The notes under the pieces are model-generated. The model saw only the letters and a program-made list of their open reading frames with translations, made no database searches and had not been told where the DNA came from. Shown one piece after another: positions 1-64,000 of a stretch of 64,000 nucleotides of DNA. The position numbers were made by a program, and so were the translations under genes. Where the stretch lies: contig CAVSBL010000002.1 of assembly GCA_963726255.1 (NCBI GenBank), forward strand, positions 1,440,001 through 1,504,000, read 5' to 3'. Numbering within the stretch: the stretch's first letter is position 1; every line of letters starts with the position of its first letter. This DNA comes from Candidatus Bathyarchaeota archaeon. GTDB lineage: Archaea > Thermoproteota > Bathyarchaeia > 40CM-2-53-6.

Positions 1-313
1 TCGTCTGCGTGCGCCGGTCAATGTACAAACCTGACCCAAGGTGATCCATCTGCATGTTTCTCATGCGAGCTGTCAACGCGTCGAGAATGTTCACGTAGTT
101 CAGGCCCTCACTCGGTTTCCACTCTGTGACTGGGGAGGGCTCACTCATCGTTATGAGCTTCACGAAGTGTCGTGGAGAACGCTGTTCACTGTGGCCGCCT
201 CGACAAGTAAAGAGCTTTGAGTCCATGAAATCATTGAATTGCTCATAGCTTCCGGCGAACTCAAACTGGAGGCCGCATTTTTGGCAGCAACACAAGAAGA
301 CGCGATTTGACAT
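1..313 (-). CDS. Hypothetical protein with N-terminal CxxC...CxxxH putative zinc-binding motif (partial, runs off window start)
   Basis: Hand translation from ATG at 313 (GAGG just upstream): MSNRVFLCCCQKCGLQFEF...FTCRGGH..., open to position 1. Not in the ORF track. Confidence 0.6.
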   Translation of the reverse strand, partial: MSNRVFLCCCQKCGLQFEFAGSYEQFNDFMDSKLFTCRGGHSEQRSPRHFVKLITMSEPSPVTEWKPSEGLNYVNILDALTARMRNMQMDHLGSGLYIDRRTQT

Positions 314-514
314 GAGCCTCTATAGTCCGCCCACCTAATAGACTCCCCTATCAGCAATCGCACAGACTTCTTTGGACTGCCCCAGCGCATCACCAATACT
401 CCATACCAGAACTGCCTCCAATTTTGGAATTGAAAAACCCAAGCGTCATTCAACCGAACACCGACGATGAACATTTGTTTACGAAGGCTGTGGAAACAAA
501 GTTTGGCCGTGATA

Positions 515-704
515 TGGCGGGCCCGCCGGGATTTGAACCCGGGACCCTTCCCCAAGAAGGCTTCTCAGCCGGTTTCTTTTCGGGTGGCTTCCCATGGGTT
601 CGAAAAGCCCAGAGGTAAAAGCGTCATCGACACCAGTCTGGCGTCTCCGATGCTCTACCTTTTCAGGATCCAGACTTGAAAGGATCTGACTGAGCTACGG
701 GCCC
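515..704 (-). tRNA. tRNA-Lys(UUU) with four BHB introns (D-loop about 17/17a, 30/31, 37/38, 43/44)
   Basis: Removing 687-661 (27 nt), 646-623 (24 nt), 615-586 (30 nt) and 579-548 (32 nt) gives a 77-nt cloverleaf GGGCCCGTAGCTCAGTCAGGTAGAGCATCGGGCTTTTAACCCGAGGGTCCCGGGTTCAAATCCCGGCGGGCCCGCCA. CCA is encoded. Confidence 0.93.
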
Positions 705-756
705 CGGACGCTCACAGCACGGTCCACTATCAAAAGCGTTTCGCAGGGACGAAGAT

Positions 757-1698
757 CTACGACGGTGCTTCCGCGAGAATCACGTTTACTTTGCCTCGGT
801 CGGCTCCGCGTCCAAGCGAGAGTTCAAGGCTTTCCCCGACCTTTCTGTGCTGAATCGTATGCTGCAGGTCGTCCCAACTCTTCAGCAGCTTCTTATCAGC
901 TTCCAGAATCACGTCGCCGGCCGACACACCGCTCTTGTTGGCAGGGCTTCCTCTACCGACTTTGACGATCAGCACTCCGTTCTCATGTGGGATATCATAC
1001 GATTCCGCGATATCCCTGTTCAGAGTTACCCCTGAGATTCCTAGGTACGGTCTGACAACTCGCCCGTTTTGTATAATCTCCTTCGCAATCATCCTAGCTG
1101 TATTGATTGGGATGGCGAAACCGATGCCCTGCGCAAAGGGTATGTTCGCAGTGTTAACGCCGATTACGGAACCCGCACTGTCAACCAAGGGGCCGCCGCT
1201 GTTCCCTGGGTTAATGGCTGTGTCGGTCTGAATCAAATCCTCATACATGTGATCTTCGATGTGTATGTGCCGTCTCAGAGCACTGACTACGCCAACGGTT
1301 GCCGTGGGGCCTGGAAGTAAGAAGCCGTACGGGTTTCCGATGGCGATGGCAATTTGCCCAACGACTAGGCTGTCCGAATCCCCCAACTTGACTTTAGGCA
1401 GGTCCTCGCCGTCAACGCGTACCACGGCGACGTCGGACGTGGCGTCCGAGCCTAGAACCTCTCCTTTGAATTTCTTGCCATCGGTTGTTACGACTTCAAC
1501 GCGGGATGCGTCTTCGACTATGTGGTGGTTGGTCAAGATTCCGCCGTTGGAATCGAATATTATTCCTGACCCTAGGCCACGGAGGGGTATGGTGTCGAAG
1601 AAATTCTCGCGAATCACCCGTAAAGTCGCCACAGACACTACGGCGGGGCTGACTCTCTCGATGGCAGCAATCACATCTTTCTCGGTACCTGGCAACAT
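757..1698 (-). CDS. htrA: HtrA/DegP-family trypsin-like serine protease with PDZ domain
   Basis: TNHH, DVAVV and GNSGGPL catalytic motifs, C-terminal PDZ, no signal peptide. Confidence 0.92.
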   Translation of the reverse strand: MLPGTEKDVIAAIERVSPAVVSVATLRVIRENFFDTIPLRGLGSGIIFDSNGGILTNHHIVEDASRVEVVTTDGKKFKGEVLGSDATSDVAVVRVDGEDLPKVKLGDSDSLVVGQIAIAIGNPYGFLLPGPTATVGVVSALRRHIHIEDHMYEDLIQTDTAINPGNSGGPLVDSAGSVIGVNTANIPFAQGIGFAIPINTARMIAKEIIQNGRVVRPYLGISGVTLNRDIAESYDIPHENGVLIVKVGRGSPANKSGVSAGDVILEADKKLLKSWDDLQHTIQHRKVGESLELSLGRGADRGKVNVILAEAPS

Positions 1699-1782
1699 TT
1701 TCTAGACCTCGAAGAAAATTGAAAGCGACAGCGGTCTATTTAATGACTAACCACAGAGACAATTAGACAAGAGGCGAACGAG

Positions 1783-1923
1783 ATGGATGATGCTAAGTAT
1801 TTCAAATGCGGAAAATGCGGTTACGAATTCCTATCCAAAACAGGCAACTCAACCTGTCCCAAGTGCAAGAGCCAAACGCTTGAGGAGAAAGACCTCAAGA
1901 GCTTGTTGGGGTTGGACGAATAG
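1783..1923 (+). CDS. Small zinc-ribbon protein (46 aa)
   Basis: Hand translation MDDAKYFKCGKCGYEFLSKTGNSTCPKCKSQTLEEKDLKSLLGLDE*. Two CxxC motifs, GAGGCG upstream. Confidence 0.75.
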   Translation: MDDAKYFKCGKCGYEFLSKTGNSTCPKCKSQTLEEKDLKSLLGLDE

Positions 1924-1995
1924 ACTCGGGACCATCCTCTCGAAACACACAAGCATTTGGTTAGCCTTTCTTGTAGAGGAGTGACGACCGCGGGT

Positions 1996-2099
1996 TGGCG
2001 CCCTTCGCCAGGAGAAGGCTAGCTGCTCCTTTGGGCGGGATTCGAACCCGCGTCGACGACGTGACAGGCCGTCATCCTAGACCACTGAACGACCAGGGC
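1996..2099 (-). tRNA. tRNA-Asp(GUC) with one BHB intron at 68/69 in the acceptor stem
   Basis: Removing 2031-2004 (28 nt) restores acceptor stem GCCCTGG/CCAGGGC, a 76-nt tRNA with anticodon loop CT-GTC-AC and encoded CCA. Confidence 0.93.
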
Positions 2100-2199
2100 A
2101 TCGGCAACTCAGAAATCCCTGAGCCAGCTTAAAGCATTGCTACAGCATAGGCACTAGGCGCATCTTACTTGTGTAAGGATGGAATAAGATACGGACTCA

Positions 2200-2310
2200 T
2201 TGTCGACTATTCTCTTAACCATCGTCGCGCTGCTGATCCTCGTCCCAGTGATACTAGTCTACTTTCGTTTTCGTCAACGCCTACTGCAACGAATTCTCAA
2301 AAACTCCTGA
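2200..2310 (+). CDS. Possible small single-pass membrane protein (36 aa)
   Basis: TTG start, MSTILLTIVALLILVPVILVYFRFRQRLLQRILKNS*: hydrophobic helix followed by a basic tail. Confidence 0.35.
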   Translation: MSTILLTIVALLILVPVILVYFRFRQRLLQRILKNS

Positions 2311-2312
2311 TC

Positions 2313-4034
2313 TCACCGATGGGTTGTAAGAACCTGTGCGAAATCGCTCTCGAAGTATTCGTCTCGGTTCCTTGTTGCGGCGCTTCTCAAATCGGTTTCG
2401 AATTTCCGAAGGTCTGCCCTCTTAATTTTTCCACTCACAGTCTTGGGCAACTCGCCAACGAATTGTATCATCCTCGGCCGCTTGTAGGGCGCCATTCGTT
2501 GCCTGGTGAAGTTGAAGATGTCTAAGGCTAGTTCTCTGGATGGAGTTTGGCCCGGCTTTAGCATGATATACGCTTTCGGAACGAACCCTCGCAACGGATC
2601 TGGGCTTGCAACGACTGCGACTTCCGTTATGGAAGGGTGGGCTAGAAGTTCGCTCTCTACCTCGAAGGCGCTTATCCTGTAATCTGAGCTCTTGAACACA
2701 TCATCTGCTCTTCCGATGAACCAGAAGTAGCCGGCGGCGTCGCGTGAAGCTAGGTCCCCAGTAAGATACCAATCACCGACGAAAACTTCCCTATTCTTTT
2801 CTCGCGGATCGATGTAACCTTCCATCACTCCAACGGGTTTTCGCGGCTTAACCCGAATAGCTAGGATACCATCTGTCTTCGGTGGAACAGGATTTTGATC
2901 ATCGTCCAGTATTTCGATTTGAAATCCTGGGGCTGCAACTCCCATTGAACCCAACTTGACATCCATGCCTGGGAAGAAACCAACCGTTACGGTCGTTTCA
3001 CTCTGCCCGAAACCTTCTCGAATCGTAAGCCCGGTACCATCGTGCACTTTCTGGTTTATTTCGGCGTTTAGGGGTTCGCCGGCACTGACAAGTTGTCTAA
3101 GCGAGAAATGGTAGGCCTTCAAGTTCTCTAAGAGTAGGAATCTCCAGACCGTTGGAGGGGCACAAAGGGTCCTTACACTATAGCTTTCAATCACGCTTAG
3201 AACATGTTTGGGGTCGAATTTTCCAGCGTAATTGTAAAGGAAGCTTGTGGCTTCTGCGTTCCAAGCCCCGAAAATGCTGCTGTATGCGTACTTCGCCCAA
3301 CCGGGCGCACTTATGTTGTAGTGCACATCACCCTTTCTGGCTCCAATCCAATACATCGTGGTTAGGTGCCCAACAGGGTAGCTTCCGTGGGTCTGCAGAA
3401 CAAGTTTGGGTTTGGCAGTGGTTCCTGACGTGAAGTAGATAAGAAGTTCATCTTCAGGACTAAATGTGTCCTCGCTTCGGAAGTATGCAGACTCGCCGTC
3501 AGCCTCAGCGTAATCAATCCACCCATTCGGCCCCCCCGCAACACTAACCCTAGACACGGAGTCGGCTATGGAAGCAGAATCAATTCGACTAGTTAGCTCC
3601 CTGTTGGTGAAGACGCACTTCGCCTTGCCTCTCCCAATTCTGTCTCGAATATCGTCAGCTGTCAGGAGAGTGGAACTAGGTATGATTACGCACCCTGACT
3701 TCATTGCCCCCAGAAAAATCTCGAATAGCTCAACCGAGCTAGACATCATCAGCACGATGCGGTCCTTCTTCTTGAGCCCGAGGTTCCTCAGGAAGTTGGC
3801 CGCCTTGTTGGACCGCTCCTTCATTTCCTGAAAACTAGCCTTCCTCTCTGCCCCCTTGTCGTCTACGTAGATTAGGGCGGGGTTGGAGTTTCTTCCAGCC
3901 AGTGTGTCGAAGTAGTCCAGAGCCCAATTGAACTTGTGCAGTTGCGGCCACTCGAATCCTGCCTTCGCCTGCTCATAGTTGTGTGCGTTAAGAAGAAAAT
4001 CCCTAGTTGCAATGAACTCTTCTAGGCCTGGCAA
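2313..4034 (-). CDS. Acyl-CoA synthetase (AMP-forming, medium-chain/ACSM-like)
   Basis: YFTSGTTAKPK, EGFGQSET, TGD, GRADD and PKTVSGKI adenylation motifs. Confidence 0.9.
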   Translation of the reverse strand: MPGLEEFIATRDFLLNAHNYEQAKAGFEWPQLHKFNWALDYFDTLAGRNSNPALIYVDDKGAERKASFQEMKERSNKAANFLRNLGLKKKDRIVLMMSSSVELFEIFLGAMKSGCVIIPSSTLLTADDIRDRIGRGKAKCVFTNRELTSRIDSASIADSVSRVSVAGGPNGWIDYAEADGESAYFRSEDTFSPEDELLIYFTSGTTAKPKLVLQTHGSYPVGHLTTMYWIGARKGDVHYNISAPGWAKYAYSSIFGAWNAEATSFLYNYAGKFDPKHVLSVIESYSVRTLCAPPTVWRFLLLENLKAYHFSLRQLVSAGEPLNAEINQKVHDGTGLTIREGFGQSETTVTVGFFPGMDVKLGSMGVAAPGFQIEILDDDQNPVPPKTDGILAIRVKPRKPVGVMEGYIDPREKNREVFVGDWYLTGDLASRDAAGYFWFIGRADDVFKSSDYRISAFEVESELLAHPSITEVAVVASPDPLRGFVPKAYIMLKPGQTPSRELALDIFNFTRQRMAPYKRPRMIQFVGELPKTVSGKIKRADLRKFETDLRSAATRNRDEYFESDFAQVLTTHR

Positions 4035-4197
4035 ACCTATCGTGCCCGAGTCAAATGGAGCTTCTTCTAAGGGTTATTTCCCATTTCTCGCATTAACAAG
4101 AAGCGCTAAGCAGCACTAAGTGTCACCATCGCAAGCGGCTAAATATTTCAGTCGACAAGAGCAAGAATGTCGGGTGATGCCAGGCCTGCCAAGGACG

Positions 4198-4650
4198 ATG
4201 CCAATCAATGAGGGCACGAAAGCACCCGATTTCACCCTGAAAGATCAAAATGGCAAGCGGGTAAGGCTTCGCGATTTCCGGGGGAAGAAGGTTGTTCTAT
4301 ATTTCTATGTTCGCGATGACACGCCCGGATGTACTAAAGAAGCGTGCAGCTTCCGCGACGGCCTTGCAAGATTGAAAGATGTTCCGGTGCTCGGCATTAG
4401 CCCGGACCCGGTTGACTCACACAAACATTTCGCAGACAAGTACGGCCTCCCGTTTACTTTGCTCTCTGACGAGAAAGCCAGGGTCGCCAAGAAGTTCGGT
4501 GTTTGGGGTAAGAAGAACATGTACGGTAGAACCTACTATGGAGTCATACGCTCAACTTTCATCATCGATGAATCCGGTACCATCAAACAAGAATACAAAC
4601 GTGTGAAGGTAGATGGCCATTTAAGCCAAATTATCAAGAATTTACGGTGA
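4198..4650 (+). CDS. bcp: Peroxiredoxin, BCP/PrxQ family
   Basis: TPGCTKEACSFRD motif. Start placed at MPINEG. Confidence 0.92.
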   Translation: MPINEGTKAPDFTLKDQNGKRVRLRDFRGKKVVLYFYVRDDTPGCTKEACSFRDGLARLKDVPVLGISPDPVDSHKHFADKYGLPFTLLSDEKARVAKKFGVWGKKNMYGRTYYGVIRSTFIIDESGTIKQEYKRVKVDGHLSQIIKNLR

Positions 4651-5144
4651 GGGCAACAACCCCTAGCTGGTCAGATCCTGTGGTAAACTTGGACGTTGCA
4701 TACGTCCCAACACCCAAGGACCTCGTTCGCAAAATGCTGAGGGTGGCAGGCGTGCGTCGGGGTGAGACCGTTTTCGACCTTGGGGCCGGGGACGGGCGCA
4801 TACTGATCGCGGCCGTGAGGGGGTTTGGGGCACGAGCCATAGGCGTCGAGATGGACCCGGAACGACTGGCCCGAATACAAGAACGATTAACTGCGACGGG
4901 CACAGAGGCAACAGTGCTTGCAGGAGATTTAATGCGGGTCGACCTGTCCACTGCAGACGTGGTCACGATTTACCTTTCAGAATCGGTGAACACCAAGCTG
5001 GCCGAAAAGCTGAGGAACGAACTCAAACCTGGGGCGCGGATAGTTTCACTAGACTACGTCCTCCCGGGATGGACCTCGGAACGAGACTTGACCGTCGGGA
5101 GCGGGGGTATCACACGCAAGTTATACTTGTACAGGGCTCAATGA
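4647..5144 (+). CDS. Class I SAM-dependent methyltransferase (protein-lysine MTase-like)
   Basis: YVPTP...DLGAGDGR motif I. GTGA overlap with bcp. Confidence 0.85.
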   Translation: MRATTPSWSDPVVNLDVAYVPTPKDLVRKMLRVAGVRRGETVFDLGAGDGRILIAAVRGFGARAIGVEMDPERLARIQERLTATGTEATVLAGDLMRVDLSTADVVTIYLSESVNTKLAEKLRNELKPGARIVSLDYVLPGWTSERDLTVGSGGITRKLYLYRAQ

Positions 5145-5281
5145 TCCGACTGCGCTACGCGCGGAATTACACTGCCAGAGAAAAAGGGCAAAATCAACCT
5201 CTTTTGACTCCGAAAAACACCCCGCCCCCCCAGGGGTACCTCCAACCGTGCGCGCACCGCTGAATCCAGAGATTTTGATGT

Positions 5282-5480
5282 TGGTCCCGCGGGCCGGAGT
5301 TTCATAGGGTTTGGCCCTATTTTGAATTCGCCGGACCGCGAATAGTCCTCCAGCGACACTCCGGTTTCCGTTGTTAGCCTAGTAGGCTGACATGGGCACG
5401 CCTTGGGCGCACACCTACAGCGTCTCCGTCACTCCGTATAAGAGGGACTCGGAAGCTCTACCAGGCTGAGCTACCGCGGG
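5282..5480 (-). tRNA. tRNA-Tyr(GUA) with four BHB introns (30/31, 37/38, 53/54, 59/60)
   Basis: Removing 5449-5422 (28 nt), 5414-5366 (49 nt), 5349-5327 (23 nt) and 5320-5299 (22 nt) gives 77-nt CCCGCGGTAGCTCAGCCTGGTAGAGCTTCCGGCTGTAGACCGGAGTGTCGCTGGTTCAAATCCGGCCCGCGGGACCA, with the archaeal Tyr identity elements C1-G72 and A73. Confidence 0.93.
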
Positions 5481-5612
5481 ACCGAGTCAAAGCCTTCGCC
5501 CTGTAGCCTATAAGGTTTCACGAAGTATCTGCCGACCCAGCCATCTTCGTTGTGAGGGAAGCGCCCGCGTTAAATCCTCGGAAACATTGTCCTCGTCCTT
5601 AGGTTAGTTTCA

Positions 5613-6021
5613 ATGACTTTCAAGCGATCTTTCCGTGTTCACTGGGTCGACACCGACATCGCAGGCGTCATGCACTTCAGCAATTTCTTTCGCTACTTCG
5701 AAGCCTGCGAAGAAGAATTTTACCGTTCACTGTCTCTACCTTTAACCGAAATTCGCGAGAACTTTGGCGTGATGTTGCCTCGCGTCGAGGTCCATTGTCA
5801 GTACACGGCTGCGTGCCGATTCGATGAACAAATTGATGTTACGTTGAGAGTTCGCGAAGTCGAAGAGAAGACCATCACTTACAATTTCCAAATATTTCGT
5901 CAATCAGACGGAAAACTCGACGGCCGAAGGCTACGTGAAATGTATCGCAGTAAATTCGGAATGGAAGGCTGTACCGCTGCCCGCTGAAATCGCAAAGACG
6001 GTTCGCAGCAGCATTGGCTAG
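5613..6021 (+). CDS. Acyl-CoA thioesterase (4HBT/YbgC hotdog family), apparent +1 frameshift near 5920
   Basis: DTDIAGVMHFSNFFRYFE motif. The expected C-terminus AEGYVKCIAVNSEWKAVPLP continues in another frame to TAG at 6019-6021. Confidence 0.85.
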
Positions 6022-6084
6022 GGCAGCCTGTTATACACAATCTCTCGCGGAGGCATAGAGCTTGCATACAGGAGAAAACGAACT

Positions 6085-6747
6085 CTAACGCTGCGACCGT
6101 CCACAGTGCTCGCAGAACGTTTGGTCGCCCGTGTTCACTGCGCCACAGAACCTACATTTCCAACCTAGAGCTTCGGCCGGAATGGTTTCACGCTTTTTTC
6201 CAGTCCCGATTCCAACCAAGGACAAAATCAACCCCACAAGAAAGACCTCGTAGCCGGCGAACTCGACAATTGGATTAAGGACGGTTAGGTTCTCGACTGA
6301 GTCTAGGCTGAAGATTACTACGCGGCGAGTGGTGTCTTGATTGTCGAAGACGAAGAAATAGGTCCCAGGGGTGGTGGGGGTGAACGTGAAGTTGTAGGAT
6401 ATCGCCGTTGGCCTAGCTAGAATGATTGCGCTAGGGCGCCCCGCCCGCCAAAGTGAGAAGTTTCCTTCATCCATCACGTAGAATGCTATTTCGCGTCCGT
6501 CGGTGACTTCCAAAGCCCCCTGCACTTGAACGTCCCCTCTCAGATCTGAGGAGAGGAAGGTGTAGTTTGAAGGCGGGACGGCTAGGAGTGTTGGGGGGAG
6601 GATTGGGTTAACAGTCTGAACGTGCGACGCGAATCCTACCGACTGAGCAATCGGGCTGAGAAATTGGGGGCCCTGCTCAATCGTAAATGCTCCGGCCACG
6701 ATTAGGATTAGACCTATGGTCAGGATTTTTCTTCGCGTCGTACTCAC
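6085..6747 (-). CDS. Membrane protein with beta-sandwich (GOLD/emp24-like) extracellular domain and C-terminal RanBP2-type zinc finger
   Basis: N- and C-terminal TM helices, GTYFFVFDN motif, WKCRFCGAVN...CEHC. Confidence 0.7.
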   Translation of the reverse strand: MSTTRRKILTIGLILIVAGAFTIEQGPQFLSPIAQSVGFASHVQTVNPILPPTLLAVPPSNYTFLSSDLRGDVQVQGALEVTDGREIAFYVMDEGNFSLWRAGRPSAIILARPTAISYNFTFTPTTPGTYFFVFDNQDTTRRVVIFSLDSVENLTVLNPIVEFAGYEVFLVGLILSLVGIGTGKKRETIPAEALGWKCRFCGAVNTGDQTFCEHCGRSQR

Positions 6748-6794
6748 CAGGTTCTATTCAGATTCGTGTGATGCCTCCACTGATGTGGGAGGGA

Positions 6795-6909
6795 TGGCGG
6801 GCCCGCGGGGATTCGAACCCCGGATCCCAGGCTTTCGCCGCGAACGCTCCGAAGGCTTACACGAATCGGTTCCATCTCTGTGTCTTAATCCTGGCTCGAC
6901 TACGGGCCC
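6795..6909 (-). tRNA. tRNA-Arg(UCG) with two introns (29/30 and 37/38)
   Basis: Removing 6877-6857 (21 nt, central helix ACAC/GTGT) and 6848-6834 (15 nt, relaxed BHB) gives anticodon arm CAGGC-CTTCGGA-GCCTG. CCA is encoded. Confidence 0.9.
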
Positions 6910-6955
6910 ACTACTCCGACTAGTCATGCTCAACGTCGGATAATTGTATATGGTT

Positions 6956-7123
6956 TCACCGTAAGCTCCTGTCAACCGCCAGTAAATCCAGCTTATCCTT
7001 CTCATCAACAACGTGCAGCTGACGACCAAATGCAAGAAGCGCTTCCCCCGCCCTCGTACGAGTGCCAGTTTCAGGCATCTCTCTCGAAACCAGGCGGGGT
7101 CGCAAGTCTTTCAAATCGCTCAA
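6956..7123 (-). pseudogene. Possible remnant of a NucS/DUF91-like PD-(D/E)xK endonuclease
   Basis: 55-aa hand-translated ORF containing GEALLAFGRQLHVVDEKDKLDLLAVDR, which stops before the expected IELK motif. Confidence 0.35.
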
Positions 7124-7371
7124 CCGTCCATCTATTGCTGACTATTGTTGCACCTTGCAGAGCTGTGATACATGCTGCTGCTTCAAGGCCTGCTTTGAAG
7201 ATAGAATCAAGGCTAAGAGCACCAATTAGGCCAGAAACATGTCGCCCGAGTCATCTGGCAAAAGCTGCCGGCCTCTTACTGGCTATTTAGGATAGAGGAT
7301 GATTCATCCATTTAACCTAACTACGTGCCATAGTTAAGTGCAGGCAGTACATAGGAATCAACATCAGCGTA

Positions 7372-8616
7372 TTGGGAAGGAGTCTGCTAATTGTGTCGAT
7401 CCACGCGCGGTGGATAATGCTTGGCGCAATCATCATCGTAGCCGTCCTGGGCTTGATCTCAAGCGGGCCCACAGCATGGGCTGGGGCGGTTCACCAAATG
7501 GATGACTCTACGATTACGGTTTCGTCGCTAACATCAGTTACTAGTTCCGAGTCATCCTCAGGGTCGACAACGGGTACGGTTGCATCCACGACACTCGAAT
7601 CGCAAACACCCTCGACCAGCCTGTCTCTCACTTCAACTGAGTCTTCGGTTGCATCTACGACTCTTGCAACTGAGACGGTATCCTCGACATCATCCCTTGC
7701 TTTTTCTTCGAGTACAGAGAATTCTGAGACCTCACTTACGTCGACAAGTGCAACATCTTCGTCTCTGACAACAGCGTCGTCAACAGACGTTACATCCACG
7801 TCGAGTTCCATGGCGACTTCCACGAACACGGAGACGTCATCTTCATCTACGCCGTTGGTTTCGACGACAGCGTCTTCAACGAGTTCCCTGACGTCTTCGG
7901 CAGTATCTTCGCCAGCTACTACAACGACTGCGAAAGTTGAAAGTTCCACGACATCGTCTGTGACCAAGACGATTGTCGTCACTAGTTCGGAAACTGCATC
8001 AAGCGACCCCCCGGGGCAAACTTGCAACTCCTACTATTGGAACCAAGGGAACTGCCATCAATACACCTGCTACTACAACAACTGTAATGGCAATTGTTAC
8101 AACTGTTACGGGAATTGCTACAACAGCAACTGCTATCCTACTCCTTGCTCTTCTAACTATCCAAACTACCCCTATGGTTGCAATCCAAATTACGGTTACC
8201 CGAACCAGTACCAAACAATCACGTCCACGGAAACGAGTTATTCAGCATTCACAGAAACCAGTTTTACAACCTCAACACAAACTCCCCAGCCAGTAACTTC
8301 AACAACCATACTAACAAGCACCACGGCTACAACTGATGCAACTCTCGTGACAACGTTCGGTACATTGGCGGGCATCTTCTTGGGGCTATTCCTCGCCACC
8401 CTGTTTCTACTGATGAGGCGGAACTCGTCCACCAGCCAGCAACTTTCCGATAACACTCCAGTAGAAGCGGGTCCAGTGCCTCAAACAGCGGTAGGAGAGA
8501 CGTCGAAGACATCTGGATCGTTCTGCATGAACTGCGGAATGAAACTCCCCAAGAGCGTTAGGTTTTGTGGCGAGTGCGGCGCGCGACAACCTAAACCTGC
8601 TAAATCCCAGCATTGA
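7372..8616 (+). CDS. Ser/Thr-rich (mucin-like) surface protein with Cys/Tyr/Asn-rich segment, TM anchor and cytoplasmic zinc ribbon
   Basis: Signal peptide, long S/T tract, CYN-rich block, TM helix, CMNC...CGEC. Confidence 0.8.
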   Translation: MGRSLLIVSIHARWIMLGAIIIVAVLGLISSGPTAWAGAVHQMDDSTITVSSLTSVTSSESSSGSTTGTVASTTLESQTPSTSLSLTSTESSVASTTLATETVSSTSSLAFSSSTENSETSLTSTSATSSSLTTASSTDVTSTSSSMATSTNTETSSSSTPLVSTTASSTSSLTSSAVSSPATTTTAKVESSTTSSVTKTIVVTSSETASSDPPGQTCNSYYWNQGNCHQYTCYYNNCNGNCYNCYGNCYNSNCYPTPCSSNYPNYPYGCNPNYGYPNQYQTITSTETSYSAFTETSFTTSTQTPQPVTSTTILTSTTATTDATLVTTFGTLAGIFLGLFLATLFLLMRRNSSTSQQLSDNTPVEAGPVPQTAVGETSKTSGSFCMNCGMKLPKSVRFCGECGARQPKPAKSQH

Positions 8617-8841
8617 ATTAGCAAAAATCTCCAAGGCCTAATATGGCGGCCTCGGTAAGAACACAGACAATTAGACGAGCATAAAGCATAGCCGAGGCTT
8701 TACGAGAAACAGGGGTTGTTTTCAGTGCTGTCCATAAGGCACGGTAAATATGGTATGGGCAGAGCGTGCCGTATCTTCCCAAGGGGAATACTGTTAGGTA
8801 CCATATGTCCACTCTTTGAGCCTGGCTCGGGGTGAAGGAAG

Positions 8842-9276
8842 CTGACGATCTTATCTGGCGAAGAGATTGAGAGGCGCGTTCGATGCGGATCGCTTGGCCT
8901 CACGCCTTTCGACCGTGGATGCTTGAATGGGGGCGGTTACGATCTGCGCTTGGCTATGGATGTAGTCATTCCAGCGGGCGAACATCGCTTGGTCGCAACT
9001 CTTGAAAGAGTTGAACTCGGAGATGATATAGTAGGAACAATGCACATTCGCTCCTCCCTTGCGCGCAGTGGAATCATGGCTAGCTTAGCGCTGGTGGACC
9101 CAGGCTTTCGCGGGCAGCTGACGATCTCACTCTTCAACGCGGGTGCCGATTCGTTCAAAATGAGTCGGAATAGCAGGTTCGTGCAGTTGACGTTGCATGA
9201 GCTTAGCAGTAAGACGAGACTCGTGTACACCGGGAAGTATCAAGATAGCCAAGGAATTGTAGATAGCCGACCCTAG
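8842..9276 (+). CDS. dcd: dCTP deaminase / trimeric dUTPase family
   Basis: RSSLAR, VDPGFRG and YTGKYQ motifs. The frame extends upstream to CTG at 8842 (TILSGEEI), behind a GGTGA Shine-Dalgarno. Confidence 0.85.
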   Translation: MTILSGEEIERRVRCGSLGLTPFDRGCLNGGGYDLRLAMDVVIPAGEHRLVATLERVELGDDIVGTMHIRSSLARSGIMASLALVDPGFRGQLTISLFNAGADSFKMSRNSRFVQLTLHELSSKTRLVYTGKYQDSQGIVDSRP

Positions 9277-9378
9277 TCGCCCTACTCTTTGTGTCAATTC
9301 GTGTCGAAACCGTTATTACTGTTCGGCATGGGCATGTGCATGTCCCTACTTGTCAAAGCGACTAAAGAAGGCGGCATA

Positions 9379-10128
9379 TTGAAAGCAGGTTCACGTATAT
9401 CCGACCTGAAATACAAGCTCATGACCATCGAGCTCCTCAACCTGGCCAAAAACTACTACACATACAGAGAACTCGCACAGATTATCGGCCTCCCTGAGAC
9501 GGTTCTAAGCAGGTACGTGAAAGGCCATGTTCTACCAACAATAGACAGAGCACAGAACATCAACAGAACCCTCCAGAAAATAATGCGACTTGAAGGAGAG
9601 ATTCAGCAAAGAATCCGTTTCGACGAATCGGGATACTTCGACAACACCAAACTCATTTCAGACACACTTCTACTTGAGCGGGCAGTTCAACATGCCGTAA
9701 ACGCATTTGCTGGCATGCGGATAACAAAGATCCTTGCCGCCGCCGTTGACGGCGTACCTCTGGCGGCGCTTCTTGCACACAGACTTGGCGTTGGCCTCGT
9801 AATTGCAAAGAAGAACAGGGAGGTAGGAGTACGAGAATTCATCGAGGAAGTTTACATCCCCAACAGGACTGCGATAATGGTCAGCCTATACGTCCCACGG
9901 GATGCGCTAAGGAAAGGAGACTGCGTACTAATAGTGGACGATGTCATCGACAGCGGTGAGACACAAATCGCTTTGACCAGAATCGTTCAGAAAGCCAAAG
10001 CGGAAGTTACAGGCATGTATGCACTTATCAGTACGGGTTCAGAGTGGAAGAACAGAATCGAAGCAGTCACTCATTGCCCCGTAGAAATCGTTTTGCAAGT
10101 AGGTAAGAAACCGCTACAAGAAGTCTGA
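9379..10128 (+). CDS. HTH-containing purine phosphoribosyltransferase family protein (PurR-like); start uncertain
   Basis: N-terminal HTH (YRELAQIIGLPETVLSRY) and PRPP-binding VLIVDDVIDSGET. Confidence 0.85.
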   Translation: MKAGSRISDLKYKLMTIELLNLAKNYYTYRELAQIIGLPETVLSRYVKGHVLPTIDRAQNINRTLQKIMRLEGEIQQRIRFDESGYFDNTKLISDTLLLERAVQHAVNAFAGMRITKILAAAVDGVPLAALLAHRLGVGLVIAKKNREVGVREFIEEVYIPNRTAIMVSLYVPRDALRKGDCVLIVDDVIDSGETQIALTRIVQKAKAEVTGMYALISTGSEWKNRIEAVTHCPVEIVLQVGKKPLQEV

Positions 10129-10228
10129 GTCAAGACCGGGCTTCGTTCAGCAGCCCGCCCGGATACGACTGGCTTTGCACGCCCATGCCTGTTAGCCTAT
10201 CTCAGTAGCCAGCTGCTGGTTTCATTCG

Positions 10229-11272
10229 CTAACTCTTGGGAATAGACATCTCAGCTTCGAGCACATTTGGCCTTAGCACGCCTCTCTCGGTAATGAAACC
10301 CGTCACAAGTTCCACGGGTGTCAGGTCGAAGGCTGGATTGAAGGCGAAGACACCTTTCGGTGCAATTCGTTTTCCTCCTATGTGGGTAACCTCCTGCGGG
10401 TTTCTTTCTTCGATTTTCACTTCAGACTGGTCGTTCCGGAGGTTGAAAGTTGAGGCAGGGGCCGCAACGTAGAATGGAACATTGTTCGCTTTCGCTGCCA
10501 GCGCAATAAGATAAGTACCTACCTTATTGGCCACGAATTTCTTTGTGATCCGATCCGCGCCCACAATCACTTTTTGCACCATACCCATTTCCATCACGTA
10601 GCCAACCGCTCCGTCAACTATCAATGTGACCGGAATTCCATCCCTGAGTAGTTCGTAAGTGGTCAGTTTGGCTCCCTGAAGCCTAGGCCGCGTCTCAGTG
10701 GCGATAACTCGAACTTTCTTGCCCTGTCGGATAGCTGTGCGAACAGGGGCAATTGCGGTCCCGTAACTTACAGTTGCGAGTGTTCCAGCGTTGCAATGGG
10801 TTAGGACTTGATCGCCATCATCAATAAGGCTGGCTCCGTGTTCGCCGATCCTGTGGTTTGCTTCGACATCTTCCTGGGCGATTTGTTGAGCTTCAGCAAC
10901 GACTTGCGCGGCTATCTCGTTCGGTCCACCCTCTGTTTGTTGGGCTTTCCGAAGAACCCTGTCAATCGCCCAGAATAGATTCCACGCGGTTGGGCGACTG
11001 TTTCGAAGTACTTCCGCTGCAGCTTGAAGGCCCTGCATGAACTGGCCTTTGTCTTTGGTTCGGTTCGCATTGGCCGCTAGCGCAAGCCCCATTGCAGCGG
11101 CAACGCCGATTGCTGGCGCCCCACGCACGGTCATGTCTTTGATGGCCTTTGCAACCTGCCGGTAATTTCGGAAGGATACGTAGGCAAATTTGTTGGGCAG
11201 CTTGGTTTGATCTATCATTCTCACTCGGCCGTCAACCCATTCAACAGTTCTCAGCGCGGACATGGGCTCCAA
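10229..11272 (-). CDS. mtnA: S-methyl-5-thioribose-1-phosphate isomerase (eIF2B-related)
   Basis: VRGAPAIG, SRPTA, THCNAG, ETRPRLQGAKLT, GADRI and ANKVGTY motifs. Confidence 0.92.
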   Translation of the reverse strand: MEPMSALRTVEWVDGRVRMIDQTKLPNKFAYVSFRNYRQVAKAIKDMTVRGAPAIGVAAAMGLALAANANRTKDKGQFMQGLQAAAEVLRNSRPTAWNLFWAIDRVLRKAQQTEGGPNEIAAQVVAEAQQIAQEDVEANHRIGEHGASLIDDGDQVLTHCNAGTLATVSYGTAIAPVRTAIRQGKKVRVIATETRPRLQGAKLTTYELLRDGIPVTLIVDGAVGYVMEMGMVQKVIVGADRITKKFVANKVGTYLIALAAKANNVPFYVAAPASTFNLRNDQSEVKIEERNPQEVTHIGGKRIAPKGVFAFNPAFDLTPVELVTGFITERGVLRPNVLEAEMSIPKS

Positions 11273-11461
11273 GTAAGTCGCCTGTTAAGGACTAGGGTTA
11301 CCTGTTGGATTAGCTTTCCCATACCATTTGCTTGGTTGAGCGTTCGCCGAGTTCAGTGTTGACCAATTTCGGAAACTTACGGAGCAAAATATTGCTATCC
11401 GGCTACCTAGTCACAAAAGCATTAAGGGATGATGCGTCAGCGGTGAGGCAAGTGCTATCAC

Positions 11462-12025
11462 ATGGAGAACAGCCCCGCGCCCGTTCCTCAAGCCCCTTCA
11501 CAGACACAAGAAAAGCCACTGTTCACTCCCTGGAACGCCGTGTCCGACGGGCGTTTGGTCTACTTACCATACAAATCTGAACTCATGGAGCTACGAGACC
11601 GGGGGTTCGGCGAACTCAGAAAAGACAAGCTTCTCCTGTCTTCATACGAATCCTTCTACCTCCTAGAGAAACAGAAAATTCGCGTTTTCACCAAGAAAAG
11701 CAACCGGGAGTTAGAGCTTCGAGACCTTGTCCGGACATTTTCCGTCGGTAGACCCGAGATCTGGATAAAGTACTTGGTCTACAGGGACCTACGGGACCGT
11801 GGTTACATAGTTCGCGAGTCCACCAGGGCTTTCGATTTTGACATTTACGGAAAAGGGCCGCTAAGGCGATTAATCTCGATCGTATACGAGGGTGGCGAGG
11901 CAAGCCTCAGGAAACTGAGAGGACTACTTCAATATTCTGACAAGGAAAAGAAGGAACTGATACTAGCAGTTGTAGACCGACGCACAGACATAGTCTACTA
12001 TACGTTGAACTCGTTAAAGGTCTAG
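11462..12025 (+). CDS. endA: tRNA-intron (splicing) endonuclease, probable structural (beta) subunit
   Basis: YESFYLLE, YLVYRDLRDRGYIVR and LAVVDRRTDIVYY motifs. No His after the DFDIY motif. Confidence 0.85.
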   Translation: MENSPAPVPQAPSQTQEKPLFTPWNAVSDGRLVYLPYKSELMELRDRGFGELRKDKLLLSSYESFYLLEKQKIRVFTKKSNRELELRDLVRTFSVGRPEIWIKYLVYRDLRDRGYIVRESTRAFDFDIYGKGPLRRLISIVYEGGEASLRKLRGLLQYSDKEKKELILAVVDRRTDIVYYTLNSLKV

Positions 12026-12040
12026 AGACCGAACGGCGAC

Positions 12041-12559
12041 TTATTGGGGCTGCCGAGCGTTGCAGTGCGGGCAGATAAGTTCTCCACCGTGCAACTGAGC
12101 ACCGCACTGAACGCAATACCTGACTTGAGCAGGGCCAGTTCCCAGCGGCGGGACTGTTTGGGGTATTGCTGATTCGGCGCCGCGGTGATGAACGGCGCCT
12201 CCTATTGCCCCGCCGAATGCACCCGCAACAACGTTCGTTAGGAGAATAAAAACGACTGCTTCCTGCAACTGCGACAAGGGCGGCGTCGGGCCAGCGGGGT
12301 TGGGGACCACCTCGAAAACCAGGAATATCTCTAAAACACCTAGAAAGAACGGTATCGCAAGGATACTAGCCAATGCACCCGTTGCAGCAGCCTGATTGAT
12401 CTTTCCGTGGAGGACGTAGGCTGCGACTGCCCCCCCAATTATGGCTCCAGTCGCCGTGGAAATGGGCGGATCAACCACAATGCCCAAAACCGCAGCGAGT
12501 ACACCGCCAACAACTAGGCCGCTGCAGGTTGCAGCCCAAAAATCCTTACTCTTGGCGGA
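12041..12559 (-). CDS. Four-TM membrane protein with C-terminal zinc ribbon
   Basis: Gly/Ala-rich TM helices, CVQC...CPHC. Confidence 0.75.
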   Translation of the reverse strand, partial: SAKSKDFWAATCSGLVVGGVLAAVLGIVVDPPISTATGAIIGGAVAAYVLHGKINQAAATGALASILAIPFFLGVLEIFLVFEVVPNPAGPTPPLSQLQEAVVFILLTNVVAGAFGGAIGGAVHHRGAESAIPQTVPPLGTGPAQVRYCVQCGAQLHGGELICPHCNARQPQ

Positions 12560-12683
12560 CATAGCAACTCTAACTCCCAGAATTCCAGCCTCGCTATAAA
12601 GGAATTGCACCTAAGTGGTCCACATTCGACTCACAATGTTATAGGAGGGGCTCTCGTAGCTGCAACCCCGAACGTGAAGAAAC

Positions 12684-13997
12684 TTGACCGCCAAAACATT
12701 CACCCTCCCGCGAGGGATCCGAGACACAGACTCTAATGAGATGAATCGAAGATTATGGCTCTACGACAAGATACGCGACGTTGTTCGAAGGTATGGGTTC
12801 CAGATGGTTGAACCTGCAACGATTGAAAACTTGGAAACCCTTGAAGCGAAGAGTGGGCCAGCCATCCGCAATGAAATCTACTGGTTCAAGGACAAAAGCG
12901 GCCGAAGCCTTGGCCTCCGTTTCGACCTGACAGTAGGCTTGGCGAGGATGGTCGCTAATCGCTCCGACCTACCCGAACCCATCAAGTTCGCCACGATTGG
13001 TGGAAACTGGCGGTATGACGAACCACAATTTGGAAGGTATCGATACTTCACCCAATGGGACGTTGAAATCTTCGGCTCTGAAAGCCCGTTAGCCGATGCT
13101 GAGGTGATTAGCGTTGGGGCGGATATTTTAGGCGGCGTTGGTTTGAAAGATTCCATTATCAGAATAAGTAACCGTAAGCTCACGGAAGCTTACCTAAAGC
13201 AGTTAGGTATTCGTACGGGCAAGGCACTCGACCAGTGCCTCAGAACCATCGATAAGCTACGAAAAGCGAACCGCCCGCAGCTCGAAAAGGAGTTCCAAGC
13301 GGCCAAAGCAAAGAAAGATGCAATTGAAGACATCTTCTCGTTCATTTCTCTGAATGGCTCGCCCGAGAATGTTCTTGCGAGGCTGGATGGCTTCACCTTC
13401 AAGGAAGAGAATGCTAAGAAGGGTTTGGAGGAGTTGAAGATTCTAGCAGACGCATTAGCATCATTCGGGCGTTTGGGAATCTGTGCCTATGACCTCAGCA
13501 TAGTGCGTGGCATCGGTTACTACGACGGAATCGTCTTCGAAGCTTTCGACAAGGGTGGGGAGGACGTGGGCTCAATCTTCGGAGGGGGAAGGTACGATCG
13601 CCTGTGCAAGATATACGGAAAACGCGACATACCCGCAACTGGCGTGGCTGGTGGAATTGAACGCCTCATGATCTCCCTAGAACGGGGCAACCTGTTTCCG
13701 AAAAGCCAACTCGGTGCTAAAGTCTTCGTCGCAACGGTTCAGGAGAGTCTTAAGCAGGAGGCCATCAAGCTAGCCCAGAAACTTCGCGAGAACGGTGTGG
13801 CAACCGAAGTTGACTTGAAAACACGACCTTTCGGTAAGCAGCTAGAGTATGCTAATACGACAAGGATTCCATACTTGATAGTGCTCGGCCCACAAGAACT
13901 TCAATCGCAAATGGTCAAGGTTAAGGATATGGCCACTCGGAACGAAATGGAAGTGCCCTTGACCGGTCTAGTTGAGAAACTTCAGTCGCTGAATTAG
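12684..13997 (+). CDS. hisS: Histidine--tRNA ligase
   Basis: LRFDLT, WRYDEPQFGRYRYFTQ, RGIGYYDG and GGGRYD motifs, C-terminal anticodon-binding domain. Confidence 0.96.
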   Translation: MTAKTFTLPRGIRDTDSNEMNRRLWLYDKIRDVVRRYGFQMVEPATIENLETLEAKSGPAIRNEIYWFKDKSGRSLGLRFDLTVGLARMVANRSDLPEPIKFATIGGNWRYDEPQFGRYRYFTQWDVEIFGSESPLADAEVISVGADILGGVGLKDSIIRISNRKLTEAYLKQLGIRTGKALDQCLRTIDKLRKANRPQLEKEFQAAKAKKDAIEDIFSFISLNGSPENVLARLDGFTFKEENAKKGLEELKILADALASFGRLGICAYDLSIVRGIGYYDGIVFEAFDKGGEDVGSIFGGGRYDRLCKIYGKRDIPATGVAGGIERLMISLERGNLFPKSQLGAKVFVATVQESLKQEAIKLAQKLRENGVATEVDLKTRPFGKQLEYANTTRIPYLIVLGPQELQSQMVKVKDMATRNEMEVPLTGLVEKLQSLN

Positions 13998-14422
13998 TCG
14001 CCGCCTATGAAGACTTCTTTCTCATAAGACTGTAGTATTGCAGTTAGGGTAGCCCGCTCACCGACTAAGTCACGCGTAGACACCACCCCAACCAACTTCC
14101 CTTGCTCGTCGACCACGACCACATGCCTGATTCTGTGTTTGTTCATGGCCTTAGCAGCTTCCGCCACTTCGGAGCTGGCCTTGACGGTGACAACCTGTTT
14201 CGTACTCACCTCGTCTATCGGCGAGGTTAACTTTCTGCCCGACGCTATCGCTTTCATGATGTCTCTTTCGGAGACAACTCCGGCAAGTTTCGTTTTGTCC
14301 CCGGCTTCGCATATGACTAGGAGTCCGATGTTGTTCTCAACCATGAGCTTCGCCGCATCAACCATTGATCTTCCGGCCGGAATCGTGACAGGGGGCCGCT
14401 GGATTATGTCCCCAACGATCAT
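13994..14422 (-). CDS. CBS domain pair protein
   Basis: Two CBS repeats (GVVSERDI, GVVSTRDL). Confidence 0.9.
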   Translation of the reverse strand: MIVGDIIQRPPVTIPAGRSMVDAAKLMVENNIGLLVICEAGDKTKLAGVVSERDIMKAIASGRKLTSPIDEVSTKQVVTVKASSEVAEAAKAMNKHRIRHVVVVDEQGKLVGVVSTRDLVGERATLTAILQSYEKEVFIGGD

Positions 14423-14424
14423 GT

Positions 14425-15593
14425 TTACTGATCCTCCGCCCTGCCAAGTCTAGAATCTATCGGGATATATGGCAGCGCCGTTTTTCCCACGTATAGAGCC
14501 TTAGGTCGAATCAGCCTGTTTGCTTCTAGATATTCAATCGCGTGCGCGGTCCATCCGGCAATTCTACTCATGGCGAAGATGGCGGTGAACAAATCTGTGC
14601 TGATTCCAAGCACGTGAAAGACGATGCCTGAGTACGAGTCCACGTTCGGGAAAATCGGAAGCCCCTCGAGGTGTTTTCGCCGCTCGTCTCAATCGCTTCC
14701 GCTGTGTCGAATAACTTCGTTTGGCCCCTCTTTGCCGCTAGTTCTCCGCCAAGTTTCTTTAGAATCACATATCTTGGATCCCAAGTCTTGTAAACGCGAT
14801 GGCCGAATCCCATGATCTTCTTTTTCTGAGCGAGGCATTCGGTGACGTAACTCTCCGCTCTAGATGGCTCGCCCACCTCCATGACCGTCCGCAATGCAGC
14901 TTCGTTAGCGCCCCCGTGGAGTGGCCCTCTCAACGTCCCGATCCCTGAAGTTATTATGGAGTACATATCCGCTAGCGTTGAAGCAGTCACCGTGCACGAG
15001 AAGGTTGACGCGTTCATCTCGTGCTCCGCGTGAAGAATCAGGGCGACATCCATGACCTGGGCGTCGTACGGCTCAGGCTCCTTTCCCGTTAACATATACA
15101 GAAAATCTGCTGCGTGACTTAGTCCAAGTTTTGGTAAAATGGGCTCTCTTTGGTTTCTTATTCTGTCAAATGCGGTAATTATCGTGGGTGTTTTAGCTAA
15201 GATTCTAAGCGCCTTATCGATTCGTTCCTCGATGCTGTCCGTCATCGGGTGAGGGTCGTACACGCCGAGGGCCGAGACTGCTGTCCTTAAGACGTCCATT
15301 GGATCGCTGCTGGCGGGACATGAGCGAATTAGTTGCAGCACGCCTGGCTCAAGCGTGCGGTAGGACTCAATTCGACCCTTGAATTCGTCCAATTGGGATT
15401 TTGTTGGGAGCCAACCGTAGATGAGCAGGTAGGTAGTTTCTTCGAAGGTGGAGTGTTCGGATAGGTCATCGATGCTGTAGCCGCGGTAGAAGAGTTTGCT
15501 CGCTTCTCCGTCTATAAAACAGATCTTACTCTCTTTCACGTATACATTGTCAAGCCCTTTGTGAATGACAACGGGCTCTTTTACAGCAGTCAA
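14425..15593 (-). CDS. gltA: Citrate synthase / 2-methylcitrate synthase, apparent -1 frameshift near 14680
   Basis: HAEHEMNAST, LHGGAN and MGFGHRVY motifs. FPNVDSYSG...SRIAGW continues in the next frame (ORF 14425-14643). Confidence 0.9.
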
Positions 15594-15674
15594 TTCGACC
15601 TGAATGTGATTCTACCTGGTCGTTTATACAAATTGCTTAGAAAAAAGAGAGGAGGGAAAATTTAGCCGGTTGGA

Positions 15675-16439
15675 CTAGGTGATTGTTACTGTGCCGTCGC
15701 CCAGGAACCAGAAGGGAGGCGTGTAAACCGTATCGAGGGGATCTTTCGGTACCATATTCGAATATGGCGAGACCGTACTGTACACCGAGTCTAGAACGTC
15801 GTTCCCATTTGACAGGTAGCTGACCAGTTGGCCGGTTAGATCGTCAATTAGGCCAAATTGGAGTGAGATGTCCCCGTTGCAAGCGACCGCTGCTCGAGCA
15901 CCTGCACTAACTAAGGCCTGGCCAATTCCGTTGGAATTCGAGGATATGAGCAGAATTAGTTTGACGTTGCTGAGAGAGCCGGGTGAGAAGTGGTTGGTGA
16001 AGAAGTCGAGGTCAACCCCTAGGGTTCCAGCGTTACCATTGATCCAGCCTTGACTGAAGTCCGAGGCGTATTTCTGTTGCGTCACACCATTGACTACCTC
16101 TCCAACGTACCAGTAGGTGGTGTGAGCAAATGTGTACGTGTTCGAGCGCCAGATTATTACATCATAATTATTCAGTTGAGTTAACAGGAAATCAATAGTG
16201 ACTGCGGAGTCGTTAACGAAAGTTACCTGATATCCGGCGTGCTTCAGATCCTCACTGATCAGCTTGCCATGGAAGCCCATGTGGGCCAGTGCCTCGAGAG
16301 ACGACAGTATGACGGCCTTGCGTTGGCTTTGCGCTAGAACGGGGGGCAACCCAAAGCTTAGCGCCGAAACAGGTGCGACCCCAACGACTGGGATAGACAA
16401 TAGTACCATTATGACTGCGGCAAGAAATATTCGTTGCAA
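15675..16439 (-). CDS. Secreted hypothetical protein
   Basis: Signal peptide, 254-aa ORF, followed by a U-rich tract. Confidence 0.7.
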   Translation of the reverse strand: MQRIFLAAVIMVLLSIPVVGVAPVSALSFGLPPVLAQSQRKAVILSSLEALAHMGFHGKLISEDLKHAGYQVTFVNDSAVTIDFLLTQLNNYDVIIWRSNTYTFAHTTYWYVGEVVNGVTQQKYASDFSQGWINGNAGTLGVDLDFFTNHFSPGSLSNVKLILLISSNSNGIGQALVSAGARAAVACNGDISLQFGLIDDLTGQLVSYLSNGNDVLDSVYSTVSPYSNMVPKDPLDTVYTPPFWFLGDGTVTIT

Positions 16440-16685
16440 ATTCTACACCTTTGCGGGCAGGAAGGATTCCGGGAAATAAAGAGTATCCTCGGAGGGTAAC
16501 AAATGCAAGTAAAAAATGCTCGAGAAAATTATTGGGAGTTACGACCCGGATACAACGAGCCCGTAGACGCGGACACTGCAATACGCGTTGTTCGTTTTAA
16601 TGTTTCAGTGACTTCTTGATGCAAAGGCGTCAATGAGTCAACAATGGCTGATGCTTCTAATCGCCTGTTGAAAGAAATGTGAATT

Positions 16686-16874
16686 TCACTTGCTGAAATG
16701 AATAAGCAAAAGCCCGAGAGCTACGAGGACGCTCCCCCGAAAGATCGTGTCCCATGCCAAGTTGAATGGGCCGAATCGCCAGTAAGATGCGCCGTACGCG
16801 TTGCCCAAATAGAGTCCGCCAAATGTGCAGATTAAGCCGCCTAGGTATTTCATGAGCCTTGAAATTAACGCCAT
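16686..16874 (-). CDS. Small two-TM membrane protein
   Basis: 62 aa with two hydrophobic segments. Confidence 0.5.
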   Translation of the reverse strand: MALISRLMKYLGGLICTFGGLYLGNAYGASYWRFGPFNLAWDTIFRGSVLVALGLLLIHFSK

Positions 16875-16983
16875 GTTGATTCAGGGTGAGATGGCGCATT
16901 GGATTTGTGTTAATGGCTTGTGGCCTCATCCCCATGAAACATTAATATACCTATAATGGTACACTATTGTTTCGGCGCCCGAT

Positions 16984-17757
16984 ATGTCCCACGCTTCCAG
17001 AACACCACCCTGTAACTCCGACACGGAAACGAGGTCGGCGACGTTCCCAGCCCTATACGAGCTCTCTCGGCCACTACTGGACTACAATATCGTCATCGCC
17101 ATCGTCAAGGGGGATGTCGGGGCAGTCAACATACTCAAAGACGCGATGAGCATTTCAAAGGACCTTCGCATCGACAACCTAATTCTGGCGCTAGGACCTA
17201 CTACGCCGCTGTCGCTCCGACCACCTTCAGGATCGAGAATATTGTGGGCAACATTCACTGACGGCCAAAACCTCCTAAACGGCCCCCGATTAACCATAGT
17301 GCCACCAAACCAGCTCACAGACCTAAGCTTGAGCCTGGAAAAACTCTCCAAAACAAGAACCGGCCGCATTCCACTAATCATGGGAGACTTTCTTGACAAC
17401 GTGCTCTCCGTCTCCTCAGCCCCAGCAGAACTCTATTCATTCTTATGCAAACTCTTCACCAGAATTCGGACAAACGGGCAGACGGCGTTCTTCGTAGCGA
17501 CAGAGGATTTGCACGACTCAAAGAAAACTGCAATACTCAAGAGGTTCGCCGACGTTGTCATCGAATACCGAGCAGTACAGGAACTAACCGAGAGCAGGCT
17601 GGAAGCTCGTATCTTCGACCACGCAGAGAACCACTACACTATATGGGACGAGAAAAGCACGTACTCGAAATATGAAAATCGACCATTCCTAAGCCACGAG
17701 CTTCCAAAGATCGGGCGCCAGCCCAACCTCATCACCGAAGCCCAAGGATATTTCTAG
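16984..17757 (+). CDS. Hypothetical protein with degenerate RecA/KaiC-like C-terminal half
   Basis: LIMGDFLD...LKRFADVVIEYR resembles inactive KaiC-like folds. No Walker A. Confidence 0.55.
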   Translation: MSHASRTPPCNSDTETRSATFPALYELSRPLLDYNIVIAIVKGDVGAVNILKDAMSISKDLRIDNLILALGPTTPLSLRPPSGSRILWATFTDGQNLLNGPRLTIVPPNQLTDLSLSLEKLSKTRTGRIPLIMGDFLDNVLSVSSAPAELYSFLCKLFTRIRTNGQTAFFVATEDLHDSKKTAILKRFADVVIEYRAVQELTESRLEARIFDHAENHYTIWDEKSTYSKYENRPFLSHELPKIGRQPNLITEAQGYF

Positions 17758-17781
17758 CAAGTCGGACTGAACAACGAGAAG

Positions 17782-19068
17782 TTACGCGGTTCTTATCGTT
17801 GCTGCCCCTTGCAGGCCAAGCTCCTTAATTGAAATCTCCCGCATCTTGAACTTCTGGATTTTCCCCGTAACCGTCATAGGAAACGAGTCTGTGAACTTGA
17901 AGTAGGCTGGAACCTTGAAGTACGCTATTCTCGCTTTGCAGTATTCCTGAAGTTCCAGGGCTGTTGCAGTCTGCCCAGGTTTCAGTTTGACCCACGCCAT
18001 GACTTCTTCTCCGTACTTTCGGCTTGGAACTCCGATTACTTGAACATCCGAAACCTTGGGATGCGTGTAGAGGAAATCTTCCACTTCTCTCGGGAAAATC
18101 TTCTCGCCGCCACGGCTAATCATATCCTTAGTTCGCCCGACGATGTTCACGTAGCCATTCTGTTGCATAACTGCAAGGTCTCCAGTGTGCATCCAACCCT
18201 CGGAGTCAATGGCTTCCCGAGTGGCTTCTGGATTGTTCCAATACTTCAGCATCACGAGGTAACCGCGAACGCACAACTCTCCCGCAGATCCGCATGGTAG
18301 AGTTCGGCGATGAACATTGTTGGTACGCCGTGAAGCGCTGTGCACTTTTCCTCCTCCACAGTCCTGAGGACGGTTTCCGCGCTGAAAGCATCCGAGGGAA
18401 GAACCATGGTTGCACCATGGGTAACGCACGCAAGGTTCCCTAGCACCATTCCGAAACAATGGTAGAAGGGTACTGGGATGCACAATCTGTCGTGGTGAGT
18501 GAAATTCATTCCCTCGCCAACGAAGAAACCATTATTCAAGATGCCATAATGGGTTAGGGTGGCGCCTTTCGGAAAACCAGTGGTTCCCGACGTATATTGA
18601 ATGTTGATGGCGTCATAACATTCGAGCGCCCTTTCTCTTTCTCTAAGCTCGGCTGGGGAGGAGTTCATTGTTCCGATGTCTATGAAACGTTCCCAGGGAA
18701 GCATTGAGGATGGGGAGGGCTCACCGCAATTGCTGAGTGTTATGACTCGTCGTAGGGCGGGGACACGGGTTGCTTTGATTTCCTGGTCAGGCGAATTGAG
18801 TCATGACCCATTCCGCGTTGTTCGGGGACCATATGCCGACGCAATCTCCCTTCTGCACGCCGAACCCGAGAAGCGCTGCGGCAAATTCATCCACCCGTTC
18901 CTTGAGCTGTGCGTAAGTGAACCTGAGGCCCTGATGCCTTGAAACGAGCGCCTCTCCATCCTCATACCTAGAGACTACCTCGTCGAAGAAACTCCCAACC
19001 GTCTTTTCGATGAGAAGCCTATCTGCCGGGCCTTGTTGGTAGCTTGGGCCCGGCCTGTTTTCCTTCAT
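17782..19068 (-). pseudogene. Long-chain acyl-CoA synthetase (ACSF2-like) with two internal deletions and frameshifts
   Basis: Three fragments in different frames (…WVMTQFA | …[12 protein letters not shown]…IAELYHAD | GELCVRGY…TGKIQK). Conserved segments are missing at about 18789 and 18284. Confidence 0.8.
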
Positions 19069-19144
19069 TTGCGCTCGCACGCCGTTTGGGGTTTGGGGGT
19101 GGAAGAATAGTTCTTGGTACCTTTACTAAATACGGTAAAATGCT

Positions 19145-19292
19145 TGGCGGGCCCGCGGGGATTTGAACCCCGGACTTCTGCACTGGCCTTCCAGTTCTAC
19201 AGCTTTTTCCGGGTGTTCCTTAGGGGGTTCGGCAACAATCTCCGCCTCTTTAAGCGGAGCCTGCCGCTCTATCCAACCTGAGCTACGGGCCC
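19145..19292 (-). tRNA. tRNA-Arg(CCU) with three introns (30/31, 37/38, 45/46); C at position 33
   Basis: Removing 19260-19228 (33 nt), 19220-19205 (16 nt) and 19196-19176 (21 nt) gives a 78-nt tRNA with A20 and anticodon arm GCAGC-CCCCTAA-GCTGT. Confidence 0.85.
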
Positions 19293-19382
19293 AGAGCTGG
19301 AACGGGGCGGCTAAAGTAAAAGGATTAAGGCGGGATGATTCGAAGAAGCTTAAAGAATCAACGGGTTTTCCTTTGGGGTTGA

Positions 19383-19546
19383 GCGGGGATACCCGAGCCA
19401 GGTCAAAGGGGCAGGACCACCAGCCCGCTGGTGGGGCCATACTTAAGATCAGAACTTGCCTTGGGCAAAGAGAAGGCATCCTGTGGCGTAGAGCCCACGT
19501 ATGGACGCGAAAGCCTTCAGGGGTTCGAATCCCCTTCCCCGCACCA
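19383..19546 (+). tRNA. tRNA-Leu(UAA) with three introns (30/31, 37/38, variable arm)
   Basis: Removing 19416-19440, 19448-19477 and about 19-21 nt within 19486-19512 gives a class II tRNA of about 88 nt with CAGGA-CTTAAGA-TCCTG, A73 and CCA. Divergent from tRNA-Arg(CCU). Confidence 0.9.
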
Positions 19547-19831
19547 TTTTGAGCATCTTCTGTTATAACTGCGAAGATTGCTGAACATGCGTAGTGGATG
19601 AAAACGTGAAGGTTATTGAGAATCAACGATAAGCGCTTCGGTGAAAGCGCTGGTGCAAACTCTGCGCAGCTAGCACCGATCAAGACATAGTGTCTAATCG
19701 CATGCTTGGAACTCCTCCGCCTACTGTGCCCTTAACCTACCTGCACGAGAAAAGAAACCAAACACAGCATTATTTACGCGTATGTACGAAGATGACTAGC
19801 CATTATTATTCTGGTAAGAGGAGATGCAATT

Positions 19832-21036
19832 ATGGCTCGTTATACCGTTGTGACGATGCCAGGAGACGGGATCGGCAATCAGGTTATGCCGGAGGCACTA
19901 CGTGTCCTAAGGGCAGTTGGTTTCGATGCAGATTATATCCATGCCGACATAGGCTGGGAGTTTTGGCGGAGCGAGGGAAACGCGCTGCCCAGTCGCACGA
20001 TTGACCTGCTGGCTAAGCACAAGCTGGGACTGTTTGGCGCCATCACATCCAAACCAAAGAAAGAGGCTGAAGCCGAGCTGGACCCTAAGCTACGCGATAA
20101 AGGACATGTCTACTACAGCCCCATCGTGACTATGCGTCAACGCTTCAACCTGGATATCTGCGTGCGGCCCTGCGTAGGCTTTCCCGGCAATCCGCTGAAC
20201 TATATCCGCAAAAGACCTGATGGTGGCTTCGAAGAGCCGCAGATCAACGCTACCGTCTTCCGCCAGAACACAGAGGGCCTGTATTGTGGCATCGAGTGGA
20301 CGAACCCGCCGGATATTGTCCGTGCTGCGCTGGACTCGCATCCCAAATTCAAGGCCTTCGCCGACGTTCCCGGGCAGGACCTCGCCGTAAGCGTGCGGAT
20401 CGTTACTCGGCCGGCGGCGCAGCGGATCATCACCGCAGCGTTTGAGTTCGCCAAAAAGAAGGGTTTCAAGGGAGTGACCATTTGCGAGAAGCCAAACGTG
20501 GTGCGCGAAACCTCTGGCATGATGGAGGAAGTTGCGAAGGAAATTCAAAAGACAAAGTTCCCTGACATCCAACTCTGGCGCAACAACATCGATGCGCAGT
20601 TAATGTGGTTGAACAAGAACCCGGAAAGCTTCAACGTAATCGTCGCTTCAAATCTCTTTGGCGACATCCTCTCCGATGCCATAGCCGGGTTGGTTGGTGG
20701 GCTGGGCTTCGCCGCTTCCGGGAATATTGGGAAGGAAGTTGCGGTCTTTGAACCGACACACGGGTCTGCCCCTAAGTACCGGAATTGAATCCGCCAATCG
20801 TGAATCCGATCGCCACCATCCTGGCGGGAGCGATGCTACTGGAACACGTCGGCGAAACTGCCAAAGCGAAAAAGATCTGGGATGCAGTTGGCGCCGTCGT
20901 GAGGGAGGGAAAGGTTCGCACTTACGACATGATGCGCCTCACCGGCGGGCCGAAAGTACTCCAACAAGGGGCAGCCTCAACACCTCAAATGACGGATGCA
21001 ATACTAGCCAAACTGGATAGGGAGAAGGAGGCTTAG
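19832..21036 (+). CDS. Isocitrate/isopropylmalate dehydrogenase family protein, apparent -1 frameshift near 20780
   Basis: PGDGIG, RQNTEGLY, NLFGDILSD and FEPTHGSAPKY motifs, then NPIATILAGAMLL in the next frame. Confidence 0.9.
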
Positions 21037-21041
21037 GCGAA

Positions 21042-22304
21042 ATGACAGGAAAAACATTAGCGGAGAAGTTGATTGGATCACACACCGCTAAGGGATCTGT
21101 TTCGGTTGGAGAGATCGTAATAGTCAAAGTGGATTACACCTTTAGTCACGACGCAGCCGGACCACTTCTAATTCAGCAACTAAGCAAATTGAAAAACGAC
21201 CTCTCTAGCTCCGACAAGAATCGGACGATCTTCTTCATCGATCATGCAGTTCCAAGCCCCACAAAAGAACTATCAAACGATCAGGCAACCGTCAGGAATT
21301 ACGCCTCAATCAACGGACTGATCTTATCTGATGCAGGTAACGGCATTTGTCACCAAATAATCGCGGAAGACTACGCGGCTCCGGGAGACCTACTTGTTGG
21401 AACAGACTCACACAGCTGCACGGCTGGTGGTCTGTGTGCATTCGGAACTGGCATGGGCGCGACAGATGTTGCAATCGCGATGAAACTAAGGAAAACATGG
21501 CTGCGTGTCCCAGAATCAATACGGATGAATATTGAGGGTCGCCTTCCGAGAGGCGTATTCGCCAAGGACTTGATTCTGAAGACCCTATCCATACTCGGAA
21601 CAGACGGAGCAACCTACAAGTCACTAGAATTCGATGGACCAGCAATCGATGAACTAGAAGTTTACGGCAGATTGACCTTGACTAACATGACTGTTGAAGC
21701 TGGCGCCAAGACAGGCCTCGTCAAGTCGGACGCACGCACAAAACAGTATCTCACGGAGTTTGGTCGGGAGCACCAATGGAAGGAAATCCATGCGGATGAT
21801 AATGCTTCCTACGAATCGGAAATCACAATCAACGCTTCGGAACTGCAACCTCAAATTGCTTTCCCCGGTTCGCCCTCCAACGTCAAACCGGTCTCCGAAG
21901 CTAAAGATGTGAAGGTTAACGAGGTCTTCATCGGAAGTTGCACAAACACCCGAATCGAAGATATGCGGATCGTGGCACAAATCTTCAGGAAGAAACAAAA
22001 AGCGAAGAATCTCAAGTTGATAGTAACCCCCTCATCTAGGAACCTGTACCTGAAATTGATGGAAGAAGGAATTCTGGAAACCTTACTACAAGCAGGAGCA
22101 GTAATCACCCCCCCTGGATGTGGAGTATGCTACGGAGCAGTTGGCGGAATCCCCGCCGACAACGAAGTGATCTTCTCCACTTCGAACAGAAACTTTCCAG
22201 GCCGAACAGGAAACCCGAAAGCCCAGACATACCTGGGATCACCAGCAACAGCAGCGGCAACCGCAATCACTGGTATCATTACGGATCCAAGAGAGTTTGT
22301 CTGA
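21042..22304 (+). CDS. leuC: 3-isopropylmalate dehydratase/homoaconitase-type large subunit
   Basis: DSHSCT, GSCTN, CGVC and STSNRNFPGR motifs. Substrate not established. Confidence 0.88.
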   Translation: MTGKTLAEKLIGSHTAKGSVSVGEIVIVKVDYTFSHDAAGPLLIQQLSKLKNDLSSSDKNRTIFFIDHAVPSPTKELSNDQATVRNYASINGLILSDAGNGICHQIIAEDYAAPGDLLVGTDSHSCTAGGLCAFGTGMGATDVAIAMKLRKTWLRVPESIRMNIEGRLPRGVFAKDLILKTLSILGTDGATYKSLEFDGPAIDELEVYGRLTLTNMTVEAGAKTGLVKSDARTKQYLTEFGREHQWKEIHADDNASYESEITINASELQPQIAFPGSPSNVKPVSEAKDVKVNEVFIGSCTNTRIEDMRIVAQIFRKKQKAKNLKLIVTPSSRNLYLKLMEEGILETLLQAGAVITPPGCGVCYGAVGGIPADNEVIFSTSNRNFPGRTGNPKAQTYLGSPATAAATAITGIITDPREFV

Positions 22305-22320
22305 GGAGAAGGTGTAAAGA

Positions 22321-22815
22321 ATGGCTGGACGAGCGTGGAAATTTGGGGACAACATCAGCACGGACGAAATAACTCCGGGACGGTACATGGGTCTTCGGTC
22401 GAACCTGCCCGAACTGGCGAAACACACCCTCGAGGATGCTAGAAAGGAGTTCCCCGGTAGCGTAAAGCCAGGAGACTTCGTTGTGGCTGGAAAGAATTTT
22501 GGGATGGGTTCAAGTCGAGAGCATGCGCCAATTGTCATTAAGACGTGCGGTGTCGCCGCAGTCCTTGCTCAGTCGTTTGCAAGAATATTCTATCGCAACG
22601 CAATCAACATAGGATTGCCAGCGATTGTTTGTGACACAACAATAATCGATGAAAGCGACCAACTCGAATTGCATCTCACGGACGGTGTCGTAGAGAACCT
22701 GACAAGAAAAACCAAGATCCAGTTCCCAGCAATGTCAAAGACCATGGAGACAATCCTTAGCGAAGGCGGACTTATCGCATACGTGGAAAAACATGGAGAT
22801 CTGGTTTTCTCGTGA
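22321..22815 (+). CDS. leuD: 3-isopropylmalate dehydratase/homoaconitase-type small subunit
   Basis: DNISTDEI, NFGMGSSREHA and SFARIFYRNAINIG motifs. Confidence 0.88.
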   Translation: MAGRAWKFGDNISTDEITPGRYMGLRSNLPELAKHTLEDARKEFPGSVKPGDFVVAGKNFGMGSSREHAPIVIKTCGVAAVLAQSFARIFYRNAINIGLPAIVCDTTIIDESDQLELHLTDGVVENLTRKTKIQFPAMSKTMETILSEGGLIAYVEKHGDLVFS

Positions 22816-23338
22816 GAAGAAAACATGACCAATTCAAGAGAATCTTTCCAGAAGTAAGTCAAATCCATAATCCAAAGCTGATCGAGGCCGTCCTGAGGAC
22901 TTGGCAGCTCGCTCAAGAGCGCGGTTGCTGGAAAGTGGACGATTTAGAACATATTCCATTCACCCTACTTGTTCAGACAAAAACGTCCTTGCTTGAACAC
23001 ACGAGACGTGTAACAAGGATGGCGATGGCTGTGGCTCGAGAGAGGGGTGACCTGAATATGGACTATGTTATTGCAGGCGGGCTTCTTCATGATGTGGGTA
23101 AGCTTCTAGAGTACGAAAGTGCGGGCGGCACGTTGTAAAATCGAGACCGGGCGAACTTGTTAGACATCCCGTCTCCGGATATGGCCTCACGCGTGAAACT
23201 GACTTACCCCTAGAGGTAAGTCACATAGTCATGTCTCATTCAGAGGAAGGAGAGAAAGTCAAGAGGACACCTGAAGCGATTCTAATTCACCATTGCGACT
23301 TTATCGACTTTGAGATAGCCAAGAGAAAGGCAAAATGA
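22812..23338 (+). CDS. HD-domain phosphohydrolase, apparent -1 frameshift near 23131
   Basis: EHT...LLHDVGK, then VRHPVSG...SHS...HHCDFID in the shifted frame. ATGA overlap with the next gene. Confidence 0.85.
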
Positions 23339-24624
23339 GACTATACGAAAACGAAGCAAAACAACTCTTCCGGGACAAGGGCATTCCTGTACCTGGGCAA
23401 TATGGAATAATCCACTCGCCCTTGGAACTGGAAGGACTCAACGCACATTACCCATTGATCCTGAAGGCACTCGTTCTGGTCGGAGGACGAGGAAAAGCGG
23501 GAGGAATCAAGAAAGCCAAGAATCAGAATGAAGCCAAGGCCAAGGCTGAGGAGATCTTCAAGCAGGGAGTAAAAGACTACCCTGTCAAGTCCTTACTAGT
23601 CGAGGAAGCTGTAGACGAACTCGCGGCCTGCTACATAGGGACGACGATGGATCCCGCAACCTTCAACAACGTTGTCATAGCAAGCGCCACCGGCGGTGTA
23701 GATGTGGAGACGGTGGCTAGAGACACTCCAGAAGCAATCCACAGAATCGAGGTCTCAGGAAACGAGAGCAAGCTTGCCCCGAGTCTAGCAAACGAGTTAG
23801 CCAGGCAACTTATCGACGAGCTGCCTGCAAGTGCACGCGCCATCGCCAGCACAGAAAACCTAGCAGAGATTACTTCCAAGGTCTACAGCCTCTATCAAGA
23901 AGCTGACACCAAGATCTGTGAGATCAACCCACTGATAATCACGACTAAAGGACTTGTGGCCGCTGATGCTAAGATCGTGCTCGACGATAACGCGTTGTAT
24001 CGTCAGAAAAAGCTACTTGATTCCCTTGGAATCACTGACAAGCGGCATGATGCAGCCGAGACGACCGCGAACGAACGAAAGGCTCAGGCAAACGGTTTCA
24101 AATATGTAGATCTTCTTCCCGAAGACGCCTCAAAGGATCTGAAGAAAATCTACGTAGGGCTTGTCCCTGGTGGGGCTGGCTATGGAATTTTCTCAATTGA
24201 CGAGGTCGCGAATATTGGGAATCGATTCTTTCAAGGTAGAGTCATACCCGTCGATTTCATGGACTCAGGAGGGGGGCCTTCCCAGCGTCAGGTAGCCCAA
24301 ATGTTTCATTTGCTGATGGACTATGACAAAGTCGACCTAATCATAACCTCACGATTCGGGGGCATCTCAAGTTGCGACGTCTTCATCCGTGGACTCGTTG
24401 AAGCCCTCAGGGAAAGACATGCCCAGGGCAAGAAAATCATTCCTGTCTACGGTCGGATGGTCGGAACAGATCTTCCTAGTGCCCGAGAATACTTGGAGAA
24501 GGCCAAGGCCGAGACACCGGAAGCGCTCAAAGAGATGACAATCATCGTGGGAAACCAGCGTATCATGGCTGATGTGATCAAAGACGCCATCAACTGGCTC
24601 TTCACCGCCAAGAGGGAGAAATAA
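23335..24624 (+). CDS. ATP-grasp subunit, succinyl-CoA synthetase beta / ATP-citrate lyase beta-like
   Basis: LYENEAK, GGRGKAGG, GGVDVE, EINPL and ADAKIVLDDNA motifs. Also GGAG and DSGGGP, which are ACL-like. Confidence 0.85.
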   Translation: MRLYENEAKQLFRDKGIPVPGQYGIIHSPLELEGLNAHYPLILKALVLVGGRGKAGGIKKAKNQNEAKAKAEEIFKQGVKDYPVKSLLVEEAVDELAACYIGTTMDPATFNNVVIASATGGVDVETVARDTPEAIHRIEVSGNESKLAPSLANELARQLIDELPASARAIASTENLAEITSKVYSLYQEADTKICEINPLIITTKGLVAADAKIVLDDNALYRQKKLLDSLGITDKRHDAAETTANERKAQANGFKYVDLLPEDASKDLKKIYVGLVPGGAGYGIFSIDEVANIGNRFFQGRVIPVDFMDSGGGPSQRQVAQMFHLLMDYDKVDLIITSRFGGISSCDVFIRGLVEALRERHAQGKKIIPVYGRMVGTDLPSAREYLEKAKAETPEALKEMTIIVGNQRIMADVIKDAINWLFTAKREK

Positions 24625-26759
24625 TGGAGAAAATACGTGCCGACCAAGGATTGCTCTACCATCTCATCATGCAAGTCCGACCGGAACTCGCGAGGCACAT
24701 CAAAGAGACAGGAGAGATTGACACAATTGTTGTGGGCCTGGGAGGCGAGGGCACGCGTCACGCGGGACTAATGCGCGACTTCGGGACTAGAATTGTTGCT
24801 GGAATTGCGCCGGGCCGTGGGGGCACTCGTATCCACGAGACAATTCCAGTATATGACACGGTTGCAGAGTGTCTCAAGGATCACCCATATGTCGCTGCGG
24901 CGAGCATTTGGCGGCAATTTTCCACGGCGAAGGAGGCGGTAATCGAGGTCATTGAAGCAGGTATTCCGCTTGTTGTCGTAATCACTGAAGGAATCCCTCT
25001 GCGCGATGTCCGCGAGATGCTCGTAGCTGCGAGAAGGAACAGAACAGTCCTGATTGGGGGAAACTCGCCTGGCATCATCTTTCCCCCTGAGCAGGTAAAG
25101 ATAGGGATGCTTCCCGACGTCTTCTACCCTGAAGAGATTGCCCCTGGGAAGGTCGGACCAAATGGGGTTACGATAATCTCTCGTAGTGGTGCAATTCTGT
25201 ACCATATGTCCGATGCTCTAGCAAGTGCAGGTATCGCTCAGAACGCGGTCATCGGTATCGGCGGCGATGCAGCGATTGGTTCCACTTTTGTGGATCTGAT
25301 CCCTCTTGTGATGAAGTATCCACACACCGAACTCGTGGTGATTGCAGGAGAGATAGGCGGTATCCAAGAAGAGCGACTGGCCGAGGATATTCTTGCCCAT
25401 CCCGGACGATACTCAAAACCCTTGGTAGCCCTCGTCTCAGGAGCACACGCCCCGGAAGGGAAGACAATGGGACACGCCGGAGCAATCGTCGCTCCAGGAC
25501 AAGCCTACGGCACCTTCAAGTCAAAAAAGGAAGCACTGGAGCGTGCAGGAGTAACCGTTGTCAACTCCCAGTACGACCTCATCGAGGCTGCAAAGACAAA
25601 ACTGAAGAAAACCTACTTCGACCCAGAACGATACTATCAGAAAATGCGACACACCTGGGACGCGAAAGCCACAACCCCGGGGTGGGGGACTGTAATTACC
25701 GAAGTAAAACCGAACAACATCATCATCTCGGGCTACTCACTGCAACAAATCGTTGGCCACAAAGGGCTCTTGGACGTGGTCAATCTCTTATTCGAAGGAG
25801 AGTTCGCCGCTCCAGAATTGATGAAAGAGTTGCGAACCACCGCCATGAAAGGAGCTCTCAAGCCAGGGCCCCCGATCGTAAGGTATGGAGATGAAGATAT
25901 CTCTCAGACCCTTGCTAGGGCTCTCATCTATGACGAAATTCTAGCGACGTTTCCGCAGAAGGGAAGATCAGCACCTAGACTCAAGACTGCCTTCGCTATG
26001 GGAAGAGTCGGAAGGTATCTTGCAGCAATCTTGCGAACTACATCCGCGCTCGACGACCTCTCGGAAGAATCGAGCTTCACTGAACTAATCTACCGAGCTA
26101 TAACTGGCAACACGGCCTTTGATCGTGAAAAAGGAAACCTCCTTGAAGCGATGGCTGTAGCATGTGTGGACCACGGTGTTACTCCTCCCTCAGCTCAGGT
26201 CGCTATCATCTCGGCAACAACAAGACCCGACTACTCGGTGTCGGTTGCAAGCGGAATTGGTGCGATAACGGACATCCACGGAGGAGCAGGAGCGAAGGCT
26301 GCGCATTTCTTCTCCGAATGTGTTTCTCGTTCCAAGAAAAATAAAGTCGATTTGGAGGAAGCCACTAGAATAGTAGTTACTGAGTATGTCAGAGCCGGGC
26401 GGAGGATTGAAGGTCTCGGCCATAGAATCCACACCCAGGACCCTAGGCGAGATGTTCTCTGGAAACTAAGTGAGGTTGCAGGGATAGCCGCAGAGAATGT
26501 AGCCGTTTCCAAGATCGTTTCTAAAGTGTTCAAGCAAGTGCGAGGGATGGACCTCCCAATCAACGTGGATGGAGTCATCGGGGCTATAGTCGCCGACATG
26601 GGACTGAATCCCATAGTCGCAAAAGTCCTCTTCATTTGGGGGCGCGTTGCGGGCCTCTCGGCACATTATTTCGAAGAGATTCTTTCTCAACCCGAGATGC
26701 GATCCATCAACTTCGCCCAAGCCGTCTACAAGGGAAAACTTCACCGGGAGCTACTATAG
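24624..26759 (+). CDS. SucD-like CoA-binding/phospho-His domain fused to citrate synthase/citryl-CoA lyase domain (ATP-citrate lyase alpha-like)
   Basis: ITEGIP, SRSG, GEIGG and MGHAGA motifs, followed by DHG, HGGA, GLGHR and NVDG. Confidence 0.88.
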   Translation: MEKIRADQGLLYHLIMQVRPELARHIKETGEIDTIVVGLGGEGTRHAGLMRDFGTRIVAGIAPGRGGTRIHETIPVYDTVAECLKDHPYVAAASIWRQFSTAKEAVIEVIEAGIPLVVVITEGIPLRDVREMLVAARRNRTVLIGGNSPGIIFPPEQVKIGMLPDVFYPEEIAPGKVGPNGVTIISRSGAILYHMSDALASAGIAQNAVIGIGGDAAIGSTFVDLIPLVMKYPHTELVVIAGEIGGIQEERLAEDILAHPGRYSKPLVALVSGAHAPEGKTMGHAGAIVAPGQAYGTFKSKKEALERAGVTVVNSQYDLIEAAKTKLKKTYFDPERYYQKMRHTWDAKATTPGWGTVITEVKPNNIIISGYSLQQIVGHKGLLDVVNLLFEGEFAAPELMKELRTTAMKGALKPGPPIVRYGDEDISQTLARALIYDEILATFPQKGRSAPRLKTAFAMGRVGRYLAAILRTTSALDDLSEESSFTELIYRAITGNTAFDREKGNLLEAMAVACVDHGVTPPSAQVAIISATTRPDYSVSVASGIGAITDIHGGAGAKAAHFFSECVSRSKKNKVDLEEATRIVVTEYVRAGRRIEGLGHRIHTQDPRRDVLWKLSEVAGIAAENVAVSKIVSKVFKQVRGMDLPINVDGVIGAIVADMGLNPIVAKVLFIWGRVAGLSAHYFEEILSQPEMRSINFAQAVYKGKLHRELL

Positions 26760-28169
26760 GTGGATTCGATCAGTCGCAGAATGGCACAATTTGCTCTGTC
26801 TTTGCGTTATGAGGCGATCCCTGAACCTGTTTTGCGAATGGCGAAGCGGTTGCTTCTGGACAGCATAGGCTGCGCTCTTGCCGCCGTTAAACTGAAGGAC
26901 ATTCAGGCAGCGTACAACTATGTTCAGCAGCTTGGAGGGAAGAAACAGGCAAGCATCATCTGGTACGGCGATAAAACAAACATGCCCAACGCAGCACTTA
27001 TGAACTCCCTTCTAATCCGTGCCATGGATTACAACGATATCTACTGGAAACAGGATCCCTGTCATCCGTCAGACATAATCCCTGCGGCACTAGCCCCAGG
27101 GGAGTATCGTGGCGTAAGTGGAAAGGAGTTAGTTACAGCGATCGTGATCGCCTATGAGCTTGAGATGAGACTGTGCCTTGCCGCTGATCCCGGGATTCGT
27201 GAAGTGGGTTGGCATCACGCAAGCCTTACGCAATTTGTAAGTCCTTTGGTCGCTGGACGAATGCTCGGCTTAAGCGAAGATCAAATGGTGTCAGCCGTCG
27301 GAATCGCCGGCTCAAGTCACTTCACTTTCGGCGGGGTGGTTGCAGGCCATCTGACGAACATGAAGAATGCAGCCGACCCCATGGCAACTGAAGCTGGAGT
27401 TCGCGGAGCGATGCTAGCAGCAACAGGCTATTCCGGTCCGGTGGAGATTTTTGAGGGGAAAGAGAGCCTATTTGAAGTACTATCGAAAGTGAGATGGAAT
27501 AGAAATGCGTTGATCGATCATCTAGGTGAAGGGTTCCTCATCACACAGTGTAGCTTCAAGGCGTTTCCAACGGAAGCACTGACGCATCAGCCGATCACGG
27601 CGACTTTGGAAATAATGCGAGAGAACAAAATCGATTCCCGTGAAGTCAGAGAAGTTCTTGTCGAGACAACGAATCGCGGAGCTGATATTCTATCTGACAA
27701 AAGCAAATACCATCCCACAACGAAGGAAACAGCTGATCATTCTCTTCCTTATTGCATAGCAGTGGCGATTGCCAAAGGAAATGTTCTACCATCTGACTTT
27801 GAAGAAAAAGCTCTCCAAGATCAATCTGTTCTGCAACTTCTTCCTAAGATCAAGGTTATTGCCAACCCTGAGATCGATGCCATTTTTCCAAATGTGAAAC
27901 GAACGATCGTCACCATCACGACAAGAGATGAGCGAACGTTCAAGAAGCAAGAGGACTTCGCTAGGGGAGAACCGGAACGGCCACTTTCCGAGCAAGAACT
28001 GATTGCCAAGTTCCATGCCAACGCGCAAGTCGCTTTGAGCAAGAGACAGCGGGAAGAACTGATTCAAGCTACTCTTGCCATTGACCAGTACAATGATGTC
28101 CGCAAATATGTGTCCCTTCTAGTTCGTGCTGCAACTCCTCGTTTCGACCGGATGCAAGTCCGGCGGTGA
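26760..28169 (+). CDS. prpD: MmgE/PrpD family protein (2-methylcitrate dehydratase-like)
   Basis: DYND...HPSD, GWHH and KETADHSLPY motifs. Confidence 0.88.
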   Translation: MDSISRRMAQFALSLRYEAIPEPVLRMAKRLLLDSIGCALAAVKLKDIQAAYNYVQQLGGKKQASIIWYGDKTNMPNAALMNSLLIRAMDYNDIYWKQDPCHPSDIIPAALAPGEYRGVSGKELVTAIVIAYELEMRLCLAADPGIREVGWHHASLTQFVSPLVAGRMLGLSEDQMVSAVGIAGSSHFTFGGVVAGHLTNMKNAADPMATEAGVRGAMLAATGYSGPVEIFEGKESLFEVLSKVRWNRNALIDHLGEGFLITQCSFKAFPTEALTHQPITATLEIMRENKIDSREVREVLVETTNRGADILSDKSKYHPTTKETADHSLPYCIAVAIAKGNVLPSDFEEKALQDQSVLQLLPKIKVIANPEIDAIFPNVKRTIVTITTRDERTFKKQEDFARGEPERPLSEQELIAKFHANAQVALSKRQREELIQATLAIDQYNDVRKYVSLLVRAATPRFDRMQVRR

Positions 28170-28213
28170 GAGTCGCCCTCCAAATCGAAATGGTATATGT
28201 TTTTTTGTGCGTG

Positions 28214-29272
28214 CTATCCCATCGTCAGCGCCATTACTGCTTTCTGGGCATGAAGGCGGTTTTCGGCTTCGTCGAATATGACGGAGTTCGGTCCATCCAT
28301 GACCTCATCGGTTACCTCGAAGCCGCGGTCTGCAGGTAAGCAGTGCATGTAGAGAGCTTTCTTCTTGCAGAGGTCCATCATCTTCTGGTCGCAGATCCAA
28401 TCTTTGTGCTTGTCTATGAGTTGCCTTACACCGTCTAGGTCAGGGCTAGACCTCTTGGGCGGCAAGTACTCCGTGCTCGTCCATGACTTCGGATAAACCA
28501 CGTCGGCACCTTGAAATGCTTCCTTCATGTCGTAGGACACTTCGAAGGAGCCGCCGTTTTCATCCGCTAGGCGTTTGCAGTTCTGTATCACTTTGGGATC
28601 CAGCTCGAAGCCCTTCGGATGGGCTAGTACGACATCCATTCCGAAGTTTGTCCCAACCAGTGCCACGCTGTGCGGCACGCTGAGCGGTTTCCACGGGCTT
28701 GGGGCGTATGCCCAGCTCATCACTAGCTTCTTTCCTTCAGGTTTCGGTAATTTCTCTTTGATGGTTAGTATATCAGCCATTGCTTGGCATGGGTGGAACA
28801 TGTCGTCTTCCATGTTGATGATCGGGATCTTGGACCATTTCGCGAAGTCGCGCACAATTTGGTTGCCTCTGCCATAGGTCCAGTCTGCGGGTTTTCCGAA
28901 GATCCGGATAGCAATCCCATGCCCATATCGCTCAAGCACTCTGGCGGTGTCTGAGACTCGTTCCTTGGTCTCAGCTGCCACCTTTGTCTCCCCAACATCG
29001 CCCAACTTGATTGTTGGGCTGTAGACCGTTTCGGGCTGCAAGTAGTGCGCATGCCCTCCAAGTTGCGTCATCCCCGCCTCGAAGCTGTTCCTGGTGCGGA
29101 GCGAGGGATTGTAGAATAGCATGAAGAGCGTCTTGTCGGCAAGGATCTTGTGCGGTTCGCCAACTGCGAACTTCCTCTTGAGGTCCTTCGCCAACTCCAG
29201 TACGGCGTCCAGCTCTTCACGAGTCCATTCGGCAGTGTCGATGAAGTCCATGCCCTTCAAATTTGTAAACAT
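28214..29272 (-). CDS. Ornithine-carbamoyltransferase-family enzyme, knotted YgeW/AOTCase type
   Basis: SLRT, HPCQ, SWAY...KPLSVP, MHCLPADRG and EAENRLH motifs. Confidence 0.88.
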   Translation of the reverse strand: MFTNLKGMDFIDTAEWTREELDAVLELAKDLKRKFAVGEPHKILADKTLFMLFYNPSLRTRNSFEAGMTQLGGHAHYLQPETVYSPTIKLGDVGETKVAAETKERVSDTARVLERYGHGIAIRIFGKPADWTYGRGNQIVRDFAKWSKIPIINMEDDMFHPCQAMADILTIKEKLPKPEGKKLVMSWAYAPSPWKPLSVPHSVALVGTNFGMDVVLAHPKGFELDPKVIQNCKRLADENGGSFEVSYDMKEAFQGADVVYPKSWTSTEYLPPKRSSPDLDGVRQLIDKHKDWICDQKMMDLCKKKALYMHCLPADRGFEVTDEVMDGPNSVIFDEAENRLHAQKAVMALTMG

Positions 29273-29341
29273 CTCTTAACGCCTCACGAATTCAGCGGAG
29301 TTTTCCGCTCTAAATCTGCATAAATATCTGCCTCGTGGGCT

Positions 29342-30154
29342 TCATGAGCGGTTTTGGCGCTCGCCTGATGCTATCGAACCTTTTCCGGAATAAGGGCGCC
29401 TTGGCAAAGCGAACTCTGTTCTTATTAGCTCAAGTAACCTTGAGACTGCGATTCGAGTCATCTGTTCACCTTGCTGCGCATTCACCTTCTTGATTTTGGT
29501 TAGAACGCCCGTCTTCGGAATCAGATCCTTGGTCGGAGGGAGAACAACGTACGGAGGATACCGTTCTGCTGAATCTCCTCTGATCCTGTCCTTCTTTACC
29601 AGTTTCGGCCTCAAGTACAACATCATAGCAGTTTCCATGTTGGCTGCGTGTTCCAAGGCTACACCCTCAAAGCCGGGGAAGATTTTGTCGTATTCCTCAG
29701 GTTTTATGAGTTCAAACCACCGGGCGACTACGACCTTTACGTTTGCGGGTCGACCGCTGTCCCTTAATGCGAGGTCGACGCCTTCGTTGAGAAACATGCT
29801 GTTTTCATAATGCCCGTCAAGAATAATGATCTTCTGCACTCCGTGCCGAATCACGTCTCTTAGGAAATCCCGCACAAGTGCCGTTAGGGTTGCTCCGTCC
29901 AAACTGCATGTTCCAGGAAAGTCGGGTCCACCTGAACTTCCGGGTTGAGGTTTGTATCCCAATGCCATCTGCGGGGCTACTACCACATCCGACTTCTCAG
30001 CCAATTTCAATGCAATTTCATAGGGTATGATAGCGTCAACGCCCAAGGGGAGGTGTGGCCCATGCTGCTCGGTTGAGCCGACGGGCACTACTATGACGCC
30101 GTTTCTCTTTACGAATGCATCGAAATCCTTCCATGTGATTTCCTGCATGTTCAA
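29342..30154 (-). CDS. Creatininase family amidohydrolase
   Basis: GSTEQHGPHLPLGVD, DGHYEN and EHAANMET motifs. Confidence 0.9.
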   Translation of the reverse strand: MNMQEITWKDFDAFVKRNGVIVVPVGSTEQHGPHLPLGVDAIIPYEIALKLAEKSDVVVAPQMALGYKPQPGSSGGPDFPGTCSLDGATLTALVRDFLRDVIRHGVQKIIILDGHYENSMFLNEGVDLALRDSGRPANVKVVVARWFELIKPEEYDKIFPGFEGVALEHAANMETAMMLYLRPKLVKKDRIRGDSAERYPPYVVLPPTKDLIPKTGVLTKIKKVNAQQGEQMTRIAVSRLLELIRTEFALPRRPYSGKGSIASGERQNRS

Positions 30155-30170
30155 TTCGAATCACATTCGA

Positions 30171-31190
30171 TTAGCTGTGGTTTGATTTGAAGTATGGGAT
30201 TACGTGTTTTGCGTACATGTCGATATACTTGTACTCGTCTTGGCTCCAGTTACAGGTGTGGATCTCTTGGAATCCCTCCTTCACGTACCGTTCCAGCCGT
30301 CGTATGTGCTCGTCCGGATCAGAGGAGATTATCCAAACCTTCGCTAGTTGCTTCTCATCAAGCCAAACTGATGTGGCCTCAACCTCCCTAGGGTCAGAGA
30401 CAGGGTACTTGTAGAAGACAGGCATCATTATTGTTCCCCACCGTTTGCATGCTTGAAGAGCCTTGTCGTAGTCTTCATCGTAGGCAACGTTCACTTCAAG
30501 TATCTTCGTTACTTTATCGGGGTCCCTTCCAACACTTTTGGCGCCCTTAACCACCGCAGGGAATAGGATCCGTTTGTAGAAGGAGACATCTGTATTCTCC
30601 ATGGTAAGGAACCCATCGCCATATTTGCCTGCAATCTCCGCGTTGATTGGTCCGTTTGCAGCGACGTACAGCGGAATCGGTTTGTCGGGTTTGGTGTACA
30701 GGTTTGCGTTTCTGAGTCGATAGTACTTGCCCTTGAAGGTGACGAAGTCTCTTGTCCATAAGGCTCGGATTATTCTGATGGCTTCCTCGTAGCGTTCGGA
30801 CCGTTCTCTGAAGTTCGGCCATTCATACCCTAGCGGCACTTCGTTCATTGCTTCGCCGGCCCCGACCGCCAAGAAAATTCGGTTAGGGTACATTACTCCT
30901 AGAGTCGCGTATGCTTGAGCAACCAAGGCGGGGTGGTATCGGAGGATCGGAGCGGTGACAGCGGGGCCTATTGGAATGGTCTTAACGTGTTCTGCGCAAG
31001 CTGCAATCCAAGACCATGTAAAACCGCAACCTGCGTCCGTATGAACCCACGGATGAAAATGGTCGGTCACCCAAACGGCTCCGAAACCGTTCTTTTCGGC
31101 GTAGACGGCTTGGTCGATCAGTTCGTGAGGGTTTCGTACCTTTTCCAACTCGACGAAGTATCCAATTCTCAATGTTCCTGAGCCCTGCAT
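30171..31190 (-). CDS. F420-dependent LLM oxidoreductase (FGD/G6PDH-like)
   Basis: DHFHPW, RYHPALVAQ and GAGEAMNE motifs. Confidence 0.88.
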   Translation of the reverse strand: MQGSGTLRIGYFVELEKVRNPHELIDQAVYAEKNGFGAVWVTDHFHPWVHTDAGCGFTWSWIAACAEHVKTIPIGPAVTAPILRYHPALVAQAYATLGVMYPNRIFLAVGAGEAMNEVPLGYEWPNFRERSERYEEAIRIIRALWTRDFVTFKGKYYRLRNANLYTKPDKPIPLYVAANGPINAEIAGKYGDGFLTMENTDVSFYKRILFPAVVKGAKSVGRDPDKVTKILEVNVAYDEDYDKALQACKRWGTIMMPVFYKYPVSDPREVEATSVWLDEKQLAKVWIISSDPDEHIRRLERYVKEGFQEIHTCNWSQDEYKYIDMYAKHVIPYFKSNHS

Positions 31191-31300
31191 AGTACGTAGT
31201 AGATGTCCGTTTTAGACTATGCCACTTACAGTGTATGCAGTTAACCAACACGGCAAATCTTTTAACGCGTTCAACCGCACTACGCGATTAGGTCTTTCGC

Positions 31301-32908
31301 TTGGAAACTCCGTCGAAAGTCTTCCTAAGAAAGGCATCTGGCCTTGTACGAGAAATATCGTTTACGGACGTTCTGTTGTACAATATCGCACAGATAAGCA
31401 TCGGTATCGGCATCGCGTACATTGTGCTCTTTGTTCCGTCCTTCTACCCTGGCAGCAGCATGGAACTATCAATAATCATAACCACAATTGGATGCATGTT
31501 TTTCGCGCTGGTCTATTCCCTGTTCTCGGTGACAATGCCGCGTTCTGGTGGGGACTATGTGTTCGTCACTAGAACACTGCATCCGGCAATCGGTTTCGCA
31601 ATGAACTGGAACTTCGCCTTATGGGAAATATTCTACGTCGGATGGTCCGCGGGTCTCTTCGGCTTCTTGGGACTATCTACCTTCTTCGCCATACTCGGAT
31701 CGATCACAGGGAACCCACAGATGGCGACCTATGCCCAGGCGGTCAGTACTCCGAATGGGTATGTCCTCCTAGGAACTGTGGTCCTTATCTTGTTCACATT
31801 GCTCCTGATCTTCGGAGTCAGATCGTACTTCAAGTTCCAGACGGCGAGTTTCATAATCGCTTTTGTTGGCAGTCTGCTTACAATAGTTGTCCTTGCAGCT
31901 ACAAACCCTGCTTCGTTCATAACTGCGTTCAACCACTACGCTTCTGCGCTGGGCGTGGCATCACCCGACGCATATCACGACATTATCAACGAAGCGGTCA
32001 AGGCAGGCTACACGACTGGTGCTGCCTTCAGCTGGGATGCAACATTGAAGAGCACTCTCTGGCCTTTCCTTGCTTTAGCAATCTCAATGCTCTCAACCGT
32101 TTTTGCTGGTGAGATCAAAAGCGTCAAGAAGAACCAGATGGTCGGCATACCAGCCAGTCTGGTATTATGTGGCGGTCTCTTCGTTGTAATGGCATACCTC
32201 ATCGTCAGAACCGTTGGGTACGATTTTCTGGGTGCGGCAGGATACCTCTATTATGTTAACCCATCCGCGTACCCACTTCCAACAGCGCCTTGGTACAGCC
32301 TTTTCGCAGCGTTAGTGAGCTCCAACATCGTTGTCACTTTTCTGATTTTGGTGAGTTTCGCAATTTGGTCGATTTACTGGGTTGCTGTATGTGCGATCTA
32401 TTCGTCCCGAAGTATGCTCGCATGGTCCATTGACAGGCTAACTCCAAAATGGGTTGGAAACGTCAGCGAGAAATATAGGACACCCGTCAGTGCAATACTC
32501 ATTTCAATGTTTGGCGGATGGATTTTTCTCCTAATCTATGCATACACGCCTTACCTGGTTACTCTAGTAGGAATGCTTGGACTGGCGATCACAATTCTGT
32601 TTGTCTGCATCGCTGGACTGGTACTACCATACCGTAGGCGAGAAATTTTCGAAAAGTCGCCTGCTAACTACAGAATCGCCGGCATTCCCGCCATAAGTAT
32701 CTTCAGCCTTGGAGGAATTATCTATCTACTCTATACAATCTATCTCTTCTTGATTGACAGCGTAGTCGCCGCAAACACGCCGAGCAACGAAATCGCAATT
32801 GTAGGCTTCATCGTGAGCGGATTCATCTACTTCTACGCTGCACGCGCATACCAGAAGAGCAAGGGCATTGACGTAGACCTTGCATACAAAGAAGTCCCAG
32901 TGGAGTAA
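31301..32908 (+). CDS. APC-family amino acid/amine permease
   Basis: FLRKASGLVRE and PRSGGDY motifs, about 12 TM helices. Confidence 0.9.
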   Translation: METPSKVFLRKASGLVREISFTDVLLYNIAQISIGIGIAYIVLFVPSFYPGSSMELSIIITTIGCMFFALVYSLFSVTMPRSGGDYVFVTRTLHPAIGFAMNWNFALWEIFYVGWSAGLFGFLGLSTFFAILGSITGNPQMATYAQAVSTPNGYVLLGTVVLILFTLLLIFGVRSYFKFQTASFIIAFVGSLLTIVVLAATNPASFITAFNHYASALGVASPDAYHDIINEAVKAGYTTGAAFSWDATLKSTLWPFLALAISMLSTVFAGEIKSVKKNQMVGIPASLVLCGGLFVVMAYLIVRTVGYDFLGAAGYLYYVNPSAYPLPTAPWYSLFAALVSSNIVVTFLILVSFAIWSIYWVAVCAIYSSRSMLAWSIDRLTPKWVGNVSEKYRTPVSAILISMFGGWIFLLIYAYTPYLVTLVGMLGLAITILFVCIAGLVLPYRRREIFEKSPANYRIAGIPAISIFSLGGIIYLLYTIYLFLIDSVVAANTPSNEIAIVGFIVSGFIYFYAARAYQKSKGIDVDLAYKEVPVE

Positions 32909-33036
32909 ACCCTCACCCCTCTGGTTTTTTCCCGTTTGGTAGACATGAGCCATAAGACCGCATCCACGACACATGTCGTGAGCTGGGCAATTATGAAGTC
33001 CCGGCGAAGCCAAAGAACACGAAAGCGGCCATAGCA

Positions 33037-33639
33037 TTGCCGCCCGCAGCTCTGATCGCAATCCCTGCTCGGCGCGGCAAGGCTGCTCGGGCTAAGAAGG
33101 GGCAGCTTGTCAAAGTGATTAACACACATGGCACGCAAGTCGTCGACACATGGGCGTTCAACGCAGACGATTTGCCTGAGTTTATGTCAATGGAGCACAC
33201 GCGGCCCCACACAGGGCACATAATTCCGAAGGTTGGCGACATCATGTGTACGAACAAGCGTCGCCCGATTCTCACATTCATGGAGGATACGTCGCCTGGA
33301 ATCCACGACACTATCATCGCCGCATGTGACCGATACCGTTACAGGTTCCTAAACTTCGAGGGCTATCACGACAACTGCACAGACAACCTCCACGCCGCTA
33401 TGAGCGAACTCGGTCTCACCCCGCCTGAAACTCCGAGCCCCTTGAATCTGTGGATGAACATCCCGGTGGGCCAGGACGGCAATATTCAGTTTCTGCCGAC
33501 TGTGGCGAAGCCAGGGGACTACGTGGTTCTCCGGGCCGAGATGGATGTTGTGATGGCCTTCTCGGCTTGTCCCCAAGACATACTGCCGATAAATGGCCCC
33601 TCATGCAAACCGGTCGAGTGCCATTTTCAAGTGATATAG
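33037..33639 (+). CDS. Urea-carboxylase-associated family protein (DUF1989)
   Basis: GTQVVD, HDT...AC, NCTDNL, LNLWMN and SACPQD motifs. Confidence 0.88.
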   Translation: MPPAALIAIPARRGKAARAKKGQLVKVINTHGTQVVDTWAFNADDLPEFMSMEHTRPHTGHIIPKVGDIMCTNKRRPILTFMEDTSPGIHDTIIAACDRYRYRFLNFEGYHDNCTDNLHAAMSELGLTPPETPSPLNLWMNIPVGQDGNIQFLPTVAKPGDYVVLRAEMDVVMAFSACPQDILPINGPSCKPVECHFQVI

Positions 33640-33737
33640 CGAATGGATGGATCTAACCACCAAGAACAGTATCGGATTCTCTACGTGTCGGAAGTGACCT
33701 ACGTGCTACGCTGAACCGTGTTCTGAACGCTTAACTT

Positions 33738-35342
33738 CTATTCGACTGGGATTTCCCGGAACGTTAAGCTTACGTCGACTCCCTGTTTCTTCCTGTAAGC
33801 TTTCATCACGTAGAAGAGGATGAAGCCAACGACTATGAATCCCGCGACCATTGCGAGGGAAGTGGTGCTGTTCGCTCCAGCTCGTGGGTCTGTGATCATG
33901 ATGTAAATTGCCACAATGTTCGTTATGGCGTTGATCGCACCGAAGATCGAAATCACTGGGATACCAGCAACTTTCCAGTCCACTCCTGAGCGGTTAAAGA
34001 ACTCCTTCTGTCTGAACGGGAAGATCATGGCTGCAATAGACGCGAGTAAGAAGACGAAACCGATTCCAAGCGAACCTGAAAGTACCCCTAGCCAAGTGGT
34101 GAAGGCGATTCCTGCAAGAAAAAGCGCGCCGCCGATCCCTGAGAGAACTATCGTGTTGATTGGGGTGCGGTATCGCTCACTGACATGTGCGAAGACATCT
34201 GGAAGCATTCCGTCCATAGCCCATGCAAAGGAAGTTCTAGAGGTGAAGACGTAGACAGTTGCTGTAAGGACGAGGAACCAGCTGAACCAACCGAACAGTA
34301 TGAACGAGCTGAGAATCGCGTTGTCAGTGAGCAGAGCCGTGAAGAGGTTGTACCATGGAGACACTGGAATTGGCAGTGCGGATGGGTTATTGAACATCAG
34401 GTACGTCGCCGCCCCAAGGAAGTCGTAACCAAACACCCTCCCGCCCAAGAAGAGTAATAGAAAGAACAACACACCAGTCACGAGAACAGACCCAACCATT
34501 CCGAACAGTTGACTCTTCTTGACGCTCTTCACCTCCCCCGAGTAAGATGCGGAGGTCATGCAGAAACCGATCGCAAGCCAAGGCCAGACAAAGAAGAACA
34601 CGGTTTCCAACAATGAAAAGGGCGTTCCTGAACCGAATCCGTTTTGGACCGCTGTTTGAATAATCGCATGGTATGTGTCGTCCAAGTTTGAGTATGGCTT
34701 CGAAAAGGCGTTGAAGCGGGAAATGAAAGTTTCCTGGCTAGTTGTAGCGAGAAGCGCTATGACCACAATTGTGCTTGCCACAGCAATTATGAAAACGACC
34801 TTCTGGAAGTTGAAATAGTTTTTCATCCCAGAAGCCAACAGGATGCCGTAGAAAACAATGCTGATAAGTCCAATCATGAAGAATGCGTTCGGAGTTCCAG
34901 CCCACTGACTCATCGAGATTAGGCCTGGGCTGTTGGTCACGAAGCCGATGCCGGCTAGCATCGGCGCCACGCCTTGGAACCCAAGCATAGCCGCGTTCAG
35001 GCCGAGATAGAATAGCATCCAGACAAAGAAGTTCCAACTCATAACAAAACCTAGTGTCGGATGAATTATGCGCGTAATGTAGACGTAGTCTCCCCCTGAA
35101 CGTGGATATACTGAAGCCAACAATGCGTATGTGAGACCTTGAAAGAGAGCCACAATCGTCGTGATGACGATCGACAGCTCAAGGCTAGCGCCGGGGTAGG
35201 AGATCCAGTAGAGCACGATGAAGAGTGTGTACCCGATGCTGATCATGAACATGTTATAGGCGAGAACATCAAACCCCGAGACCTCTCGGACAAGGCCTGA
35301 GGCTTTCCTGACAAACGTTCTGGGTTCAGTCATATCTAACAT
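33738..35342 (-). CDS. APC-family permease (tandem paralog 1)
   Basis: FVRKASGLVRE and PRSGGDY motifs, multi-TM. Confidence 0.9.
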   Translation of the reverse strand: MLDMTEPRTFVRKASGLVREVSGFDVLAYNMFMISIGYTLFIVLYWISYPGASLELSIVITTIVALFQGLTYALLASVYPRSGGDYVYITRIIHPTLGFVMSWNFFVWMLFYLGLNAAMLGFQGVAPMLAGIGFVTNSPGLISMSQWAGTPNAFFMIGLISIVFYGILLASGMKNYFNFQKVVFIIAVASTIVVIALLATTSQETFISRFNAFSKPYSNLDDTYHAIIQTAVQNGFGSGTPFSLLETVFFFVWPWLAIGFCMTSASYSGEVKSVKKSQLFGMVGSVLVTGVLFFLLLFLGGRVFGYDFLGAATYLMFNNPSALPIPVSPWYNLFTALLTDNAILSSFILFGWFSWFLVLTATVYVFTSRTSFAWAMDGMLPDVFAHVSERYRTPINTIVLSGIGGALFLAGIAFTTWLGVLSGSLGIGFVFLLASIAAMIFPFRQKEFFNRSGVDWKVAGIPVISIFGAINAITNIVAIYIMITDPRAGANSTTSLAMVAGFIVVGFILFYVMKAYRKKQGVDVSLTFREIPVE

Positions 35343-35421
35343 CTGCTCCGATCGCTCATGATTGAAAGTTCAATCGTATATAACATCGAGGGTGCACCTT
35401 CAGTTAGCGCTTCATTCCCAA

Positions 35422-37065
35422 CTACTCGACAGGTATCTCTTGGAATATCAGGTTCACGTCGACGCCTTGCCTCTTCCTGACATACTTCATGACGTAGAAG
35501 ATTATCACGCCTAGCACCAGGAATGCGCCCACTAATTCCTCTGATGTCGGACTGTTCGCGAAGGCTCTCCAGTCAAAGAGCATAATGTAGATCGCTACTC
35601 CGTTTGTTATCGCATTCAATAGACCGAGGATGCTGATGACAGGCACTCCCGCTATCTCCCAGTTAATTCCGGACTTCTTGTAGAAATCCCTCCGTCTGAA
35701 TGGAAAGATCATCGCAGCCACTGAAGCCAGGAACCAAACGAGTCCGATTCCCAGCGTCCCGGATAACACACCGAGCCAAGTCGTGTATGCGATGCCGGCA
35801 AGGAATATTACTGCGCCGACCGCGGAAAGTATGATTGTGTTGACAGGCGTTCTAAACTTCTCACTTACGTACGAGAAAGCATTGGGAAGCATCCCATCCA
35901 TCGCCCAGGCGAAGGATGTTCGAGTCGTGAAAAGGAAAGCTGCAACTGCCAGAACCAAGAACCAGCTAAACCAACCCACCAATATGAACGAACTCAACGC
36001 GACGTTGTCGGTGAGTAAAGCCGTCCAAAGGTTGTACCAAGGAGTGACAGGAATTAGAAGCGCCGCGGGGTCATTGAACTGCAGATAGCCCATTGCGCCA
36101 ATAAAATCGTATCCAAATACTCTGCCACCCAAGAACGCCAGCAGTATGAATAGGAAGCCCGTAATGATAGCTGAGCCGAGCATGCCGAAGATCTGGCTTT
36201 TCTTTACGCTCTTCACTTCTCCCGAGTACGACGCAGAGAGCATACAGTAACCTATCGCTAGCCAAGGCCAGACGAAGAAGAACATGGTTTCCAACAATGA
36301 AATTGGAGCGCCAGGAGTGAACCCCTCTGCAACAGCGGTCTGAATTGTTGCACTGTACGTGTCATCAACATGGGAATATGGTTTCGCAAGGGCGTTGAAA
36401 CGCGAAACGAATGTCTCGTGGCTTGTTGTTGCCAGTAGGACCATCATGACGATAGTGCTCGCCATCGCGATTACGAAGAGTACCTTCTGGAAGTTGAAAT
36501 AGTTCTTCATGCCAGAGATCAAGAGCAGAGCGTAGATGATTATCGCTGCCGTTCCAATCATGAAGTAGGCGTTCGGGGTCCCAGCCCACTGGCCCATTGA
36601 GATCAGGTTGGCGTCCCCCGTTATGAATCCAATCCCTCCCAGAGTGGGCGCAAGGCCTTGAAAACCAATCATACCAGACTGAAGGCCTACGTAGAATACC
36701 ATCCAAATCCAAAAGTTCCAGCTCATCACGAACCCAAGCGCTGGGTGGAGAATGCGCGTCATGTACACGTAGTCGCCACCCGAGCGTGGGTAGGCGGAGG
36801 CTAACAAAGCATACACGAGGCCTTGGATGATGCTGACAACAATTGTCAGGATAATAGACCATTCAAGGCTGGCTCCTGGGTAGAGTACCCAGTAGAAGAA
36901 CATGAAAAGGGCATAGCCCAAGCTGATGATGAACATGTTGTATGCGAGAACATCGACAGCAGACACTTCTCGGACGAGGCCAGAAGCGCGTCTCACAAAC
37001 GTTTTCCGTTCAGCCAAAAATCCATCCCCTGTTGTGTCCTTAACACTTGCCCAGGTTGTGACCAA
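35422..37065 (-). CDS. APC-family permease (tandem paralog 2; start may be about 37016)
   Basis: FVRRASGLVRE and PRSGGDY motifs. Closely similar to the neighbouring gene. Confidence 0.9.
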   Translation of the reverse strand: MVTTWASVKDTTGDGFLAERKTFVRRASGLVREVSAVDVLAYNMFIISLGYALFMFFYWVLYPGASLEWSIILTIVVSIIQGLVYALLASAYPRSGGDYVYMTRILHPALGFVMSWNFWIWMVFYVGLQSGMIGFQGLAPTLGGIGFITGDANLISMGQWAGTPNAYFMIGTAAIIIYALLLISGMKNYFNFQKVLFVIAMASTIVMMVLLATTSHETFVSRFNALAKPYSHVDDTYSATIQTAVAEGFTPGAPISLLETMFFFVWPWLAIGYCMLSASYSGEVKSVKKSQIFGMLGSAIITGFLFILLAFLGGRVFGYDFIGAMGYLQFNDPAALLIPVTPWYNLWTALLTDNVALSSFILVGWFSWFLVLAVAAFLFTTRTSFAWAMDGMLPNAFSYVSEKFRTPVNTIILSAVGAVIFLAGIAYTTWLGVLSGTLGIGLVWFLASVAAMIFPFRRRDFYKKSGINWEIAGVPVISILGLLNAITNGVAIYIMLFDWRAFANSPTSEELVGAFLVLGVIIFYVMKYVRKRQGVDVNLIFQEIPVE

Positions 37066-37614
37066 GAATCGGTTATATTACTTGTGTTAAGAGAGTATAT
37101 AACCAAAGTCCGGATTCACAGCGTTACTATTGGACAGCTGACAAAGGACTCAGCTGCAATCAGAATCATTTTCAGAACGCAAATTCGGAACGACCATTAG
37201 AGAGCTTGGGCGCGCCTAGAAAAGGAACCAATAAACTCGTTGAACTCGCAGTACGCATCGCACTGCTAATGGCGAGAAGGCACTCTTAAGGGGAGACCCA
37301 TTATGTCCTAGACCGGCAAGTCACAGATCACGATAACGCGTATGCCGCGGCGTCGAATGAAACTCGGTCATACGAGGAAGGTCAAGCTGGGCGTATTTGA
37401 AGGAGGTCCCTTCTTCAGAACCTGGTGCCGTGAACGTGGTGCACGGTATCCAGACAGCCGCGGTCGAGTGAGCCGGCAAGGAAATGAGGATTGGCCGTTT
37501 GTCTAGGTCTACAAGAAATCAGCCGCTGACCATTCCTTCACGAAAGAAACTGGGAGTAAGACATTAGAATTAGCTTTTTCAACTCGTTCGGTTAACTAGC
37601 CCTCCACGTTTGAG

Positions 37615-38385
37615 TTGAGATATGTGTCGACAGACAAGGCGAGCCTCTACGTCAATGAAGCGTTGAAACTAGTTCAGGAAGCGGAGAAGAGAAGCATCGA
37701 TCTTCGTGTCATGGGAGCGGTGGCTTTCAGAATTCATTGCCCCGAATTCATCAAGCTCATTGACGCAATGAACCGGCCACTGACCGATCTCGACTTCATA
37801 GGCTATAGGAAGCAAAGGTCGGACACCATTAAGATGTTCAAGGAGCTCGGGTACACGTTGGACAAGGAGATGCTAATTCTTGGTGAGCGCCTCAAGTTTC
37901 ACAGTCCTTCAAATGGCCCAGATATTGACGTTTTCTTAGATGAACTCCGGATGTCTCATACCCTTGTTTTCAAGGACCGTCTCAAACTGGATTTACCCAC
38001 TATTCCATTGGTCGATCTTCTGCTAGAGAAGATGCAGATAGTACAGATCAATGAGAAAGACATCAAGGACACGATACTTCTTCTACGAGAGCATGCGATT
38101 GGGAATGGTGAATCAGAGACAATCGACTCCCAGCACCTGTCGAAGCTGCTTTCAAACGATTGGGGATTCTACTACACTGTGACAACGAATCTGAAGAAAG
38201 TGATGGAATTCCTACCAGTTTACACCGCACTCTCAGAAGACGACCGGAAAGATGTTTCCTCGAAGGTCTCAGCACTCATCGAAAAGATAGAATCCGCACC
38301 GAAGAGCGCGAAGTGGAAGATGAGAGCGACTGTCGGCACGAAAAGAAAATGGTACGAGGATGTGGAAGAGACCCACATTGGTTGA
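37615..38385 (+). CDS. Uncharacterised nucleotidyltransferase-fold protein
   Basis: MGAVAF...DLDF...DIDVF pattern, plus LLLEKMQI..INEKDIKD. Confidence 0.7.
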   Translation: MRYVSTDKASLYVNEALKLVQEAEKRSIDLRVMGAVAFRIHCPEFIKLIDAMNRPLTDLDFIGYRKQRSDTIKMFKELGYTLDKEMLILGERLKFHSPSNGPDIDVFLDELRMSHTLVFKDRLKLDLPTIPLVDLLLEKMQIVQINEKDIKDTILLLREHAIGNGESETIDSQHLSKLLSNDWGFYYTVTTNLKKVMEFLPVYTALSEDDRKDVSSKVSALIEKIESAPKSAKWKMRATVGTKRKWYEDVEETHIG

Positions 38386-38483
38386 CTGTATCGCTTCGGG
38401 TCTGATGAGATGAGAAATTCATGGGTTTTCACCAGCATTTGTTTGATGTATACCAGGTTTCCAGAGAACAAGAGTAAATTCAC

Positions 38484-39431
38484 ATGAAAAATGTCAGTTT
38501 CGGCATACTAACTCCTCAAATGTCACTTCAATTTGACCAGCTTAAGCGGATTTGGATTGAAGCAGAGGATTGCGGTTTTGAGTCTGCATGGATAGTTGAC
38601 CACTTCATCCCTTACGATTACCCTGATCGCTCCGTCACCGAGCCTATGCTTGAATGCTGGGTGACCTTGGCGGCATTGGCGCGAGAGACCGAGAAGATCA
38701 GGCTAGGCCCGCTTGTGTCGTGTAATTCGTATAGGCCCCCGCAATTACTCGCCAAGATGGCCGCGACTCTCGATTGCATAAGCGGAGGTAGGTTGAACTT
38801 CGCCATAGGAGCTGGATGGTTAAGGCTGGAGCACGAGGCGTACGGCTACGGTTTCCCAAAGACTCAGCTTAGAATAGAGAGGCTTGGAGAGGCGTTTGAG
38901 GTCATCAAGCGTATGTGGACTGAAGAGAAGGCGAGCTTCAATGGAAAATACTACACAATCACAGGCGCCGTGAGCTGCCCTAAACCCGTTCAGAAGCCTC
39001 ATCCGCCGTTTTACATCGGAGCCGAACATGAGAAGATCTTGAAATTCGCTGCAAGACACGCGGACGTCTGGAACTTTCCCTCAGACATCAACGCCTACTC
39101 GCCTGAGCAATACAAGGAACGCGTGAGTATCCTCGAAAATGAGTGCGATGCAATAGGACGCAACCCAGACACAATCAAGAGATCATGGCTAGGCATCGCA
39201 GTCTTAGGGAAGGACGAGAAGGAAGTCAATGAAAAGGTAGCATCGATTAAACCGAAACCACTAGCCAAGCAACAAGTAATGAGGGAGATCGTTGGGACAC
39301 CGGACACTTGTCTTCAAAGACTGGGAGATTACGTCGACCTAGGCGTCTCGGAGTTCCTGCTAATATTTCCAGAACCCTATAGGCCCGAAGTCCTTCATGA
39401 ATTCTCCAACGAAGTGATGGACAGATTCTGA
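38484..39431 (+). CDS. F420-dependent LLM-class oxidoreductase
   Basis: DHF, YRPPQLLAKMAATLD.ISGGR and GAGW...EH.AYG motifs. Confidence 0.88.
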   Translation: MKNVSFGILTPQMSLQFDQLKRIWIEAEDCGFESAWIVDHFIPYDYPDRSVTEPMLECWVTLAALARETEKIRLGPLVSCNSYRPPQLLAKMAATLDCISGGRLNFAIGAGWLRLEHEAYGYGFPKTQLRIERLGEAFEVIKRMWTEEKASFNGKYYTITGAVSCPKPVQKPHPPFYIGAEHEKILKFAARHADVWNFPSDINAYSPEQYKERVSILENECDAIGRNPDTIKRSWLGIAVLGKDEKEVNEKVASIKPKPLAKQQVMREIVGTPDTCLQRLGDYVDLGVSEFLLIFPEPYRPEVLHEFSNEVMDRF

Positions 39432-39457
39432 GACATGTGGACCAAGCCGATCTCAGG

Positions 39458-40408
39458 CTACCCGGACGTGAACTGGTAACTCTTCACCTTTTCATCCTCG
39501 AAGGTTATGAGTGCTCCCCTGAGTATCCCCTCGCCATATTCGCTTCCCGGGTTCAGACAGAGGGTCCGGCCTATCTTCCCTGTTCCTCTCGACTCATGTA
39601 TGTGCCCATGCAAGCCTAGAAGCGGTTGATATTTCTCCATTGCGGCCCTTACAGCTGTGCTTCCTACCGGTATCATGAGCATCTCACCGCCCGGCGACAC
39701 GACTGGTTTCAGGTCTTTGTCGAGTTTTGGCGCCGAGTCTAAGTTCGAGTCGTAGGGTGGGCAGTGAAGGTTGAAGATGCAGTTTTGCATATTGGTAACC
39801 TTTGATGCCATGTCTTCGATTTTCTTCGCCAACTCTTCCTCAGGGATGTCTCGGGGGCAGTTCCACGGCGTTATGTTCGTGTAACCAGTGCTAATCATTT
39901 CATGGGTGTCATCAATGGAAACAACCTTGCCCTCGGGGTTAATCACAAATTGGGATGCGTTGAGTGCCGTATCGATATCCATTCGGTCATCGTTGCCGGG
40001 CGTTATGATGCATTTGATTCCAGTTCCCTTCAACTTCTCCTCAGCCGTCTTGACCCAGTGTTCAACCCGCTGTCGCATTAAGTCAGAAAAGAGTCTGTCA
40101 ACCTCCGCACGATCAGCGTTGAGCTTAGCCATCCCTTCCTTCGTGGTTCTGAATGGGTAGTAGCCAGCGTACATGATGCTCTTCTCAAGCTGCTTCGCGT
40201 TATCCTCTCCTTTTGCGGTCTGCATTTTGCCCAGAAATTCGGCCTCGTAGCCCTGGGCAGTCTGAATCATGGGAATGATCATCTTGCCGGTAATGTCGCC
40301 ACCGCAGATAAGCACGCTTGCCTTGTAGAACTTCCCAGCGTTAATGAATTTCAAGAAGCATTGCTCGGAACCATGAAGGTCAGTTGTGTAAAACATTCTA
40401 GTCTGCAT
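39458..40408 (-). CDS. Metallophosphoesterase (Icc/calcineurin-like)
   Basis: TDLHGS, GGD, PGNDD, HCPP, GHIHES and NPGS motifs. Confidence 0.88.
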   Translation of the reverse strand: MQTRMFYTTDLHGSEQCFLKFINAGKFYKASVLICGGDITGKMIIPMIQTAQGYEAEFLGKMQTAKGEDNAKQLEKSIMYAGYYPFRTTKEGMAKLNADRAEVDRLFSDLMRQRVEHWVKTAEEKLKGTGIKCIITPGNDDRMDIDTALNASQFVINPEGKVVSIDDTHEMISTGYTNITPWNCPRDIPEEELAKKIEDMASKVTNMQNCIFNLHCPPYDSNLDSAPKLDKDLKPVVSPGGEMLMIPVGSTAVRAAMEKYQPLLGLHGHIHESRGTGKIGRTLCLNPGSEYGEGILRGALITFEDEKVKSYQFTSG

Positions 40409-40531
40409 CGAAAGCTCCAGCTCTCCTTGTGTGAGAGTGATTCAATATTAAGGCGACGCTCCAAGATATAGGAATTCGGACCGACTGTTCAACCTCCGAA
40501 CGGCTGACAATGGTTAATACAATATAGACAA

Positions 40532-41571
40532 ATGCGATTGCAGGTACTAGTTATGAACTCCGTCACTTCGAAGTTGGAAAAAGGTAAGCCGCCTCATCCG
40601 GTGCGCGCAAGCTATCTCGAAGAATTGAAGCGTCTATGGGACGAAGAATGGGGAGCCCAAAGCGAGGTTGGAAAGCTCAGAGTTGTCATGGTTCACAAAC
40701 ACGGAGACGAGTTTCGTCCGGATATAATCGAGGATTTGGCATGGTACGGAGTCTCGGAGTTCCCGGACTACCAAAAAGCCGTCCAACAACACGACCACTT
40801 TGTTGACGTCCTGAAACAGGAAGGTGTCAGGGTTCACTATCTCAACCCGCCCTCACCGGCTCACGGGCCATATTCCCCTGCGAATCCCCGAATCTGGGCA
40901 ACCAGGGATCCGGGTGTCGTAATCAGGGGCGGGGCGATAATCGGGCGAATGGCGTTGCCTTGGCGGAAGAAGGATGAAGTGTTCTGGTCCCGGAGAGTCA
41001 TGCAGCTTGGCTGTCCGATCCTGCGGACCGTGACAGGCCATGGAACCTTCGAAGGTGGAAACGTTGTCTGGCTTGACCCCGAGCACGTTTGCATCGGGCA
41101 ATCGATTCGCACAAACTCTGGAGGCATATCGCAAGTTTCTGCGATTATGCAAGAAGTTGGAGGGGTCAAGGAAGTCAGAGTCGTGCCCATTCCTGGGTAT
41201 CTTGAGAATATCGAATGGCCAGCAGGAGGATTTGCACATCTCGACGTCGTTTTCGGGATGGCGGACGTAAATCTGGGAGTGATATACCCTCCAGGTGTTC
41301 CCTTCGACTTCATAGAGTACCTGAAGTACGAGAAGAAGATCCAGCTGATTGAAGCTCAACCGGAAGAAGTGCGTAGTGAGGGCTGCAACATAGTCGCATT
41401 GGCACCGCAAAGATCATCATGAATGAGAAGAACATCAAACTCAGGAAAGGCTTAGAGAAGGAGGGCGTGGACGTTATACCCGTGGACTTCTCAGAGATCT
41501 GCAAGTTCGGCGGCGCAGGGCACTGCGCTACAGGCCCACTCCTTCGTGACCCCGGGCCCATGATTGCATAG
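40532..41571 (+). CDS. Amidinotransferase / arginine deiminase / DDAH (pentein) family, apparent frameshift near 41408
   Basis: TRD, FEGG and HLD motifs. The catalytic Cys motif GGAGHCATGPL is in the shifted frame, ending at TAG 41569-41571. Confidence 0.85.
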
Positions 41572-41771
41572 GCGGTTTGCTTTTTGCGTGAGCAGGAGGT
41601 CCGCACAATGTCCAGAATAAGACGGTAATTGAAGCAGTCTGCGAACCGATTGTGCCTCTGCCATTATCGTCACGCTGCGAGTTGTGTTTCCATTCGGTTT
41701 TCTTGGACAAGGATTATAATTCTGGCGGAGGCCACGTTCGCCAGAGGTTTCGCGCCAGGGGACCAATCGGT

Positions 41772-43739
41772 TTGCTAGAGAGCACCCCGATGAAACGATT
41801 CTACTTGGCCTCACCTTCGAGGTATGAGGACCAAGTAATCGAGGCCCTTGGTCAACTCGGAACAGTCCAGTTAATCACAGACTATACGGTCAACGGCTTC
41901 AAGAAAGTTGACACCGTTGAGAAGTGCGAAAAGTACGTGAAGCTCCAGCAGAGAATGAGCTCTGTCCTGTCAACTCTCCCACCCCAAAAAGGCACGAAGA
42001 AAGGCCTTGCGCGCTCGCTGAAGGAAAGCTTTGGCAAGCCAATGCAGAGGGAAGTTGAGGTCCCAGATGTCGGCCTAGAGCAGATCGAATCACACATTCT
42101 CGAGACCGAAGCTAGGTTAGATGATCGGCTTGCGAAGTTGGAGAAACTACGCACCGAGATGAAGGCGCTCAAGGCGCTAGATGAGAATCTCCTAATTCTT
42201 CAGAATCACGCCCTGAGAGCGGATGATCTGGGTGATTTTGAGAACATCTTCGTCAAAGCCGGTTTCATCAACAAAGCGCTTTCGCTGAAACTCGACAGGT
42301 ACGTCGAAGGAACCGATGTAAAGTTTTCGAAGTGGCCTGATAAACGTGAAGAGGATTTTGTAGTAATTCTCGGCCCGAATCGAGATAAGGCTCACATGGA
42401 GGAAACGCTGACACGGCTCAACTTTGCGGGATTAACCATACCAAAAGGAATCAAGCCGGATCCAACCCAGGCTATAGAAGAGAATCGGGCGTCTGAGGAT
42501 AAGCTCCGGCATGATTTAGATGGCCTCGAAAGAGACGTGAGAAGAATTTGTGAAGAATTTCAGAATAAGGCGGCGGGATTTGAACCTTTAGTGCGTAGGG
42601 CCCTTGCTATAGAAGGCGCTAGGTCGGCCTTCGGCCGAACCGAGACGTTGAGCTTGGTGCACGGCTGGGTCCCCGCGGAACAGGAAGAACCGCTCAGAAG
42701 TGCAGTTACGGAGTCGACGAATGGAGCGACCATTCTGAAGTTCGATAACCCTGCCCCCGGCGAAAACCCGCCCGTGCGAATTAACAATAGAGGGATTGCA
42801 GGGTCTTTTGAACTATTTACGAAGCTGAGGGGAACGCCGCAATACAATGAAATTGATCCCACCCTGATCGTTACCGTTCTTTTCACCATCATGTACGGAA
42901 TGATGTTTGGAGACATCGGCCAAGGAGCCCTGCTTTTTGCGATGGGCTTAATCTTCAGCCGCTTGCAACGGAGCTTCTTGGGAATTCCAGCGCGAGCGAT
43001 GAGAAAGTTAGGGGGAATCCTAGCGACCTGCGGCATATCAGCCATATTCTTCGGAACACTCTACGGCGAGTTTTTCCTATCCGAAGCTTTCCACCCCATC
43101 TTCGTAAACCCAATCCAAGGCCAAACCACCATGATCATAGTGGCTCTATTGTTCGGGGTCGGACAACTATCCGTTGGATTGGTCCTCAAGATTGTAAACC
43201 TGCTTCGGAATAAGGCAATGATTGAAGCTGCGTTTGGGGGAGTGAGACTTCTTTACTATGTCACTGGCGTTATGTTGGCTGTGAAGTACGCCGCAACGAT
43301 GTCTTTCACGGTCTTCACGGATAACTTGGGGCTCCTGGTTCTGGCGCTCACATGCCTCCTACTTGTGTTGCTCGCCCCAACCATTGAAGGCGTCTTGAAG
43401 CATGAATTCAAGATGGGTGAAGGGGTAATGAAGGGTGTCTCGGAATTTATTGAGACGTTCCTGTCGTACATGACAAACTCGATTTCTTATGTGCGATTAG
43501 CCGCGTTCGCGATCGCTCATTCGGCTCTCGGTATAGCAGCCGTCATCTTAGGAGCCTCGATGGGTGTACTGCCAGGTTTCATTGTTATGAATTTCCTGGC
43601 CATGACTATCGAAGCGCTGGGGGTTTTCATTCAATGCATGAGGTTAACATATTATGAGTTCTTCACTAAGTTCTATTCTGGCACGGGAGTACCGTATCGC
43701 CCATTCTCGCTTCCGAGAGTCTTTGGAACCGTTAAATAG
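41772..43739 (+). CDS. atpI: A/V-type ATP synthase subunit I (a)
   Basis: EIDPT, GMMFGDIGQG, ISYVRLAAF and RLTYYEFFTKFY motifs. Confidence 0.93.
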   Translation: MLESTPMKRFYLASPSRYEDQVIEALGQLGTVQLITDYTVNGFKKVDTVEKCEKYVKLQQRMSSVLSTLPPQKGTKKGLARSLKESFGKPMQREVEVPDVGLEQIESHILETEARLDDRLAKLEKLRTEMKALKALDENLLILQNHALRADDLGDFENIFVKAGFINKALSLKLDRYVEGTDVKFSKWPDKREEDFVVILGPNRDKAHMEETLTRLNFAGLTIPKGIKPDPTQAIEENRASEDKLRHDLDGLERDVRRICEEFQNKAAGFEPLVRRALAIEGARSAFGRTETLSLVHGWVPAEQEEPLRSAVTESTNGATILKFDNPAPGENPPVRINNRGIAGSFELFTKLRGTPQYNEIDPTLIVTVLFTIMYGMMFGDIGQGALLFAMGLIFSRLQRSFLGIPARAMRKLGGILATCGISAIFFGTLYGEFFLSEAFHPIFVNPIQGQTTMIIVALLFGVGQLSVGLVLKIVNLLRNKAMIEAAFGGVRLLYYVTGVMLAVKYAATMSFTVFTDNLGLLVLALTCLLLVLLAPTIEGVLKHEFKMGEGVMKGVSEFIETFLSYMTNSISYVRLAAFAIAHSALGIAAVILGASMGVLPGFIVMNFLAMTIEALGVFIQCMRLTYYEFFTKFYSGTGVPYRPFSLPRVFGTVK

Positions 43740-43790
43740 TGAGGCCCCAAATCCTTGGCTGTGGTTTCATTGAGCCGCGAAAGAAAATCG

Positions 43791-44108
43791 ATGTGGAAGA
43801 GGAGACTGCTTCTGCTCACACCCTTTCTCGCCGCGCTGTTCTTGTTCACTTTTTCCGTCACCGGAACGTTCGCACAAGGAACTACAACCAACCAAACATC
43901 GAACTTCGACACCGTAGGCGCTGGCTTGGCGGTCGGTCTGGCAGGACTTGGTGCAGGTTTGGCTATCTACGGGTCTACCTCATCTGGTCTGGCAGCGATG
44001 GTCGAAAGACCCGAGCTTACGACATGGGTTCTGGTTTTTGCAGGTCTGGGGGAAGGAATCGCTATCTACGGCTTGGTTGTTGCAATCCTTATTCTGGGTA
44101 GACACTAG
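43791..44108 (+). CDS. atpK: A/V-type ATP synthase subunit K (c), single hairpin with N-terminal signal/TM
   Basis: GxGxxxGxAGxGAG helix, ERPE loop, GLGEGIAIYG. Confidence 0.9.
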   Translation: MWKRRLLLLTPFLAALFLFTFSVTGTFAQGTTTNQTSNFDTVGAGLAVGLAGLGAGLAIYGSTSSGLAAMVERPELTTWVLVFAGLGEGIAIYGLVVAILILGRH

Positions 44109-44127
44109 TTGTGCGATTAGGCAAATC

Positions 44128-45156
44128 TTAGACGCCGAATAAGCCGTTTGAAATTTCTTCTTCGCTCAGGTTCAGTTGTTTGCCGGTTACGATTGATACT
44201 AAGTTCTTTGCTTCAGCCTCGCAGAGAAGAAGGTACGCGATTACGTATTCAGCTTGAAGTGAGTGTGTCATCAAGGCTGCCGAAGCGTCGCTGTATAGGT
44301 ACCTGAAGAAAACCCGTTCGAGAAGCAATGAGGAACCAGCCTTGAGCAAGCTCGCAGCTTCAGAGGCGAGCTTAGAGTACCCTCCCCTGAGAAGGATCGG
44401 GGCCTCCTCAATCCGGCTTTGTATCAAGGATTGCAGCGTGGTCTTCGAAAGGGCATAGGAAATCGGGACGGTGGCGTCCTCTATCAGTCTTGGAGAAACG
44501 CCTCTCGTCTTCAACGAGAACAATGTGAGTAAGTTCCTAAGATCTATCTCTTCCCCTATCAAATTCCTTGTTCCATGAATCTTGTCCACCAACTCCCAGA
44601 TTCTGCTGAAGTAAATCTTATCGAGCGCTGCTTCTAGGATCAGAGTCGTTCCACTCTCCTTATACGGCTGAAGTTTCGAGAGAATTGAGTGGTACTGCGT
44701 GTCGCGGAGGAGTGAGCCAACCTCATCCACGTCTTTCGCTTTCAGGAGCGCAGGAAAGTTCACGAGTGTATGCTCCCTTTCTAAAGGGACGAGGTTAGAT
44801 TCCTCCGCGGTTTGGCCGCCGTGTTTCGCTCGAATTACGCGTTTTATGTTTTCAACTTCGAATCTCGCACAATACCTGGTTAGGATATCTTGCATCTTTC
44901 CTTGAGCGGCTGAGCGGCGTACGAAAAAGAACCGCTCTACTAGTTTCCTTAGGATCACGTTCTCTAGGGTCGCAGCGTCCTGTTCATGTGTGGGCAACTG
45001 GCCGAGCTCAATGGCGTAGTCTGTTTTGAGCAGGCTGTCCGATACGTCTCGGAGGTTTCTTGTCCTGGCTAGATTTTGCATGTCTCGTTGGGTTATGAGA
45101 TGGGTTCGTAGGCCGTGTGTTCTAGTAACGAGGTAAACGCTGGCTCCTCGTCCCAT
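44128..45156 (-). CDS. atpC: A/V-type ATP synthase subunit C (d/AC39)
   Basis: ENIKRVIRAK, EEIDLRNL and EAEAKNL motifs, operon context. Confidence 0.88.
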   Translation of the reverse strand: MGRGASVYLVTRTHGLRTHLITQRDMQNLARTRNLRDVSDSLLKTDYAIELGQLPTHEQDAATLENVILRKLVERFFFVRRSAAQGKMQDILTRYCARFEVENIKRVIRAKHGGQTAEESNLVPLEREHTLVNFPALLKAKDVDEVGSLLRDTQYHSILSKLQPYKESGTTLILEAALDKIYFSRIWELVDKIHGTRNLIGEEIDLRNLLTLFSLKTRGVSPRLIEDATVPISYALSKTTLQSLIQSRIEEAPILLRGGYSKLASEAASLLKAGSSLLLERVFFRYLYSDASAALMTHSLQAEYVIAYLLLCEAEAKNLVSIVTGKQLNLSEEEISNGLFGV

Positions 45157-45765
45157 CTATTTTGTTCCTCTGATTACTGCTTTCACACGTTTGGCTCTGA
45201 AGAATTCTTCAAGCGTTTCTTCCTCAAGCCTACCCTCTATGTATCGAAGTGTTTCCATCAGTCCAGGCAAAATCACTCTTTCCAAGGCATTGACCTTGCG
45301 GTTAGTCAACATGAGTTCTTGGGCGATGCTTTCGATCCTTGCCTCGGCTTCCGCTATGGTCAGTAATTTTCTCAGAGATTCAGTCATTTGCTGGGCGGCC
45401 GCGTACGCAGAAGGGTCGATTACTGAGTTAATTGTCGACTCCTTTCCCCGAACGATTTCGGGCACCAAGACGCCCATAACGCTACGCAGCCTCACTTTGG
45501 CTTCCAAAGCGGTGACTGTGGACGCTTGCGATTGAAGCCGTGAATAGCCGAGGGTCATGTAGGCGGTTCTCAACGCCGAATACGTTTCCATGAGGCGTTG
45601 TTCGAACTCATGTCTGGCGTTGATCTTGGCGAGGAGCCGGTTCGTTTCCGCCGCCAAGTTGTCCCGCTTCATCTCGAGAAGTTCTTTGCCACGTTTGGTG
45701 AACTCAAGTTGTTCCCGCAGCCTGAGGAGAACCCCTCTTGTGACAGCGACCCTTCCAACGCTCAT
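45157..45765 (-). CDS. atpD: A/V-type ATP synthase subunit D
   Basis: [10 protein letters not shown] and [12 protein letters not shown] motifs. Confidence 0.92.
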
Positions 45766-47180
45766 TGAGACTTAGACGCCTGTTTTTCGTTTGCCACGTG
45801 CTTGGGGTGATACTTCTGAATGTATTCCTCGTGGATACGCGTCAAGGCATCTTCTGGCAATATTCCTAGAAGGGCCCATGCTATGCCAAGGGTCTGCTCA
45901 ATTGTCCTATTCTCGAACTCACCCTGCCTTACCAACCGTGTCTCGAACTCGTCGGCGAACTCTAGGTAAAGCCGCTCTTCTTCACTCAACCCTACGTTCC
46001 CAACAATCCTAGCTAGGTCGCGAGCCTGCCTGCCCCTTGCGTACGCGCCGTACAGCTGGTCGGCCACATCCCCGTGATCTTCTCTCGTCTTACCCTTCCC
46101 TATTCCTTTCCTCATCAGTCTGCTTAAGCATGGCAGCACGTTTATCGGCGGATAGATTCCCTTCATGAACATTTCACGGTCCAGGAAGATTTGGCCTTCC
46201 GTTATGTACCCCGTCAAGTCAGGGATCGGGTGTTGGATATCCCCCCCGGGCATCGTCAAAATAGGCATCTGAGTCAGGGAACCGCGTGAACCTTCGATGA
46301 CCCCGGCCCTTTCGTATATCGAGGCCAAGTCACTATACAGATATCCAGGGTAACCTTTTCTGCTTGGGACTTCCTCCCTGGCGGCGCTCAACTCCCTCAA
46401 GACCTCAGCGTAGTTCGTCATATCGCTGAGAATTACCAGAACGTGCATCCCAAGATCGTAAGCCATGTACTCGGCGACAGTCAATGCAATTCGGGGAGTG
46501 AATAGCCTCTCGATTGCTGGGTCGTCCGCCAGGTTTAGTATGACCACAGATCGTTCGAGCGCCCCAGACTTTCTGAATTCATCTATGAAATACTCTGCCT
46601 CGTCGTGACGCAGCCCCATCGCGGAGAACACCAGCGCAAACTCTTCCTTTTCCCCGAGGACAGTTGCTTGGCGTGCGACTTGCGCAATCAGCTTGTTGTG
46701 GGGAAGGCCGCTTTCAGAGAATATTGGAAGCTTCTGGCCTCTCACCACGGAGAGCATTCCATCTATCGCGGAGATGCCGGTTTGAATGAAATTGTTAGGG
46801 TACACTCGAGCTGTGGGATTTATTGGAGCCCCGTTGATGTCACGCGACTCGTCAGAGACGATTGCAGGCAAACGGTCCACCGGCTCAAAGACGCCGTTGA
46901 ATACCCTCGCAAGAAGTTCATTGGACAAGGGAATCTTGAAGGCCGATCCGGAGAAGCTTAGAATAGAATTGGATTGGAGCCCCATCTCCCCTCCGAAGAC
47001 CTGTATGACCGCCTTACCCCTGCCAACCTCAAGAACCCTGCCCATTCTGTCAATCCCGTCTGGAGCTCGAACCTTGACCAGCTCATCGTAGCCGACGTTC
47101 TCCACATTGTCAACCATTATCAGGGATCCTTTGATTTCGGTGAGGCCCCTGTGGATTAGTCCATAGGTCTTTCCAAGCAT
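45762..47180 (-). CDS. atpB: A/V-type ATP synthase subunit B
   Basis: [31 protein letters not shown] and [11 protein letters not shown] motifs. Confidence 0.96.
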
Positions 47181-47194
47181 ATTCCCACAAACTC

Positions 47195-49027
47195 CTAGGT
47201 TTCCAAGTCGTATTCCCGTGCAATCTTGCCGAGTGCTTCTTGGACTTCAGCTGTGAGTTTTGCGACTCCTTCTATACCGCTCTTTTCTTCTTTGGCTCTC
47301 TCCATCCTCTTGATGTATGGTAGTTCCTTGATTTTCTCGGCCGGAACGCCTTTCCGTACGAGGACGCTGGCTCTCTCGTAGAAGTCTATGAGCATCTGAA
47401 GCATGGCCACTTGCTTCTCCATGTCGCAGAAAGCGTCGACCTCGTGATATGCGAACTGTCTGAGAAAGGCTTCTTTTATCAACTCGGCTGAGAGAAGCAT
47501 TAATCTCTGATCGTCAGGCAGGGAGCGTTCTCCCATTATCCTAGCTATGGATTCGATCTCCGAGGACTCGCTGAGTATTTTCAGGGCTTTGCTCCGTAAG
47601 TCTTCGAAATTCCCGCCAAACCTCCCTTTCCAGTAGGACGCAATCTTTTCTGAGTAGTTACTGAAGCTCTCAGCCCAAGCGCCTGAGAGCCTATCTACGT
47701 ACAGGCTGTAACTCTTCAACCAGTGTATGGCTGGAAAGTGCCTGCTGTAGGCAAGGTCCCGGTCTAGAGCCCAGAACACTCCTGTGAATCTTAGAGTGTG
47801 AATGGTGACAGGCTCATTGAAGTCTCCACCCGGCGGCGAAACGGCTCCGATGATTGATACTGAACCGGTCCTTTTCGGTTCTCCCAGCGCCACTACCTTC
47901 CCAGCCCTTTCGTAGAACTCTGCTATCCTATCCGGGAGATATGCCGGGTACCCGCCTTCTGCAGGCATTTCTTCCAATCGGCCCGAAATCTCACGCAGGG
48001 CTTCAGCCCACCTAGAAGTCGAATCGGCCATTATCGCGACGTCGTACCCTTGGTCACGGTAATACTCAGCAATGGTTACGCCCAGGTATATGCTGGCTTC
48101 TCTAGCAGCGACGGGCATGTTACTTGTGTTAGCGATGAGTATCGTTCTCTCCATGAGGGGCCGGCCGGTCCTCGGGTCGGTAAGTTCCGGAAAGTCCGTC
48201 AGCACTTCACATATCTCATTCCCTCTTTCGCCGCATCCGATGTACACGATAACCTTGGAATCACTCCATTTAGCGAGCGAATGCAACATCACGGTCTTTC
48301 CTGTCCCAAATCCACCTGGGATGCTGGCTGTTCCACCTTTGGGAAGCGGGAAGAACGTGTCTATCACTCTCTGCCCGGTCACCAGTGGTTCCTCCAGGGG
48401 AATCCGTTCGCCAGGCCTGAATGGTCTTGGAATCCTGATCGGCCACTCCTGCATCAATCTAAGTTCGACCTGGCCTCCATCTGCAGTTTCGAGTCGCCCA
48501 ACCGGTTCATCTACCGCATAGTCACCCTCATCTAGTGAGAGGACCTTGCCACCAGTGCCCGGCGGAAGCATTATTCTATGAACGACTGCAGGGGTTTCCT
48601 GAACTAGACCAAGCACAGATCCCCCACCCACCTTGTCGCCCTTTTTCACTTCAGGTTTGAAATGCCATTTCCTTTCCCTGGAGAGTGTGTTTACCCGAAC
48701 ACCCCTTTCGATGAAAGGCCCCTTCAACTTCCTGATTGTTTCCAAAGGCCTTCCTATCCCATCGAGTATACTATCGAGAAGCCCAGGGCCAAGCTCCGCT
48801 ACGAGTCGCTTACCAGTTCCATTCACGATCTCTCCAGGACGAAGCCCGGTCGTTACTTCGTAGACTTGAACTGTGAACTCTCCAACGCCAACTCCTATGA
48901 CCTCTCCGGCTAAGTGCTCGTTTCCAACTTCAACTATCTCGCCCATCTCGATATCGGCGATTCCCGCTGCGACGATGACAGAGCCGCTGATCCACCTAAT
49001 CTGGCCTTGCCGACTTGATTTACTCAC
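47195..49027 (-). CDS. atpA: A/V-type ATP synthase subunit A
   Basis: [27 protein letters not shown] and SPPGGDF motifs. GTG start at 49027, no intein. Confidence 0.96.
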
Positions 49028-49658
49028 CTGCTTTGCCGCCTCCGGAGAGTATCCTACGAATCGTTCCTTCAAGTTTCCGCGATGCGGCAGACAGCCGCGC
49101 TTCCAGAATGTTGTTGAAAGACTGAACTCTGTCTTCGGTGGAGACTATAACTCCGCCTAAGGTTCTTGTCTGCAGCGTTCCCATTTGAAGAATGATTCTC
49201 TCTCCTTTGCTCTTGCCAGCTCTTTCCGCGAGGGTGCCTAGAAGGTTACTGACCACTTCCTTGTCTCGTGCGTTTGTTTCGATAATGAATTTGTTTCCAT
49301 TCATTGCGCTGATTCCCGCAAGTATCAGGTTGCTAAGAAGCTCTTGGTACTCTCGTCCGCCCTTCTCGGCCATTTCCCCGATTCGCTTCTCGGTCTCTTC
49401 GAATACCCGATTGGCCCATTCCGATTGTACTCGAAGAAGCTTCCCCCTTACGTCCATCCTTGCAACGGCTAGCTCAGCCTTCTCTCGAGCATCTAGTTCC
49501 CGCACAAGAAGTCTGGCTCGTTCCTCTCTAAGGCTCGCAGCTTTCGTATTTGCTTCCGCGACTATTCTCTGAGCTTCCTGTCTGGCAGTTTCAAGAATCC
49601 TTGAAACTTCCTCCTCGGCCTTCCTCTCGATCTCAGTCTGCAGCGCTTGAATGCTCAA
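49020..49658 (-). CDS. atpE: A/V-type ATP synthase subunit E
   Basis: Coiled-coil N-terminus, LGGVIV...NNILEARL. Confidence 0.88.
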   Translation of the reverse strand: MSIQALQTEIERKAEEEVSRILETARQEAQRIVAEANTKAASLREERARLLVRELDAREKAELAVARMDVRGKLLRVQSEWANRVFEETEKRIGEMAEKGGREYQELLSNLILAGISAMNGNKFIIETNARDKEVVSNLLGTLAERAGKSKGERIILQMGTLQTRTLGGVIVSTEDRVQSFNNILEARLSAASRKLEGTIRRILSGGGKAGE

Positions 49659-49975
49659 AGTTTCCCTCTCAATGTCTCTTCTATTAGGCGCGCGATGGCC
49701 TTCTCATAATTCTGGTGAGCGACCTTTTCCAGCGCTGAGGCATTTCGCTTGTACTGCTCTTCTATCTCTACCTTCTTCCGGCCAATCTCATCGTTTCTCG
49801 CTCGCCTGAGTTTTTCCCAACCGGGATCAGATTCAATTGCTCTCACAATTGATTCTGCCTGCTCGCGAGCTTGTTTCACTATGGCCTGCGCATCCTCCTT
49901 GGCCTTTCTGACCTTCTCCTCAGAAACCCTCTCTCTGCCAATAAGTTCCTGAAGTTCCTTGATGTCCGCCGACAT
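49655..49975 (-). CDS. atpH: A/V-type ATP synthase subunit H/G (peripheral stalk)
   Basis: Charged helical 106-aa protein between F and E. Confidence 0.7.
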   Translation of the reverse strand: MSADIKELQELIGRERVSEEKVRKAKEDAQAIVKQAREQAESIVRAIESDPGWEKLRRARNDEIGRKKVEIEEQYKRNASALEKVAHQNYEKAIARLIEETLRGKL

Positions 49976-49984
49976 GTGTCAGAT

Positions 49985-50323
49985 TCAACCCTCGAACTTC
50001 AATTCCGCTCCAACCGACTGTGTGACGAGAGAACGGAGTTCCCGGAGTCTATCCCCTCTCGGTCCACTAAAATCGGGAACCACCGCAATCACGGGTCGTT
50101 GTCTCTCTCTTGCTAGGATTGCGTCCCTTTGCGTTTTTAGAGCAGTGGATAAATTCTCAGTAAGGATTATGACTGAATATTTGCCCTCGGCCACGATTTT
50201 CTCGAGGACCTTAGCTGCTTCCTGGGGATCCCGGACCGGAAATGGAGTAACCCCAGCCATCCTGAAGCCGAGGGCAAGATACTTGTCAGCGATTACTGCG
50301 ATGCGATCGCCATCCTGGCCCAT
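49985..50323 (-). CDS. atpF: A/V-type ATP synthase subunit F
   Basis: IAVIAD...GFRMAGV and SVGAEL motifs. Confidence 0.9.
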   Translation of the reverse strand: MGQDGDRIAVIADKYLALGFRMAGVTPFPVRDPQEAAKVLEKIVAEGKYSVIILTENLSTALKTQRDAILARERQRPVIAVVPDFSGPRGDRLRELRSLVTQSVGAELKFEG

Positions 50324-50380
50324 CTTCAGTACTCTCCGCTTGTCAGGGCCTGTGCGACCCGTCACTCTGGCTACGTAAGG

Positions 50381-50590
50381 TTACCGACCTGAAACCCCGT
50401 GTGAAAGAACGGAAGCCCAATACGCCAGAATAGCAATCCATGCTAGGATGAGCAATATGGCTAGGACCCCAGCATTAAAAGACACGAGGTAAGGTACCGC
50501 GGCCGTGTACACCAAGTAAACCACTGTGCTCGTAATGATTAATCCCAGAACCCACAGAAGCACTGCAGCAACACGTGAAATGTATCCCAC
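50381..50590 (-). CDS. Small two-TM membrane protein upstream of atpF
   Basis: 69-aa hydrophobic ORF, co-oriented with the ATPase block. Confidence 0.6.
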   Translation of the reverse strand: MGYISRVAAVLLWVLGLIITSTVVYLVYTAAVPYLVSFNAGVLAILLILAWIAILAYWASVLSHGVSGR

Positions 50591-50699
50591 TAAGATAACC
50601 CTCTGAACAAGCTGCTAATCCCAATAATCAGACAGGTATGCTCACTAAATAACCTCAATGTCTCAGCCTATCCTCGCCAAGCGCCCTTTTCGGGACATG

Positions 50700-50936
50700 T
50701 CAGGTACGTCGAGTAAGTAACAGGCTGATGAACAGAGAGAGGAGGACTACGGCTCCGAACATTATCGCAATCATCTTCCCCATGGAGAAGACCGACAGCA
50801 GCAAGAGCCCTACGATCACTAGAAAGAAGAGGTTGAGCTTGAACCATCCACTCTTTCGTTGCTTGACGATCAATGCAACCAAACTCACGAGCGCAAATAA
50901 AACGAGCAGGTCTACGAGCACACGCAGCAAACTCAC
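50700..50936 (-). CDS. Small three-TM membrane protein
   Basis: 78-aa hydrophobic ORF. Confidence 0.55.
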   Translation of the reverse strand: MSLLRVLVDLLVLFALVSLVALIVKQRKSGWFKLNLFFLVIVGLLLLSVFSMGKMIAIMFGAVVLLSLFISLLLTRRT

Positions 50937-51045
50937 TTACGCCACATCCACAAACTCTGAGAATCAGTGTGCGGGAGCCCTACGTGTAAGTTCCGGTAGA
51001 TCTACTTGCCAGGCTAAGCCCACCAGAGCCTGATGTTTGTTAAGA

Positions 51046-51504
51046 CTAGTAGACGTGGACATACCATATGACTTGGACGTAGATGTCGCCGGTGAAATGT
51101 AGCGAAGGCGTCCATTGTTCGGCCTGAAACGCTGACGGCGTCACGAATAATCCAGAGACTACAACATGAGAACCGCTCAAAACCTCCGGTAGGTCCGCCA
51201 TAGGTGATAAGATCAGCCGGTAGTTGCGACCGTTGACTGCAATGTATAAAATCTGCGTCTCAGGATTTGTGCAAGGAGTGACCAACAGGCTACATGACGG
51301 GGCCAACGTCAACACCCTAAGCGTCCCTATGACCGTCACGTTTTCGCCAACCGGTTGGATTCCGATTGAGGCTGAGGATAATGCGTGGCCGATGAGTTTC
51401 GGATTTTTTGACCCCACGTAATTGTACGTGTAAACGCTAGCCACGATGAGGAAAGCAACTGCACTTAGTACTATGATGGACCTCGCAGGCGCCATGCTCT
51501 TCAA
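51046..51504 (-). CDS. Membrane-anchored hypothetical protein
   Basis: N-terminal TM, beta-rich soluble domain, GGTG upstream. Confidence 0.6.
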   Translation of the reverse strand: MKSMAPARSIIVLSAVAFLIVASVYTYNYVGSKNPKLIGHALSSASIGIQPVGENVTVIGTLRVLTLAPSCSLLVTPCTNPETQILYIAVNGRNYRLILSPMADLPEVLSGSHVVVSGLFVTPSAFQAEQWTPSLHFTGDIYVQVIWYVHVY

Positions 51505-51709
51505 AACGACACACCATTTATTTTCAGCGACTCTTTCGAACGCTAAAGATACTCTTGACTAAACTCATCAAATCCCAAAATGCCGCCGCAACCGAATTGA
51601 TTTCAACTAGCTGGCCTATCTCTCAATAGCTCGACGTTATCGCGTCAGCGTAGGTCTTTACGGTGTTCATTAGACTGTGGGCTTATTATACAACGGTCCA
51701 GAGGGTGCC

Positions 51710-52900
51710 ATGGCTCATGGAAGTGAAAGCCAGTTGACGAAGAAATTCAAACATATTGATACCAAACTCATTCACGCTGGCGAACCCGAACCGCGCATCA
51801 TGGGTGCTGTTAGTATGCCGATTTTCCAGTCGGCCATGTTCGAGTATGCCGGCGAAACAAGTTACCACGACCTCAAGTACATCCGGCTGAACAACACGCC
51901 AAACCATACTGCCCTCCATGAAAAACTGAGAGCGCTGGAGAACGCTGAAGCCTCGTTAGTAACCGCGAGCGGTATGGCGGCCATCTCCACGACCTTACTG
52001 TCCGTTCTCTCCACAGGCGACCATTTGCTTGCCCAAGACTGCCTCTACGGAGGAACCCATGATTTCGTCACGAAAGACCTTCGCACATTTGGGATATCCT
52101 ACGATTTCATTGACGCAGACGACCCAGAGTCCTGGGAGAAGAAACTGAAGCCGAACACGAAGGCGGTGTACGTCGAAACAATAACGAACCCCACCATGCA
52201 GGTTGCCGACCACAAAGCAATTGTTGAATTCGCAAAGTCCCATTCGCTGGTAACGCTCATCGATAACACCTTCGCGAGCCCAATCAACTTCCGGCCATCG
52301 GAGTGGGGCTTCGACCTATCACTCCACAGCTGCACAAAGTACCTGAACGGCCATTCAGACATTGTCGCGGGTGCCGTCATAGGCCGCGCAGAGTTGGTGG
52401 ACAGAGTCAAGCATAAGCTTGACCATTTAGGCGGATCACTCGACCCACACGCCTGCTTTCTACTCCACAGAGGAATCAAGACACTGGGAGTCAGGGTCAG
52501 GTATCAAAACGAAAGCGCACTCAAAATTGCAAAATTCCTACAAGGCCACTCAGCCATTCAGAAAGTCAACTACCCAGGCCTCGACACCAACCCGCAGCAC
52601 GCAAGGGCACGCGAACTGTTTGATGGTTTCGGGGGCATGCTAAGCTTCGAACTCAAAGGAGGAGCTACCGCAGCGCAGCAATTCATGAAGCGCACGACAC
52701 TGCCAATAATAGCTCCCAGCCTCGGTGGCGTGGAAACATTACTCACCTTACCATCAAAGACATCGCACTCCGGAATGTCGCCAGAAGACCGAAACGCGCT
52801 TGGAATCTCCGACGGACTCATCCGCATGTCGGTCGGAATAGAGGCAACAGAAGACATAATCGAAGATTTCCAACAGGCCTTGGGCTCATCAGCTCATTGA
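51710..52900 (+). CDS. PLP-dependent cystathionine gamma-synthase/lyase family
   Basis: SGMAAI, DNTFASP, HSCTKYLNGHSD and SLGGVETL motifs. Confidence 0.92.
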   Translation: MAHGSESQLTKKFKHIDTKLIHAGEPEPRIMGAVSMPIFQSAMFEYAGETSYHDLKYIRLNNTPNHTALHEKLRALENAEASLVTASGMAAISTTLLSVLSTGDHLLAQDCLYGGTHDFVTKDLRTFGISYDFIDADDPESWEKKLKPNTKAVYVETITNPTMQVADHKAIVEFAKSHSLVTLIDNTFASPINFRPSEWGFDLSLHSCTKYLNGHSDIVAGAVIGRAELVDRVKHKLDHLGGSLDPHACFLLHRGIKTLGVRVRYQNESALKIAKFLQGHSAIQKVNYPGLDTNPQHARARELFDGFGGMLSFELKGGATAAQQFMKRTTLPIIAPSLGGVETLLTLPSKTSHSGMSPEDRNALGISDGLIRMSVGIEATEDIIEDFQQALGSSAH

Positions 52901-53045
52901 ACAACAACCCGCTTCTAGTCTGAAAAACCAATGCATGGCGCTTAAGCGCGGTATGGGAAGTGATGTTTAGTCTGATTGCTGAGTAATGTGTAAATATGGA
53001 TTCAACTACGGGCCGTAGTTCGAATCCTAAGGATATGGTTCCGTC

Positions 53046-54269
53046 TTGAAACCCAAACCAATTATCTCGCAAAAGATTGCCGTCGTCCTAATCATCTCGG
53101 TTATGGTCCTGGTATCGCTTTCGGCGTATTCGAGCTTTGTCGTCTTGTCGGAAGCCTCCCAAATCTCACAACTGAAGAGGCTTAGCTCCAATTTGCAAGC
53201 CAGGAACAGCCAATTGGAAAACGCCCTGTCGTCTCAGGCTCCGCTTGCCGGAAACGCTTCTTTCGGCCTCAGTCCGGTTACGATATATGACAGCTCAAAT
53301 CGCAGCGTGGTAACGGTTCAGAGCACCCAGGTCTCCGTTGTTGAAACCATTTTTGGGCCGCAGACCACAACATCGAGCGTGCTTGGGTCGGGTTTCGTGG
53401 TGGACTATTCGAACGCATATTACATAGTGACTAACTTTCACGTGATCGATAGCACCGTCAACACTACCGTAACATTCTGGGACGGTGACTCCTACCCAGC
53501 GAAAGTAATAGGCTCCGACCCCCTCAGCGACATAGCTGTAATTGTAACACATGCGTCGGAGAGCGACCTCCACCCCCTCGAATTCGCATCATCATCTTAC
53601 CTTAGGGTCGGACAGATAGTGATGGCAATCGGTAGCCCCTTCGGCCTTACAGGTTCCATCACATATGGAATAGTAAGCCAGTTGGGGAGAAACATTCAGT
53701 ATCAATCTGCCACTCAGGCAATCTCAGTGGCGGACGTTATCCAGTTCAGTGCCCCCATAAACCCAGGAAATTCTGGAGGACCACTCTTAGACGCTGCTGG
53801 AAGGGTGGTAGGAATCACAACCGCCACAGCAAGTGGCTCCCAAGGTGTCGGTTTCGCGATTCCATCCGACACCATACTTCAGGAGCTCCCCTCTATCATA
53901 ACTAGCGGGGGGTACCATAACCATCCAGCGATGGGAATTGAAGCTGTCGACGTGAATTACGAACTCTCACAAGCGGCGGGCGCAAACGTGACCTACGGCG
54001 TATTAATAGAAAAGACCGTTTTAGGAGGGCCGGCAGACCGAGCAGGCCTGAAAGGCGGGCAGCAAATTGTCACAATCAGCGGCCAACAGTACCTTATCGG
54101 CGGAGACATCATAGTTTCCGTGGACGGAAGCAGGATAGTGAATTATGATGCGCTCTCAACATATTTGGAGAGATACGTCCTCCCGGGACAGACAATTCGG
54201 GTGGGCATAATCAGGTCAGGAAGTTACCAAGAAATACAGGTCACAGTTGGCGCTGCAACCGTCCCATAG
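53046..54269 (+). CDS. Membrane-anchored HtrA-like serine protease with PDZ
   Basis: N-terminal TM, TNFHV, DIAVI, GNSGGPL, C-terminal PDZ. Confidence 0.9.
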   Translation: MKPKPIISQKIAVVLIISVMVLVSLSAYSSFVVLSEASQISQLKRLSSNLQARNSQLENALSSQAPLAGNASFGLSPVTIYDSSNRSVVTVQSTQVSVVETIFGPQTTTSSVLGSGFVVDYSNAYYIVTNFHVIDSTVNTTVTFWDGDSYPAKVIGSDPLSDIAVIVTHASESDLHPLEFASSSYLRVGQIVMAIGSPFGLTGSITYGIVSQLGRNIQYQSATQAISVADVIQFSAPINPGNSGGPLLDAAGRVVGITTATASGSQGVGFAIPSDTILQELPSIITSGGYHNHPAMGIEAVDVNYELSQAAGANVTYGVLIEKTVLGGPADRAGLKGGQQIVTISGQQYLIGGDIIVSVDGSRIVNYDALSTYLERYVLPGQTIRVGIIRSGSYQEIQVTVGAATVP

Positions 54270-54414
54270 ATGAGGAAAAGCTGTCTCAACATCCTGTTTG
54301 CTATTGGGCAAGCTGAACTGCGAAGTACGTTATGAGGTCAAGGCGAAAGCGCAAGCTCTATTGTGTGGATAAACGATTCATCCGATAGTACCAATGAAGG
54401 GATGAAACTGCAGC

Positions 54415-54627
54415 TTGAGTAGGAAGAAAGGCGTGTCGACTGCTGCTTACGTGTTGACCGCCGTGGGGATAGTGGGAATCATCATTTCTCTCGTTACAGA
54501 ACAGTCCGACTACGATCCAGTTGCGTTTGGAATCGCTACCGTTTCAATCTTGATAGCGATTGCCGGCATTGCTCTCGCGTTCAGAATGCCTAATGACAAA
54601 GAAGGAAATAGACCGACAGCCTCTTAG
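54415..54627 (+). CDS. Small two-TM membrane protein
   Basis: 70 aa with two hydrophobic helices. Confidence 0.55.
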   Translation: MSRKKGVSTAAYVLTAVGIVGIIISLVTEQSDYDPVAFGIATVSILIAIAGIALAFRMPNDKEGNRPTAS

Positions 54628-54796
54628 ATGGATTCTAACCTACGTGCGTTATTCCACAGCCTGGCTTCACTTGCTTCCTAACCGTTACGCTGACTTCATC
54701 GACCATTGTCAGTTATTCCCCTCTACCTCGAGTATTGGCAGTTGTGAAGAGTTTTTCTCTGAGAGGATTGGTTTGGCGTAGCCTAGTGTCTAAACC

Positions 54797-56233
54797 GTGC
54801 AGTATCGGTGGGTTGTCCTTTCAGTTACGACAGTCGGCATCTTCATGGCCGGCCTTGACACGCGCATCGTTCTGATCGGCCTTCCCACAATAGCCGAATC
54901 GCTTCGAACTGACCTTGAAACATTGCTATGGGTGACTCAGGGCTACCAGATTGCAATAACGATTGGACTGCTCTTCCTCGGTCGATTCACCGACATCTTC
55001 GGGCGGGTGAAGGTCTACAATCTGGGTTTTGCAATTTTTACTGTCGGTTCTGGGCTTTGCGTTTTTGCGCAAACGGGAGAACAACTGATGATTTTCCGGA
55101 TTATCCAAGGCGCAGGGGCAGCCATGTTGATCGCTAACAGCGCAGCCCTAATTACCGACGCGACGCCGGCGGCGGAGCTTGGCTTTGCTCTTGGGGTTAA
55201 CCAGATTGCGTTTACGCTCGGCGCGGTTCTTGGGTTAACTGTAGGTGGCGTGTTGATCGATACAGTAGGATGGAGAAGCATATTCACACTGAACGTTCCC
55301 ATCGGGATCTTTGGTACTCTCTGGGCTCACCTTCGTCTAAAGGAAATTGCCCAAACCGAAAGACTTGCTAACTTTGATTATGCGGGCCTCTGCTTGTTCA
55401 CGACTTCTCTGACATCGCTTCTGTTGGTGATCACATTCCAGACTATGGCTGCAATCGATAACATCGGAGCCGCAATACTCTATGTCATCAGCATAGTGAC
55501 CTTTGCGCTTTTTCTCTATCTCGAACCGCGCAGGGCTGAGCCGATTCTGGATATGCGGCTCTTCAAAATTCGGCTCTTCTCAGCGGGCAACGTTAGTCAA
55601 TTCTTGTATTCTCTCGGTTTTGGCTCCCTAAGTCTCATCATAATTCTATACTTCCAACTCATTCGAGGGTATACCGCGCTCACTGCTGGACTGCTCTTTC
55701 TACCATTAGATGTCGCCTTCGTGAGCATTGGCCCAATAAGTGGCAAACTTTCGGACAGGTATGGGACACGGGGGTTGGCCACTCTAGGAATGGCTGTGGG
55801 AACAGTTGGTTACGTTGCACTTGCATTTCTTGTAAGTGCTACGACTCCGATAATACAGATAGAGATCGTTCTCATTTTGGTCGGCCTAGGGTTGGGGCTT
55901 TTCTCATCTCCAAACATCAGCGCAGTAATGGGCTCTGTTCCCCCTCAACGGCGTGGCGTTGCCTCAGGAATCAGAGCAACCGTCTTCAACACGGGTAGTG
56001 TGTTAAGCATCGGCCTCGTAGCATACATAATCACGACGGCCATCCCGTACCAAGTTGTATCCGGCATAATCATTGGTGGCTACACGACCCTCATGCCTGG
56101 AGAGGCGTTAGGCTTTGTGACCGGCATCGGCCGCGCATTCCTTGTTGCCGCCGTGATCACCTTGATAGGAATGTTCGCATCGAGCCTACGCGGGCCTGAA
56201 ACGAAGACACATACAGACCTTACCGCAAAATGA
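54797..56233 (+). CDS. MFS transporter (DHA2/EmrB-QacA type)
   Basis: GRFTDIFGR, RIIQGAG and WRSIFTLNVPIG motifs, about 14 TM. Confidence 0.92.
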   Translation: MQYRWVVLSVTTVGIFMAGLDTRIVLIGLPTIAESLRTDLETLLWVTQGYQIAITIGLLFLGRFTDIFGRVKVYNLGFAIFTVGSGLCVFAQTGEQLMIFRIIQGAGAAMLIANSAALITDATPAAELGFALGVNQIAFTLGAVLGLTVGGVLIDTVGWRSIFTLNVPIGIFGTLWAHLRLKEIAQTERLANFDYAGLCLFTTSLTSLLLVITFQTMAAIDNIGAAILYVISIVTFALFLYLEPRRAEPILDMRLFKIRLFSAGNVSQFLYSLGFGSLSLIIILYFQLIRGYTALTAGLLFLPLDVAFVSIGPISGKLSDRYGTRGLATLGMAVGTVGYVALAFLVSATTPIIQIEIVLILVGLGLGLFSSPNISAVMGSVPPQRRGVASGIRATVFNTGSVLSIGLVAYIITTAIPYQVVSGIIIGGYTTLMPGEALGFVTGIGRAFLVAAVITLIGMFASSLRGPETKTHTDLTAK

Positions 56234-56259
56234 GATTAAAGCACTCAAGCGAAACTTGC

Positions 56260-56745
56260 TTAGTTCTCACTGATATCGGCGATTTTAGGGCCCAGAATGG
56301 TAACGATGTCTCTAATCCTAACCTCCAGTAGCTTGTCAACATCTCCCCCACCAACGATTGCCGTTTCGTTCTTGAGAACCTGCGGGTCGAGCAGGATGCG
56401 ATGAATGTCGCTGAAGGGACACACCCCTCCAGCAGGATAGCCCGAATGTTTCAGCACTTCCTCGCGGCTCGCGAGCCGGACGTCACTCACAGCGAGGATA
56501 GTCTTGAGCTTCTTGTGGCTAACCTTGCTTTTCGCCGGCACAATTGCGAGCAACGAATCGCCGGCTGAGTCAACCATCACGATAGACTTGACAATCTTCT
56601 CAACCTCAACATTTCTCGCGGCCTGTTCAACCGTCTTCACGGGCTCGTTGAACTCGATGAAGCGGTGCCAAACCTTCTTGGAGCCGAGCAGCAGCCTAAG
56701 TTTCTCAGCGTAATTCGACGATGGCAACATCTCATTAGAGGGCAT
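56260..56745 (-). CDS. YbaK/EbsC aminoacyl-tRNA deacylase
   Basis: IVKSIV, SGYPAGGVCPF and GGG motifs. Confidence 0.85.
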   Translation of the reverse strand: MPSNEMLPSSNYAEKLRLLLGSKKVWHRFIEFNEPVKTVEQAARNVEVEKIVKSIVMVDSAGDSLLAIVPAKSKVSHKKLKTILAVSDVRLASREEVLKHSGYPAGGVCPFSDIHRILLDPQVLKNETAIVGGGDVDKLLEVRIRDIVTILGPKIADISEN

Positions 56746-56864
56746 TAATGGGGCCAGCTTCCCAAATCTAGGCGATTTAGGTAAACATATTGTTCGAGCA
56801 AACCGCGAAACTCGAAAACCTGTATTAAGAGCATGATGAAACTTCATTCTTGAAGGTGCGGTAA

Positions 56865-57269
56865 ATGCCGCAACGCGCGGGTCTTACAGCTGCTGACATT
56901 ATGACTGAGAATGTTGTGACCAGTGGACCACACGACGGCCTCTGGAGAATCGCGACTCAGATGCAACGCCACAATATTGGATCGGTTGTAATAACGGAAA
57001 AGGGAAAAATACTCGGCATATTGACGGAGAGGGATTTTGTCCGAATAGTTGAACAAGTAGGGGCTTTGCTTGAGAAAAATCTAGCCATACATCATATGAC
57101 CAAGCCCGTCCTTACCGTGCAGTCTGACACGCCGTTGGTGGAAGTCACCAAGCTCATGCGTGAGAAGCATATTAGGCATCTGATTGTGTTAGACAAGAAT
57201 GGTGAAGTGGGGGGAATAATAAGTTCCCGGGACCTGATGAAGGTTACAACTGACATTATGGCGGTCTAA
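56865..57269 (+). CDS. CBS domain pair protein
   Basis: GILTERDF and GIISSRDL motifs. Confidence 0.88.
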   Translation: MPQRAGLTAADIMTENVVTSGPHDGLWRIATQMQRHNIGSVVITEKGKILGILTERDFVRIVEQVGALLEKNLAIHHMTKPVLTVQSDTPLVEVTKLMREKHIRHLIVLDKNGEVGGIISSRDLMKVTTDIMAV

Positions 57270-57316
57270 CGAAACGCGAACGAACTGCCCTTCTTCGATT
57301 CTGGATCGAAGTGACG

Positions 57317-57787
57317 TTACGGGGACGTGAATTCGGCTACGGTTGGTCCTACTAGGTTGACTAATGCTCGAGTGCTGATCTTCACGCTTTTCGTATGCGA
57401 CCCAGGGTTAAAGTAGACATGCTCCTGGCTCAAGAGGGCTTCATCAAAGAATGTTTCGAGGTTGATGATATTCCCGAGCGGGTAGACGCAGCCTACTGAA
57501 CACCGTGTAATCTCTTCAGCCTCTTCCTTTGGAGCCAAAGAAATAGGCGCTGACTTGGTAATTGTGCCTAACCGGTGGAAGTCAATTTTCTTGTTTCCCG
57601 GGAGAACGGCGAGCACGAAGGTGCCGTCGCTTTTTTTCGCTACCATTGACTTTGCGATATGCGCTTCATCGGTCTTGAGGAATTTCGCCATCTGTGGGCA
57701 AGTGTAGACAGGGTTGTGTTCGAAGACCTCAAATTCAATTCCTTGTGCCTTGAGCGAGGACAGAATCTTCTCTTCGATTTCAGTCAT
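57317..57787 (-). CDS. YbaK/ProX-like aminoacyl-tRNA deacylase
   Basis: EH..VYT, IAKSMV, GCVYPLG and FNPGSH motifs. Confidence 0.88.
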   Translation of the reverse strand: MTEIEEKILSSLKAQGIEFEVFEHNPVYTCPQMAKFLKTDEAHIAKSMVAKKSDGTFVLAVLPGNKKIDFHRLGTITKSAPISLAPKEEAEEITRCSVGCVYPLGNIINLETFFDEALLSQEHVYFNPGSHTKSVKISTRALVNLVGPTVAEFTSP

Positions 57788-57793
57788 GTGGGT

Positions 57794-59407
57794 CTATTTC
57801 ACGATCCACCTTGATTGCTCGCGCATGAATTGTTGTACGTAATACGGGCCTAATCCGCTTTTGCCAGTGGAGCCACTTCCTTTCCATCCTCCAAAGGAGT
57901 TGACCCCAGGCCATGCACCGGTAGTCGCACCTGCGCGCCTGTTCGCGTAGGTTACACCGGCCTGTATCTGGTCGAAGAAGGTTTGCATTTCCTTTTTCTC
58001 TTTCGTGTAGATCCCAGCGCAGAGCCCGAATTCGGTCTCGTTCGCGAGTCTGAGCGCATCGTCAAATGATTCTACGCCTGCGACTACAACAAACGGTACG
58101 AACAGTTCTTCCTTGAACAGCCGGTGAGTTGGCGGCAAACCATCTACTATTGCTGGTTCGACGAAGTAGCCGTTGTCGTACCCGCCACCCCGCAGTGTGC
58201 TACCTCCAGTGATGAACCTGGCGCCGTCCCGCCTTGCATCTTCTGCCGCTCGCTGGTATGTTTCAACGGCGGCTTTGGTGATGATTGGGCCCAAGAATGT
58301 CTCTTTCCGCGTGGGGTCGCCTACCTTCACGAATTTCTGAGTGTAATCTTTCAGAGATTCTAAGAACCTGTCCTTGACACGTCGGTCAACGTACACGCGT
58401 GAGCATGCGCTGCACTTCTGTCCTCCAAACCCGAAGGCTGCTCGCATGACCCCCTCCGCAGCCTGGTCAAGGTCTGCGTTAGCGGTGATTATTGCTGGAT
58501 TCTTGCCTCCCATCTCCGTAATGACGGGTTTGGGGTAATCTTTTGCGAAGTGGTGGTACACCTGCATCCCCACATCCTTCGAGCCCGTGAAAACGAGCCC
58601 ATCAACCCCTGGGTTTTCTTGGAGTTCGACGCCCACCGTTCCGCCCGGTCCAGTGACAAAGTTGTATACGCCGCGTGGGATTCCAGCGTCAATGAAGGCT
58701 CTGCAGAGCTCGTAACCTAGCAATGGTGAATCGCTTGACGGTTTGAAGACGGCTGTGTTTCCCGCGGCGAGGACGCCTGCGGACATGCCGGTGGTCAATG
58801 CGAGTGGGAAGTTCCATGGGCCAATAACTGCCCAGACTCCGTACGGCCGGAGTATGCTTTCCGTCTCCTGTCCTGGCCCTGGTGGTTCAAGTGGCCGCAA
58901 GAAACCTTTGTTGAGTTCCATCTGCTCGCAGTAGTAACGGACTAGCTCGGCGGCTTCGTTAACTTCTGCTAAGGATTCGGAGCGGCTCTTACCGACTTCG
59001 AAGGCCATCCAAGCCGATAGTTCATATCGCCTTTCAATTATCAGGTCGGCGGCCTTGCGTAGGATTGCGATTCGATCCTTGTATGGTGTCGCGGCCCATT
59101 TTGGATACGCCTGCCTAGCTGCTGCAATTGCAGATTTTACGTCGTCCGTAGTGCCCTTCGGAAAGTAGCTTACTGTTAAGCGAGTGTCTACAGGGGAAAC
59201 GTGAACCATTTCCTCGCCGGTTGCTGGCCGTTCCTGTCCGTTAATGAAGATTGGGTAGTGCTTACCAAGCTTGGCCCTCACCTCCTCAACCGCCGTTTCG
59301 TACGCTTTATCGTCCTTAGGTGTCACCTTGAGGGTTGCGTACGTGATTCGGGGCACCTTTGCTGTCGACTTGCTTCTCGTTTTTCTCTTCGCTTTCTTTG
59401 CCACCAC
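57794..59407 (-). CDS. Aldehyde dehydrogenase, 1-pyrroline-5-carboxylate dehydrogenase-like
   Basis: PWNFP, FTGS, EMGGKN, GQKCSACSR, EELF and FGGWKGSG motifs. Confidence 0.9.
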   Translation of the reverse strand: MVAKKAKRKTRSKSTAKVPRITYATLKVTPKDDKAYETAVEEVRAKLGKHYPIFINGQERPATGEEMVHVSPVDTRLTVSYFPKGTTDDVKSAIAAARQAYPKWAATPYKDRIAILRKAADLIIERRYELSAWMAFEVGKSRSESLAEVNEAAELVRYYCEQMELNKGFLRPLEPPGPGQETESILRPYGVWAVIGPWNFPLALTTGMSAGVLAAGNTAVFKPSSDSPLLGYELCRAFIDAGIPRGVYNFVTGPGGTVGVELQENPGVDGLVFTGSKDVGMQVYHHFAKDYPKPVITEMGGKNPAIITANADLDQAAEGVMRAAFGFGGQKCSACSRVYVDRRVKDRFLESLKDYTQKFVKVGDPTRKETFLGPIITKAAVETYQRAAEDARRDGARFITGGSTLRGGGYDNGYFVEPAIVDGLPPTHRLFKEELFVPFVVVAGVESFDDALRLANETEFGLCAGIYTKEKKEMQTFFDQIQAGVTYANRRAGATTGAWPGVNSFGGWKGSGSTGKSGLGPYYVQQFMREQSRWIVK

Positions 59408-59515
59408 TAATCATTCCCTCAGATTCGATTGAATCTTGATTACTTGAATTTACCTAGAGCCTCTCCATTATGGGATTATGAGCAGGGCGTGCTTATTTCG
59501 CCGTATTGTAGCCGA

Positions 59516-60229
59516 TTACGAGGCCAGGACCCCCAGGTAAAGCCTCCCGAGTTCCCTGTGTTCGAGCAGTTCCCGAGCGGTTCCTTCGAAAGTATTCTTG
59601 CCACCCACCAGCAGGTAAGCAATGTCGCCTATCTCCAGGGCGCGTTTTGCGTTTTGCTCTGCGAGAATCACGGTCAAGCCGATATCTTTGGCGAGCGACG
59701 CAATGAGGTTTAGGACCTGTGTTGCAATTTTCGGCGCCAAATTTGCGGTCGGTTCATCGAACATCATTACGTTTGGTTCCCTGACGAGCGCTAAGGCCAT
59801 CGCAAGCATCTGCCGCTCTCCACCACTAAGGCTGAATGCTTTGGTGTTCGTGTAGGCTGAAAGCTGTGGAAAGAGTTCGAAGATTCTCTTTAGTCGTCTC
59901 CGATAATCGTCTTGGCTAATCTTGTACCCCGCAAGTTTCAGGTTCTCTGTGATAGTGAGGTTCGTGAATACATTGTCGGTCTGGGGGAGAAAAGCGATAC
60001 CGCTTCTGGCTATTTTATGAGAGGGCCAGCCTGTGATATCCTGCTCGTTATGTTTTATCGTTCCCTGATATAGCGTCGTGAGGCCGGCGACCGTTTTCAG
60101 GAGTGTGCTCTTGCCCGAGCCGTTTGGGCCGACGATGACGGTGACCTCGCTGGCTTTGGCGTTCAGCCTAACGCCGTTGAGAATTTGAAGTTTCCCGTAG
60201 CCAGCGAAGACATCTTTGACGTCCAGCAA
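59516..60229 (-). CDS. livF: Branched-chain amino acid ABC transporter ATPase
   Basis: GPNGSGKST, LSGGERQ, DEP and EQN motifs. Confidence 0.9.
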   Translation of the reverse strand: MLDVKDVFAGYGKLQILNGVRLNAKASEVTVIVGPNGSGKSTLLKTVAGLTTLYQGTIKHNEQDITGWPSHKIARSGIAFLPQTDNVFTNLTITENLKLAGYKISQDDYRRRLKRIFELFPQLSAYTNTKAFSLSGGERQMLAMALALVREPNVMMFDEPTANLAPKIATQVLNLIASLAKDIGLTVILAEQNAKRALEIGDIAYLLVGGKNTFEGTARELLEHRELGRLYLGVLAS

Positions 60230-60232
60230 TTT

Positions 60233-60997
60233 TCACGCGCCCAAGTATGCTTCTATCACTCTTGGATCGTTGATCACTTGTTCGGGCGGGCCGGCTGCAA
60301 GAAGCCTACCGGATGCCATCGCGTTCACGTAATCGACGTATTTGAGAGCGATGTCGAGCCTGTGTTCTACGATGAAGAATGTTATTCCATATTGCTCTCT
60401 CAGCCGAATGATTCTTGCGAATATTTCGTGAGCTAGGGTTGGATTAACTCCTGACACGGGTTCGTCAAGCAAGTATAGGTTGGCATCACTCATTAGGGCT
60501 CTCCCAATTTCAACTAACTTCATCTGTCCACCGCTCAGGAGCGACGCCGGTGTGTTCAAATGTTCGGACAAGCCGAGCAATTCGAGTATTTTCGACGCCT
60601 TCTCAACAGCGTCTGCCTCATGTTTTGCCCAAAGCCGTTTGACAAGCGACTTGGCGAGTGACTCTCCTGGGTGATTCTTCTCGGCGACGAGCAAGTTCTC
60701 CAGCACCGTGAGCTTGCCGAACATCGACGGTATTTGGAAGGTCCTCGCGATTCCTGTTCGATATACCTGCTGGGGTGACCATCCCGTTATCTCGGTTGTG
60801 CCATAATAGATCTGCCCTTCGTCGGGTTTTTGGAAGCCTGTTATGACATTGATCAACGTGGTCTTTCCCGAGCCGTTTGGCCCGATGAGAATGCTCACTG
60901 TCTTCGCGTCCACGTTGAGCGTAACCCCATCCAAGGCGTGAAGATTGCCGAACGACCTCTTTACGCCTTTGACTTGCAGGAGGTTACCCATGCTCAT
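60233..60997 (-). CDS. livG: Branched-chain amino acid ABC transporter ATPase
   Basis: GPNGSGKTT, RTFQ, LSGGQ, VEH and VIEAYLG motifs. Confidence 0.9.
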   Translation of the reverse strand: MSMGNLLQVKGVKRSFGNLHALDGVTLNVDAKTVSILIGPNGSGKTTLINVITGFQKPDEGQIYYGTTEITGWSPQQVYRTGIARTFQIPSMFGKLTVLENLLVAEKNHPGESLAKSLVKRLWAKHEADAVEKASKILELLGLSEHLNTPASLLSGGQMKLVEIGRALMSDANLYLLDEPVSGVNPTLAHEIFARIIRLREQYGITFFIVEHRLDIALKYVDYVNAMASGRLLAAGPPEQVINDPRVIEAYLGA

Positions 60998-60998
60998 C

Positions 60999-62027
60999 TC
61001 ACTTCTTTGGCTGCACGGCTGAAGTCTCTCTTTGCAATGTTCCAACAAGGCCTTCAGGTCTGTAGATGAGAATTAGGATCGTTATGAGGCCAAGTAGAAG
61101 ATAGTTCAGCCAGACTACGTCGAATGGAAGTATCCCGACGAACGCGTACTTGTAGTAGAGTATTAGCTTATTCAGAGACACGAAAACGAAAGTTCCCACC
61201 AGCGCCCCCCTATTGCTTCCCATTCCCCCCAGCAAAATCATAAGCCAAGGCAGAAACGTCCAATCAAACCTAGCATAGGTAGGGGTTACGGCGCCACTGT
61301 ACATAACCCACAGGCTTCCCGCAAATCCACACAACGTCGAGCCAACCAAAATTGCCACGGTCCTATATCGAGTGATGTCCTTACCAAGCGACCTCGCCAC
61401 CACCTCATTGTCCCGAATGGCTTTCAGAGTCCTTCCGAGAGGAGTCTTGATAAGATAACCAGCATAGGCAAAGACTCCGATTGCCACCAAGAGTAGCACG
61501 AAAGTGCCCGCGTAGAATCTATACTGCCCTGCCCATCCTAAGACGTCTGGGACACTAACGCCTGGAGGCCCGCCTAGGAGGGGCTTGTAGCCGACTCCTA
61601 TGACGTTGAGTATCTCTCCGAACGCCAGAAGCGTGATCGCCAAGTAATCTTCCCTAAGCCTAACCGCAGGTGCTGACGAAATGAGGCCCATGGCCGCGCC
61701 CGCAACGCCGCCAATCGCGAGGAACAGAACCAAGAATCCGATGGCTATGAGAGGCTGTGATGTTAAAGTGGGGTTGATCAGCGCCAGTACGGAAACATTG
61801 TTGATAATAGGACTCAGGTCCGTATGAATGCCGAGCAAACTCAAAGCGAGTCTTGTTGATAGACCGCCTGTGAAGTAGGCCCCGCCTGCGACCGCAAAGA
61901 GAATGCCGAAATTAGGTATTCCAGTTATGCCCTCCTGCAAGTTGAGGCCTATGTTGATGATTAAGTAGACTGCGAACAGAGCTAGGAGATCAGTTGTGAA
62001 AAGGACTAGTTGGTCTAGCCCCGACAT
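60999..62027 (-). CDS. livM: Branched-chain amino acid ABC transporter permease
   Basis: RLREDYLAITLL, GRTLKAIRDNE..A.SLG and LGGMGS motifs. Confidence 0.88.
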   Translation of the reverse strand: MSGLDQLVLFTTDLLALFAVYLIINIGLNLQEGITGIPNFGILFAVAGGAYFTGGLSTRLALSLLGIHTDLSPIINNVSVLALINPTLTSQPLIAIGFLVLFLAIGGVAGAAMGLISSAPAVRLREDYLAITLLAFGEILNVIGVGYKPLLGGPPGVSVPDVLGWAGQYRFYAGTFVLLLVAIGVFAYAGYLIKTPLGRTLKAIRDNEVVARSLGKDITRYRTVAILVGSTLCGFAGSLWVMYSGAVTPTYARFDWTFLPWLMILLGGMGSNRGALVGTFVFVSLNKLILYYKYAFVGILPFDVVWLNYLLLGLITILILIYRPEGLVGTLQRETSAVQPKK

Positions 62028-62934
62028 CACTTGGACCTCCGAAACCGCAGGCCTGCTAGGCCCCGGGGCGCAACGATCAACGTGACAGACAGCACGACGA
62101 GCGGAACGATAGGCTCGTAGAATGAAACCCACGGGCCGACGACCGAGGCCAGCACCGACGTTCCGACCACATCGACCAAGCCCAGCAAAAGTCCGCCCAA
62201 TACTGCCCCGTATATCTGCTCAAGACCTCCAACTATGCTCGCGCAGAATATACTGGCCAGCAGGACGGTTCCAGTACTTGGGTTGATCTCTATCCATAGT
62301 GGGATAAGAGCTCCGGCAACACCTGCGAGTCCCCCGCGATGAACCATGACACTGCTAGCATCATGCTAACATTGATGCCGATTGCTTCCGAAAGAGAAGG
62401 GTTTTCCATCGACGCCCTCAACGCTATGCCCAACGTAGTAAAATTCAACAACAGGTACATTGCAGCCGAGCAGAGGGCTAACGTTCCGAGTGCCACGAAA
62501 AGTATACCCGGTTGACCCATGAACTTGAAATCTAATCCGCTTAACAGAACATTCCGGGAAGGAACCTTGTAAACTGTGTTCAAGTAGTCGGCGTGTATGT
62601 TCGTAACGCCGAGCATAATGATATCAAACGCTAGAGTTGCGATCATTAACATTACAGTTGATGAGTTTCTCCTCCTCATCGGTTCGAGAACCGCATAGAA
62701 AAGCAATAAACCGACAAGACCTACCAGGATGAAAGCGATTGGCACGCCGAGATATGGGTTCGGACTTAGGATGACGGTTGAGGTGTAGGTGACGTAGGCG
62801 GCCACAGTCACGAAGGATGCGTGGGCAAAATTAGCAACCTTCGTCGTCCTGTAAAGTAGAGTGACCCCGAGCGCCATAAGTGACAGAATCGCTGAGAAGG
62901 TAAGCCATCCCACAATCGTCGGAAGGAACTCCAT
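62027..62934 (-). CDS. livH: Branched-chain amino acid ABC transporter permease, -1 frameshift in a G homopolymer near 62333
   Basis: NFAH and GIALRA motifs, then FIAG|GLAGVAG and VGGL in the next frame. Confidence 0.88.
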
Positions 62935-63135
62935 TAACCTCAGCCACCCATTCTCGAGCTTCGAGCCTCTTTCAGAGGCACCCTCTTAGGAGTCACGTAT
63001 CAACATCCTACTTACAATTAAGATGACCCACACCGTATATGGTAGTGTCTCTCGGGAATTCGTGCCGTCAGAACTCATGTTTCTCCCGATTGGAGTCACA
63101 CCCTGAAAAAAAGAAAAGAGGGGGTTTTTGTGAGG

Positions 63136-64000
63136 TTACAGTTGCACTAGCCATGTAACTTGTTGATCTACTGATGAGTAGGTGGCAACCCTTTCCCAAT
63201 TGCTTTGGACCACGGCCCAGAACTCCATGTCCATGGTCACTCTGTCTCCAGCTGAGTTGAGTTCAGTGTTGCCTGTCGCACCCCAATACGATGCGGCTAC
63301 CGTTGGCACTGCCGCTTTAATCGCCTCACTGTCGTATTTGCCTGCATTGAGAATTGCGTAAGCCGCTATCCAAGCTGCATCGTATGTGGCCAATGCGTAG
63401 ATATCGGGTTCTTGGCCGATTGCAGATTGAACCTGCTGGTTCAGAGCCAGATGCTTAGAGGTCAATGGCGCCATGAGTTGTACAGAGATTAGATTCACTT
63501 TTGACGCTATAGCGCCAGCGTTTTGTATGATGACCGTGTCCTGCGACAGAGTATCGGGCCCAAACCAAGTTTGTCCAAGCAGCGGGCTGTTTCGGGTGTT
63601 CGCTTGGGATAGCATTGTAGCAACGTCTTCCCACATGTTGGCGAAGACTGCGACAGGTGTCTTGGCCGCCAGGAGAGGTGCCACTTGCCCCTCTAGCGTG
63701 TTGAGTACTACGGTGAAATCTGTCGTAGTCGGATAGGCGTAGGTCACGTCCGCGACCAAGTTGCCTCCGGCCGCTGTCCATGCAGCCTTGAACGAGTCGT
63801 GAATAGAGAGACTGTATGTATCTTCGGCCGAGACCATGATAACGTTCTTGAATCCTTTACTTTGAAGCGCAGCAACGAGCGCGGCGCCTTCAGCCTCAGC
63901 CGCTGGCACAACGCGGAACTCGTAATCTCCGGGTGGAGCTACGGATTCTCTGGCAGCAGTTGAGGTGCCGTCGATTACGACTATCTTGTTAGTGTCGGCG
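63136..64000 (-). CDS. Branched-chain amino acid ABC transporter substrate-binding protein (partial, 5' end outside window)
   Basis: FRVVP, YDAA and GATG..ELNSAGDR motifs of Liv-type periplasmic binding proteins. Confidence 0.85.
   Translation of the reverse strand, partial: ADTNKIVVIDGTSTAARESVAPPGDYEFRVVPAAEAEGAALVAALQSKGFKNVIMVSAEDTYSLSIHDSFKAAWTAAGGNLVADVTYAYPTTTDFTVVLNTLEGQVAPLLAAKTPVAVFANMWEDVATMLSQANTRNSPLLGQTWFGPDTLSQDTVIIQNAGAIASKVNLISVQLMAPLTSKHLALNQQVQSAIGQEPDIYALATYDAAWIAAYAILNAGKYDSEAIKAAVPTVAASYWGATGNTELNSAGDRVTMDMEFWAVVQSNWERVATYSSVDQQVTWLVQL

Follow-up and report, generated by a model that had tools for sequence, protein, structure and literature searches.

The seven-gene operon at positions 19832-28169 of the window (the whole stretch of DNA analyzed, 64,000 nucleotides) may encode a self-contained, non-canonical, reversible C6 segment of the TCA cycle connecting citrate, isocitrate, and 2-oxoglutarate, an explanation that we prefer to the others and that we give an even chance of being right. 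What we say of substrates, flux direction, and the sharing of work between the hydro-lyases is inferred from the sequence. A heteromeric ligase-lyase, made of a succinyl-CoA synthetase- (SCS-) like beta subunit and of a fusion between an SCS-like alpha subunit and a lyase of citrate synthase fold, would catalyze citrate + ATP + CoA <-> acetyl-CoA + oxaloacetate + ADP + Pi. The reaction would proceed through a phospho-His enzyme and channeled citryl-CoA, as in ATP-citrate lyase (ACL), from an origin separate from that of canonical ACL. A two-part "aconitase" would comprise the MmgE/PrpD-family protein, for citrate <-> cis-aconitate, and the LeuCD-type Fe-S enzyme, for cis-aconitate <-> isocitrate, and the Iso_dh-family dehydrogenase would interconvert isocitrate with 2-oxoglutarate and CO2. 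The HD protein would be an accessory metal-dependent phosphohydrolase; its target might be, as a guess, an enzyme-bound or acyl phosphate.

The seven genes, all on the plus strand, are separated in order by a 5-nt gap, a 16-nt gap, two 4-nt overlaps, a 1-nt overlap, and a direct abutment. The coordinates and the tight spacing confirm the operon of overlapping or abutting genes given in the preliminary description, and Pfam assigned every domain named there. As read in the sequence, the upstream intergenic region (19684-19831, plus strand) contains AT-rich TATA-like stretches at about 19769-19777 and 19803-19812 and is a putative promoter, a GGAGA Shine-Dalgarno-like motif lies ahead of the ATG at 19832, and an oligo-T run (28200-28207, plus strand), 31 nt past the last stop codon, is a possible archaeal terminator. 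The RNA-library contigs that map to 20098-22737 are a weak hint of expression.

In the deposited sequence, a 1-nt deletion splits each of two genes: the dehydrogenase reads as 19832-20788 followed by 20785-21036, and the HD gene as 22812-23138 followed by another frame up to 23338. The operon could then be a decaying remnant with two of its seven genes frameshifted, a reading that we find hardly credible. Compared to a 97%-identical relative (L011), in which the orthologues are unbroken, the window is a single base short at each of positions 20780 and 23116. The missing G behind 20779 was present in every covering contig of the public DNA runs X1, X2, and X5 (contig depth carrying the base 8.67/8.67, 20/20, and 11.4/11.4) and of the public RNA-library run X20 (2.2/2.2). 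The same holds for the missing A behind 23115 in the three DNA runs (7.57/7.57, 16.9/16.9, and 9.24/9.24), X20 having no coverage at that site. Both frame breaks are therefore assembly errors. The further broken genes of the window (CS, AMP-binding, DCD, and BPD_transp_2) fit a long-read assembly with indel errors; the separate citrate synthase reported earlier at 14425-15593 is present, though frame-broken near 14690 in the assembly. The dehydrogenase (401 aa) and HD (175 aa) genes are intact in the organism, with the same lengths as in L011 (dehydrogenase orthologue at L011:3207-4412), and decay is refuted for the population sampled in X1, X2, and X5.

The SucC-like ATP-grasp beta subunit of the ligase module (23335-24624, plus strand, 429 aa; Pfam ATP-grasp_2 and Ligase_CoA) is followed by a SucD-like::citrate synthase-like fusion (24624-26759, plus strand, 711 aa; Pfam CoA_binding, Ligase_CoA, and, at residues 356-687, Citrate_synt). 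Residues 1 to ~330 of the fusion correspond to an SCS alpha-like CoA-binding and phospho-His module, and residues ~356-711 to a full-size citrate synthase-fold domain with motifs like those of citryl-CoA lyase (CCL). The phospho-His that had been described as intact (GHAGA) is His284; its loop, GKTMGHAGAIV, is invariant in 16/16 aligned family members, as are H517, H552, H600, R608, D649, R674, and R693. The citrate synthase-type His/His/His/Asp/Arg set, whose catalytic roles we take to be those of pig citrate synthase, aligns with the citrate synthase and the stand-alone CCL of the same genome. The C-terminal model fits whole citrate synthases with TM values of 0.68-0.75 across 360-390 columns.

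The pair has the architecture of ACL and is nevertheless not a canonical ACL. It shares the ATP-grasp beta subunit with AclB/AclA (Chlorobium limicola, 6hxj; Methanothrix, 6hxi/6znw) and human ACLY, its alpha CoA-binding and phospho-His module is fused, as in AclA, to a lyase domain of the citrate synthase family, and the AclB/AclA catalytic residues are kept; the ligase-then-lyase logic is probably that of ACL. However, the fusion scores only 117 bits to 6hxj_B and 73 bits to 6hxi_B, whereas the true AclA found in a sister species reaches 845 bits against the latter, and it reaches 42 bits against the 83-bit cut-off of the ACL-specific Pfam PF24948. Its lyase domain is ~105 residues longer than that of ACL, with the whole citrate synthase fold, and unlike ACL the pair is accompanied by the HD protein and non-canonical hydro-lyases. 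SCS-like ligase parts are also common to CcsAB and Ccl of Hydrogenobacter thermophilus (6hxq, 6hxp), and Ccl is the best sequence match of the fusion C-terminal domain (105 bits; 32% identity in the fold alignment, the highest for the model). The GHR/P-x-H-T-x-DPR spacing equals that of the genome's own stand-alone CCL; in the genome's citrate synthase it has one residue more. Unlike CcsAB/Ccl, the operon has ligase alpha and lyase on one polypeptide, the lyase retains a helical region of ~100 aa absent from Ccl, and the fusion remains under the NCBIfam CCL cut-off (180.5 bits versus 245). SucCD is the nearest solved relative of both ligase parts and shares the phospho-His loop: the alpha part scores 213 bits to SCS versus 128 to CcsB, and the beta subunit 160 to SCS beta (3ufx_B, its best PDB score) versus 61 to CcsA and 38 to AclB. 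Identity to the genome's own SucCD is 31% (beta) and 43% (alpha); unlike SucCD, the alpha part is fused to a lyase domain, and scores lie under the SCS cut-offs (235 bits versus 370 for the SucC-like subunit in NCBIfam). Since the ligase parts are nearer to SCS than to CcsAB/AclAB and the lyase domain is citrate synthase-sized, the identification as ATP-citrate lyase is supported for the two-subunit architecture and not for family membership. In the phylogeny, this family and ACL fall into separate 100/100 clades, and the SCS-like ligase family forms its own long-stemmed clade apart from SucCD.

The LeuC/HacA-type aconitase-family large subunit (21042-22304, plus strand, 420 aa; Pfam Aconitase; NF001614, 507 bits versus a cut-off of 385) is the sole over-cut-off match of PF00330, and the sole tblastn match, in the genome. 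In the LeuD/HacB-type small subunit (22321-22815, plus strand, 164 aa; TIGR02087, 190 bits versus 109), alignments to 3vba, 1v7l, and 2pkp place the substrate-recognition loop at RYMGLRSNL, which is kept in Bathyarchaeial LeuD-like copies. The last gene (26760-28169, plus strand, 469 aa; Pfam MmgE_PrpD_N and _C) encodes a divergent MmgE/PrpD-family protein, a putative hydro-lyase. The earlier label of PrpD is supported for the family but not for PrpD proper: the protein reaches 103 bits against the 575-bit PrpD equivalog cut-off and is no nearer to PrpD (71 bits in the PDB) than to IDS-epimerase (98), B. subtilis IRG1 (95), or cis-aconitate decarboxylase (CAD, 87). Six loci have a fused LeuC::LeuD before or after the ligase pair but yielded no gene of the PrpD family, which argues that the PrpD-type protein is a hydro-lyase. 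A single aconitase normally performs both half-reactions on citrate, a point against the citrate segment. The methylcitrate cycle (PrpD and aconitase) and the fungal aminoadipate pathway (aconitase and homoaconitase) likewise employ two hydro-lyases per isomerization, one for the tertiary and one for the secondary alcohol, as would be the case here; compared with both, the PrpD-family member of the operon is divergent and its partner is of the archaeal LeuCD/HacAB type.

The beta-decarboxylating dehydrogenase (19832-21036, plus strand, 401 aa with the base restored; Pfam Iso_dh) covers, in its two pieces, positions 1-283 and 288-348 of the Iso_dh profile. It reached no NCBIfam equivalog cut-off; its top matches are AksF-type homoisocitrate dehydrogenases (253 and 249 bits, the best against a cut-off of 500). 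In its pocket, Ser-Pro-Ile-Val takes the place of Ser113-x-Asn115-Val of E. coli IDH, residues to which we assign their generally assumed pocket roles, and Asn115 has no equivalent. The Ile aligns with Ile84 and the Val with Arg85 of the Thermus homoisocitrate dehydrogenase, and such a pocket reportedly disfavors isocitrate, according to Arg85Val work on the Thermus enzyme. The pocket and the NCBIfam matches both speak against the citrate segment. The HD-domain (HDIG) metal-dependent phosphohydrolase-like protein (22812-23338, plus strand, 175 aa with the base restored; Pfam HD) keeps its H..HD..H..H..D motifs invariant in 13 homologues, and the top fold matches of its model (pLDDT 93.8) are the HD domains of YhaM and PgpH. 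Previously left unexplained, it can now be called a conserved core partner, but the fold yields no functional clue.

The genome of this uncultured sediment bathyarchaeon (G000, 98.5% complete) has two citrate synthases, SCS, KorAB-like 2-oxoacid:ferredoxin oxidoreductases (OFORs), four FrdA-like genes, a class I fumarase, and a malate dehydrogenase- (MDH-) like gene, and no canonical AclA/AclB, AcnA, type-II IDH, or CdhC (Wood-Ljungdahl marker) was found in it. Judged by gene content, its TCA gene set is otherwise complete, and the operon is the sole candidate for joining citrate to 2-oxoglutarate. Sister species carry the canonical IDH-AclB-AclA-KorAB-AcnA cluster in place of the operon. It is annotated in G008 (as IDH-AclB-AclA-KorBA-AcnA), ORF sizes follow the same order in G003 and G005, and ORFs of 622-631 aa with an AclA-type match are present in G002, G003, G005, G008, G009, and G032 and in 0/5 operon-bearing genomes. 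The ligase-lyase family is widespread among uncultured archaea and bacteria. It keeps the HD-domain partner (15 of 22 loci with the fusion) and usually PrpD-type or LeuCD-type hydro-lyases too (a PrpD-type or aconitase-family gene at 15/22), and the gene set is thus conserved together elsewhere, so that the preliminary description withstands its own refutation test on this point. The tricarboxylate module described there is supported in that the genome needs exactly such a segment for TCA closure and the gene set is conserved; its ACL membership is not supported.

The main rival, possible though rather unlikely, is the same chemistry one carbon longer, an ATP-coupled homocitrate/2-oxoadipate pathway or reversed upper aminoadipate pathway. 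The dehydrogenase would interconvert 2-oxoadipate + CO2 + NAD(P)H with homoisocitrate, the LeuCD-type homoaconitase homoisocitrate with cis-homoaconitate, the PrpD-type protein cis-homoaconitate with homocitrate, and the ligase-lyase, using or yielding ATP, homocitrate with acetyl-CoA + 2-oxoglutarate. The dehydrogenase pocket (Ile at Ile84, no Asn115) and the sub-threshold AksF matches favor it, and the Arg of the RYMGLRSNL loop fits a carboxylated substrate. A constant pair of separate hydro-lyases is also the known fungal solution for homocitrate (PMC3556520), a resemblance that counts against citrate. Because AcnA lies beside the operon in G016 and G019 and type-II IDH adjoins it in L016, a citrate segment would be redundant there, which homocitrate would account for; G000 itself already has citrate synthases, another point against citrate. 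On the other hand, the oxaloacetate-binding residues of the fusion are all invariant, and to our knowledge all characterized citrate synthase-family enzymes use oxaloacetate. G000 has no evident source or sink of 2-oxoadipate: it has no HMGL-like gene, no LysX over cut-off, and no member of the AlaDh_PNT_N family, its single Sacchrp_dh_NADP protein is encoded far from the operon, and its two DHDPS genes point to the DAP route. With homocitrate as substrate G000 would also keep citrate synthases without any aconitase, and the canonical cluster that sister species have where this lineage has the operon is one for citrate.

An ATP-dependent methylcitrate lyase/synthase, whose substrate would be 2-methylcitrate or a different alkylcitrate and which would work with PrpD and a partner of the aconitase family, is improbable. 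A PrpD-family protein adjoining a hydratase of the aconitase family is typical of the methylcitrate cycle, the C-terminal model fits 2-methylcitrate synthases (TM 0.72-0.74) as well as citrate synthases, and the Ile and Val of the dehydrogenase pocket are hydrophobic. This variant, raised in the preliminary description, fits poorly since 2-methylisocitrate is a tertiary alcohol that an Iso_dh-type enzyme could not oxidize, leaving the dehydrogenase without a role. Moreover, the neighbors scanned include no PrpB-type lyase, the PrpD-type protein is far under every PrpD equivalog, and fused LeuCD replaces it at six loci. Still less probable is that this protein is a CAD in an operon for the formation or consumption of itaconate, with a ligase-lyase that would activate itaconate or cleave citramalyl-CoA. 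IRG1 and CAD do outscore PrpD, and of the eight residues that we take to form the human CAD active site five are kept (D93, H103, H159, K207, and K272), but T97, H277, and Y318 are replaced by Ile, Glu, and Asp. No itaconyl-CoA hydratase was present among the neighbors scanned, the lyase domain has invariant Arg residues of the oxaloacetate type, and the fused LeuCD substitution at other loci points to a hydro-lyase.

At four loci (L018, L021, L022, and L031), HD-SucC-fusion stands with neither a hydro-lyase nor a dehydrogenase inside 9 kb, which agrees poorly with the citrate segment. In favor of that segment, the neighbors at other loci include OFOR subunits (L016 and L030), MDH (L023), and, in L014, a CitF over its equivalog cut-off (557 bits versus 501).

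The seven closely packed plus-strand genes of the preliminary description were recovered at 19832-28169, and their domains were assigned with Pfam. A dehydrogenase of the Iso_dh family comes first, followed by two aconitase-family subunits (LeuC-like and LeuD-like), an HD protein, an ATP-grasp subunit (SucC-like, 23335-24624), a fusion protein of 711 aa (24624-26759), and a PrpD-type protein with the N and C domains of MmgE/PrpD. In this order the genes are separated by gaps of 5 nt and 16 nt, overlap by 4, 4, and 1 nt, and finally abut. In the fusion, CoA_binding and Ligase_CoA domains precede a Citrate_synt domain (residues 356-687); together with the SucC-like subunit it is called the ligase-lyase here. 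Reading the sequence, we noted an AT-rich region with a GGAGA motif before the first ATG and a T7 run after the last stop codon.

The dehydrogenase and HD genes are each split in the deposited sequence. Comparison with L011, a relative's locus with intact genes (97.3% identity over 9 kb), shows single bases missing from the window at 20780 and, within an A-run, at 23116. Contigs of four public runs were compared over 19700-28300: the DNA runs X1 (nearly identical to the window and possibly its source sample), X2 (same study as X1), and X5 (a different study), and the RNA-library run X20. A G is present behind 20779 in every covering contig (X1 8.67/8.67, X2 20/20, X5 11.4/11.4, X20 2.2/2.2), and an A behind 23115 in every covering DNA contig (X1 7.57/7.57, X2 16.9/16.9, X5 9.24/9.24). 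Since the contigs restore both bases, the organism's operon is intact; its dehydrogenase has 401 aa and its HD protein 175 aa, the lengths found in L011. Both breaks are assembly errors, and a pseudogene reading of the operon is ruled out by the finding of the missing bases in all covering contigs.

Similar breaks are seen in several other genes of the window, in keeping with indel errors of a long-read assembly (5 contigs); about one-tenth of its genes look broken, as expected of uncorrected long-read indels. The citrate synthase at 14425-15593 (minus strand) has one frame matching profile positions 1-297 and a second, at 14425-14688, carrying the C-terminal NVD...RxxGW motifs, so the break near 14690 is probably another assembly indel. 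The gene of an AMP-binding acyl-CoA synthetase at 17782-19080 (minus strand) is fragmented; compared with L011 it lacks about 250 bp, and the two sequences differ by a G6/G5 run at 19095. A dCTP-deaminase-like gene (8923-9276, plus strand) and a branched-chain permease gene (62290-62934, minus strand) are truncated or split. The window also encodes a tRNA-intron endonuclease and an A-type ATPase operon. Contigs of X20, a wetland metatranscriptome, lie on 20098-22737 (dehydrogenase, LeuC, and LeuD; 92-99% likeness) and none further downstream; as only 9 of the 30 bins are covered by this run, and carried-over DNA may contribute, no expression is claimed.

The ligase-lyase had been called ATP-citrate-lyase-like (ACL-like) in the preliminary description, with an intact phospho-His and an architecture matching ATP-citrate lyase (ACL). 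The architecture agrees (a beta ATP-grasp subunit, and an alpha part with CoA-binding and phospho-His regions fused to a lyase) and His284 of the GHAGA loop is unchanged across 16/16 family sequences, but membership in the AclA/AclB clade is contradicted by the scores against PDB sequences, by the ACL-specific Pfam model PF24948, and by the tree. With phmmer, the alpha-like part scored 213 bits against a true succinyl-CoA synthetase (SCS; 2yv2), versus 128 against CcsB of citryl-CoA synthetase and 117 and 73 against AclA chains; the beta-like subunit scored 160 bits against SCS beta, versus 61 against CcsA and 38 against AclB. The C-terminal domain matched the citryl-CoA lyase (CCL) of H. thermophilus with 105 bits, citrate synthases with 41, and the AclA lyase module with 28. 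PF24948 gave 42 bits with the fusion, under its 83-bit cut-off; for comparison, a sister-species AclA scores 845 bits against 6hxi_B (Methanothrix ACL). The NCBIfam cut-offs for CCL were not reached (NF004866, 180.5 bits versus 245; NF004869, 170.4 versus 212), nor were those for SCS (beta, 235.4 versus 370; alpha part, 234.9 versus 353.2 and 232.7 versus 336), and the genuine SucCD of the genome lies elsewhere (G000:C2:1179327-1181340). A tree was built from the alpha-parts of 12 fusions, 3 true AclA, and 17 SucD rows; it contained no CcsB or Ccl, and 4 truncated SucD rows (L006-L010) were left out. The fusions formed a 100/100 clade on a long stem, placed in an unresolved polytomy with SucD lineages, and AclA formed a separate 100/100 clade.

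The lyase domain keeps H517, H552, H600, R608, D649, R674, and R693 in 16/16 members, aligned with the genome's own citrate synthase and with its stand-alone CCL; their catalytic roles are presumably those of the pig citrate synthase residues. With His284, no part of the expected catalytic set is missing. An AlphaFold model of the last 372 residues (pLDDT 84) superposed over 360-390 columns (TM 0.68-0.75) on complete citrate and 2-methylcitrate synthases and over only 242 columns on the CCL 6hxp, yet with the highest identity (32%). Aligned with the stand-alone CCL, the fusion lyase has an extra block of about 100 aa. Canonical ACL has a short CCL-type lyase module (about 260 aa) whereas the lyase of the fusion is citrate-synthase-sized, and in CcsAB/Ccl the ligase and lyase are on separate proteins whereas alpha part and lyase are one polypeptide here. 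The SCS, Ccs, and Acl scores, the tree, and the modeled full-size fold together argue that the ligase-lyase is an independently built ACL-like enzyme, with a CCL-like lyase sequence in a citrate-synthase-sized fold; ATP/CoA-dependent cleavage of citrate is a prediction. The stand-alone 260-aa CCL-family gene (G000:C2:1235017-1235799; L097:5017-5799) scores above the NCBIfam cut-offs of the CCL subfamily (282 bits versus 245) and adjoins thyX; most genomes of the genus have a gene like it, and a Ccs partner is not evident.

A search of 41 related genomes gave a full-length fusion in five (G000, which holds the window, and G021, G015, G019, and G016), all among the 23 genomes of the window's genus, and LeuC of the operon type (84-100% identity) is confined to the same five. 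The closest public loci by fusion identity are L011 (96%) and L012 (86%), both titled Candidatus Bathyarchaeia archaeon. Outside the genus, the best 120 database matches to the fusion are all 611-785 aa long and 61-96% identical; they come from sources labeled archaeon, Thermoplasmatota, Euryarchaeota, Acetothermia/Bipolaricaulia, and Eisenbacteria, and bear only the names "succinyl-CoA synthetase alpha subunit", "citrate/2-methylcitrate synthase", or hypothetical protein. An Acetothermia MAG locus (L013), aligned with 22812-28169, is 72% identical in the fusion, 78% in the PrpD-type protein, 73% in the HD protein, and 69% in the SucC-like subunit. Such identities are very high for an archaeon and a bacterium and suggest lateral transfer, the module having apparently moved between domains fairly recently.

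The operon had been proposed to be a self-contained module, and a survey of 22 fusion loci showed that the gene set is indeed kept together elsewhere, so that the lack of conservation named in the preliminary description as a refutation does not apply. The HD gene adjoins the ligase-lyase pair in 15 loci (7 lack it, and in 5 of these a contig end interrupts the locus), a PrpD-family gene is kept in 7, an aconitase-family gene in 11, and the same type of dehydrogenase in 5. Six of the 11 aconitase-bearing loci have a fused LeuC::LeuD of 586-665 aa and no PrpD-family gene there; fused and split LeuCD sets are both present in 2 loci. Further neighbours turn up occasionally: OFOR subunits in L016 and L030, a type-II IDH in L016, an MDH in L023, and, in L014, a CitF scoring above its equivalog cut-off. 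Four loci (L018, 4261-5580; L021, 11206-12525; L022; L031) have HD, SucC, and fusion only, with a B12-binding radical-SAM gene directly after and no hydro-lyase or dehydrogenase within 9 kb. L019 and L021 also have AcnX (aconitase X) genes, located upstream at a distance of a few kb. Overall, the operon is real, intact, and conserved.

At the subfamily level the LeuC-like and LeuD-like proteins are a LeuCD-type hydratase, as first described (NF001614, 507 bits versus 385; TIGR01343, 495 versus 386; TIGR02087, 190 versus 109), and no LeuC, HacA, or aconitase equivalog cut-off of NCBIfam was reached. The recognition loop of the LeuD-like subunit, RYMGLRSNL, differs from both YLRT of methanogen homoaconitase and YLVYT of isopropylmalate isomerase, and its Arg would fit a carboxylated substrate of either length. 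The assignment as PrpD held for the fold (Pfam MmgE/PrpD N and C domains) and failed for the PrpD equivalogs (102.6 bits versus 575; 77.1 versus 458). Against PDB sequences the protein scored 98 bits with IDS-epimerase, 87 with cis-aconitate decarboxylase (CAD), and 71 with PrpD, and its distances to IDS-epimerase, IRG1/CAD, and PrpD are about the same. It keeps five and changes three of what we take to be the eight essential residues of human CAD, and the itaconate (CAD) reading is weak. The swap between PrpD-type protein and fused LeuCD across lineages suggests that the former is a hydro-lyase. A second MmgE/PrpD-family gene of the genome (G000:C2:1956066-1958335; L096:4066-6335) is 27% identical to the operon copy and overlaps a ComA-like (phosphosulfolactate-synthase-like) gene that scores far below its cut-off.

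The HD protein was also recognized correctly (intact ortholog, 55 bits versus 22 with Pfam HD). Its metal ligands (H..HD..H..H..D: H63, H93, D94, H119, H143, H160, and D163) are conserved in 13 sequences, H93 nearly invariantly. The model (pLDDT 93.8) matches generic HD phosphohydrolases alone, YhaM (E 2.7e-6, TM 0.67) and then PgpH; no PDB sequence matched the protein, and a search of the ESM Atlas returned only "HD domain-containing protein" clusters. Because no other partner accompanies the ligase-lyase as constantly, our guess is that its role is tied to the phosphoryl chemistry of that enzyme.

The candidate function that we favour for the operon, at about even odds, is to act on citrate, as the citrate-cleaving arm of the TCA cycle. 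The G000 genome (98.5% complete) has two genes for citrate synthase and four FrdA-like ones; SucCD, a class I fumarase, an MDH-like gene, and five OFORs, one pair of them KorAB-like, are present too. We did not find canonical AclA/AclB, AcnA, or type-II IDH in it, and the operon LeuC is its only Aconitase-family match over the cut-off. A sister species of the same genus, G008, instead has a canonical cluster of type-II NADP-IDH, AclB, AclA, KorBA, a 212-aa protein, and AcnA (L099, G008:C10:111001-129000; also L100 and L101); this cluster was annotated in G008 alone, and G003 and G005 were assigned to it by the same order of ORF sizes. AclA-type matches are present in G002, G003, G005, G008, G009, and G032 and in none of the five operon-bearing genomes. 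The operon thus offers one analogue each for ACL, aconitase, and IDH just where the lineage is without the canonical versions, which is a pattern and not a statistic because these kin are not independent; the PrpD-type and LeuCD-type proteins would together act as a two-enzyme aconitase. E. coli PrpD interconverts citrate and cis-aconitate and does not make isocitrate, an activity that would account for such an arrangement. Amino-acid transport is represented in the window by three paralogous permease genes and an ABC transporter for branched-chain amino acids (31301-37065 and 59516-63909), which, with the five OFORs, fit a consumer of peptides and amino acids.

Against citrate we count the constant pair of hydro-lyases, the AcnA retained by G016 and G019, the type-II IDH beside the operon in L016, and the dehydrogenase itself. 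The dehydrogenase had been called IDH-like, and it did not reach the type I IDH equivalog of NCBIfam (best IDH model, 226.5 bits versus 510); the homoisocitrate dehydrogenase (HICDH) equivalogs rank at the top yet far below their cut-offs (AksF, 253 bits versus 500; AksF2, 249 versus 540). In alignments its pocket reads Ser-Pro-Ile-Val, compared with Ser-Val-Asn-Val in the NAD-IDH 6lky and Gly-Ala-Ile-Arg in Thermus HICDH (1x0l), where Ile84 aligns with its Ile and Arg85 with its Val. Judged by Ser113 and Asn115 of E. coli IDH, which we take to form the Ser-x-Asn pocket for the gamma-carboxylate, and by the work reportedly done on the Arg85Val variant of Thermus HICDH, the pocket does not look tuned to isocitrate. 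Scores and pocket lend themselves to another pathway, an ATP-coupled homocitrate lyase running the upper aminoadipate route in reverse (2-oxoadipate + CO2 <-> 2-oxoglutarate + acetyl-CoA), as does the constant hydro-lyase pair, since fungi are known to handle homocitrate with two hydro-lyases (PMC3556520). This undescribed pathway would make the ligase-lyase the first citrate-synthase-family enzyme using 2-oxoglutarate as keto acid, and the PrpD-type protein the long-sought dedicated homocitrate dehydratase. We nevertheless regard it as rather unlikely, as the oxaloacetate-type residues of the lyase domain are invariant, the citrate synthases of G000 would be left without any aconitase to feed, and the genome has a DAP-type lysine route, no HMGL-like gene, no LysX over the cut-off, and no AlaDh_PNT_N gene.

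The same searches bear on more familiar pathways. Leucine biosynthesis with LeuCD and LeuB was rejected, G000 having no HMGL-like/LeuA gene and the lyase domain keeping its dicarboxylate-type Arg residues; the HMGL-like search control was positive in 14/14 genomes, and such a gene is absent from 4 of the 5 operon-bearing genomes, G015 having one of 422 aa. Lysine synthesis by the aminoadipate route was rejected on the missing LysX and on two DHDPS genes in G000. Saccharopine-type lysine breakdown feeding the operon is unsupported, an AlaDh_PNT_N gene being absent and the single Sacchrp_dh_NADP gene lying far from the operon. To alkylcitrate, itaconate, and all other substrates we jointly give little credence.

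If the ligase-lyase does cleave citrate, ACL function was assembled at least two times from SCS-like and citrate-synthase-like parts, and the operon would close the otherwise complete TCA gene set of G000, in which CdhC, the acetyl-CoA synthase marker, was not found. The full citrate-synthase fold kept in the enzyme makes the proposed relationship of CCL and citrate synthase testable at the bench. We infer that surveys using aclAB or ccsAB/ccl as reductive TCA markers would miss the fusion family. Whichever the substrate, the conserved HD partner and the exchange of PrpD for LeuCD call for an explanation and can be tested. A literature search did not find a description of the fusion or the operon. 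For Bathyarchaeia, a passage of one study gives neither ACL nor citrate synthase for 35 hot-spring MAGs (PMC8407382), and ACL homologues in Bathyarchaeota are mentioned in a section of a preprint (10.1101/2022.10.25.513756).

A second variant of the operon was seen in the genus (G015 and G019 type; L012:10332-12385, L017, and L015). There the HD gene ahead of SucC is cut down to an ORF of 75 aa, another HD protein of 183 aa, 43-46% identical to bacterial ones, follows the fusion, and the PrpD-type gene is only about 50% identical to that of the window.
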